Of a DNA stretch of 37,632 bases, positions 1 to 37,632 are shown in pieces (positions within the stretch are counted from its first letter, which is position 1; each line of letters starts with the position of its first letter). The stretch covers positions 1 through 37,632 of the forward strand of contig CAYUYH010000002.1 in NCBI GenBank assembly GCA_964449175.1. Reading direction: 5' to 3'. A program made the translations under genes and the position numbers. Under the pieces are notes generated by a model, which worked only from the letters and a program-made list of their open reading frames with translations, was not told the DNA's origin and did no database searches. The DNA is from an uncultured Planctomycetaceae bacterium (GTDB lineage: Bacteria; Planctomycetota; Phycisphaerae; SM23-33).

Positions 1-56
1 CAGTGGGCCAAGAGGGATCCTAGGAAGACGTATGAGGAAACGCGGTCAGAGATACA

Positions 57-506
57 TCAGGCGCGATCCGGCCCAAGGATTATCTCTTTGACTCTTCTTT
101 CGACTGTTTTGGCTTCCCGTACCGCGTCTAGAAGTCGCTCCAACCCGGCCCCCTTCAACGCGGGCATGGGGCTTATTGTGGACCCCCTCAGCTTGCTCAG
201 CAATACTTCGCGCCGCATGCTCCGCATCTGGCCCAAGTTGATCGCCGATTCCGGGGCAGAGAAGCTCGCGTAGTCTTCCTTCGTCAGTACCACAACATCT
301 GGACGGTGCCGTTGAGAGGCGACTTGCGAAGTGGACGTCACGATGTAGAGTGTCTCGTCAGACTGGGGGTTGCGGTTCAAGACGAAGAAATACCTGAGCT
401 TCCTCTCCCCCTTGCCAAACTGATATGACATCCGGAAACACCCGCCCTGGACCAAGATCGTCTTGGCCAGAAGATGATCTGGCAGCAATGGCCCCAGTCG
501 CCCCAT
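57..506 (-). CDS. Hypothetical 149-aa protein; candidate toxin partner of the adjacent Panacea/DUF4065 antitoxin-like gene (family not assignable by eye)
   Basis: ORF track 57..506(-). Its ATG (506..504) directly follows the TAA stop (509..507) of the upstream DUF4065 gene, with zero spacing. No confident motif. Only a loose MazF/PemK-like pattern (KLRYFFVLNR, LYIVTSTSQ, INLGQMRSMRRE). Confidence 0.6.
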   Translation of the reverse strand: MGRLGPLLPDHLLAKTILVQGGCFRMSYQFGKGERKLRYFFVLNRNPQSDETLYIVTSTSQVASQRHRPDVVVLTKEDYASFSAPESAINLGQMRSMRREVLLSKLRGSTISPMPALKGAGLERLLDAVREAKTVERRVKEIILGPDRA

Positions 507-1052
507 TTAGCCAAGCAATCCGAATGCCTCGTGACTCTCGCGAATACTCTCGATAATCGAGTCATCCGGGAGGTCCAGGAATAAGTCCTCAACTGGAATC
601 GGTCTTGAGGTGTTTTCCGCCGGGTCTGGGTAATGCTTCTTGTACGCCTTGAGGGTGTGAACCATTCTCCACAGCTGACTTGGCGTCTTGCTCCCAAACT
701 CGGCGTCGATCTCGCGCAAGATCTCCAAATCAGACTCTGAGAACTCGTTGTAGTCGATCCGCGTGTCTTTTGTCCCAATCACCCTCCCCGATAACGTGAA
801 TGGGAGCGAGTTATCATATTCTGCCCTATTGATGTGATTCAGCAGGGGAGACAGAACGGGCCCGTGCTGCATTGCCACGTAGTCCCCACCAAGGATCGGC
901 CTTCCGTACCTAGCTAAGTGCGCGCGGTCAGAATAGAAGACAAGCTTGACGAGTTTCAGCTTATCCATCTGTCCCCGATGGCGATGGAGAAGCCACAGGA
1001 TGACTTGCACAGCCTTGGCGCTATTGTACGGAAATGAGACAGGCGTTGGCAT
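507..1052 (-). CDS. Panacea/DUF4065 (SocA/GepA-like) domain protein, putative type II antitoxin
   Basis: 181 aa. Carries the hallmark block KLKLVKLVFYSDRAHLARYGRPILGGDYVAMQHGPVLSPLL typical of DUF4065/Panacea proteins. It is the upstream member of a tightly abutted bicistron. Confidence 0.75.
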   Translation of the reverse strand: MPTPVSFPYNSAKAVQVILWLLHRHRGQMDKLKLVKLVFYSDRAHLARYGRPILGGDYVAMQHGPVLSPLLNHINRAEYDNSLPFTLSGRVIGTKDTRIDYNEFSESDLEILREIDAEFGSKTPSQLWRMVHTLKAYKKHYPDPAENTSRPIPVEDLFLDLPDDSIIESIRESHEAFGLLG

Positions 1053-1267
1053 CGTGGCGTCAGCTCCCGTGTCTGTATTCTACATCGGTTTGGCGGGAAG
1101 ACCACAGCGATTTTTCCCGGATATTTCCCCATTTCCAATGGAATCCGCGCGTCTTCCCGCTGTCTGGGGCAGGTCCCTTCCCTCCCCGCGGGGGCCGAGG
1201 TTGTCGCCGAGGGCGAGTGCTGATATCCTCTCCACGAATGGCGTCATAGCCTGCTCTGGAGCGCGGT

Positions 1268-1334
1268 GGGGCTCCTGCCCAACCGCGCAAGGAGTTGATG
1301 CATTTGGCCTCGTAGGTGGCGGGGCAGGAGCCCC
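1268..1334. repeat. 13-bp perfect inverted repeat with 41-nt spacer in a divergent intergenic region
   Basis: GGGGCTCCTGCCC at 1268..1280 and its exact reverse complement GGGCAGGAGCCCC at 1322..1334. The spacer contains an ATGCAT palindrome. It lies about 85 nt upstream of the ATG at 1418. Confidence 0.8.
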
Positions 1335-1417
1335 GTCGGCCCAAACCCGGTTGTCCGACCGCTTCCGGTCTTCGTTGCCGGGGCGCCGGGTGTGCCTGCG
1401 GAGCTTGAGGACTTGAG

Positions 1418-4312
1418 ATGATCCTTTGCGTGATCCTGACCGCGTTCGTGCTCGCAGCGGCGCTGTACCTGGCCGCCGGCGACGGCGCTTTCGCCAACTC
1501 GGCGGGCATGGAGATGCTGCCGATCTCGCCGGGCGCCTTCACGATGGGCGAGACGCACTCCACGCCGCCGGCCCTCGGCGGCGACAAGCTGTTCCCCGCT
1601 GGCGACTGGGACGAGCGGCCCGCCCACAAGGTCGCGATCACGTATCCGTTCTGTATGTCGCGGACGCAGGTGACGGCGGAGCAGTTCCGCCGGTTCCGCC
1701 GCGACTACCCGGCCAACACGCGCTACGCCGTCAACGTCAGTTGGTACGAGGCGATGGAGTTCTGCCGCTGGCTGAGCGCGAAGGAGGGCAAGCCCTATCG
1801 TCTTCCGACCGAGGCGGAGTGGGAGTACGCCTGCCGCGCGGGCACGGACAGCCTGTTCTCCGGCGGCGGCCTCCCGCCGGCGCCCGGCGAGCCGAACAAC
1901 TGGGGCCTGGTCGGCATGCACTCGCTGCCGGCGGAGTGGGTCTGCGACTGGCATGACATCTACCCCGCGGGTGAGCTGACCGACCCGGTCGGCCCGGACT
2001 GGGGCTTCTGCAAGGTCGTGCGCGGCGGCGGGATTCAGGAGGAGACGCCATACTACGCGCGATCGGCCAATCGAGGCGGGCTGGCGCCAAACTTTCCGCC
2101 GCCGTTGCCCCCCGGCCCGCAGTTCGCCGCGCGACGAGCGGGCAGGGCGGTCCAGCCCCGGTGGAACATCGCCTCCCCGGTCAGGGCGGGCGACGGGTTG
2201 GTGGGGCAGTGGCACGACCGCGTGACCATCGGCGTGGACAAGAAGGGCGAGACGGTCGTCAAGGCCAGGCCCGACGCGACCCGCCGCGACGAGCTGGCCG
2301 CCCTCCAGGCCGACTGGACCGCCCGGCGCCGCCCGCAGTGGTCGGCGCGGTGGAGCGGCTACATCGTCGGCCCGCCGGGCGACGGCGAGGTGGAGTTCGC
2401 CGTCCGCACCGAGGGGCTGTTCGTGCTGAGGATCGACGCAGCCGAGGTGCTGCGGACCGAGTCCGGCGGCGGGCGGACGCGCGGCAAGGCACACCTGGAC
2501 GCTGGCAGGCCGCACTGGATCGTCGTCGAGTTCACCGTGCCGGAGGGCGCCGCCGGCGGCTTCGAGCTGCTGTGGCGCCGCGCCGGCCAGGAGTGCACGC
2601 CCGTCCCAGCCGAGGCGATCTTCCACAGCGACCGCGACCTGGAAGATCTCGCCGGCGCGACCGAGCCGGAAGGCCACTTCGTCGGCTTCCGCGTCGTCCA
2701 GGCGGAGATGCCCGCGACCAGGCCGTACGCCCACAACACGCCGTTCGTCCAGAAGTGCCTGCGCGGCAACGCCGGCGCGGTGACGGCCGGGCCTGATGCG
2801 AGGAAGCCCTACTTCCGCGTGCGAGGCATGCTGCCCGTCCCGCCGGAGAACTACCCGCCCGAGGCGGCTGGAGCGGTCGGCTTCCACCCGGCGATCCTCG
2901 GGCACAATCACAGTCCCGGCCTGGCCGTCTGCCCGAACGGCGACGTGCTGGCGATCCACTTCACCGCCTGCTCGTCCAGCACCGAGTACCTGCCCAACAT
3001 CGCCTTCATCGCCACGCGCCTGCGATACGGCGCCGACCGGTGGGACATGCCCGATCTTCTACTGGACTTTCCCGACGTCACCGAGGAAAGCCCGCTGCTG
3101 TGGAACGACGGCGGCGTGCTGCGGCTGTTTACCGGCGGGGTGGGGCTGAACCTCACGCCGTTCAAGTGGTGCTCGTCGAGCGACAACGGCGGGACATGGG
3201 ATGAGATCGCCTACCCCGTCTTCGCCGGGGAGATCGGCTCGCACTCGGCCCAGCCGATCACCAACGCCTTCCGCGACGCCGAGGGAACCATCTACCTCGC
3301 CAGCGACGCCGCCGGCGGCGACTCGGTGCTCTGGGCCAGCAACGACGACGGCGCGACGTGGCTCGACACGGTTGGCCGATCAGCCGGGCGACATACAGCC
3401 TACGTGCTACTGAAGGACGGCAGCATCCTCGGCCTGGGCGGCAAGAAGACCGACATCGACGGCTACATGCCGCAGGCCATCTCGCGCGACGGCGGGAAGA
3501 CCTGGCAGGTGAGCAAGACGCCGTTCCCCGCGCTGGCCGCCAACCAGAGGCCGACCGTCGTGAGGCTCGCCAGCGGGCGGATATTCTTCGCCAGCGACTT
3601 CCAGAGCAAGGTGAACGCCCAGCCGGCGGGCTATCCGCACCGCGGCGCGTTCGTCGCGCTCAGCGACGACGAGGGCACGACCTGGCGCATCAAGCCGCTC
3701 GCCGCCGCCCAGCCGCACGAGGGCAACGTGCTGCCGCATCGGCCCGGCTGGGGCAAGGCCGCCCACGACGACGCCACGCTCGGCTACACCATCGCTGCGC
3801 AGGCGCCCAACGGCGTCATCCACCTGATCAGCACGATGAACCATCCGTGCCTGCACTTTGAGATGAACGAGGCGTGGATACTGGACGACGCCGCCGGCGT
3901 GCCGGCGAACGTGCCCGTCGAGGTGCCGCAGGCCGAGACCATCGAGGAGAAGCATGCCAATGGGCGCACGCGGTGCACCTACAGCGGCGGCGTGGCGACC
4001 GATGGCCGCTGGCTGCTCGACGGCGCCGAGACGTGGTACTACGACGACGGCCGAAAGCAGTACGCCGCGACCTGGCGGGCCGGGCGAAAAGTCGGCGCGG
4101 AGACGTATTGGAACGCCGATGGGAAGGTGGTCTGGAGCTGGGAGCATCGCGACGACGGCGTGAGCGTCTGGACGCAGTATTGGCCGACGGGCGAGCGGAA
4201 GGCAGAGTCCGCCTGGCGCGACGGCAAGTGCGAGGGCGCCGCTGCGCTCTGGGACGCCGAGGGCAACGTCATCAGCCGGCGTCAGTTCGCCAGCGGCGTC
4301 CTCGCCGACTGA
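1418..4312 (+). CDS. Secreted/anchored 964-aa mosaic protein: FGE-sulfatase (SUMF1-like) domain + PA14-like domain + BNR/Asp-box sialidase-like beta-propeller + C-terminal MORN/YwqK-like repeats
   Basis: N-terminal hydrophobic segment MILCVILTAFVLAAALYLAAG. FGE-sulfatase motifs: RPAHKVAI, YRLPTEAEWEYACRAGT, VVRGGG. PA14-like block: WSARWSGYIVGPPGDGEVEFAV...FELLWRR. Four S-x-D-x-G-x-T-W Asp-boxes at about 3172, 3338, 3482 and 3662. C-terminal repeats: WYYDDGRKQYAATWRAGRKVGAETYWNADGKV. GAGGA lies 6 nt upstream of the ATG. Confidence 0.85.
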   Translation: MILCVILTAFVLAAALYLAAGDGAFANSAGMEMLPISPGAFTMGETHSTPPALGGDKLFPAGDWDERPAHKVAITYPFCMSRTQVTAEQFRRFRRDYPANTRYAVNVSWYEAMEFCRWLSAKEGKPYRLPTEAEWEYACRAGTDSLFSGGGLPPAPGEPNNWGLVGMHSLPAEWVCDWHDIYPAGELTDPVGPDWGFCKVVRGGGIQEETPYYARSANRGGLAPNFPPPLPPGPQFAARRAGRAVQPRWNIASPVRAGDGLVGQWHDRVTIGVDKKGETVVKARPDATRRDELAALQADWTARRRPQWSARWSGYIVGPPGDGEVEFAVRTEGLFVLRIDAAEVLRTESGGGRTRGKAHLDAGRPHWIVVEFTVPEGAAGGFELLWRRAGQECTPVPAEAIFHSDRDLEDLAGATEPEGHFVGFRVVQAEMPATRPYAHNTPFVQKCLRGNAGAVTAGPDARKPYFRVRGMLPVPPENYPPEAAGAVGFHPAILGHNHSPGLAVCPNGDVLAIHFTACSSSTEYLPNIAFIATRLRYGADRWDMPDLLLDFPDVTEESPLLWNDGGVLRLFTGGVGLNLTPFKWCSSSDNGGTWDEIAYPVFAGEIGSHSAQPITNAFRDAEGTIYLASDAAGGDSVLWASNDDGATWLDTVGRSAGRHTAYVLLKDGSILGLGGKKTDIDGYMPQAISRDGGKTWQVSKTPFPALAANQRPTVVRLASGRIFFASDFQSKVNAQPAGYPHRGAFVALSDDEGTTWRIKPLAAAQPHEGNVLPHRPGWGKAAHDDATLGYTIAAQAPNGVIHLISTMNHPCLHFEMNEAWILDDAAGVPANVPVEVPQAETIEEKHANGRTRCTYSGGVATDGRWLLDGAETWYYDDGRKQYAATWRAGRKVGAETYWNADGKVVWSWEHRDDGVSVWTQYWPTGERKAESAWRDGKCEGAAALWDAEGNVISRRQFASGVLAD

Positions 4313-4336
4313 CGCCGCCAAGATTGCGGGCGGGGC

Positions 4337-4364
4337 TTCACATTCCCGCGAAACTCAATAGAAT
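4337..4364 (+). promoter_or_regulatory. Sigma-70-like promoter candidate for the DUF1854 gene
   Basis: TTCACA (4337..4342), 16-nt spacer, TAGAAT (4359..4364). It sits about 45 nt upstream of the ATG at 4409 in a locally AT-richer spacer. Confidence 0.4.
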
Positions 4365-4408
4365 ACACGTATCCCCAGCCGGCAGCCGACGGGCGAAAGG
4401 CGGCACCG

Positions 4409-5065
4409 ATGCGTGCATCCCGAGAGATGGAGCCGTTGAAAGACCGGGAGGAGGAAGACGCCGAGAAGCTCAAGCGGGACGAGGGCGAGGATCGCCAGAA
4501 GGCCAAGCAAGAGCTTGAAGACGCCGGGAAGCGGATAAGGGAGGCTGAAGTGCAGTCCGAGGAAGCGGAACAGACAGATCAAGGCCGCGCCGGCGACGGC
4601 GCGGTCAAGCAGATCACCCGCGATGCCGCCGGGCAGCTCGTGGTCCGGATCGAAGGGCGGGACGAGGAGATCGTGGACGCCCGCGTCGCGCGATGCTTCC
4701 CCTGGTCGCTGCCCGAGAGCTACGTCTCCGTCCGCGACAAGGACGGCAAGGAGGTCGCGCTGCTCAGGACGCTGGACGAGCTGGACGAGGCCAGCCGCGA
4801 GATCGTCGCCAAGGAGCTGGAAGAGAAGATCTTCAACCCCAAGATCCAGCGGCTGACGAGCTACAAGAACGAGTTCGGCGTCGTGTCGATAACGGCCCAG
4901 ACCGACCGCGGCGAGGTGACCTTCCAGATTCGCAGCCGCGACGACGTGCGGCTGCTGTCACCTGGGCGGGCGCTGTTCCGCGACGCCGACGGGAACACCT
5001 ACGAGCTGGCGGACTTCACCGAGATGGACACAGCCAGCCAGAAGTGGCTGGAGCAGTACTTCTAG
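4409..5065 (+). CDS. DUF1854 family protein with a highly charged (E/D/K/R-rich) N-terminal extension of about 70 aa
   Basis: The C-terminal ~140 aa match my recollection of DUF1854: RCFPWSLPESYVSVRDKDGKEVALLRTLDELD...IFNPKIQRL...VSITAQTDRGEVTFQIRSRDDVRLL...FRDADGNTYELADF. The gene is adjacent to an ABC exporter, which is typical for this family. Confidence 0.7.
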   Translation: MRASREMEPLKDREEEDAEKLKRDEGEDRQKAKQELEDAGKRIREAEVQSEEAEQTDQGRAGDGAVKQITRDAAGQLVVRIEGRDEEIVDARVARCFPWSLPESYVSVRDKDGKEVALLRTLDELDEASREIVAKELEEKIFNPKIQRLTSYKNEFGVVSITAQTDRGEVTFQIRSRDDVRLLSPGRALFRDADGNTYELADFTEMDTASQKWLEQYF

Positions 5066-5074
5066 GCCGCAGGT

Positions 5075-5100
5075 CGTGCAGCTTCCGGCTTCGCTGCACG
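5075..5100. terminator. Hairpin in the convergent spacer; candidate terminator for the DUF1854 gene
   Basis: CGTGCAGC (5075..5082) and GCTGCACG (5093..5100) form an 8-bp stem with a 10-nt loop, 10 nt after the stop at 5065. There is no clear T-run. Confidence 0.35.
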
Positions 5101-5206
5101 CGGGTCTATCGCAATGGCCGGCGTTTCCGCGTGCAACCCGCCTGCGGCGGGCCTACGGCGAGTCGCCGAGCCTACTCCGCCGAAGCGGCTGCGAAGGCTG
5201 GACGCT

Positions 5207-5218
5207 CCATAGCTATGG
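5207..5218. repeat. 12-bp perfect palindrome CCATAGCTATGG in the convergent spacer
   Basis: Read directly from the sequence. It lies about 40 nt beyond the stop (5260..5262) of the ABC gene. Confidence 0.7.
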
Positions 5219-5259
5219 CGACGAAGCGTTGTACGCCCTACGGGGGTGGGCCTCGGCCG

Positions 5260-7548
5260 TCAGCCGCTGATGGCCATGACCGACTGCGTTTCCATCTGCA
5301 TCTTCAGCAGCTTGGCGTACAGGCCGTCTTCCTTGCCCGCCAGCTCCTCGTGGCTGCCCTGCTCGATGATCTCGCCCTTGTCGAGGATGATCAGCCGGTC
5401 GGCCTTGCGCAACGTGGAGAGGCGGTGGGCGATGGCGATCGTCGTGCGGTTTGCGATCAGATAATCGAGCGCCTGCTGGATGAGCTTTTCGGTCTCGGTG
5501 TCGACGGAGCTGGTGGCCTCGTCGAGGATGAGGACCGTCGGGTTGTTCAGTATCGCCCTGGCGATGCTGATCCGCTGGCGCTCGCCGCCGGAGAGCGTCT
5601 GGCCCCGCTCGCCGACCATGGTGTCGTAGCCGTCGGGGAAGCCGACGATGAAGTCGTGGGCGTTGGCGGCCTTGGACGCCGAGATGATCTGCTCCAGCGT
5701 GGCGTCCGGATTGCCGTAGGCGATGTTGCCGGCCACCGTGCCGTGGAACAGGAACGGCTCCTGGAGCACCACGCCGATGTGCCGTCGCAGCTCCTCGATC
5801 TCGTAGTCCCTCAGGTCGTGGCCGTCGATGAGGATTTGGCCCTCGAGCACGTCGTAGAAGCGGCAGATCAGGTTGACCATCGTGGTCTTGCCGCCGCCGC
5901 TGGGCCCGGCCAGGCCTACCATCTCGCCCGGCGCGATCTTGATGTTGATGTCCTTGAGCACGTTGCGGACGCCGTCGTAGCTGAAGCTGACGCCGCGCAG
6001 CTCGATCTCGCCGCGGATGGTTTTGACCCTCTTGGCGCCCGACTTGGAGAAGATCGCCGGCTCGGTGTCCAGTATCTCGAAGATGCGCTGCACGCTGGTA
6101 GCCGCCCTGTTGAACATACGGTCCATGTGCGCGATCATGTGGATCGGCTGGTAGAACATCCACATGTAGCCCATGAAGGCCATCAACGTCCCGACCGTCA
6201 TCGCGCCCTGCGGGGCGGTTTTCCCTGCCAGGGCGTCCTGTATGACCCAGTAGCCTCCCACCAGCCAGACGAGTATCGCGCCGATCTGCGTGCACATCTC
6301 CATCAGTGGGCCGAAGAGCGTCCAAAGGGTGATCATGCGGATCTCGCCGTGGTAGTACTCGGTGTTCTTGCCGCCGAAGCGGTCCACCTCGCGGTCTTCC
6401 TGGCTGAAGGCCTTGATCACGCGGACGCCCGGCAGCGAGTCGGCCACCACCGCGGTCAACACGCTCCAGCGGTGCCACAGGCGGTCGAAGGTCTTGTGCA
6501 GCTTCTTGTGGAAGACAATCGTGACTGACAACATGATTGGTATGGGCAGCAGCACGATGCATGCGAGCTGCCACTTCAGGATGAACAGCGCCACGGCCAC
6601 GCCCGTGATCGTCAGCACCGACACGATCAGCCGGACGGTCGTGAAGGCCACGAAATCCCAGATGCGGTCGCTGTCGCTGGTGACGCGCGTCACGAGCGAG
6701 CCGGTGGGCCTGCGCGAGAAGAAGCTCAGGCTGAGCTTGTGCAGGTGTGCGTACGTTCGGTCGCGGACATCGCGGCCCATGCGGCTGGCCAGGCCGGCCA
6801 TCAGCCGCTCGCGAAACGCCCCCGCGACGGCTGAGAACACCATCAAAGCCGTCAGAATTGCGATGAACCACAGCAGGGTCGCGTAACTCGGCCTGCCGCC
6901 GGCCACCGCGCCGAAACCGCGGTCCATCATCGGCTTCGTCAGCCCCGGGCGCACCAACTGGGCCAACGTCACCACTATCGCCAGGACGATGCCCGTGATC
7001 GCGCGCGGCTTGTAAGGCTTGACAAAGTCCATCAGCCGGCTGAGCACCTTCCGGCGGCTCAGGCACGCCGGGCACGTCTCGCTCCAGGCCGGTATCACCC
7101 GCCCGCACTTGTCGCAGCGGGTCTTCTTCTCCTCGCCGCGCGGGACCTCCGGCTCGATGCCGTTATCCTCCTTGCCCTCGATCCGCCGCTCGATGCGGCG
7201 CTGGATCTTGGCGACCTCCTTGGCCTGGCGGAGAGTGAAGCGGTACTCGCCGGCCACCTTGCCGTCGGACAGCAGCCGAAGGATGTTCATCCCCAGGCCC
7301 TCGACGATGGCGGCCTTGTCGATGCCCGCCTGCTTTCGCCAGGTTGCGTCCCATCGCCCGTCGCGGCGACGGAAGTAGCCCAGGGCGTCGTCGGTGAGCA
7401 CCAGGTAGCCCTCGACGTACATGCCACGCTCGTCCAGGTCGCAGCCCGCGACGGCCTGAACGGACTCGCGCGGCGCGACCTTGGCGACCTCGGCCATCAG
7501 GTCGTCGGGCATGTGGCTGAAGGGGTCTTCGTTGTTCGACTGGGTCAT
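5260..7548 (-). CDS. ABC exporter (fused 6-TM permease + ATPase) with an N-terminal cytoplasmic PH-like domain and a CxxC...CxxC zinc ribbon
   Basis: In-frame ATG at 7548 (MTQSNNEDPF) is preceded by GGAGAG. The longer track ORF up to 8805 is R/G/A-rich and overlaps the opposite-strand aminotransferase. Motifs: zinc ribbon CDKCGRVIPAWSETCPAC, Walker A GPSGGGKTT, signature LSGGERQRISIARA, Walker B LILDEATS. Confidence 0.9.
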   Translation of the reverse strand: MTQSNNEDPFSHMPDDLMAEVAKVAPRESVQAVAGCDLDERGMYVEGYLVLTDDALGYFRRRDGRWDATWRKQAGIDKAAIVEGLGMNILRLLSDGKVAGEYRFTLRQAKEVAKIQRRIERRIEGKEDNGIEPEVPRGEEKKTRCDKCGRVIPAWSETCPACLSRRKVLSRLMDFVKPYKPRAITGIVLAIVVTLAQLVRPGLTKPMMDRGFGAVAGGRPSYATLLWFIAILTALMVFSAVAGAFRERLMAGLASRMGRDVRDRTYAHLHKLSLSFFSRRPTGSLVTRVTSDSDRIWDFVAFTTVRLIVSVLTITGVAVALFILKWQLACIVLLPIPIMLSVTIVFHKKLHKTFDRLWHRWSVLTAVVADSLPGVRVIKAFSQEDREVDRFGGKNTEYYHGEIRMITLWTLFGPLMEMCTQIGAILVWLVGGYWVIQDALAGKTAPQGAMTVGTLMAFMGYMWMFYQPIHMIAHMDRMFNRAATSVQRIFEILDTEPAIFSKSGAKRVKTIRGEIELRGVSFSYDGVRNVLKDINIKIAPGEMVGLAGPSGGGKTTMVNLICRFYDVLEGQILIDGHDLRDYEIEELRRHIGVVLQEPFLFHGTVAGNIAYGNPDATLEQIISASKAANAHDFIVGFPDGYDTMVGERGQTLSGGERQRISIARAILNNPTVLILDEATSSVDTETEKLIQQALDYLIANRTTIAIAHRLSTLRKADRLIILDKGEIIEQGSHEELAGKEDGLYAKLLKMQMETQSVMAISG

Positions 7549-7583
7549 AAGCTCTCCGGGGCCCCGGGGTGGCCGAGTTTCTG

Positions 7584-7592
7584 ATTCTATCA
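7584..7592 (-). promoter_or_regulatory. Extended -10 promoter candidate (TGaTAGAAT) for the ABC exporter gene
   Basis: The reverse complement of 7584..7592 is TGATAGAAT, about 35 nt upstream of the ATG at 7548. I found no good -35 element. Confidence 0.35.
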
Positions 7593-7642
7593 GCCCATAC
7601 GCCGGCCTGCCACGGCAATTCCGCCTTTGGCGGGCGATGGCG

Positions 7643-7671
7643 TTGAACACCCGCCGCGGGGGCAATATGAT
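7643..7671 (+). promoter_or_regulatory. Sigma-70-like promoter candidate for the aminotransferase gene (predicts a near-leaderless mRNA)
   Basis: TTGAAC (7643..7648), 17-nt spacer, TATGAT (7666..7671). The ATG at 7681 is only 10 nt past the -10 element. Confidence 0.45.
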
Positions 7672-7680
7672 GGTTGGTCT

Positions 7681-8865
7681 ATGGCCGAGCGAATCTACAT
7701 GGACAACGCCGCGACGAGCTTTCCCAAGCCCCCGGCCGTGATCGAGGCGATGGTCGCCTTCGCGCGGGACTGCGGGGCGTCGGCGGGCAGGGGCGCCTAC
7801 GCCGAGGCCGTCGAATGCGAGCGGATAATCGCCACTTGCCGGCGGCGGATCGCCCAACTGATCAACGCCGAGTCGCCGGAGCGAATCGTCTTTGCGATGA
7901 ACTGCTCGGAGGCGCTGTCGATAGCGATTCGCGGCCTGCTGAACACCGCCCCGGCGGGTAGCGAGGCGGTGACCACCGAGATGGAGCACAACTCCATACT
8001 CAGGCCCTTCAATGCGTTGGCGGAGCAGACTCACCTGGCGCCGCATTTCGTGCCGTGCGATCGGGCCAGCGGTATGGTTGCCCCGGCCGACGTCCGCCGG
8101 GCCATCACGCCGCGGACCCGACTGATCGCCTGCCAGCACGCCTCCAACGTGACCGGCACGCTTCAGCCGGTGGCCGAGGTGACCGCCATCGCCCGCCGGG
8201 CTGGCGTGCCGTGCGTCATCGACGCCGCCCAGTCCGCCGGCCACGTGCCGATCGACGTCCGGGCCTGGGGGGCGGACTTCGTCGCCTTCCCCGGGCACAA
8301 GGGGCTGCTCGGCCCGCTGGGCACCGGCGTGCTCTACGTCCGGCCGGGCATGGAAGACCGCCTGCCCACGATGAAGGAGGGCGGCACGGGCACGATCAGC
8401 GAGCAGCCGGTCCAGCCGGCGTCCATGCCGGACAAGTACGAGATCGGCTCGCACAACGCGATAGGCCTGGCCGGGCTGTCGGAGGGCGTGGCCTGGCTGC
8501 TGGAGAGGCCGGCGGGCGAGATCCGCGACCACCAGCGGCGGCTGTGCGCCCTGTTCATGGAGCTGACGGACGCGGCCGAGGGCGTGACGGTCTATGGCCC
8601 GCGCAGCCTGGACAACCGCGTGGGCGTTTTCTCCGTAAGCGTCGGCGCCCTCCTCCCGGATGAGCTGGCCGCGACGCTGGAACGCGACTTCGGCGTGCTG
8701 ACCCGCCCGGGCGTGCACTGCGCGCCGCTGGCCCACAAGACCATCGGCACCTATCCCGCCGGCACCTGCCGGCTCAGCTTCGGGCAATTCACCACCGAAG
8801 ACCACGTCCGCCGCGCCGCCGCCGCCCTGGCCGCGGTCGCCGAGCGGGCGACCGTCGGCAAGTAG
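7681..8865 (+). CDS. Class V aminotransferase / cysteine desulfurase family protein (SufS/CsdA-like)
   Basis: Start MAERIYMDNAATSFPKP. PLP-lysine motif FPGHKGLLGPLGTGVLYV. C-terminal catalytic Cys motif RPGVHCAPLAH. I prefer the ATG at 7681 over the TTG at 7627; the ATG at 7699 is also possible. Confidence 0.85.
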   Translation: MAERIYMDNAATSFPKPPAVIEAMVAFARDCGASAGRGAYAEAVECERIIATCRRRIAQLINAESPERIVFAMNCSEALSIAIRGLLNTAPAGSEAVTTEMEHNSILRPFNALAEQTHLAPHFVPCDRASGMVAPADVRRAITPRTRLIACQHASNVTGTLQPVAEVTAIARRAGVPCVIDAAQSAGHVPIDVRAWGADFVAFPGHKGLLGPLGTGVLYVRPGMEDRLPTMKEGGTGTISEQPVQPASMPDKYEIGSHNAIGLAGLSEGVAWLLERPAGEIRDHQRRLCALFMELTDAAEGVTVYGPRSLDNRVGVFSVSVGALLPDELAATLERDFGVLTRPGVHCAPLAHKTIGTYPAGTCRLSFGQFTTEDHVRRAAAALAAVAERATVGK

Positions 8866-9029
8866 CGCCCGTCTGGGGGCGTGCCGTGAGGGCGCCGGGG
8901 ACCGCTCTGGACTCCGCGCGCGGCGTACGCTATTGCCTCCGGACGGCTGGGTATCGTGCCTATCATTGAGTGCGGGAGCGCCTTGGCCGCGAACCGGCGC
9001 GCCCGTCAGCGACCAAGGAGAGCGAGAGA

Positions 9030-10250
9030 ATGAGCGTGGAACTGGTGAAGGACATTCATTGGGTCGGCGTGGTCGACTGGGGACTGAGGCGGTTCCACGG
9101 CCACGAGCTATCGACCCATCGCGGGTCGTCCTACAACTCGTACCTGATCCTGGACTCCAAGACCGTGCTCGTCGACACGGTGTGGGATCCGTTCCAGGAG
9201 CAGTTCCTCGACAACATCCGCCGGCTGGTCGACCCGGCCAAGATAGACATCGTCGTGGTCAACCACGCCGAGCCGGACCACAGCGGCTCGCTTCCGGCGG
9301 TGATGCGACACTGCCCCAACGCTGCCGTCGTGGTCTCCCCGCGCGGGGCCGACAGTGTCCCCGGCCACTACCACGCCGACTGGAACCTCAAGCCGGTCAA
9401 GACCGGCGAGACGATTAACATCGGCAAGCGCGAGCTTGTGTTCATCGAGGCGCCGATGCTGCACTGGCCGGACACGATGTTCACCTACGTCGCCGGCGAC
9501 GGCATCCTCATGCCCAACGACGCATTCGGGCAGCACTACGCGGCCGGCTTCCGCTTCAACGACCAGGTCGACCGCCACGAGCTGTACGAGGAAGCCCTGA
9601 AGTACTACGCCAACATCATCGCGCCGTACAGCAGCCGCGTGAATCCGAAGATCGACGAGCTGCTCGCCCTGAACGTGCCGGTCAACATGATCGCCCCCAG
9701 CCACGGGATCATCTGGCGCGACGACCCGATGCAGATCGTCAACACCTATCGCGTCTGGGCCGATCAAGCCGGCGAGCGATCAGCCGTCGTGGTGTACGAC
9801 ACGATGTGGCAGGCGACGCGTCGGATGGCCGAGGCCGTCGGCGAGGGTCTGGCCGCCGAGGGCGTGCCGCACAAGCTGTTCCACCTGTCCACGACCGACC
9901 GCAACGACGTGATCGCCGAGATGTACAGGTCCAAGGGGCTCGTGATCGGCTCGCCCACGTTGAACAACGCCCTGCTGCCGCCGGTGCAGACGATCCTGCA
10001 CGACGTCAAGCACCTGCGGCTGGCCAACAAGGTCGGCGGGGCATTCGGCTCGTATGGCTGGAGCGGTGAGTGCGTCAAGCTCATCGAGCAGGCCATGGGC
10101 GACTGCAATATCCCGCTGGCCGGCGAGGGCGTGCTGGCGAAGTGGCGGCCGAAGGAGGCGGACCTGACGGCCTGCTTCGAGTTAGGCCGGGCGGTTGGCC
10201 GCGAGGTCGTCGCCCAGACACCCGACCCCGCCGAACAGCCCCTCGCCTGA
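9030..10250 (+). CDS. Flavodiiron protein (FprA / ROO-type, metallo-beta-lactamase-like diiron domain + flavodoxin domain)
   Basis: ATG at 9030 is preceded by AAGGAGAG. Diiron motif VVNHAEPDHSG. Also LHWPDTMFTY. The C-terminal flavodoxin-like block begins VVVYDTMWQATRRMAEAV. Confidence 0.88.
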   Translation: MSVELVKDIHWVGVVDWGLRRFHGHELSTHRGSSYNSYLILDSKTVLVDTVWDPFQEQFLDNIRRLVDPAKIDIVVVNHAEPDHSGSLPAVMRHCPNAAVVVSPRGADSVPGHYHADWNLKPVKTGETINIGKRELVFIEAPMLHWPDTMFTYVAGDGILMPNDAFGQHYAAGFRFNDQVDRHELYEEALKYYANIIAPYSSRVNPKIDELLALNVPVNMIAPSHGIIWRDDPMQIVNTYRVWADQAGERSAVVVYDTMWQATRRMAEAVGEGLAAEGVPHKLFHLSTTDRNDVIAEMYRSKGLVIGSPTLNNALLPPVQTILHDVKHLRLANKVGGAFGSYGWSGECVKLIEQAMGDCNIPLAGEGVLAKWRPKEADLTACFELGRAVGREVVAQTPDPAEQPLA

Positions 10251-10286
10251 CGCGAAAACGACAGCCGCACCGAACAAGGTGAGGTC

Positions 10287-11021
10287 ATGAAGAAGATCGG
10301 CGTCCGCAAGATAATCCGGATCGACGAGGACAAGTGCGACGGCTGCGGACAGTGCGTGCCGGTCTGCGTCGAGGGCGCCATCCGCATCGTGGACGGCAAG
10401 GCCCGCCTGGCGGAGAACCTCTGCGACGCGCTGGGCAACTGCCTGGGCGCCTGTCCGCGGGACGCCATCACCATCGAGGAAAGGCCGGCCGAGGAGTTCG
10501 ACGCCCGCGCCGTCAAAGCCGCCGCCGAGCGCCGGGCGCGGCAATCGCCGCCGGCTGAAGGCGGCTGTCCCGGCTCGCAGGTCCGCGTGCTGCGGGCAGG
10601 CGCCAAAGCCCCAGCCGCCAAGACCGGCGACCAGTCGGCCGAGACCGGCCCGTCGCAACTGCGGCACTGGCCTGTGCAAGTCACGCTGCTGCCGGAGGCC
10701 GGCGACATCTGGGCCGGGGCGGACGTGCTGATGCTGGCCGATTGCGTGCCCGTCGCCATGCCGGACTTCCAGGGCCGCCTGCTGGCCGGCAAGACCGTCG
10801 CCGTCGCCTGCCCCAAGTTGGACGACCCCAACGCATACGTTGCCAAGCTCGCGCGGATCTTCACCAGCAACGACATCCGGTCCGTCACCGTCGCCCACAT
10901 GGAGGTGCCGTGCTGTTTCGGGCTCAGCGAAATCATCCGCGCGGCGATGGAGCAGTCGGGGCGAACGGACATACCGGTCCACGAAGTCAACGTAGGCATC
11001 GACGGGCGCGTGAAGACGTAG
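10287..11021 (+). CDS. 2x[4Fe-4S] ferredoxin-domain protein with a Cys-containing C-terminal domain
   Basis: CDGCGQCVPVC and CDALGNCLGACP cluster motifs. The C-terminal part has VACPKLDD and HMEVPCCFGL. It sits between the flavodiiron and hcp genes. Confidence 0.8.
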   Translation: MKKIGVRKIIRIDEDKCDGCGQCVPVCVEGAIRIVDGKARLAENLCDALGNCLGACPRDAITIEERPAEEFDARAVKAAAERRARQSPPAEGGCPGSQVRVLRAGAKAPAAKTGDQSAETGPSQLRHWPVQVTLLPEAGDIWAGADVLMLADCVPVAMPDFQGRLLAGKTVAVACPKLDDPNAYVAKLARIFTSNDIRSVTVAHMEVPCCFGLSEIIRAAMEQSGRTDIPVHEVNVGIDGRVKT

Positions 11022-11051
11022 CCCCCTCGAATCAACGGCTAGGAGAGAGCG

Positions 11052-12698
11052 ATGAGCATGTTCTGCTACCAGTGCGAACAGACGGCCAAGGGCAGCGGGT
11101 GCACGGCGATGGGGGTGTGCGGCAAGGACCCCACGGTCGCGGCCTTGCAGGACGTGATAGTCCACGTCGCCAAGGGACTGGCCGGGTACATCCACCGCCT
11201 GCGGGCGCTCGGCGTGGTCGACCGCGAGGCGGACGTGTTCCTCATCGAGTCGCTGTTCGCCACGGTGACGAACGTGAACTTCGACCCAGACCGGCTGGAG
11301 GAGACGATCCGCCGGGGCGCGGCGTTGGCCCAGCGGCTGGGGCGGCGATACGTCAAGGAATGCAGGAAGGCCGGCAAGAAACCTGAGGTGTCGCCTGGTT
11401 CGGAGTGCAAGCCCGCCGACACGCGCGCCGGCCTGCTCGCCCAGGGGAAGGCGCTGCGGATCGACAAGCGGCGCGAGACAATCGGCGAGGACGTGACCAG
11501 CCTGCAAGAGCTGATACTCTATGGGCTTAAGGGCACAGCCGCCTACGCCGACCACGCGCAGATTCTCGGCGTGGCCGACGACGACGTGTTTGCCACGTTC
11601 GCCGAGATGCTGGACTACCTGGCCGGCAATCCCACGGATGTCGCCGAGCTGACGGGCAAGGCGCTGGCCGTCGGCGAGCTGAACCTCAAGGTCATGGGGC
11701 TATTGGACGCGGCCAACACCGGCGCCTACGGCCAACCCGCGCCCACAGCCGTCCGCGTCACGCCGGTAGCCGGCAAGGCCATCTGCGTCTCCGGCCACGA
11801 CCTTAAGGACCTGGCCGAGCTGCTCGCCCAGACCGCCGGGCGGGGCATCAACGTCTACACGCACGGCGAGATGCTGCCCGCCCACGGCTACCCGGAGCTG
11901 GCCAAGCACACCCACCTCGTCGGCAACTACGGCGGGGCGTGGCAGGACCAGGCCAAGGAGTTTGACGCATTCCCCGGCTCGATCCTGATGACCACCAACT
12001 GCATCCAGCGGCCTCGCGACAGCTACATCGGCCGCATCTTCACCTTAGGGCTCGTCGGCTGGCCGGGGGCGAGGCACATCGCGGACCGCGACTTCGGCCC
12101 GGTGATCGAGGCCGCCCTCGCCGCGCCCGGCTTCGCCGAAGACGCCCCCGCCAAGACCATCACGGTCGGCTTCGGCCACGATGCGGTGATGAACGTGGCG
12201 CCCGCGGTCGTCGAGGCCGTCAAGAGCGGGGCGATCAGGCACTTCTTCCTGATCGGCGGGTGCGACGGCGCAAAGCCGGGCAGGAACTACTATACCGACT
12301 TCGCCAGGGCAGTCCCCGACGACTGCGTGATCCTGACGCTGGCGTGCGGCAAGTATCGGTTCAACAAGCTGGACTTCGGCGACATCGGCGGCATACCGCG
12401 GCTGCTCGACATCGGCCAATGCAACGACGCGTACTCCGCCATCCAGATCGCCCTCGCACTGGCCAAGGCGTTCGACTGCGGCGTTAACGACCTGCCTCTG
12501 AGCATGATCCTGAGCTGGTACGAGCAGAAGGCAGTCTGCATATTGCTAACGCTGCTGCACCTCGGTATAAAGAACATGCGCCTCGGGCCGAGCCTGCCGG
12601 CATTTGTCTCGCCCGCGGCGCTGAAGGTGCTTACCGAGCAGTTCGGCGTTCGGGCGATCAGCAGCCCCGCCGAAGATATCCGGGCCATCCTGGCCTGA
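11052..12698 (+). CDS. hcp: Hybrid cluster protein / hydroxylamine reductase
   Basis: N-terminal MSMFCYQCEQTAKGSGCTAMGVCGK cysteine motif. Length 548 aa. Conserved GGCDG and CGKYRFN blocks. AGGAGAG Shine-Dalgarno upstream. Confidence 0.92.
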   Translation: MSMFCYQCEQTAKGSGCTAMGVCGKDPTVAALQDVIVHVAKGLAGYIHRLRALGVVDREADVFLIESLFATVTNVNFDPDRLEETIRRGAALAQRLGRRYVKECRKAGKKPEVSPGSECKPADTRAGLLAQGKALRIDKRRETIGEDVTSLQELILYGLKGTAAYADHAQILGVADDDVFATFAEMLDYLAGNPTDVAELTGKALAVGELNLKVMGLLDAANTGAYGQPAPTAVRVTPVAGKAICVSGHDLKDLAELLAQTAGRGINVYTHGEMLPAHGYPELAKHTHLVGNYGGAWQDQAKEFDAFPGSILMTTNCIQRPRDSYIGRIFTLGLVGWPGARHIADRDFGPVIEAALAAPGFAEDAPAKTITVGFGHDAVMNVAPAVVEAVKSGAIRHFFLIGGCDGAKPGRNYYTDFARAVPDDCVILTLACGKYRFNKLDFGDIGGIPRLLDIGQCNDAYSAIQIALALAKAFDCGVNDLPLSMILSWYEQKAVCILLTLLHLGIKNMRLGPSLPAFVSPAALKVLTEQFGVRAISSPAEDIRAILA

Positions 12699-13032
12699 GG
12701 CAGGCAGGGGCGCCGTGAAGACCGCGATCTGCCGACCACGTCGTTGGCGGCAGGCGTAGAGCCGCGACAACAGTAGGCCTCTCCGACAAGAGGCTGGCCC
12801 CGCCGCCGCTTGGAGGCTATGTGCAACTTGCTCTGGCGATGATCCACCTGCGGTGTGAGGTGGTGAAAGTCATAACTGCGGAGCGGGTATTCCATACCAC
12901 ACGGTAAGGCTGGAGGCCTGTAACGACCAGGCAATTCCGGAAGTGCGCGCAGAATCGTCCACCACTTCTTGGGGCGGGGTGGTGATGTGTGACGTTATAC
13001 AGTGAGTGTGCCAGATCACACAGGAGAATCAG

Positions 13033-13455
13033 ATGCCCCCAACTACCCGAAGCATCCCAGAACTGAAGGCCGAAATCCGCAGGAAGGAGCGGGCGCTCCA
13101 GGGCCTGCTGGCTCGGCGGAAGAAGGTCCTTGCCCAGCTGGCGAAGATCGACCGTGAGATCATGGCCATTGGCGGCACGAGTACCGGAACACCTGGCCCG
13201 GCGACGGCGGTCGTGACGGGCCGAACACGCGGCGCGAGGCGATCTCGAGCCACCGGCAAGCCTCTGGCAGAGTACATCTCATCGATCCTGTCCAAGTCTC
13301 GCCGTCCGGTGCGGGCGCGCGACGTCGCAGCGGCGGTGGTCAAGGCCGGCTATCCGACACACAGCAAGAACTTCTACGGCATCGTGGCTGCCGCCCTTAG
13401 AGACGAGTCGCGATTCAAGCGGACCGGGCGAGGGCTCTACAAACTCGCCAAGTGA
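13033..13455 (+). CDS. Hypothetical 140-aa protein: N-terminal coiled coil, basic linker, C-terminal winged-helix (HARE-HTH-like) domain
   Basis: ATG at 13033 with AGGAGA 6 nt upstream. Coiled-coil segment IPELKAEIRRKERALQGLLARRKKVLAQLAKIDREI. C-terminal LAEYISSILSKSRRPVRARDVAAAVVKAGY...RFKRTGRGLYKL resembles small wHTH modules. Confidence 0.6.
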   Translation: MPPTTRSIPELKAEIRRKERALQGLLARRKKVLAQLAKIDREIMAIGGTSTGTPGPATAVVTGRTRGARRSRATGKPLAEYISSILSKSRRPVRARDVAAAVVKAGYPTHSKNFYGIVAAALRDESRFKRTGRGLYKLAK

Positions 13456-13573
13456 CGGCCACGGAAGGAACCTGATCGCCGCCCCGCGCGGCGCGGCGAA
13501 CAAGTCGCTGGAGGCACGACCCTGGGTCTTGGACGCAACCCCCGGCACGGCTGCGCGCGTCGCCCTTGCGCGA

Positions 13574-13594
13574 GGCCGCCGCGGCGGTTTTTTT
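13574..13594 (+). terminator. Candidate intrinsic terminator (GC palindrome + T7 run)
   Basis: Palindrome CCGCCGCGGCGG (13576..13587) is followed by TTTTTTT (13588..13594). A T7 run is rare in this GC-rich window, but the stem is short. Confidence 0.45.
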
Positions 13595-13969
13595 GCCTGG
13601 GCGGCCAAATATCCCCTTGCCATGCCGCTGGCGGAGGGTATCCTCCTTCAGTCAACAAGTTATCGGGAGCAACCGCGAGAGAAAGAGGACGCAACAGCTC
13701 CTGTGTACGTGCGTGGCGGTGCCACGCCTTCGCAACTGACTCGCCATTTGAACGGATTTGCCGGGAAGGGATTCCGCAACTGGCAATGGCGACAGCGCCG
13801 AAGCGCCCCGTCGGCCCAGCGCTTCTGTGCCAAGCTCCGGCCATCTCCCCCCGGATAGGTGCGGCGTCGGCAGCCGCCGGCGCGGAGAAGCATGTGTGTG
13901 GCCAGTGTGTCTTGGGAGCACGCCTGAGCCCGGCTGGCAACTTGGCCGGTGAAGGCGGAAGGCTGGCAG

Positions 13970-15400
13970 ATGGAACACGTCGAACAGACCGCGCTGTCCA
14001 GGGTCGTACTGGTGGGGGCGGGCAGCTCGAGCAGTGGGGCGGTGGGGGGCATCGTCTCGCGATTCTTCCAGGACGTCGTCGCCTTCCAGGACACATCAGC
14101 CGCGGCAAACGTCGAGACGAGCGGGCGGGCGGACCTGATACTGATCACCGAGAGCGTCTCGCCTGAAGACGCACTCGCTTTCCTTGCCGCCGCTCGGCTG
14201 CAATGGCCGACGACGCCCGTGGTCCGCGTGGCCGACAAGCCTAGCGTCGAGCTGGCCGTGCGATTCACCCGCGCCGGGGCGTACGACTACCTCGCCGGGC
14301 CGCTCGATGAGCAGCGCATGCGCAGACTCGTGGAGGGCATGATCGAGGAGGCCACTCGCAGATCCCCCGGCCAGGAGCGGTTCTTCTGCGACGAGTGCCC
14401 GCCGACCGTGCCCATCGTCGGCACGAGCGGGGCGATGGTCGAGGTCCTGGAGGCGATCCGCCTGGTCTCCGAGAGCAGGTGCAACCCGGTGCTGGTGCTG
14501 GGCGCGACGGGCACGGGCAAGGAGCTGGCCGCCCGGGCGGTGCACGCGTGGCGCTGCGGGGACGACAGCAAGTACCTGGCCGTGAATTGTGCGGCCCTGA
14601 CGGCGAACCTGCTGGAGAGCGAGCTGTTCGGGCACGTGAGGGGCGCGTTCACCGGCGCCGACCGCGACAAGACCGGCCTGTTCGAGGCCGCCGGCGACGG
14701 CACGATCCTGCTGGACGAGATCAGCGAGATGCCCCCCGCGCTCCAGGCGAAGCTGCTCCGCGTGCTCCAGGAGCGGTCATTCAGAAAGGTCGGCGGCACC
14801 AAGGACATCCCATGCCGCGCCACCATCGCCGCGTCCAGCAATCGCGACCTGCTGGCCGAGTCCAAGACGGGGCGGTTCCGCAAGGACCTGTATTATCGCC
14901 TGGCGGTTTTCCCGATAACCATGCCCGCCCTGGCCGGCGAGGACCGCAGGGGCGACATCCCGCTGCTGGCGGAGTACTTCATACGGACGTCGGCTATTCC
15001 GTCGGCCGGCGGGATAGCAGCCGTGAACAAGGCAGCCCAAGAGCAGTTGATGCAGCACGACTGGCCGGGCAACGTCCGCGAGCTGAGGAACGTCATTGAG
15101 CGGGCCATCATCCTCGAGCAGACCGGCGAGATCACGCCGGGCAGCCTGGTCATCGACGGCGCGAATGAGCAGCGACCCCCGGCGGCTGCGGTGGCTGAGG
15201 CCGCCGGCGACTTCGCACTGGAGACGGCTGAGCGCGAGTTCATCATCCGCGCGCTGAAGGAGACAGGCTGGCAGCGGACCCGGGCGGCGGCGCTGCTTGG
15301 CATAACTAGGGCGACACTGCACGCCAAGCTGAAGCGTTACGGCATCACCCCGCCGGCCGGCCAATCCAGTCCATCGGCCAGGGGGGCTGGCGGCACGTAA
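13970..15400 (+). CDS. Sigma-54-dependent enhancer-binding protein with a degenerate (non-phosphorylatable) receiver-like N-domain; FleQ/FlrA-like candidate flagellar master activator
   Basis: AAA+ Walker A GATGTGKE. GAFTGA motif. Walker B ILLDEISE. C-terminal Fis-type HTH AAALLGITRATLHAKLKRYGI. The N-domain has LILITE where DLxxLD is expected, VLVGAGSS instead of an acidic pair, and LAGPL instead of LxKP. Confidence 0.88.
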   Translation: MEHVEQTALSRVVLVGAGSSSSGAVGGIVSRFFQDVVAFQDTSAAANVETSGRADLILITESVSPEDALAFLAAARLQWPTTPVVRVADKPSVELAVRFTRAGAYDYLAGPLDEQRMRRLVEGMIEEATRRSPGQERFFCDECPPTVPIVGTSGAMVEVLEAIRLVSESRCNPVLVLGATGTGKELAARAVHAWRCGDDSKYLAVNCAALTANLLESELFGHVRGAFTGADRDKTGLFEAAGDGTILLDEISEMPPALQAKLLRVLQERSFRKVGGTKDIPCRATIAASSNRDLLAESKTGRFRKDLYYRLAVFPITMPALAGEDRRGDIPLLAEYFIRTSAIPSAGGIAAVNKAAQEQLMQHDWPGNVRELRNVIERAIILEQTGEITPGSLVIDGANEQRPPAAAVAEAAGDFALETAEREFIIRALKETGWQRTRAAALLGITRATLHAKLKRYGITPPAGQSSPSARGAGGT

Positions 15401-15432
15401 GCTCACCCCAGCCCCTCTCGCTCGCGTAAGTG

Positions 15433-15486
15433 GGCCTGCGTTGCAGCGCCAATGAGTTTCGGCGCCCGACGCAGGCCGCTGTTTTT
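15433..15486 (+). terminator. Intrinsic terminator after the FleQ-like gene
   Basis: Outer stem GGCCTGCGT (15433..15441) pairs with ACGCAGGCC (15469..15477). Inner stem GCGCC pairs with GGCGC. The hairpin is followed by GCTGTTTTTG. Confidence 0.6.
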
Positions 15487-15629
15487 GCGCCCGCCCGTCA
15501 GAAAACCAGGCGCACCGCGCCAAAAACCTTGCGCCGCTGCGCGATCGGGGCCGGCTGGAACACCTCGCCCGGCGCCCCCAATGCCCCCTTTCCGCTCGTC
15601 CGCGGGCGCCGCTCGCGTGTTCGGGCCTG

Positions 15630-15645
15630 TGGCATGGTGATTGCA
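15630..15645 (+). promoter_or_regulatory. Sigma-54 (-24/-12) promoter
   Basis: TGGCATGGTGATTGCA against consensus TGGCACG-N4-TTGCW gives a single C-to-T deviation. GG is at 15631..15632 and GC at 15643..15644 with the correct spacing. It is intergenic, between a sigma-54 activator gene and the flagellar operon. Confidence 0.7.
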
Positions 15646-15763
15646 GGGCGTGTTTCCTGTCGGACTGCGCCGCGCCCGCGCTATGTTGCGCGCGGGCGGG
15701 GTCACGGCGCAGGAAGCTCGCTCGCGCAGGGTGCAATTCGCGGAAAGGACGGACGCGTCAGGC

Positions 15764-18484
15764 ATGGCGGCCGAAGAGCAAGACACTCCTCAAGCCGACG
15801 AGCCACAGGCCCAGGGCGACCAGCCGTCGCAGCCTATCATTGATGACTCAGACGTGCGGGCTGCCGACAGGCCGGTCGCCCCGCCCGACGACAAGGGCGA
15901 CGAGCAGCCGGTCGAGCAGACTGAGCAGGCCGACTCCACCGGCCAGGAGCAAGCCGACGCGCCGAGCGACCAGACCCGCGAGACTGAGCAGGCCGACCCT
16001 GCCGAGCCCCAAGACGCAGAGCCCGTCGCCGAGGAAGCCGCCGCCCCGGCCGAGGAGCCCAACGGCGCGGCCAACGAGACGAGCGCCGAGCAGCCCGCCG
16101 ACCAGACAGCCACCGACGATGCCGCCCAGGTGGAACCGGCTGCTTCGACAGACGAAGCGGCCCGGCAGCCAGGCGAGTCGCCCGCCCCCGCCGAACCGAC
16201 CCAGCAGATCCCGGCCACTGTCTCGAAGTTGGCTGAGATCGTCGGCAAGCTGTCGCCGGTCAATCTCCTGCTGGTGCTCAACTCCGTGCTGATCCTCTTT
16301 GCTGTGGGCGGGCTGTTCTACCTGTTGTTGAGCAAGCCATCCCAGCCGATGACGCCGCGCGGCGCCCGCGCCGCCACCACCGCCCTGCAACAGACTTCCC
16401 CCGATGGGCCGACAGTCCGTCACTCCGGCGACGACAACGCTACCCTTAGCTGGGCGGATGCCGAGGGCCTGTACGAGCAGGGCGACTACGAGTCGGCCCT
16501 GGCCGGCTTCGTCAACCTGGCCAGACAAATCCGTTCTGTCCCGTCGGAGGACTTGCTCCGCGACTTGTTCGACCTCCGCGTGGCCCAATGCCTTGGGCAA
16601 TTGGGCGAGGGGGACGAAGCCAGCCTGACATTCCTTCGCCTTGCCTCCAGCGGCTCGGCGATCATCGCCGCGGTGGCCGACTACGAGCAGGCGAGCATCG
16701 ACCTGACCGCCGGCCGACACGCGCAGGGCCGAATCCGCGCCTATTCCGCCGTCGCCCACCTGGCCTCGCTGGAGGCGCCCTGCCCGCTCCAGAGAGACTG
16801 CGACTATCTGGTCGCGCGAATACTCACCCAACAGGTGCTGGGCTATCTCAACGCCGACAGCGCCGTCACCTGGCGCGACCCAGCCCCCTACGACCCGTTC
16901 GCCGGCAAGGCCCCCGCCCAGCTTCGACAGATGCTGCGTCAGGGTGCGGCCCCGCCCGCCAAGGCGGCGCTGGGCGCGATGGTGTGGAAGGTGGAAGCAG
17001 GCCCGGCGGAGGGCCGATGGATTGCCGCCTGCATCCGAGCGCCTGTCGAGGATCTGCTCCAGCGGTTCAGCTCCGAGTCGGGCGTGGCCGTCGAGTGGGT
17101 CTCGACGGCGCCGCTCGTCAGGCGCCGCGCGATCAGCCTGCACCTTGAGGGCGTCTCGCAGCAGCGGCTGGCGGAGGTGGCCTGCGGCATGGCCGGGCTG
17201 GTTGCCCGCTTCACCGGCGAGAGCATCGCGGTCCACGACCCCCAGGCGTGCGACAGCCTCGCCCAGCAGCGCGAACTGCTGATGGCCGAGGCGGAATCGT
17301 GCTGGCGGCGGTTCTTCATACGCTATCCGGCAGACCAGCGCACGGCGACGGGCCACTTCGTGGTGGCCGTCATGCACGATGCCTCCGGCGACAAGGCCAA
17401 CGCACTGACCCAATACCAATACGTCGCCGCCCAGTTCGACAAGCACCCCGTCGCCCCGCTCGCGCTGCTCCAGGCGGCCAAGCTCAGGATATCCCTGCGC
17501 GACTACAGCGGCGCGCGGACCGACCTGCTGGCCTTGATGGACCGCTACCCGGAAGCCGGACGGTCCGAGGAGGTGTACCTGCGCCTCGGACAGGCCACCG
17601 CCGAGACAGGCCTGACCGACGAGGCCATCCGCATATTCAAGAGGCTGTATTACCTTGATCTCTCGGCCGCGTCGAAGCGCCAGGCGGCGTTCTACCTCGG
17701 ACAGTGCCACTACCGCTCCGGGCGGTACAAGGAGGCGGTCGCCTGGCTGAGTCGCTACGCCGAGACCGCCGACGCCAAGACCGACGACAACGCTGCGGCC
17801 GCGCAACTGATGCTGGGCGATTCGGCTATGACCGCCGGAGACCTGAAGCTCGCGGAGAAGGCCTTCGCCGCGGCCAACAACTGCCAGCCTACGCCGTACC
17901 AGCGCGCCGAGGCGCTGCTGGGCGCCGCCGAGGCAGGCGCCCGCGGGCAGAAGCCGCTTGAGACGCTTGCGGCGCTCAAGCTGCTCGAAGGCCGACCGCT
18001 CACCGACCGCCAAACGTACAAGCGGCTGACCTTCACCGCCGGAGCGTATGCCTCGATGGGCCTGGAAGATCGCGCCGTCAGCTACCTCCGCAACCGAATC
18101 CAACTGATCGGCGACCTCCAGACGCGAGCCCTGCTGGTGATGGAGCTGGCCCGCTACTACGTCGAGCAAGGCCAGCTCGACAGCGCCCACGCCGCGCTGA
18201 CGGAGATCCTGGCCAAGATCGAGCCCGGGCGGGAGGCCTCCCTGGCCGCCTGCGAGCTGGCCGACGTGTGCATCAAGATGGGCAAGGCGGATCAAGCCGT
18301 CGCCGTCCTCGCCGAGACGCTCAAAGGTCCGTGCGATAAGGGCCTGCGGAACAGGGCGATGGAGACGCTGGCGTTGGCGAGGGTCTATCAGAAGCAGTAC
18401 CGCGCCGCGGCCGACGCCTTCACAGAGGTGGCCATACACAGGGCGGCCGCGGACGACAAACCGCAGGAGGGCCAGGGCAAATGA
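15764..18484 (+). CDS. 906-aa uncharacterised protein: acidic disordered N-terminus (~175 aa), one TM helix, ~690-aa TPR-rich (YbgF/BamD-like TPR) region
   Basis: D/E/Q/P/A-rich N-terminus. TM segment LSPVNLLLVLNSVLILFAVGGLFYLLL. Repeated TPR-like units such as YPEAGRSEEVYLRLGQA and AAFYLGQCHYRSGRYKEAVAWL. Start is ambiguous: ATG 15764 is preferred, ATG 15683 and the track start 15641 are possible. The stop overlaps the next ATG (ATGA at 18481). Confidence 0.75.
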   Translation: MAAEEQDTPQADEPQAQGDQPSQPIIDDSDVRAADRPVAPPDDKGDEQPVEQTEQADSTGQEQADAPSDQTRETEQADPAEPQDAEPVAEEAAAPAEEPNGAANETSAEQPADQTATDDAAQVEPAASTDEAARQPGESPAPAEPTQQIPATVSKLAEIVGKLSPVNLLLVLNSVLILFAVGGLFYLLLSKPSQPMTPRGARAATTALQQTSPDGPTVRHSGDDNATLSWADAEGLYEQGDYESALAGFVNLARQIRSVPSEDLLRDLFDLRVAQCLGQLGEGDEASLTFLRLASSGSAIIAAVADYEQASIDLTAGRHAQGRIRAYSAVAHLASLEAPCPLQRDCDYLVARILTQQVLGYLNADSAVTWRDPAPYDPFAGKAPAQLRQMLRQGAAPPAKAALGAMVWKVEAGPAEGRWIAACIRAPVEDLLQRFSSESGVAVEWVSTAPLVRRRAISLHLEGVSQQRLAEVACGMAGLVARFTGESIAVHDPQACDSLAQQRELLMAEAESCWRRFFIRYPADQRTATGHFVVAVMHDASGDKANALTQYQYVAAQFDKHPVAPLALLQAAKLRISLRDYSGARTDLLALMDRYPEAGRSEEVYLRLGQATAETGLTDEAIRIFKRLYYLDLSAASKRQAAFYLGQCHYRSGRYKEAVAWLSRYAETADAKTDDNAAAAQLMLGDSAMTAGDLKLAEKAFAAANNCQPTPYQRAEALLGAAEAGARGQKPLETLAALKLLEGRPLTDRQTYKRLTFTAGAYASMGLEDRAVSYLRNRIQLIGDLQTRALLVMELARYYVEQGQLDSAHAALTEILAKIEPGREASLAACELADVCIKMGKADQAVAVLAETLKGPCDKGLRNRAMETLALARVYQKQYRAAADAFTEVAIHRAAADDKPQEGQGK
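15918..15997 (+). repeat. 17-bp direct repeat AGACTGAGCAGGCCGAC x2 (in-frame, encodes xTEQAD) inside the acidic N-terminal region
   Basis: Copies at 15918..15934 and 15981..15997, 63 nt apart (21 codons). Confidence 0.8.
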
Positions 18485-19245
18485 CCAGGTGGATGCTCAT
18501 CCTGGCCCTTGTCGTCGCCCCGGCCACGTGCCTTGCCGCCGAGGCGACCAGCCAGCCCGCGCCGGCGGCCACCGCCGAACTGAACGATGGGATACGGCGG
18601 CTCCTCCGCACCTCCAGCCAGGCGCCCCAGGAGCAGGACGAAGGCGCCGCCGCCCTTCAGCGGGCAATCGAACAGCTCCGCTCCATCGAGATCGCGCCGA
18701 AGCGGCAGCCCCAGGCCGCCACCCAGCCGGCGGCAATGCCGGGCGCGCGGGCAACGACCCAGCCAGGGCGTCAGCCGTCCGACGCAGCCTCCGACCCGAT
18801 CGTGCTGGCCACGCTGAGAAGGCTGGGCGCCGGCAGGGCGGTCGATCCGGTCCTCGTCGCCGACGAGCTGTTCGCCGACGGGCAGTTGGAAGTAGCCGGC
18901 GCGTTCTACGAGGCGGCGCTGCTGCGAAGCCAGGGCGACGACGACCTGGCCTGGGCGCTGTTCCAACTGGGCAACTGCCGCCGCAAGTCCGATCCCCTGG
19001 CCGCCAAGCAGGCCTACACCGAGCTGGCGGCCAAGTGCCCCGACTGCCCGTGGGCCCAGGCCGCTGCCATGCGACTCAAGCTGATCGAGTGGGCCGAGGT
19101 CAACAAGCCGCTGGACGCGCTGGCCGAGGCGAAGTCCGCCGTGCGGAACGGCGCCGCTCGCCCGCGGCCGCAGACGCAGCCGGCCAAGGAGAACGAACCC
19201 GCCGCGGCATCCGGCACGGAAGGAAACACTGTAGCCAAGAGATGA
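18481..19245 (+). CDS. 254-aa secreted protein with a C-terminal TPR-like (YbgF/CpoB-type) unit
   Basis: Signal peptide MTRWMLILALVVAPATCLAAEA. Q/P/A-rich linker. TPR-like block AGAFYEAALL...AWALFQLGNCRRKSDPLAAKQAYTELAAKCPDCPWAQAAAMRL. AGGAGG Shine-Dalgarno. ATGA overlaps at both ends. Confidence 0.75.
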   Translation: MTRWMLILALVVAPATCLAAEATSQPAPAATAELNDGIRRLLRTSSQAPQEQDEGAAALQRAIEQLRSIEIAPKRQPQAATQPAAMPGARATTQPGRQPSDAASDPIVLATLRRLGAGRAVDPVLVADELFADGQLEVAGAFYEAALLRSQGDDDLAWALFQLGNCRRKSDPLAAKQAYTELAAKCPDCPWAQAAAMRLKLIEWAEVNKPLDALAEAKSAVRNGAARPRPQTQPAKENEPAAASGTEGNTVAKR

Positions 19246-20621
19246 GCGAGAAGGTCCATCAAAACGTGTTGATCGTCGATCGCGACGACGACTCGACCAG
19301 GCTGATCCTGGAAGTCCTGGCCGAGGCGGGCATCCGCGGGACGGTCGCCGCCGGCTGCGACGCCGCGGGCAAGCTGCTCGGCCAGACGCCGTGGGACCTG
19401 GTCATCCTCGATGCACAGGCCGCCGGCGACGCCTTCGCTGCGCTCGAGCGGATCAAGGAAGACTGCCCCGAGCTGCCGGTGGTGATGATCATCAGCGAGG
19501 CGTCGGTGGACCTGGCGGTGCAGGCCGTGCGGCGCGGGTTCCGCGACGTCCTGCCCAAGCCGCTGGACCGCGGCCGGCTTGAGGAGCTGCTGGCCGCGGC
19601 GCTGCCCAACCGGCCCGTCGCTCTGGCCGCCGCCGACGGCGAGGACCGCCGCTGCCTCTACCAGATCGCTGGGCGGAGCCGGAAGCTGCTGGAGGCGATG
19701 GAGCTGGCCAGCAAGGCCGCCCCGACTACCGCGTCGCTGCTGATCACCGGCGAGAGCGGCACGGGCAAGGAGCTGATCGCCTACCACGTCCACCGCAACA
19801 GCAGCCGCAGCCGCGGACCCTACGTCCACGTCAACTGCGCCGCGCTGAGCGAGTCGCTGTTGGAGAGCGAGCTGTTCGGTCACGAGCGCGGGGCGTTCAC
19901 CGGCGCGGTCTCGCAGAGGAAGGGCCGATTCGAGCGCGCGCACGGCGGCACGCTGCTGCTCGACGAGATCAGCGAGACGACGCCGCGCCTCCAGGCCGAA
20001 CTGCTCCGCGTGCTGGAGCAGCAGGACTTCGAGCGGCTTGGCGGCAGCGAGCCGGTCCGCGTGAACGTTCGCGTGGTGGCCACCTCCAACCGCCGGCTCG
20101 CCGAGCAGGTCGCCGCCGGACGGTTCCGCGAGGACCTGTACTACCGCATCGCGGGCATCATGGTCACCGTCCCGCCGCTGCGAGAGCGCGCCGAGGACAT
20201 CCCCGAGCTGGTGTGGCACTTCGTGAACCTCCACGCCAGGGAGGTCCGCCGAAGGATCGACCGCCTGGACGATGAGATGCTGGGGCGGTTCCGCGAGTAC
20301 CACTGGCCCGGCAACGTCCGCCAGCTCCGCAACGTCGTCCGCGCGGCGCTGATCCTCGGCGACGGGCCGACGCTGTCGCTGGAGGGCGTCCCGTCGCTGG
20401 TCGGCCAACTCGACAGCCCGCCGCCGCGGACGCCCCCGACCGGCCCGCTGAGTCTGGAGCTGCTCGAGCGGCAGGCGATATTCGAGGCCTTGCGCCGCAC
20501 CAACAGCCACCAGGCCAAGGCGGCAAGAATCCTGGGCATCTCCGACAGAACGCTGCGCGAGAAGCTCCGGCGGTACCGTCGCCAGACACAGACGCAGCAA
20601 GCAGAGGAGGTGGCATCGTGA
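19242..20621 (+). CDS. Sigma-54-dependent response regulator (REC + AAA+ + Fis HTH), FleR/FlrC/FlbD-like
   Basis: In-frame ATG at 19242 (MSEKVHQNVLIVDRDDD) overlaps the upstream stop. The receiver is canonical: acidic DRDDD, acceptor DLVILD, S in IISEAS, K in LPKPL. Walker A GESGTGKE. GAFTGA motif. HTH AARILGISDRTLREKLRRY. Confidence 0.9.
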   Translation: MSEKVHQNVLIVDRDDDSTRLILEVLAEAGIRGTVAAGCDAAGKLLGQTPWDLVILDAQAAGDAFAALERIKEDCPELPVVMIISEASVDLAVQAVRRGFRDVLPKPLDRGRLEELLAAALPNRPVALAAADGEDRRCLYQIAGRSRKLLEAMELASKAAPTTASLLITGESGTGKELIAYHVHRNSSRSRGPYVHVNCAALSESLLESELFGHERGAFTGAVSQRKGRFERAHGGTLLLDEISETTPRLQAELLRVLEQQDFERLGGSEPVRVNVRVVATSNRRLAEQVAAGRFREDLYYRIAGIMVTVPPLRERAEDIPELVWHFVNLHAREVRRRIDRLDDEMLGRFREYHWPGNVRQLRNVVRAALILGDGPTLSLEGVPSLVGQLDSPPPRTPPTGPLSLELLERQAIFEALRRTNSHQAKAARILGISDRTLREKLRRYRRQTQTQQAEEVAS

Positions 20622-20974
20622 GCGAGCCCAACACGATCAGTGGATTGCAGTCTGCCCTGCGGGCGTCGGCGCTCCAGGGCAAGGTCATCGCCAACAACAT
20701 CGCGAACCTCAACACACCCGGCTTCAGGCGGAGCGAGCTGGACTTCCAGCGGGCGCTGTCGATGGCCATGGCCTCGCCGCGGGCGCTGGAGCCGGCCGAA
20801 CTGGCCAGGGCCATCATCCAGCCGCGGTCCACGCCGGTCGACGCCAAGGGCAACGACGTCAGCCTCGACAAAGAGGTCGGCGAGATGATCAAGAACTCCG
20901 CGGCCTACAAGACGTACATGCGCATCCTGCGGAAGCTGTACAGCCAGATGGAGTTCGCCATCAAGGGCGAATAG
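20618..20974 (+). CDS. flgB: Flagellar basal-body rod protein FlgB
   Basis: GTG start in a GTGA overlap with the upstream stop; GAGGAGG 7 nt upstream. Motif ANNIANLNTPGFRR. C-terminal YKTYMRIL. Confidence 0.9.
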   Translation: MSEPNTISGLQSALRASALQGKVIANNIANLNTPGFRRSELDFQRALSMAMASPRALEPAELARAIIQPRSTPVDAKGNDVSLDKEVGEMIKNSAAYKTYMRILRKLYSQMEFAIKGE

Positions 20975-20987
20975 GGAGGCAAGGGCA

Positions 20988-21395
20988 ATGGACATAACCA
21001 AGGCGGCTTCATCAGTGGACATCGCGGTAAGCGGTCTTCAGGCTGAATCGCTTCGGCTGAACGTGATATCCGCGAACATCGCCAACGCGAACACGTCGCG
21101 CACGGACTCGGGGCTTCCGTATCGCCGCAAGGACGTGATCTTCTCGACGGTGATGGACAGCCTCTGCGGCGTGACGAGCAAACAGGTGATCGAGGACACC
21201 TCCACCGACTTCAACGAGACGTACCTTCCCGGCCATCCGCAAGCGGACGAGAACGGGTGGGTCATGATGCCCAACGTGGACCTGCCGGTGGAGATGATGA
21301 ACCTGATGGTGGCGTCGAGGGCCTACCAGGCCAACGCCTCCGTCCTGAACAGATACCAGCAGATGGTGGACATAACACTGGAGCTGCTTCGCTAG
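20988..21395 (+). CDS. flgC: Flagellar basal-body rod protein FlgC
   Basis: Motifs ISANIANANTSRT, YRRK, PGHPQADENGWVMMPNVDLPVEMMNLMVASRAYQAN. Confidence 0.93.
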   Translation: MDITKAASSVDIAVSGLQAESLRLNVISANIANANTSRTDSGLPYRRKDVIFSTVMDSLCGVTSKQVIEDTSTDFNETYLPGHPQADENGWVMMPNVDLPVEMMNLMVASRAYQANASVLNRYQQMVDITLELLR

Positions 21396-21410
21396 CAGCA
21401 GGAGCGAGAG

Positions 21411-21719
21411 ATGTCAGGCATAAACCCGATATCCGGCCAGGTCCCGGCGATTCAGCTAGGCGGCGCCGGCCAGCACGGCGGCAAGGCGGGCCCGCTGGCG
21501 GGCAAGTTCTCCCAGGCGATCGGCGAATACGTCAACAACGTCGACGCCGACCAGCAGGCCTCGACCGCGGCGATCGAGGACCTGCTGTCCGGGCGATCAC
21601 AAGACCCGCTGCCCGTGGTGGCGGCGATGGCCAAGGCCGACCTGAGCTTCAAGCTGCTCATGGGCGTCAGGAACAAGGTCATCGAGGCCTACAAGCAGAC
21701 CATCAACATGCAGATATGA
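21411..21719 (+). CDS. fliE: Flagellar hook-basal body complex protein FliE
   Basis: 102 aa. C-terminal AMAKADLSFKLLMGVRNKVIEAYKQTINMQI. Position after flgC. Confidence 0.9.
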   Translation: MSGINPISGQVPAIQLGGAGQHGGKAGPLAGKFSQAIGEYVNNVDADQQASTAAIEDLLSGRSQDPLPVVAAMAKADLSFKLLMGVRNKVIEAYKQTINMQI

Positions 21720-21741
21720 CAGCTGCGCGCGAGGCTGACAA

Positions 21742-23241
21742 GTGGCCGAGATGCTGAACAACCTGCGAGAGATCTGGCGACGGACGTCCCTGGTCCAGCG
21801 CGCGGTGCTGCTTGCGGTGCTGCTTGGCTGCGGCGGGGCTGCTGCGATGCTGATCGGCTGGGCACGCCAGCCAAGCATGGCGATGCTCTACAGCGGCCTG
21901 TCGACGGAAGAGGCCGCCGCCATCGTGGAGAGAATCCGCGATGAGGGCGTGCCCTACGAGTTGAAGGCCGGCGGCACGGCCGTCTACGTGCCGGAGCAGA
22001 AGGTCTACCCCATGCGGCTGCTGCTGGCCGGGCAGGGCCTGCCGACAGGCGACCAGGCGGGTTATCGAATCCTCGACGACGAGAAGATCGGCGCCAGCCC
22101 GTTCATCCAGCGCGTCAACTACAACCGCGCGATCGAAGGCGAGCTCAGCAAGACCATCCAGACGCTCCAGGGCGTCGCCTCCGCCCGCGTGCATGTGGTC
22201 AGGCCGGAGGCCACGCTGTTCTCCGGGCAGGAGAAGGAGGCCTCGGCCTCGGTCGTGCTGAAGCTGCACGCCGGCAGGCGGCTGGGGCCGGGCAGCGTAT
22301 CGGCGATCGTTCACCTTGTGGCCGGCGCCGTGGAAGGCCTGAAGCCGGAGAAGGTCGTGGTCGTGGACAGCGCGAACAACCTTCTCTCGGCCGGGGGCGA
22401 AGACGACGTAGCCAAGAAGGCCGGCTCGTTCCTCGACTACAAGAGCCAGGTCGAGCAGTACCTCGCCGGCAAGGCCGAGGACATGCTGGCCGCGGCGCTC
22501 GGGCCGAACCGCGCGTCGGTCCGCGTCCATGCCGTCATCGAGACGTCCACCATGGAGGAGACCGTGGAGACGTACGATCCCGCAAACAGGGTCGTCGCCA
22601 AGGAAGAGACGAAGAATCGCTCGATCTCCGGCGCCGCCGACACCACAGGCGGCACGCCGAGCAAGGAGACCGAGAAGAGCTCCACCACCGAGTACCTGGC
22701 CAGCCTGACACGCCGTCGCCAGGAGAGCCTCCCCGGCAAGATTCAGTCCATCACCGTCGCCGCCCTGGTGGACCTCTCGCCGGCGGAGCAGGCTGGAGGC
22801 AAGGAAGGCGCCGCTCCGGAGAAGGTCATGACAGTCGAGGGCGTCACCGAGATCATCCAGAAGGCCCTGGGACTGCCCGACGCCACCGGCATCACCGTCC
22901 AGGAGACCAGCTTCTACCACCCCGCGCCGGCCGAGGCCGCCGAGGCGTCCGACGGATGGTTCACGAAGGACTTCATGCTCGAGATGGGCAGGCGGCTGTC
23001 GCTGGCCGTGCTGGTGGTGGGGGCGCTGATCACACTGAAGGTGCTGGGCGGCTCGCGCAAGGCCGCGGCCAGCGCCGCCGCGGCGCTGGAGGGCGAGGCC
23101 GCCGGGCAGAACCTCCTGCCCGCGGGCGCCGGCGCCGACGCCGAGCAGTTGCGAGCGAAGATAACCAACGCCCTCCAGAGCAACCCCGAAGAGGTCAAGC
23201 GGTTGTTCCTGAGCTGGGTCGACAGCGACAAGGGAGCGTAG
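21742..23241 (+). CDS. fliF: Flagellar MS-ring protein FliF
   Basis: N-terminal TM helix. Motifs LYSGLSTEEAAAIVERIRDEGVPYEL and YPMRLLLAGQGLP. C-terminal TM helix. GTG at 21742 (GAGG 8 nt upstream) or ATG at 21751. Confidence 0.9.
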   Translation: MAEMLNNLREIWRRTSLVQRAVLLAVLLGCGGAAAMLIGWARQPSMAMLYSGLSTEEAAAIVERIRDEGVPYELKAGGTAVYVPEQKVYPMRLLLAGQGLPTGDQAGYRILDDEKIGASPFIQRVNYNRAIEGELSKTIQTLQGVASARVHVVRPEATLFSGQEKEASASVVLKLHAGRRLGPGSVSAIVHLVAGAVEGLKPEKVVVVDSANNLLSAGGEDDVAKKAGSFLDYKSQVEQYLAGKAEDMLAAALGPNRASVRVHAVIETSTMEETVETYDPANRVVAKEETKNRSISGAADTTGGTPSKETEKSSTTEYLASLTRRRQESLPGKIQSITVAALVDLSPAEQAGGKEGAAPEKVMTVEGVTEIIQKALGLPDATGITVQETSFYHPAPAEAAEASDGWFTKDFMLEMGRRLSLAVLVVGALITLKVLGGSRKAAASAAAALEGEAAGQNLLPAGAGADAEQLRAKITNALQSNPEEVKRLFLSWVDSDKGA

Positions 23242-23244
23242 CAG

Positions 23245-24231
23245 GTGGTGCTCACGGGAAAGCAGAAGGCGGCGATGTTGCTGATGAGCCTTGATCCGGC
23301 CACGGCTGCGGACCTGCTGCGCTCAGCCGACCAGAAGGTGCTCACCGAGATTGCCGCCGAGTTGGCCTACCTGGAGTCCATCGGCGCCGACAAGGCGCAG
23401 GCAGCGAAGGCGACGGCACAGGAGTTCTTCGGCAAGCTCGGCAGCGGCGGCGGGGGCGAGGGCGTGTTCGTTCGCAACATGCTCGAGCAGGTGCTGGGCA
23501 AGGACAAGTCCAAGGAGGCGCTGACCAAGGTCCGCGCGATGGTCCAGCAGCGCGACCCGTTCTCGGCGGTCCGCTCGGCCGAGACGGCTGACATATTCCG
23601 CGCGATCTCCGGCGAAAGCGCCCAGGTGGTCGCGATAGTCCTGGGCGAGCTGCCCGCCAAGAAGAGCGCGGCGCTGCTGAACATGCTGGCCGAGCAGCTT
23701 CGGATCGAGGTGGTGGGCAAGCTGGCGACCGGCGTCTCAGCCCCGGGCGAGGTCCGCCTGCGCATCGCGGGCACACTCCGCGCACGCCTGCAAGCCTCCA
23801 CCGCCGAGGGCGGCGCCGCCGGAGGCGAGGAGAACCTCCGCAAGGTGGCCATGCTGCTGCGCGACCTGGAGGCCGAGCCGCGCAACAAGACGCTCGAAGG
23901 CATCGCCCAGCGCGACAAGGAGACGGCCGACGCTGTCTCCAAGCTCATGGTCATCTGGGAGGACATCCCGCTGGTACTCTCGCGAAGCCTCCAGGAAGGC
24001 CTGCGTCAGGCCGAGGCACGCCAGCTCGCACTGGCCATCAGGGACGCGGACGAGCGGATCATCGCCAAGATCCGCGAGAACCTCTCCGAGCGGGCCGTCG
24101 CCGCGCTGGACGAAGAGGCCGAGCTGCTCAGCGCTCCCAAACAGACTGAAATAGCAGAAGCGCGGGAGGCAATCCTGCAACTGCTACGCGACATGAACGC
24201 AGCCGGCAACCTGCGGTGGGAGGAATCCTGA
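23245..24231 (+). CDS. fliG: Flagellar motor switch protein FliG
   Basis: Motifs LTGKQKAAMLLMSL and EIAAELA. C-terminal charged-helix region ALAIRDADERIIAKIRENLSERA. Confidence 0.9.
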   Translation: MVLTGKQKAAMLLMSLDPATAADLLRSADQKVLTEIAAELAYLESIGADKAQAAKATAQEFFGKLGSGGGGEGVFVRNMLEQVLGKDKSKEALTKVRAMVQQRDPFSAVRSAETADIFRAISGESAQVVAIVLGELPAKKSAALLNMLAEQLRIEVVGKLATGVSAPGEVRLRIAGTLRARLQASTAEGGAAGGEENLRKVAMLLRDLEAEPRNKTLEGIAQRDKETADAVSKLMVIWEDIPLVLSRSLQEGLRQAEARQLALAIRDADERIIAKIRENLSERAVAALDEEAELLSAPKQTEIAEAREAILQLLRDMNAAGNLRWEES

Positions 24232-24232
24232 G

Positions 24233-24772
24233 ATGGCCGACAGCAGGGTGCAACTGAACGGAAGGCCAGCCTCGGCACACGTGCTGCAGCCTGCCCAGCC
24301 GCCGCCTGCCACTGGCGCGGCAGACACCGCCGGGCAGCTCGAGGCCGACCGCCAGGCGCTCGCCAGCGCGCGCCAGGCGCTGGCAGCCGCCGCCAAGGAG
24401 TTCGAGGGACTGCAACAGGAGATCCTCAAGCAGGCCGAGGGGCATGTGGTCATGCTGGCCGTGGACATCGCCCGCAAGGTGCTGATGCAGGAGATCGAGG
24501 CCGAGCGGTACCAGATCGACGCGATCGTCAAAGAGGCCCTGGCCCAGTTGCCGCCGCGGCAGGAAGTGGTCGTGCACCTGAACCCCGCCGACATCGCCCG
24601 CTGCGAGCTCGCCGCCGACGATGCCGATGGGTCCGACGGCAACCTGCGTTTCGTGGCCGACCCGGCCGTCAGCAAAGGCGGCTGCCTGCTGGCCAGCTCC
24701 CAGGGCGTGGTCGAGTCATCCGTGGAAGGCAACCTCGGCGAGATCGCCAACAACCTGAGCACACAGGAGTAG
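24233..24772 (+). CDS. fliH: Flagellar assembly protein FliH
   Basis: Position between fliG and fliI. Coiled-coil N-terminus. C-terminal block VVVHLNPADI...GGCLLASSQGVVESSVEGNL, typical of FliH/SctL. Confidence 0.8.
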   Translation: MADSRVQLNGRPASAHVLQPAQPPPATGAADTAGQLEADRQALASARQALAAAAKEFEGLQQEILKQAEGHVVMLAVDIARKVLMQEIEAERYQIDAIVKEALAQLPPRQEVVVHLNPADIARCELAADDADGSDGNLRFVADPAVSKGGCLLASSQGVVESSVEGNLGEIANNLSTQE

Positions 24773-24774
24773 TC

Positions 24775-26163
24775 ATGCCCTCGCTCGACGTGGACAAGTT
24801 CGCCGCCAAGCTGAACCAGATGAACCTGCTGCGGTGCAGCGGGGCGGTTCTGCGCGTGGCGGGCACGACGATCGAGTCGAAGGGCCCGCCGGTCGGCGTG
24901 GGGCAGCTCTGCGAGATACGCCTGTCCGACGGGCGGCGGGTCGCGGCGGAAGTGGTCGGCTTCCGCGACGCCAACCGCCTGCTCATGCCGCTCGAGGGCA
25001 TCGACGGCATCGCCCCGGGAGACAAGGTCTCCCCTCGGCCGAACCTCAGGCAGGCGCCGGTCGGCGTCTCGCTGCTCGGGCGTGTGCTGGACGGGCTGGG
25101 TCGGCCCATCGACGGCAAGGGGCCGCTGACGGATGTGCAATATCGGCCCATGGACGCGCCCTCGCCAAAGCCGCTCGAACGCCCGCAGATATTCAAGCCG
25201 CTCGCCCTGGGCATCAAGGCGATCGACGGCGTGCTGACGTTCGGCAAGGGCCAACGGATGGGCATATTCTCCGGCAGCGGCGTCGGCAAGAGCACGGTGC
25301 TCGGCGAGATCGCCCGCGTCAGCGAGGCCGACGTCAACGTGTTGGCCCTTGTGGGAGAGCGCGGCCGGGAGGTGCGACACTTTCTCGAAGAGTCGCTCGG
25401 GCCGGAGGGCCTGGCCAAGAGCGTTGTCGTGGTGGCCACCTCGGACATCTCGCCGGTGGTCCGCACGAAGTCTGCCTTCCTGGCCATCGCCATCGCGGAG
25501 TTCTTCCGCGACCGCGGCAAGGACGTGCTGTTCATGATGGACTCGCTGACCCGCTTCGCCCAGGCGCAGCGGGAGATAGGCCTGGCCGCCGGCGAGCCGC
25601 CGACCACGAAGGGCTACTGCCCCAGCGTGTTCAGCCTGCTGCCGAAGCTCACCGAGAGGCTCGGGCCCGCCCCCGCCGGCAGCATTACCGGCGCGCTGAC
25701 CGTCCTGGTCGAGGGCGACGACCTGGGCGACCCCGTCGCCGACTGCGTCCGCTCGCTGCTGGACGGGCACGTCGTGTTGTCGCGCAAGCTCGCCGAGCAG
25801 GGGCACTACCCGGCCGTCGATATCCTCCAGAGCGTCAGCCGGCTCATGCCGTCGGTGGTCAGCCCATCGCACATGCGCGCCGCGCAGAGCTTCAGGGCCA
25901 TCTATGCCACCTACCAGGGGGCCGAGGACCTCATCAACATCGGCGCCCTGGCCACCGGCAGCAACCGTCGCATAGACAAGGCCGTCTCGCTGATCGACGG
26001 CGTGAACGAGTTTCTGGTTCAGCCGGTCGGCACGCGCTGCGACTTCGCCGAGACGGTCAGCCGAATGTGCGAGATCACCAAGACATGGGACTTCCTGATG
26101 CCGTCGGCGGACGACAAGGCCGCGCCGGCCGCCAATGCCGCGGCGAAGAGACCTGCTGAATGA
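24775..26163 (+). CDS. fliI: Flagellum-specific ATPase FliI
   Basis: Walker A GIFSGSGVGKST. Walker B VLFMMDSLTRFA. Also HYPAVDILQSVSR. Confidence 0.95.
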   Translation: MPSLDVDKFAAKLNQMNLLRCSGAVLRVAGTTIESKGPPVGVGQLCEIRLSDGRRVAAEVVGFRDANRLLMPLEGIDGIAPGDKVSPRPNLRQAPVGVSLLGRVLDGLGRPIDGKGPLTDVQYRPMDAPSPKPLERPQIFKPLALGIKAIDGVLTFGKGQRMGIFSGSGVGKSTVLGEIARVSEADVNVLALVGERGREVRHFLEESLGPEGLAKSVVVVATSDISPVVRTKSAFLAIAIAEFFRDRGKDVLFMMDSLTRFAQAQREIGLAAGEPPTTKGYCPSVFSLLPKLTERLGPAPAGSITGALTVLVEGDDLGDPVADCVRSLLDGHVVLSRKLAEQGHYPAVDILQSVSRLMPSVVSPSHMRAAQSFRAIYATYQGAEDLINIGALATGSNRRIDKAVSLIDGVNEFLVQPVGTRCDFAETVSRMCEITKTWDFLMPSADDKAAPAANAAAKRPAE

Positions 26164-26603
26164 AACGATTCAAGTGGCCATTGCAGCGACTGCTGGACGT
26201 GACGTTGCAGCGCGAAAGGGCGCTGCGGGCGGAGCTGTTCGCCCTGGCCAGGCGGCTTGCACGACTGCGGCAGGAGATCGCCGTTGTCGCCGCCGACATC
26301 AGGGCGATGCTGGCTGAGATCGGCAAGGGCGGAATCGACCGGCGCATCGCACGCCAGGAAGTATTCATGGCCGCGGTCGCCAACGACGAGCGGCGCATCG
26401 CCAAGCTGGACGGGCGGCTGACCGAGACGCGGGCCGCTCGCGATGAGAAGACGCAGCGGTTTCTCAAGACCAAGGCTTCCAGAGAGATGCTCCAGCGGCT
26501 GGCGCACGAGGCCAGGGTCCGCTACATGAAGGAGCTTGATCGTCTGGAGCAGAAGGAAACAGACGAAAGCGCCGTGGTCGGCTTCGTCCGCAGGGCCAGC
26601 TAG
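26160..26603 (+). CDS. fliJ: Flagellar export chaperone FliJ
   Basis: 147-aa coiled-coil protein starting MKRFKWPLQRLLDV. ATGA overlap with fliI. Position after fliI. Confidence 0.8.
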   Translation: MKRFKWPLQRLLDVTLQRERALRAELFALARRLARLRQEIAVVAADIRAMLAEIGKGGIDRRIARQEVFMAAVANDERRIAKLDGRLTETRAARDEKTQRFLKTKASREMLQRLAHEARVRYMKELDRLEQKETDESAVVGFVRRAS

Positions 26604-26629
26604 CCGCCCGGCAGGAGCGCACGAGAACC

Positions 26630-27259
26630 ATGATGAAGAGCAACCTACTCATACTGGGCGTGCTTGGTGCGGGGTGCTTTGGGCTGTCGTTCGGCCTGAC
26701 CTGGCTTTTCGGCGGGTCGACGCCGGGCCCGCAGCTCGCCACAGACCAGCAGGCCGCCACCCAGCCGGCCGTCGAAGAGCCACAACTGATGCCCAGCGAG
26801 ATTCAGGTCGACGAGCTGGTGCGTGACCTGCACGACAAGCTCGCCCAGGTGCGCCGTCAGCAACGCCACCTGGAAGACTGGGAGAAGCGCCTCAAGATCG
26901 CCCAGCAGGACCTGGACAAGCAGACCGAGGAGCTGGAGGCCCTCCGCGTGCAGTTGCTGGCCCCGCTGAACGGACTGAAGCAGGCCAGGGAAGAGCTGCT
27001 GCGAACGCGCATCTCCATATCTCGCGCCGAGCAGGCCAAGCTGAAGCAGCTTGCGCTCATCTACGACAAGATGGACTCCGCCGCCAGCAGCGAGATCCTG
27101 GTGGCCATGTGCAACAACAACCAGATAGCCGACGCCGTCAAGCTGCTGAGCTGCATGTCGGATCGTCCGGCCGCCGAGCTGCTGGGGCAGATGGAAGACA
27201 AGGCCCTGGCCGCCAGGCTGTCCCAGATGCTCAAGACCGTCCAGGAAGAAGAAAGCTGA
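26630..27259 (+). CDS. FlbB/MotE/YlxF-like flagellar protein (N-terminal TM helix, coiled coil, MgtE_N-like C-terminal domain)
   Basis: TM segment LLILGVLGAGCFGLSFGLTWLF. Long coiled coil. C-terminal LALIYDKMDSAASSEILVAMCNN...LLSCMSDRPAAELLGQM resembles the MgtE N-terminal-like domain. It occupies the post-fliJ slot held by flbB (Borrelia) and ylxF (Bacillus). Confidence 0.55.
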   Translation: MMKSNLLILGVLGAGCFGLSFGLTWLFGGSTPGPQLATDQQAATQPAVEEPQLMPSEIQVDELVRDLHDKLAQVRRQQRHLEDWEKRLKIAQQDLDKQTEELEALRVQLLAPLNGLKQAREELLRTRISISRAEQAKLKQLALIYDKMDSAASSEILVAMCNNNQIADAVKLLSCMSDRPAAELLGQMEDKALAARLSQMLKTVQEEES

Positions 27260-27263
27260 CGCC

Positions 27264-28034
27264 GTGGATATCGCCACAGCCATAGGACTGATGTTCGGGC
27301 TGTTCTGCGTGGTCTCGTCGATCATGTCGTCGCCCGGGGCCGGCGTGTTCATCAACCTCCCGGCGATGATGGTGACGGCCGGCGGCATGACCGCGGCGAC
27401 GTTCATCCATTTCTCGCTTCAACAGGTTCTCACCATCTTCTCCATCACCAAGAAGACGATCCTCTGCAAGGTGCCGGGCGAGAAGGAACTCATCCAGAAG
27501 TTGGTCAACTACGCGGCCATCAACCGGCGAGACGGCGCGCTGGCGCTGGAGCAGCACCTGCCGGACGCGGGCGACTCGTTCCTGGTCAAGGCCCTCCAGA
27601 TGGTGATCGACGGGCAGAAGGAAGAGGCCATCGGCGAGAACCTGGCGATGGAGATTCAGTATCTCCAGGAGCGCCATAGCGACGGCAAGAAGATGCTGGA
27701 GTTCATGGGCAGCGCCGCGCCGGCCTGGGGCATGATCGGCACGCTGATAGGCCTGGTGCAGATGCTCGGCTCGCTGAACGATCCCTCGCAGATCGGCTCG
27801 GGCATGGCTACCGCGCTTATCACGACCTTTTACGGGTCGTTCATGGCGAACCTGGTGTTCATCCCGCTGGCCGGCAAGCTGGGGATGCGATCGAAGAAGG
27901 AAAGCCTCATCAGGCAGATGATCGTCGAGGGCGCCTGTGGCCTGAGCCGCGGCGACAGCCCCACCGGCGTCCGTGAGCGGATGCAGGCGTTCATCTCCGA
28001 CAAGCACCGCGAGGAAATGAAACCGAACATCTGA
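27264..28034 (+). CDS. motA: Flagellar stator protein MotA/PomA
   Basis: GTG start. Motifs MDIATAIGLMFG and AAPAWGMIGTLIGLVQML...GMATALITTFYGSFMANLVFIPLAGKL. Confidence 0.93.
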   Translation: MDIATAIGLMFGLFCVVSSIMSSPGAGVFINLPAMMVTAGGMTAATFIHFSLQQVLTIFSITKKTILCKVPGEKELIQKLVNYAAINRRDGALALEQHLPDAGDSFLVKALQMVIDGQKEEAIGENLAMEIQYLQERHSDGKKMLEFMGSAAPAWGMIGTLIGLVQMLGSLNDPSQIGSGMATALITTFYGSFMANLVFIPLAGKLGMRSKKESLIRQMIVEGACGLSRGDSPTGVRERMQAFISDKHREEMKPNI

Positions 28035-28036
28035 CC

Positions 28037-28717
28037 ATGGCACAGGATCAGGCCAAACCGCCGCCGAAGGACGAAGGGCCGCCCGGACCGGGCGCCTGGA
28101 TGATCAGCTTCAACGACTGCATGACGAACATGCTGTGCTTCTTCGTCCTGCTGGCCAGCTTCTCGTCATTCGACCCCGCGTCTCGCGCCAGGATCTCCGG
28201 CGGCTTCCGGGCCATGAGCCTCTCCTCGGTCTTTTCGTCGCGCTACTCGCCCACGGACTCATCCTTCCCGCCAATTGACCGTCCCGTCGACAGGACCGAG
28301 ACCGGCAGCGAGAAGCCCACCGACGGCATGGACAACGTGATGAACCCGCGGGAGAGCTTCTGGCTGGACTGCGACGACGCCTACAAGGCCAAGCAGGAGT
28401 TCTACATCCCCTCGAGCAGGCTGTTCTGGGGCCAGGGCAGCGCGCTGAGCCCGTCCGGGCGGGAGTTCCTGGACATGCTCGCTCCGCACATGCGGAACAT
28501 GCCGCACCAGATCGTCATAGGCCAGGCCGGCGCCGGCGAGTTGCCGCCGGACTCGACGGTGGCGCGGTCGGCCGTGGTGCTCGGGTACCTGACGCGCAAC
28601 GGCGGCGTGTCGGCCGACAGGATGAGCATATCCGCCGACGTCCAGGCGGCGCCCAAGCGGTTCGGCGACAAGCCGGTGATGAGAATCGTCATGCTGCAAC
28701 GGAGCGTGTACAAGTGA
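28037..28717 (+). CDS. motB: MotB-like stator subunit, paralog 1 (divergent OmpA-like C-terminus)
   Basis: N-terminal WMISFNDCMTNMLCFFVLLAS contains the conserved Asp that precedes the TM helix in MotB. C-terminal GSALSPSGREFLDMLAPHM...ARSAVVLGYLTRNGGVSADRM is OmpA-like but lacks a clear GHTD-type block. Confidence 0.75.
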   Translation: MAQDQAKPPPKDEGPPGPGAWMISFNDCMTNMLCFFVLLASFSSFDPASRARISGGFRAMSLSSVFSSRYSPTDSSFPPIDRPVDRTETGSEKPTDGMDNVMNPRESFWLDCDDAYKAKQEFYIPSSRLFWGQGSALSPSGREFLDMLAPHMRNMPHQIVIGQAGAGELPPDSTVARSAVVLGYLTRNGGVSADRMSISADVQAAPKRFGDKPVMRIVMLQRSVYK

Positions 28718-29454
28718 AACGCGCGGCCCCACCACCAGAAGACGCGCCCGAGGGCGTGCCCGGATGGGTCCTGTCCTTCGGAGACATGGTGACGAACCTG
28801 ATGGCATGCTTCGTGCTGTTGCAGTCCATGGCGTCCACGCAGGACAAGACGCTGTTCAACGCCGGGCTGGGGTCGTTTCGCCAGGTCGTGGCGCGGTTCG
28901 GGATGCCCAGTTGGCTGTTCGGCAAGCAGGAAGCGCCGAATCTGGACTACGAGAAGCTGAAGTATCCCACCGAGCCGGCCGAGCAGCAGCAGGCCGTCCC
29001 GAATCGTGTGGTGGACGCCGAGGATGAGGAAATCAGGCAGATCTTCAGCAGGTTGAAGGAGCAAATCGACAGCGAGGCAACGGAGTTCGCCGAAAGGCCG
29101 ATACGGGTGGAGGCCATGCCGGTCGCCTTCACGCCCGGCGAGGCGTCGCTGCCGGAGAGCCTGCGCGACAGTCTGCGGGCCTTCGCGACCAACCTGAAGC
29201 AGAACTCCCCTCGCGACGATATCAAAGTCTACGTGATCGCCCGGGCCGAAGATGTCGCCGATCCGGCGCGGCAGTGGGCCGTCTCGGCCGGGCGGGCAGC
29301 GGCGGCCGCGGCGGAGATCAAGCGACAGCTGGCGCCGATGACGTGCGAGATTCACTCCTGGGGCGCCGGGCCCGGCAGCGACATGGAACGGATGTTCGGA
29401 CCGCAGTCGACGGTGGTCATCGCGGTGACCGCACCGAGGAATCGAAATGGCTGA
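28714..29454 (+). CDS. motB: MotB-like stator subunit, paralog 2 (divergent OmpA-like C-terminus)
   Basis: GTG start in a GTGA overlap with paralog 1. WVLSFGDMVTNLMACFVLLQS has the conserved Asp + TM helix. C-terminal FTPGEASLPESLRDSLRAFATNL...AVSAGRAAAAAAEI is OmpA-like. Confidence 0.75.
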   Translation: MKRAAPPPEDAPEGVPGWVLSFGDMVTNLMACFVLLQSMASTQDKTLFNAGLGSFRQVVARFGMPSWLFGKQEAPNLDYEKLKYPTEPAEQQQAVPNRVVDAEDEEIRQIFSRLKEQIDSEATEFAERPIRVEAMPVAFTPGEASLPESLRDSLRAFATNLKQNSPRDDIKVYVIARAEDVADPARQWAVSAGRAAAAAAEIKRQLAPMTCEIHSWGAGPGSDMERMFGPQSTVVIAVTAPRNRNG

Positions 29455-30004
29455 TGAAGAGCAGACAGGTTCGCAGGAACAGGAACAGCAGCAGGCCCCC
29501 CGGCAGGAGGCAAGCGGCGGGTCGAAGGCGCTGCTGATTCGCGCAGCCTTGGCGGCAGCGGTGGGGCTGGGCGCCGCCGGGGGCGGATACGTCGCCGCGA
29601 TGATGATGCACTCCTCGCCGAAGCCCGCAAAGGCGGCCGGGGAAGAGCAGGCCCCGCCGCCCGTCAGCAACGTCAATGACGAGGACCTGGCCTACTACGA
29701 GCTCGACCCGATCGTGGCCAACCTGAACGAGCCGCGACTGGCACGATACATCCGCGCCACCATCACACTGGCTGTCGCCAAGGACGACCTCGGCACGGTC
29801 TCCTCGACGCTCGACAGCAACAAGCCCCGACTGAAGGACTGGATCAACCGCTACCTCAGCGGATGCACGCCGGACGACACGCGCGGCGAGGACAACCAGA
29901 ATCGCATCCGCCGCGAGATACGCGAGTTGCTGAACGAGCAGTTCTGGCCCGACCAGCGTCCGCTGATAGCCGAGGTGCACTTCACGGAGTTCGTGGTTCA
30001 ATGA
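29447..30004 (+). CDS. fliL: Flagellar basal body-associated protein FliL
   Basis: Single TM helix. Then YYELDPIVANLNEPRLARYIRATITLAV...RIRREIRELLNEQF...EVHFTEFVVQ. Confidence 0.88.
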   Translation: MADEEQTGSQEQEQQQAPRQEASGGSKALLIRAALAAAVGLGAAGGGYVAAMMMHSSPKPAKAAGEEQAPPPVSNVNDEDLAYYELDPIVANLNEPRLARYIRATITLAVAKDDLGTVSSTLDSNKPRLKDWINRYLSGCTPDDTRGEDNQNRIRREIRELLNEQFWPDQRPLIAEVHFTEFVVQ

Positions 30005-30984
30005 GCGATGCCCCCGACAGGATCGAGCAGCTCATACTGCGGCGTCTGGCCGCCGGCCAGGCCGACGCGACGCCCGCCGGCGACGACGGCGGCGCCGTCG
30101 ACTACGATTGGCAGGCGCTTCAACGCTACGGCCGGCGGCAGTTGGCCGAGCTGGAGCACTTCGCCGCCAACCTGGCCGACGGCGCGGCAACGGCGCTGGC
30201 GGCGCTGCTGGCCGCGGACCAGCCGCTCCAGGTCGACTCGGTCACTCAGCACTACGATAAGGACTTCCCCGCAGCCGCCGAGCAGGACAAGTGGCGATTC
30301 TTCGCCATCGGCGACGGCGGGGCGACCGGCGGGCTGCTGTCTCTCGAAGCCGCGACGGCTGGGGCGTGGGTGTCGGCCCTGCTGGGCGGCGGGCAGGCCG
30401 AGGGCGGCGAAGGCCCCAAGGAGCTGTCCGCCATGGAGACGGCCGTGCTGCTCGACATCGCCGCGACCATTGCCGGCCCGTTGGCGGCCCTGCTGCGAGC
30501 GGCGGGGGCAAGGGTTCTGGTCCTTTCCGACAGGGCCGACGCCTCCCCGGACGACCTCGCCGGCGAAAGCGCCGACGGCCAGCGGGGCGAGTATGTGACC
30601 ATAGCCCTTCGTCGCGGCGAGGAAGGCCCGGCGAAGGTTCTTTGCACCATCCCGTGCGACGCAGCCGACGCCTTCGCCTGTCCGAGTCTCGCCAAGGCGG
30701 CTGCCTCGCGGCAGGCCCCGCGGCAGCTCATCACGGCCGCCGTCGAGCGCGTGCCCGTCGCCGCCACGGTCCGGCTGGGCTCGCCGGTGCTGAGCGTGCG
30801 CGACATGGTGGACCTGGAGGAAGGCGACGTCGTGCTGCTGGGCAGGCCCGCCCGCGACAGCGCCGAGCTGATCGTGCAGGGCAGGGTCCTTGCCATCGGC
30901 CAGCCGGCCAGGGTGGGCAAGGACTGCGCAATTCAGATAAGCCGCGTGTCGAAAGGCGCGCCACGCCCGGAGCAGGGCGGCTAG
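30001..30984 (+). CDS. fliM: Flagellar motor switch protein FliM (divergent)
   Basis: In-frame ATG at 30001 (ATGA overlap with fliL). Motifs VDYDWQALQRYGRRQLAELEHFAANL and LLGGG...ELSAMETAVLLDI. C-terminal SpoA-like VRLGSPVLSVRDMVDLEEGDVVLLG. Confidence 0.8.
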   Translation: MSDAPDRIEQLILRRLAAGQADATPAGDDGGAVDYDWQALQRYGRRQLAELEHFAANLADGAATALAALLAADQPLQVDSVTQHYDKDFPAAAEQDKWRFFAIGDGGATGGLLSLEAATAGAWVSALLGGGQAEGGEGPKELSAMETAVLLDIAATIAGPLAALLRAAGARVLVLSDRADASPDDLAGESADGQRGEYVTIALRRGEEGPAKVLCTIPCDAADAFACPSLAKAAASRQAPRQLITAAVERVPVAATVRLGSPVLSVRDMVDLEEGDVVLLGRPARDSAELIVQGRVLAIGQPARVGKDCAIQISRVSKGAPRPEQGG

Positions 30985-31015
30985 GCTTTAATCCACACTG
31001 GAAGGAACCGACGAC

Positions 31016-31378
31016 ATGGCCAAGTCCGCGACAACCGAAGAACCCGAAACCCAAGCCCCCGCCGACGCCACCGAGGCCAGTCAGGTCGAGCTGCCGGAGG
31101 CGGCCGACGGCGGCGGCGCCGGCAGCGGGCAGATCGACCTGCTGCTTGACATGGACATGACGGTCGACGCGATCCTGGGCAGTTGCCGGCTGGAGGTTCG
31201 CCGGCTGTTGCAGCTTGCGCCCGGCTCGGTGGTCAAGCTGGACAAGGGCGTCGGAGACGGCGTGGAGTTGACGCTTCGCGGCGTGAAGTTCGCGACGGGC
31301 CAGTTGGTGGTCGTCGGCGATCAGCTCGGCGTCCGGATAGGCCAGATCGTCCCGCCGGCTGAGGGCGGCGAGGACTGA
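31016..31378 (+). CDS. fliN: Flagellar motor switch protein FliN
   Basis: SpoA domain: IDLLLDMDMTVDAILGSCRLEVRRLLQLAPGSVVKLDK...LTLRGVKFATGQLVVVGDQLGVRIGQIV. Confidence 0.9.
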   Translation: MAKSATTEEPETQAPADATEASQVELPEAADGGGAGSGQIDLLLDMDMTVDAILGSCRLEVRRLLQLAPGSVVKLDKGVGDGVELTLRGVKFATGQLVVVGDQLGVRIGQIVPPAEGGED

Positions 31379-31383
31379 CCAGC

Positions 31384-31408
31384 GGCGCCGGGCACGCGCC
31401 CATTTTTT
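31384..31408 (+). terminator. Terminator-like hairpin + T-run after fliN
   Basis: GGCGC (31384..31388), 7-nt loop, GCGCC (31396..31400), then CATTTTTTC with a T6 run at 31403..31408. The stem is short. Confidence 0.4.
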
Positions 31409-31487
31409 CGACACGGTTAGCTAGTTTTCTCGCGTCTTTCGCAGCCTTCGGCCGCGCCCGGGCGGCTGAGCCGAGCGCCTGGGCGTT

Positions 31488-31503
31488 TGGCACGCACTGT
31501 GCA
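31488..31503 (+). promoter_or_regulatory. Sigma-54 (-24/-12) promoter immediately upstream of fliO
   Basis: TGGCACGCACTGTGCA against TGGCACG-N4-TTGCW gives one deviation (first T of TTGC is G). GG is at 31489..31490 and GC at 31501..31502. It lies in the only sizeable (136-nt) gap inside the flagellar cluster. Confidence 0.6.
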
Positions 31504-31514
31504 TATCCAAGGGC

Positions 31515-32069
31515 ATGAGCCACAAGCCCATATCCCATGCGCGCCGGGCGGCCTGGGCTGGGGTGCTGTTGGTCCTATGCGCGGCAGGCGCGATTGCCCT
31601 GAAGGCCTCCGGCGACCGGGCCGGCGACGCCTCCGCCGCTGACAGTATGTCGTCGCCCGCGACCCAGCCGGCTGAGGCAAAGGCCGCCGCCGACGGCAAG
31701 GCTCCCGGCTGGAACGACAAGACCGACCGCAACTTCCCGCCGCCAAGCGGCCCCGGCACCTCCGAACTGCTCATGCAGATGCTGACGGTCGTGATCGTCG
31801 TCGTCGTCCTGGGGGTGGTGGCCCTTGTGGTCATCCGCCGCCTGCTGCCGCGCATCGGCGTGCGGTCCGGCAGGCGGATGAGCGTGATCGAGTCCATGCA
31901 CATCGAGCCGCGGAAACTGGCCCACCTGATCCAGGTGGGCGACCGCACGTTCCTGATCGCCAGCACAGCCGAACGCGTCACCATGCTGGGCGAGGTGACC
32001 GGGGCGTTTGGCCGACCCGTCGGCGATGACGTGCCGGCTAAGGGCGGCAAAGGAGCCGGCCAACGGTGA
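31515..32069 (+). CDS. fliO: Flagellar biosynthesis protein FliO/FliZ-like, with an N-terminal extension of about 85 aa
   Basis: Core LLMQMLTVVIVVVVLGVVALVVIRRLL...MSVIESMHIEPRKLAHLIQVGDRTFLIASTAERVTMLGEV matches the FliO pattern. Position before fliP, with a GTGA overlap into it. Confidence 0.7.
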   Translation: MSHKPISHARRAAWAGVLLVLCAAGAIALKASGDRAGDASAADSMSSPATQPAEAKAAADGKAPGWNDKTDRNFPPPSGPGTSELLMQMLTVVIVVVVLGVVALVVIRRLLPRIGVRSGRRMSVIESMHIEPRKLAHLIQVGDRTFLIASTAERVTMLGEVTGAFGRPVGDDVPAKGGKGAGQR

Positions 32070-32929
32070 CCGCTTCTCGCGTCAACATCATCGTTGCAGC
32101 CCTGGCCTGCCTTTGGGCGGCAGGCGCGGCGCTGGGCCAGGAGGCCGCCACCGATACACCCCCTGACGTGGCGCCCCCCGCCGGCGAGGCAGCCCCCGCC
32201 AGCGAGGCGCCCACGATCGTCGCGGCGGCGATGCCCGAGGTCGGCGAGCTGATCACCGCCGTCGACAAGGCCTCCGCCGGCGCCGGCGCGACTGCCGGCG
32301 ACTGGTCCACGCCGGTCAAGCTCGCGGTGGTCTTCGCGGGGCTGGCCATCATCCCCAGCGTGCTGGTGCTGATGACCTCGTTCACACGCATCGTCATCGT
32401 GCTGGCATTCCTCCGCAGGGCGCTGACCACGCAGAACATCCCGCCCACCGTCGCCATCATCGGGTTGGCGCTGTTCCTCACCATCTTCACGATGTCGCCG
32501 ACCTTCTCGCTGATAAACGCCCAGGCACTCCAGCCGTACCTCGCCGACCAGATGTCGCTGGCCGGCGCCTTCGCCAAGACCAACGAGCTGCTCAAGGACT
32601 TCATGCTCCGGCAGACCCGCAAGAGCGACCTGGCCCTGTTCGTAAAGCTCGCCAACGTGCCCGCGCCCCAGGACGCCTCCGGGGTGCCCATGTACGTGGC
32701 CGTGCCGTCGTTCGCGATCAGCGAGTTTCGCACGGCCTTCGAGATGGGCTGCCTGCTGTTCGTGCCGTTCCTGGTCATCGACCTGGTGATAGCCAGCATC
32801 CTGCTCAGTGCCGGGATGATGATGCTTCCGCCGGCGATGATATCCCTGCCATTCAAAATCATCCTGTTCGTGCTGGTTGACGGATGGGCGCTGCTCGCCA
32901 AGACGCTCGTGGGCAGCTTCAACTACTAA
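32066..32929 (+). CDS. fliP: Flagellar export gate protein FliP
   Basis: Signal-like N-terminus. Then VLVLMTSFTRIVIVLAFLRRALTTQNIPP, FLTIFTMSPT and FAISEFRTAFEMG. Confidence 0.93.
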   Translation: MTASRVNIIVAALACLWAAGAALGQEAATDTPPDVAPPAGEAAPASEAPTIVAAAMPEVGELITAVDKASAGAGATAGDWSTPVKLAVVFAGLAIIPSVLVLMTSFTRIVIVLAFLRRALTTQNIPPTVAIIGLALFLTIFTMSPTFSLINAQALQPYLADQMSLAGAFAKTNELLKDFMLRQTRKSDLALFVKLANVPAPQDASGVPMYVAVPSFAISEFRTAFEMGCLLFVPFLVIDLVIASILLSAGMMMLPPAMISLPFKIILFVLVDGWALLAKTLVGSFNY

Positions 32930-32941
32930 GGACGCGCGCGC

Positions 32942-33211
32942 ATGAACGGAGACCTCGTGCTCTACATAGGCCGGCGGATGCTAGAGGTGTCGCTGCTGGT
33001 CGCAGCGCCCGTGCTGCTGGCCACGCTGCTGCTCGGCCTGCTGGTGGCCATGATGCAGGCGGTCACGTCCATCCGCGACATGACGCTCGGGCTCGTGCTC
33101 AAGATCGCCTGCGTCGGCGTCGTCCTGCTGATCACCGGAAGCTGGATGCTCCAGACCACTATGGACTTCACCGCGGAAATCTTCAACCACATGCAGACGC
33201 TGGGACACTGA
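32942..33211 (+). CDS. fliQ: Flagellar export gate protein FliQ
   Basis: 89 aa, two TM helices. Motif LLVAAPVLLATLLLGLLVAMMQAVTSIRDMTL. Confidence 0.92.
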   Translation: MNGDLVLYIGRRMLEVSLLVAAPVLLATLLLGLLVAMMQAVTSIRDMTLGLVLKIACVGVVLLITGSWMLQTTMDFTAEIFNHMQTLGH

Positions 33212-33966
33212 TGAGCGACCCGTGGATTGCACTGCTGCTGCCGATGTTCCTGCTGCTGGGGCGGGTGTCGGCGTTCGTCATGGCGCTGCCCATCCTGGGG
33301 CATCGCGCCGTGCCGATGGCGATCCGCGTGGGCGTGGCGCTGCTGCTGACGGTGTTCCTGGCCATGATCCTGCCGATTCCGCACATCGCAGGCGGCGGCA
33401 ACTGGATGCTGGCCGTCGTGCTGATGATCCGCGAGGTGCTCACCGGCCTGGCGCTGGGCGGCGCCATCAACCTGGTTTTCATGGCGGTTCACCAGGCCGG
33501 GTCGATCGCCGAGAGGGAAATGGGCTTCGCCCTGGCCAGCATCATCGACCCCGTCACCGGGGAGGAAGCTCAGCCCATGAGCACCACGTTCAACGTGGTG
33601 TTCAGCATCCTGTTCCTGGTGGCCGGCGGGCACCAGTTGATGATCGCCGCGATTGCCCGCAGCTACAACGTCTTCCCCATCGCCTCGCTGCCGAGCGCCG
33701 CGGCGATGGCGATGGCTATCGTCAAGGCCGGGTCGCTGATGCTGCTGTTCGGCCTGAAGCTGGCCGCGCCCGTCCTGGCGGCGCTGCTCGTGCTCAGCGT
33801 GGTGCTGGCCGTGCTCGCGCGCGTCGTGCCAGAGATGAACATACTGCTGGCGTCGCTGCCGCTGCGCATCGCGCTCGGCGTGCTGATGGCCGCGGCGATA
33901 CTGCCCAGCTTCGACGTGTTTGTCAGCGAGTTCGCCGACTGGATGAACCGCTTCCTGATCGCCTGA
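33211..33966 (+). CDS. fliR: Flagellar export gate protein FliR
   Basis: In-frame ATG at 33211 (TGATG overlap with the fliQ stop). 251-aa polytopic membrane protein starting LLPMFLLLGRVSAFVMALPILG. Position between fliQ and flhB. Confidence 0.88.
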   Translation: MSDPWIALLLPMFLLLGRVSAFVMALPILGHRAVPMAIRVGVALLLTVFLAMILPIPHIAGGGNWMLAVVLMIREVLTGLALGGAINLVFMAVHQAGSIAEREMGFALASIIDPVTGEEAQPMSTTFNVVFSILFLVAGGHQLMIAAIARSYNVFPIASLPSAAAMAMAIVKAGSLMLLFGLKLAAPVLAALLVLSVVLAVLARVVPEMNILLASLPLRIALGVLMAAAILPSFDVFVSEFADWMNRFLIA

Positions 33967-33999
33967 GTCCAGCGCGCCTCCGCGGGCGCCGAGAGAACA

Positions 34000-35088
34000 A
34001 TGCCAGAGGAATCGGCAGCGGAAAGAACCGAAGAGCCGACGCCGGAGCGCATCCGCCGGGCGCGCGAGAAGGGTCAGATCCCCGTCAGCGCCGAGGTGCC
34101 GTCGGCCGTGATGATCGTCGCGCTGCTGCTGGCGCTGGCGATGCTGGCGGGAAGCATGTATCGCTGGTTCACCTACCAGATAGGCCAGGGGTTTTCGTTC
34201 GACGTCTCGCGGACCGCCGACGCGTCGATGCTGCAGAGCTTCCTGCACGCCAAGGCCGGCGAGGCGCTGATGATCATCCTGCCGATCCTGCTGCTGGGCG
34301 CGGCGGTGTCGGTGTTCACAAGCATGTTGGTGGGGGGATGGGTCGTGGCTCCGTCGGCTGTGGGGATCAAGTTCGACCGGATCTCGCCGATCTCGGGCCT
34401 GAAGAGCCTGGTGTCGCTGAAGTCGCTGGTGAGACTCGCGACGGCTACTCTGAAGCTGACGGTGATCCTGGCGATCGTGTGCTTCTACCTGAGGGACAAG
34501 GCCGACGTGTGCCTGTCGCTGCGGCACACGACGCCGCACGCGACGTTGGTCGGGGCGTCGAGGCTCGTCTTCGGCGCCGTGGCCAGGATCGCCGCGGCGC
34601 TTGTCGCCATCGCCGCCGCCGATTGGCTCTACCAGCGGTGGCAGTACAAGCGCAACCTGCGAATGACCCGCCAGGAGATCAAGGAGGAGCGCCGCCAGCA
34701 CGAGCTCGCCCCCGAGGTGCGCGGCAAGATGCGGGCCGTGCACATCGAGATGGCCCGCAAGCGGATGCTCCAGGAAGTGCCCACAGCCGACGTCGTGGTG
34801 ACCAACCCCACTCACGTGGCCGTGGCGCTGAGGTACGAGGCGGAGTCCATGGACTCCCCGCAGGTGGTCGCCAAGGGCGCCGACCTGCTGGCGGAGAAGA
34901 TCAAGGACATCGCCCGCACGCACACCGTGCCGATCGTCCGCCGCCCCGAGCTGGCCAGGACGCTCTACGCCAACGTGGAGGTGGGGCGGGCGATACCCGA
35001 GGCGCTGTTCGTGGCCGTGGCCGAGGTGCTGGCGATGATCTACCGCCTGCGACGCGACAGGCGAATTGCGTTGGGAGCGCCTGAATAG
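34000..35088 (+). CDS. flhB: Flagellar export switch protein FlhB
   Basis: Motifs ERTEEPTPERIRRAREKGQIPVS, four TM helices, MTRQEIKEERRQHE, and the NPTH autocleavage motif in VVVTNPTHVAVAL. Confidence 0.94.
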   Translation: MPEESAAERTEEPTPERIRRAREKGQIPVSAEVPSAVMIVALLLALAMLAGSMYRWFTYQIGQGFSFDVSRTADASMLQSFLHAKAGEALMIILPILLLGAAVSVFTSMLVGGWVVAPSAVGIKFDRISPISGLKSLVSLKSLVRLATATLKLTVILAIVCFYLRDKADVCLSLRHTTPHATLVGASRLVFGAVARIAAALVAIAAADWLYQRWQYKRNLRMTRQEIKEERRQHELAPEVRGKMRAVHIEMARKRMLQEVPTADVVVTNPTHVAVALRYEAESMDSPQVVAKGADLLAEKIKDIARTHTVPIVRRPELARTLYANVEVGRAIPEALFVAVAEVLAMIYRLRRDRRIALGAPE

Positions 35089-37220
35089 TGGCCGGAAAGA
35101 ACGAGAAGCCGACGACCGCCTCGCTGCTGGACGGCCCGCCCGACGGGCTGGGACGGCTGCTCGCGCACAACGACGTGATCTTCGCGGTCGGCTTGGCGAT
35201 CGTGCTGGCCACGCTGCTGATACCGCTTCCGACGTTCCTGCTGGACACGCTGCTGTCCTGCTCGATCGCCGCGGCCATCGCCACGCTGGTCGTTGTCCTG
35301 GCGACCAAGGAGTCGATAGAGCTCTCCACATTCCCATCGCTGCTGCTGGTGGTCACGCTGTTCCGCCTGTCGCTGAACGTCGCCTCCACGCGGCTGATCC
35401 TGCTGAACGGCAACGCCGGCGAGATCATCAAGACATTCGGCCAGTTTGTCGTCGGCGGCAACCTGGTGATCGGGTTGGTGGTGTTCCTGATACTGGTGAT
35501 CATCCAGTTCATCGTGATCACGAAGGGCGCCGAGCGGATCAGCGAGGTGGCCGCCCGATTCCACCTCGACGCGATGCCCGGCAAGCAGATGAGCATCGAC
35601 GCCGACCTGAACGCCGGGCTGATAGGCGAGGACGAGGCCCGCGAGCGCCGCCAGAACATCGTCCGGGAGAGCGAGTTCTACGGGGCGATGGACGGCGCCA
35701 GCAAGTTCATCCGCGGCGACGCGTTGGCGGGGGTCATCATCACCGCGGTCAACCTCATCGGCGGGTTCGTCGTCGGCACGCTGCGGGGCATGACCGCCGG
35801 CCAGGCGGCGCAGACCTACTCGATACTGGCTATCGGCGACGGCCTGGTCACGCAGATACCAGCCGTCATCGTGGCCACGGCGTCGGGCTTCCTCATCTCA
35901 AAGACGTCCACCAAGAGCAACATCAGCCAGGACCTGGTCCGTCAGATGCTGGCCCGCAGCAGGCCGCTGACCATCGCGGCGTTCCTGCTGGCGGCGATGG
36001 TGCTCGTGCCGGGCTTCCCCAAGACGCCTTTCGTGGTTCTGTCGCTGGGGCTGGGGCTTCTGGCGAGAAGGCTCGGCCGGATTGAGCGTCAGGCCGCCAA
36101 GCAGGCGGCCGGGCCGAAGGTGGACGCCGACGCCGACGCGCAGCCGGTCGAAGAGCTGCTGGACGTGGACAGCGTCTGCGTGCAGGTTGGCCCGCGGCTG
36201 ATCAAGATCATCGACCCGCGGCGCAAGAGCAGCCTGTCCCACCGCGTCACGCCGCTGCGGCGCAAGTTCGCCCAGCAGTACGGCATCATCCTGCCGCTGG
36301 TGCGCCTGCGCGACAACGTGTCGCTGGAGCCGAACAGATACGAGATCCGAATCCACAACCACGTCGTGGGCAGCGGCACGCTGGAGGCCGACAAGCTCCT
36401 GGCCATGGACGGCGGCAGCGTGTCCGCCCCGATCGACGGCCAGGAGACGACCGAGCCGGTGTTCGACCTGCCCGCACTATGGATCGGCCAGGACCGCAAG
36501 GAGGCCGCCGAGCTGGCCGGTTACACCGTCGTGGACTGCGAGGCCGTGCTTGTGACGCACCTCAGCGAGATGCTCCGCCGACACGCCGGCGAGCTGCTCA
36601 GCCGCGACGACGTGCAGAAACTGGTCGACCGCCTGCGAAGCAAGCAGCCCGCGCTGGTCAACGGCGTGATGGACCAGGCCGTTTCGATAGGCCTGCTGCA
36701 TCGCGTGCTCCAGAACCTGCTGGCCGACGGCATAGCCGTGCGCGAGCTGGCCAAGATCGTCGAGACGCTCGGCGACCACGCGCCGGCGACCAAGGACCCG
36801 GCCATGCTGACCGAGCTGGCGCGCAAGGCGCTGGTCCGCACCATCACCGAACAACACAGCGACAACGGACAGATCACCGCCATCACGCTCGAGCCGTCGC
36901 TGGAGTACGAGCTGCGCAACAGCGCCGTCAAGGACGGCCAGGATATGTCGCTGTCCTTGTCGTCGTCGAGGGCGATGGAGCTGTGCCGACAGATCACCGA
37001 GGCGTGGCGTTCGGCGATGGAACAGGGCTACGAGAAGGCCGTCCTGCTGTGCGACTGCCGCGTCAGGCCGCACCTGGCGGCTATGCTCAGGCGCCAAGTG
37101 CCGCAACTGCCGCTGCTGGCGTACGACGAGATTGCCGTCGGCACGCGGATTCACTCCATCGGCGCCGTCACGCTGGCCGAGGCCGAACCGATCGCCCAGC
37201 CCGCGGCGGCAGCGACATGA
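35088..37220 (+). CDS. flhA: Flagellar export gate protein FlhA
   Basis: GTG start overlapping the flhB stop by 1 nt. Motifs FPSLLLVVTLFRLSLNVASTRLIL, FIVITKGAERISEVAARFHLDAMPGKQMSIDADL and GAMDGASKFIRGDA. Confidence 0.95.
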   Translation: MAGKNEKPTTASLLDGPPDGLGRLLAHNDVIFAVGLAIVLATLLIPLPTFLLDTLLSCSIAAAIATLVVVLATKESIELSTFPSLLLVVTLFRLSLNVASTRLILLNGNAGEIIKTFGQFVVGGNLVIGLVVFLILVIIQFIVITKGAERISEVAARFHLDAMPGKQMSIDADLNAGLIGEDEARERRQNIVRESEFYGAMDGASKFIRGDALAGVIITAVNLIGGFVVGTLRGMTAGQAAQTYSILAIGDGLVTQIPAVIVATASGFLISKTSTKSNISQDLVRQMLARSRPLTIAAFLLAAMVLVPGFPKTPFVVLSLGLGLLARRLGRIERQAAKQAAGPKVDADADAQPVEELLDVDSVCVQVGPRLIKIIDPRRKSSLSHRVTPLRRKFAQQYGIILPLVRLRDNVSLEPNRYEIRIHNHVVGSGTLEADKLLAMDGGSVSAPIDGQETTEPVFDLPALWIGQDRKEAAELAGYTVVDCEAVLVTHLSEMLRRHAGELLSRDDVQKLVDRLRSKQPALVNGVMDQAVSIGLLHRVLQNLLADGIAVRELAKIVETLGDHAPATKDPAMLTELARKALVRTITEQHSDNGQITAITLEPSLEYELRNSAVKDGQDMSLSLSSSRAMELCRQITEAWRSAMEQGYEKAVLLCDCRVRPHLAAMLRRQVPQLPLLAYDEIAVGTRIHSIGAVTLAEAEPIAQPAAAAT

Positions 37221-37249
37221 GCGAACCGACCGTGCATTGAGGTATCGCC

Positions 37250-37474
37250 GTGAGACGGTTTGCGACAACGACAGCCGTGATTGGCTTCTTCGGCCTGGCG
37301 CTCGTGGGTTGGGCCAGCGGCGTGCCGCCGTTCACTTGCGCCGCCCGCGCCGCAGCCGGAGGAGCGGTGCTGTATGTCGCGTCGAGCTTTGCCTGCCGGG
37401 TGGCGGTGAAGATAGCCGCCGATGTGATCATGAACGAGTCCGCGCGAAGACAAGATAAAGGGGCCAATTCGTGA
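37250..37474 (+). CDS. Hypothetical 74-aa protein with two hydrophobic segments (weak call)
   Basis: GTG start 30 nt after flhA. Hydrophobic stretches AVIGFFGLALVGWA and GGAVLYVASSFACRVAV. No family motif. A competing antisense open frame exists. Confidence 0.3.
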   Translation: MRRFATTTAVIGFFGLALVGWASGVPPFTCAARAAAGGAVLYVASSFACRVAVKIAADVIMNESARRQDKGANS

Positions 37475-37632
37475 GCGGCGCCCACGTCGACAGGTCGCTG
37501 GAGCAGCAGACGTGCCCCGAAATCGTCAAGGCCAGGGCGTCTCGCGCCTAAGCCCGCCAGTGCCACGAGCAGGATGAAGAGAAGCTCATCATCCAGTAAC
37601 TGCCCCTTGTGCGCCACGTCGTCGCCAAGATA

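Follow-up and report, generated by a model that had tools for sequence, protein, structure and literature searches.

A TPR protein pair at the head of a sigma-54 flagellar operon in uncultured Planctomycetota

Gene order and promoter of the operon

The window analysed, a stretch of 37,632 nucleotides, carries two genes for TPR proteins, which we denote TPR1 (906 aa; 15764..18484) and TPR2 (254 aa; 18481..19245). They are followed by the gene for a sigma-54 activator, EBP2 (19242..20621), and by the early basal-body genes flgB, flgC, fliE, fliF and fliG (20618..24231; Pfam); all window features given here with coordinates lie on the + strand. Stop and start codons overlap as ATGA between TPR1 and TPR2 (18481-18484) and between TPR2 and EBP2 (19242-19245), and as GTGA between EBP2 and flgB (20618-20621). 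An initial annotation had reported these reading frames and junctions, together with a sigma-54 promoter ahead of the pair, and all were reproduced. The motif TGGCAY-N5-TTGC has a single exact match within the window (15630-15644), which marks a -24/-12 promoter (TGGCATGGTGATTGCA; 15630..15645) 119 nt 5' of the TPR1 ATG, and neither a sigma-70-like promoter nor a + strand terminator was found in 15300-21000. From this sigma-54 promoter, one transcription unit runs through TPR1, TPR2, the NtrC-type activator, flgB, flgC, fliE, fliF and fliG.

Further downstream, a 209-aa membrane-anchored coiled-coil protein encoded after fliJ (26630..27259) is a candidate E-ring protein of the FlgY/FlbB/YlxF type and might interact with the TPR pair. 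It is conserved in 7 loci and its fliJ-adjacent position agrees with published flgY synteny (PMC13023049); sequence support for this identity is marginal, with weak matches only, to FliG_M (0.0033) and MgtE_N (0.022). The stator genes motA and two motB-like genes (27264..29454), recognized by Pfam as MotA_ExbB and twice as MotB_plug, with a weak OmpA match in the second MotB only, are candidate clients of a periplasmic scaffold.

The order TPR1-TPR2-EBP2-flgB-flgC-fliE-fliF-fliG was the same in each of the 17 related loci that had sufficient flanking sequence, including those encoding distant members of the family (1144 and 1222 aa). These loci all come from Planctomycetota/Phycisphaerae metagenome genomes, and the TPR1 homologues (28 clusters, 28-43% identity) derive without exception from metagenome assemblies. 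The promoter motif was present in 7/7 distinct loci checked, lying 33-159 nt 5' of the TPR1 start in the six beyond the window. Across the clade, the arrangement of promoter, TPR1, TPR2, activator and flgB-to-fliG shows no variation. A 4-nt overlap joins TPR1 to TPR2 in the window and in six of the seven related loci for which genes have been called. TPR2 and EBP2, by comparison, are separated by 11-40 nt in four of seven related loci, this coupling being less conserved than that of TPR1 with TPR2 or of EBP2 with flgB. In related loci, sigma-54 promoters also lie 5' of the divergent hook operon. Comparison with curated families gave no match to the pair, in keeping with the earlier remark that neither protein was recognized as a described family. 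These data support the view that the pair is a part of flagellar loci that is conserved, restricted to this lineage and not yet described.

Domain architecture of the two proteins

Both genes can be taken as real, since TPR1-like architecture is kept in homologues of 27-39% identity, TPR2 has orthologues of 29-38% identity in five related loci, and the AlphaFold2 model of TPR1 is confident (mean pLDDT 80; >90 over most of aa 230-890). TPR1 begins with an acidic, disordered tail (aa 1-164; 15764..16255) that is predicted to be cytoplasmic. Residues 1-167, which precede the hydrophobic window, include 41 D/E and 7 K/R, and pLDDT is <50 over aa 1-156. Among homologues the tail measures 0-346 aa and is of low complexity, unalignable and unconserved, its acidic region being short or missing in many. 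One hydrophobic helix follows (aa 165-189; 16256..16330; hydropathy and model), predicted to span the membrane and bearing a conserved Asn173-Thr/Ser motif, the Asn of which is kept in 20 of 26 homologues. Over 26 homologues, K/R residues flanking the helix number 78 on the N side versus 40 on the C side, which points to an N-in/C-out topology. Composition, pLDDT and hydropathy thus agree with the acidic disordered N-terminus and single membrane helix described initially.

The remaining ~690 aa had been read as TPR throughout. Two TPR blocks are indeed present, but they are interrupted by an alpha/beta domain that had been missed. The first, TPR-like block (aa 230-362; 16451..16849) has 7 helices in ~3 hairpins in the model and contains Cys276, found in 26/26 homologues, and Cys346, found in 25/26. 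The second (aa 499-896; 17258..18451) has 21 helices in ~10 hairpins and matches TPR_16, TPR_21, TPR_19 and TPR_2 in Pfam; its aa 508-602 reach 69.7 bits on the NCBIfam YbgF model TIGR02795, under the 90.1 cut-off. Between them, the model places an N0/STN-like domain of ~85 aa (aa 406-491; 16979..17236), with the element order beta-beta-alpha-beta-alpha-beta-alpha-beta-beta, which is the most conserved segment of TPR1 (motif EVACGxxGLVARFTG). Its best Foldseek matches were secretin N0 domains (InvG, MxiD, EscC, GspD, PilQ), DotD and the signalling domains of TonB-dependent transducers (E 7e-3 to 0.2; best superpositions at rmsd 2.5-2.9 A over 71-78 columns), a resemblance to extracytoplasmic modules only. 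Pfam gave TcpQ, DotD and STN, all weak. A profile search with this domain collected 267 representative clusters (50% identity), a family with neither a Pfam nor an NCBIfam model, for which naming sources give just "TPR repeat protein".

TPR2 starts with a hydrophobic, signal-peptide-like segment, continues through a P/A/Q-rich linker and ends in a two-motif TPR unit (...YTELAAKCPDCPWAQAAAMRL...); the signal peptide and the terminal TPR unit had been noted initially. In an alignment of six orthologues, the conserved CpoB/YbgF-type unit spans aa 125-205 (18853..19095), with A127, D128, Y143, L147, W158, Q162, N165, C166, Y179, W191 and W204 invariant. Profile positions 137-210 match consensus TPR proteins and CpoB (6g5s, E 3.6e-5), and the unit also matches aa 507-570 of TPR1 (hhalign E 4e-5).

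We infer that TPR1 is anchored in the inner membrane, its variable acidic tail facing the cytoplasm and ~700 aa extending into the periplasm, first as a short TPR block, then as the secretin-N0/STN-like domain and finally as a long TPR superhelix. TPR2 would be exported via its signal peptide, with a flexible linker leading to the small CpoB/YbgF-type unit. The conserved parts of both proteins are accordingly predicted to be periplasmic.

Sigma-54 activators and possible roles of the pair

The initial annotation described EBP2 as a canonical FleR/FlrC-like regulator. It has Response_reg, Sigma54_activat and HTH_8 domains and an AAA+ GAFTGA motif, but it is not canonical: the receiver pocket is divergent, both in the window protein and in its orthologues. 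Of 120 of these, 84% retain the phospho-acceptor Asp and 72% the Lys; the acidic pair varies, and one of the 120 shows the full canonical set of five residues. A second, FleQ/FlrA-like activator, EBP1 (13949..15400; Pfam), lies 5' of TPR1 here and in 12 of 20 related loci; among the 17 whose gene order is complete, the figure is 11. The EBP1 receiver has no phospho-acceptor Asp, the alignment showing T/H/A/A/D at that position. As reported initially, no large ORF of the window matched HisKA or HATPase_c. In the Pfam gene tables of eight related loci, one of which stops just after TPR1, no kinase is listed within 10 kb.

We think it somewhat probable that TPR1 and TPR2 are flagellar envelope components that form an inner-membrane-anchored periplasmic scaffold in this uncultured, Phycisphaerae-type clade. 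Several lines of evidence argue for this: the unique promoter and the start/stop overlaps, with no internal sigma-70-like promoter or terminator found; the constancy of promoter motif and gene order; a topology indicated by the K/R bias, the TPR2 signal peptide, the conserved TPR1 cysteines and the purely extracytoplasmic Foldseek likeness; the confident TPR-N0-TPR model; the Tol-Pal-type TPR similarity, YbgF-like in TPR1 and CpoB-like in TPR2; the candidate partners in the operon, namely the E-ring candidate and two MotB paralogues; and published precedent (PMC11870540, PMC12222027, PMC13023049). By analogy with PflA/PflB of Campylobacterota, the FlcA-type collar proteins of spirochaetes and MotC/MotK of alpha-proteobacteria, the two proteins would bind each other and, at an early stage of building the flagellum, assemble round its MS ring and rod, with the N0-like domain serving as an oligomerization or docking module. 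Candidate ligands for their TPR grooves include the MotB paralogues, FliL and the FlgY/FlbB-like protein whose gene follows fliJ, and linkage to the activator would reflect co-expression as early flagellar genes rather than signal transfer. Against a scaffold, likeness to validated scaffold proteins is non-specific, TPR2 falls short of PflA in size and shows no beta-sandwich domain like that of PflA, the E-ring candidate is marginal at the sequence level, and a purely structural role leaves the invariant place just 5' of the activator unexplained.

A less likely alternative, although one that fits the data about equally well, is that the pair acts transiently as a CpoB/YbgF-like periplasmic assembly factor rather than as a permanent motor part, coordinating peptidoglycan remodelling or chaperoning rod, P-ring or stator parts as the basal body crosses the envelope. 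The computed data do not separate this role from a scaffold. The YbgF-type stretch of TPR1, the CpoB-like TPR unit and partial layout of TPR2, and the place of both as the first genes of the early operon are consistent with it, as is the fact that secretion systems, too, use N0 domains and TPR proteins for docking or as pilotins. Neither a peptidoglycan-binding nor an enzymatic domain was detected in the pair (Pfam, NCBIfam), however, and a membrane anchor with a ~400-aa TPR superhelix is more typical of stable scaffolds (PMC12222027).

The initial annotation also proposed that the pair, occupying a 'kinase slot', feeds an assembly checkpoint into EBP2. It would then sense the periplasmic assembly state, perhaps via the STN-like domain, and control EBP2 across the membrane, as in FliX-FlbD or as FlgS senses the export gate and MS ring. 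We regard such a kinase-replacing input as unlikely. The pair does always lie directly 5' of EBP2, no kinase was found nearby, STN domains serve in signalling by TonB-dependent transducers, the TPR1 membrane helix has its conserved Asn, and the EBP2 receiver is divergent, with 16% of orthologues lacking the acceptor Asp. The slot, however, is a positional analogy only, and the sole cytoplasmic part of TPR1 is the tail, which, being variable and unconserved, offers no conserved surface to contact EBP2. With all conserved parts periplasmic, a scaffold or assembly module is favoured over a signal input. TPR2-EBP2 coupling is also the looser one, and retention of Asp and Lys in most EBP2 orthologues leaves an unlinked kinase plausible; flagellar systems elsewhere do use such kinases, one example being FlgS/FlgR of Campylobacter.

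Still less probable is a HubP/FimV-like landmark function, with TPR1 marking the pole for flagellar assembly: the acidic, disordered N-terminal region and a FimV_Cterm match at aa 794-818 (22 bits, E 1.2e-4) recall such proteins, but the match is under the 30.65-bit cut-off, Pfam found no LysM domain in TPR1, the acidic region is short or missing in many homologues, and conservation lies in the periplasmic repeats and N0-like domain. That these are general envelope proteins merely sharing a flagellar promoter is very improbable, for although TPR is generic and neither Pfam nor structure comparison revealed a flagellum-specific domain, the gene order is kept in 17/17 loci although the proteins share no more than 27-39% identity, with a conserved sigma-54 promoter and overlapping genes.

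The observations of the initial annotation are therefore confirmed and its interpretation partly supported: the predicted topology fits an envelope scaffold, and the regulatory input is weakened, there being no conserved cytoplasmic module. The pair most likely comprises periplasmic flagellar motor parts, not a substitute for a sensor kinase.

Comparison with known systems

The regulatory layout resembles FleQ-FleS-FleR of Pseudomonas and FlrA-FlrB-FlrC of Vibrio, which likewise have two sigma-54 activators, an upstream receiver without the acceptor Asp, and a second activator followed by early basal-body genes. In the window, by contrast, the TPR pair, predicted to be periplasmic and having neither a HisKA nor a HATPase_c domain, takes the FleS/FlrB position, and EBP2 differs from FleR/FlrC in its receiver pocket. 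CpoB/YbgF of Tol-Pal shares the TPR similarities described above and is laid out like TPR2, with a signal peptide, a linker and a TPR region at the C-terminus, but it belongs to the tol-pal rather than a flagellar operon, and TPR1 is far larger and membrane-anchored. Secretin N0, DotD and STN domains match the fold of TPR1 aa ~406-491, whereas its sequence scores far under the Pfam thresholds; no solved structure among those retrieved is of an inner-membrane-anchored protein with such a domain inserted between two blocks of TPR.

In the spirochaete collar (FlcA, FlcB, FlbB) and alpha-proteobacterial MotC/MotK-MotE, TPR-rich periplasmic proteins have as their partner an ARM-like E-ring protein, whose gene lies beside fliJ or fliK, and they stabilize stators; E-ring proteins encoded beside fliJ pair with TPR partners (PMC13023049). 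The window likewise has its candidate right after fliJ, although this shows marginal MgtE_N/FliG_M similarity only, and MotK has an AMIN domain where TPR1 has an N0-like one.

PflA and PflB, of the Campylobacter and Helicobacter proximal disk, are likewise a periplasmic TPR pair tied to flagella. Similarity to our pair is undetectable beyond generic TPR: the C. jejuni scaffold chain 9hmf_K of the PDB ranked 21st (TM about 0.2), among eukaryotic TPR proteins. PflA is about 790 aa long. It has 16 TPRs (PMC12222027), against two motifs and no detected beta-sandwich domain in the 254 aa of TPR2, and the pair described here also differs in heading a sigma-54 flgB operon. TPR1 nevertheless shows the combination that defines PflB, a transmembrane motif in a TPR protein together with a mid-array beta element (PMC11870540), this element being two short strands in PflB versus a complete N0/STN-like domain in TPR1. 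The PflA linker binds PflB, these two proteins forming spokes and rim round the stators (PMC12222027), and the long flexible linker of TPR2 could engage a TPR groove in the same way. TPR proteins occur in the flagellar clusters of about 52% of flagellated species (PMC11870540) and have already been proposed as widespread PflA/PflB-like spokes (PMC11870540, PMC13023049). To this published class, the TPR1-TPR2 pair adds a variant.

The TPR gene pair at the head of the flagellar operon

Within the high-GC (~68%) flagellar locus, the gene for a sigma-54 activator, EBP1 (13949-15400, +), is followed by a 363-nt intergenic gap that holds the sole exact match in the window to TGGCAY-N5-TTGC (15630-15644, +). 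Downstream are TPR1, encoding 906 aa (15764-18484, +), TPR2, encoding 254 aa (18481-19245, +), and the gene for a second sigma-54 activator, EBP2 (19242-20621, +). These are followed, all on the + strand, by flgB, flgC, fliE, fliF, fliG, fliH, fliI and fliJ, then by a gene for a 209-aa protein, motA, two motB-like genes, fliL, fliM and fliN, and lastly by fliO, fliP, fliR, flhB and flhA. The ATGA, ATGA and GTGA overlaps that the initial annotation described from TPR1 through to flgB were exact on re-reading the sequence, and neither a sigma-70-like promoter nor a + strand terminator was found within 15300-21000. Given the single sigma-54 motif, the gene overlaps and the lack of an internal promoter or terminator, an early flagellar operon under sigma-54 control opens with TPR1 and TPR2. 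Open reading frames, motif and domain searches confirmed that the pair leads this operon in a window without a kinase, with Pfam HisKA and HATPase_c absent from TPR1, TPR2 and all large open reading frames of the window.

Two one-mismatch sigma-54-like motifs lie further downstream, one within the second motB-like gene (28802-28816, +) and one 13 nt before fliO begins (31488-31502, +). Chance alone would produce about 4.5 matches of this kind across the window, so both may mean nothing. The FliR open reading frame (32884-33966, +; 360 aa) has a Bac_export_1 match that begins only at aa 120; since no separate fliQ is listed, the 5' part of this frame probably conceals fliQ or is a fusion with it. 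Positions 1-1000 have a GC content of 0.55 versus about 0.68 elsewhere in the window, and between EBP1 and the gene for the hybrid-cluster protein lies an open reading frame for a basic protein of 149 aa (13006-13455, +) that matched neither Pfam nor NCBIfam.

The order of TPR pair, regulator and flgB proved to be conserved, as every one of the 17 distinct related loci whose downstream flank was long enough has TPR1-TPR2-EBP2-flgB-flgC-fliE-fliF-fliG, even where TPR1 is a remote family member (1144 and 1222 aa). Each relative examined has the pair in its flagellar operon. Of the 20 related loci, 12 carry EBP1 upstream of TPR1, 11 of these belonging to the 17 loci whose gene order is complete, and each of the seven distinct loci checked for a sigma-54 motif has one 33-159 nt before TPR1. 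Among the seven related loci with gene calls, the 4-nt TPR1/TPR2 overlap is present in six and the EBP2/flgB overlap in all seven, while four have a gap of 11-40 nt between TPR2 and EBP2.

TPR1 homologues fall into 28 clusters (90% identity) that share 28-43% identity. With clustering at 50% identity, a profile of the central N0-like domain of TPR1 retrieved 267 representatives at E ≤ 1e-3 and 212 at the stricter E ≤ 1e-10; among the 150 matches listed, most are 650-1200 aa long with the domain mid-protein. A homologue search with the N0-domain alignment returned one uninformative 191-aa fragment. All named records of the family are metagenome-assembled genomes labelled Phycisphaerae, Planctomycetota or similar, and their sole product name is 'tetratricopeptide repeat protein'. 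The genome-collection scan, based on a nine-sequence subset, detects a locus only if it encodes [VA]GLVARFTG exactly, so it under-samples the taxonomic range of the family; no cultured host was found in the scan confined to this motif.

Architecture and topology of TPR1 and TPR2

An AlphaFold2 model of TPR1 built from 26 family members reached pLDDT > 90 over most of aa 230-890. An acidic tail (41 D/E vs 7 K/R in the first 167 aa; pLDDT < 50 over aa 1-156) precedes a single membrane helix (aa 165-189) that is kept in 26 homologues. This is followed by 7 repeat helices (aa 230-362), a short helical linker, an alpha/beta domain and 21 repeat helices (aa 499-896). Pfam finds many TPR repeats in the protein, and the model contains 28 repeat helices. 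The second TPR block is YbgF/CpoB-like at aa 508-602, scoring 69.7 bits on TIGR02795 and thus missing its cut-off of 90.1.

The stretch around aa 406-491, initially read as TPR, is instead an alpha/beta domain in the model, with strands at 406-409, 419-427, 442-446, 456-464, 480-483 and 487-491 and helices at 428-439, 450-453 and 466-476. It is the best-conserved part of the family and carries the motif EVACGxxGLVARFTG. Modelled alone (pLDDT 87), it adopts an N0-type fold of two beta-alpha-beta units, and its best Foldseek matches in the PDB are the secretin N0 domains of InvG, MxiD, EscC, GspD, PilQ and XcpQ, in addition to DotD and the signalling domains of the TonB-dependent transducers FpvA, PupA and FoxA. 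E-values were modest (7e-3 to 0.2), with best superpositions at an rmsd of 2.5-2.9 Å over 71-78 columns. Pfam matches were weak and pointed in the same direction (TcpQ, 0.0037 in 4 of 20 members; DotD, 0.1; STN, 0.085), none reaching the gathering score of STN or a related model. A PDB sequence search with the domain profile yielded chance matches only, so the assignment rests on the structure model, by which the central domain of TPR1 is predicted to have a secretin-N0/STN-like fold. Such a domain could act as a docking or oligomerisation module.

Across 26 members, the 15-residue stretches flanking the membrane helix contain 78 Lys/Arg on the N-terminal side and 40 on the C-terminal side. 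This excess indicates that the N terminus of TPR1 is probably cytoplasmic and its TPR-N0-TPR region periplasmic. Consistent with this topology, the translationally coupled TPR2 carries a signal peptide, all retrieved N0/STN matches are extracytoplasmic, and three TPR1 cysteines are near-invariant: Cys276 (16589-16591) in 26 of 26 homologues, Cys346 (16799-16801) in 25 and Cys474 (17183-17185) in 23. These are possible periplasmic disulfide sites. Within the helix, Asn173 (16280-16282), present in 20 of 26 homologues, is followed by Thr or Ser, a conserved pattern that hints at a specific intramembrane contact. The cytoplasmic tail ranges from 0 to 346 aa and is unalignable among homologues. 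We infer that all conserved parts of the TPR pair are periplasmic and anchored in the inner membrane.

TPR2 comprises a signal-peptide-like N terminus, a partly conserved helical segment, a P/A/Q-rich linker and a conserved ~80-aa C-terminal unit. A profile from six orthologues matches consensus TPR proteins and, among natural proteins, CpoB (6g5s, E 3.6e-5) and BamD. NCBIfam holds no model for TPR2, and TIGR02795 gave no match at E ≤ 0.01. Its C-terminal unit aligns with TPR1 aa 507-570 (profile-profile, E 4e-5), which makes the earlier description of the same kind of TPR unit in both proteins a reasonable one.

Sigma-54 activators and possible roles of the pair

EBP2 contains a receiver, a Sigma54_activat domain (1.4e-65) with GAFTGA and HTH_8 (6.7e-11), and passes no NCBIfam equivalog cut-off. 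The initial annotation took it for a canonical response regulator. Among 120 orthologues (57-67% identity), however, the full canonical five-residue pocket is present in only 1. Retention is 84% for the acceptor Asp, 72% for the Lys and 34% for Ser/Thr, and the aligned acidic positions are kept in 14% and 36%. The loop has at least 2 acidic residues in 75 of 120 orthologues. The receiver is thus divergent, and it may still be phosphorylated. A stronger claim drawn from a 16-sequence alignment, that EBP2 has a pseudo-receiver without a working phospho-acceptor pocket, was dropped because the Asp is kept in 84% of the larger set.

EBP1 also has a receiver-like N terminus. It is without the acceptor Asp, with Thr in the window and His, Ala, Ala and Asp in orthologues, and the Asp is missing from most EBP1 orthologues. 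The receivers of FleQ and FlrA likewise have no acceptor Asp, which makes EBP1 FleQ/FlrA-like. In 5 of 6 related loci, sigma-54 promoters precede the divergent fliK-flgD-flgE-flgF-flgG-flgA-flgH-flgI operon (motifs, all on the - strand, at ~6776 in L001, ~9457 in L005, ~7754 in L007, ~9478 in L020 and ~2846 in L021), which fits, and suggests, a two-tier sigma-54 flagellar cascade. The fliK-flgD-flgE operon is missing from the window, where redox genes for a hybrid-cluster protein, a ferredoxin and a flavodiiron-like protein lie upstream. For eight related loci with Pfam gene tables, no kinase is listed within 10 kb; one of the tables ends just after TPR1. Together, these data document a two-activator sigma-54 flagellar hierarchy without a linked kinase for this clade.

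Membership of the flagellar operon, the periplasmic anchored layout and the analogy with known scaffolds favour a scaffold or assembly role for the pair. The layout would match the build of periplasmic stator scaffolds, and by this analogy we lean towards the pair being an inner-membrane-anchored periplasmic motor scaffold. A transient assembly factor would draw on the same observations and is the less likely of the two. It is quite improbable that the pair substitutes for the kinase in the control of EBP2. This reading would account for its place in the slot expected of a sensor kinase, but it needs a conserved route to a cytoplasmic activator, whereas the TPR1 tail is unconserved and sometimes absent, the membrane helix alone is conserved on the way to the cytoplasm, and, of the junctions in the module, TPR2-EBP2 shows the least conserved coupling. 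An unlinked kinase is simpler, since most EBP2 orthologues keep the acceptor Asp. It is likewise quite improbable that TPR1-TPR2 is a kinase-free trans-envelope assembly checkpoint in place of a FleS/FlrB-type kinase, in which the N0/STN-like domain and TPR array would sense a completed periplasmic flagellar substructure and the conserved Asn-bearing helix would relay this to EBP2, co-transcribed and with a divergent receiver.

If the pair is a motor scaffold, Planctomycetota would have their own version of the spoke and rim that hold stators in high-torque motors, with a different parts list that combines Tol-Pal-type TPRs with a secretin-type N0 domain. TM-TPR-N0-TPR together with EVACGxxGLVARFTG, in a gene that leads a sigma-54 flgB operon, offers an annotation signature for a family now named only 'TPR repeat protein'.

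Comparison with known families

The kinases FleS, FlrB and FlgS have HisKA and HATPase_c, whereas TPR1 and TPR2 have neither, and a kinase identity was rejected on domain content. EBP2 is of the FleR/FlrC-like NtrC type in its sigma-54 AAA+ domain with GAFTGA and its Fis-type HTH, but adjoins no cognate kinase. TPR1 was also rejected on domain content as a FimV/HubP polar landmark, with no LysM match and 22 bits on FimV_Cterm against a cut-off of 30.65. CpoB/YbgF belongs to a tol-pal operon, whereas the TPR pair is flanked by sigma-54 activators and flgB. Neither TPR1 nor TPR2 passed a curated family threshold, and the literature searched yielded no work dealing specifically with flagellar accessory proteins of Planctomycetota.

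Flagellar-cluster TPR proteins are an already known class of spoke/rim candidates, occurring in or near the flagellar clusters of about 52% of flagellated species (PMC11870540). The C. jejuni motor has a rim of 17 PflB held in position by 17 PflA spokes, with the PflA linker bound in a PflB TPR groove (PMC12222027). PflB binds PflA and surrounds MotB stators in situ; a 2025 preprint defined it by a transmembrane motif and a beta element mid TPR array (PMC11870540). TPR1 has PflB-like features in its many TPRs and transmembrane motif, but its mid-array beta-containing module is the ~85-aa N0-like alpha/beta domain rather than two 5-residue strands. In the Foldseek comparison proposed at the outset, the central domain matched secretin N0/STN, while full-length TPR1 yielded generic TPR proteins only and no specific similarity to PflB. 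A C. jejuni scaffold chain ranked 21st (TM 0.21-0.24) and was discounted as homology evidence at a TM of about 0.2. TPR1 is like PflB in layout, without detectable ancestry. PflA consists of a signal peptide, an N-terminal beta-sandwich (AMIN-like) domain, a linker and ~16 TPRs (PMC12222027). TPR2 has the signal peptide and linker in common with it but is only 254 aa long with two TPR motifs, and domain and profile searches gave no beta-domain match, so a PflA-like assignment was rejected.

According to a 2026 review, TPR proteins of this kind (PflA, FlcB, MotC and MotK) are connected with an ARM-like E-ring protein whose gene usually sits beside fliJ or fliK (PMC13023049). Directly after fliJ in the window, the 209-aa protein (26630-27259, +) combines a membrane anchor at the N terminus with a coiled coil and, at the C terminus, a conserved helical domain of ~70 aa, and it is conserved in seven related loci. 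Its position and layout match the E-ring proteins FlgY/FlbB/YlxF. Pfam matches were marginal only (FliG_M and MgtE_N) and a PDB search gave no match; we regard it as a marginal E-ring candidate. Beyond it, motA is followed by two MotB-like genes in tandem (28037-28717 and 28714-29454, +), the first matching only the MotB_plug region and the second MotB_plug with a weak OmpA-like match.

In the curated libraries and literature searched, the TM-TPR-N0-TPR architecture, its CpoB-like partner and the constant placement of both genes first in a sigma-54 flgB operon are undescribed. For Campylobacterota, it has been proposed that the type IV pilus secretin was the source of borrowed AMIN and N1 modules (PMC11870540). 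Another case, independent of this one, would back the repeated recruitment of envelope-machine modules by flagellar motors.
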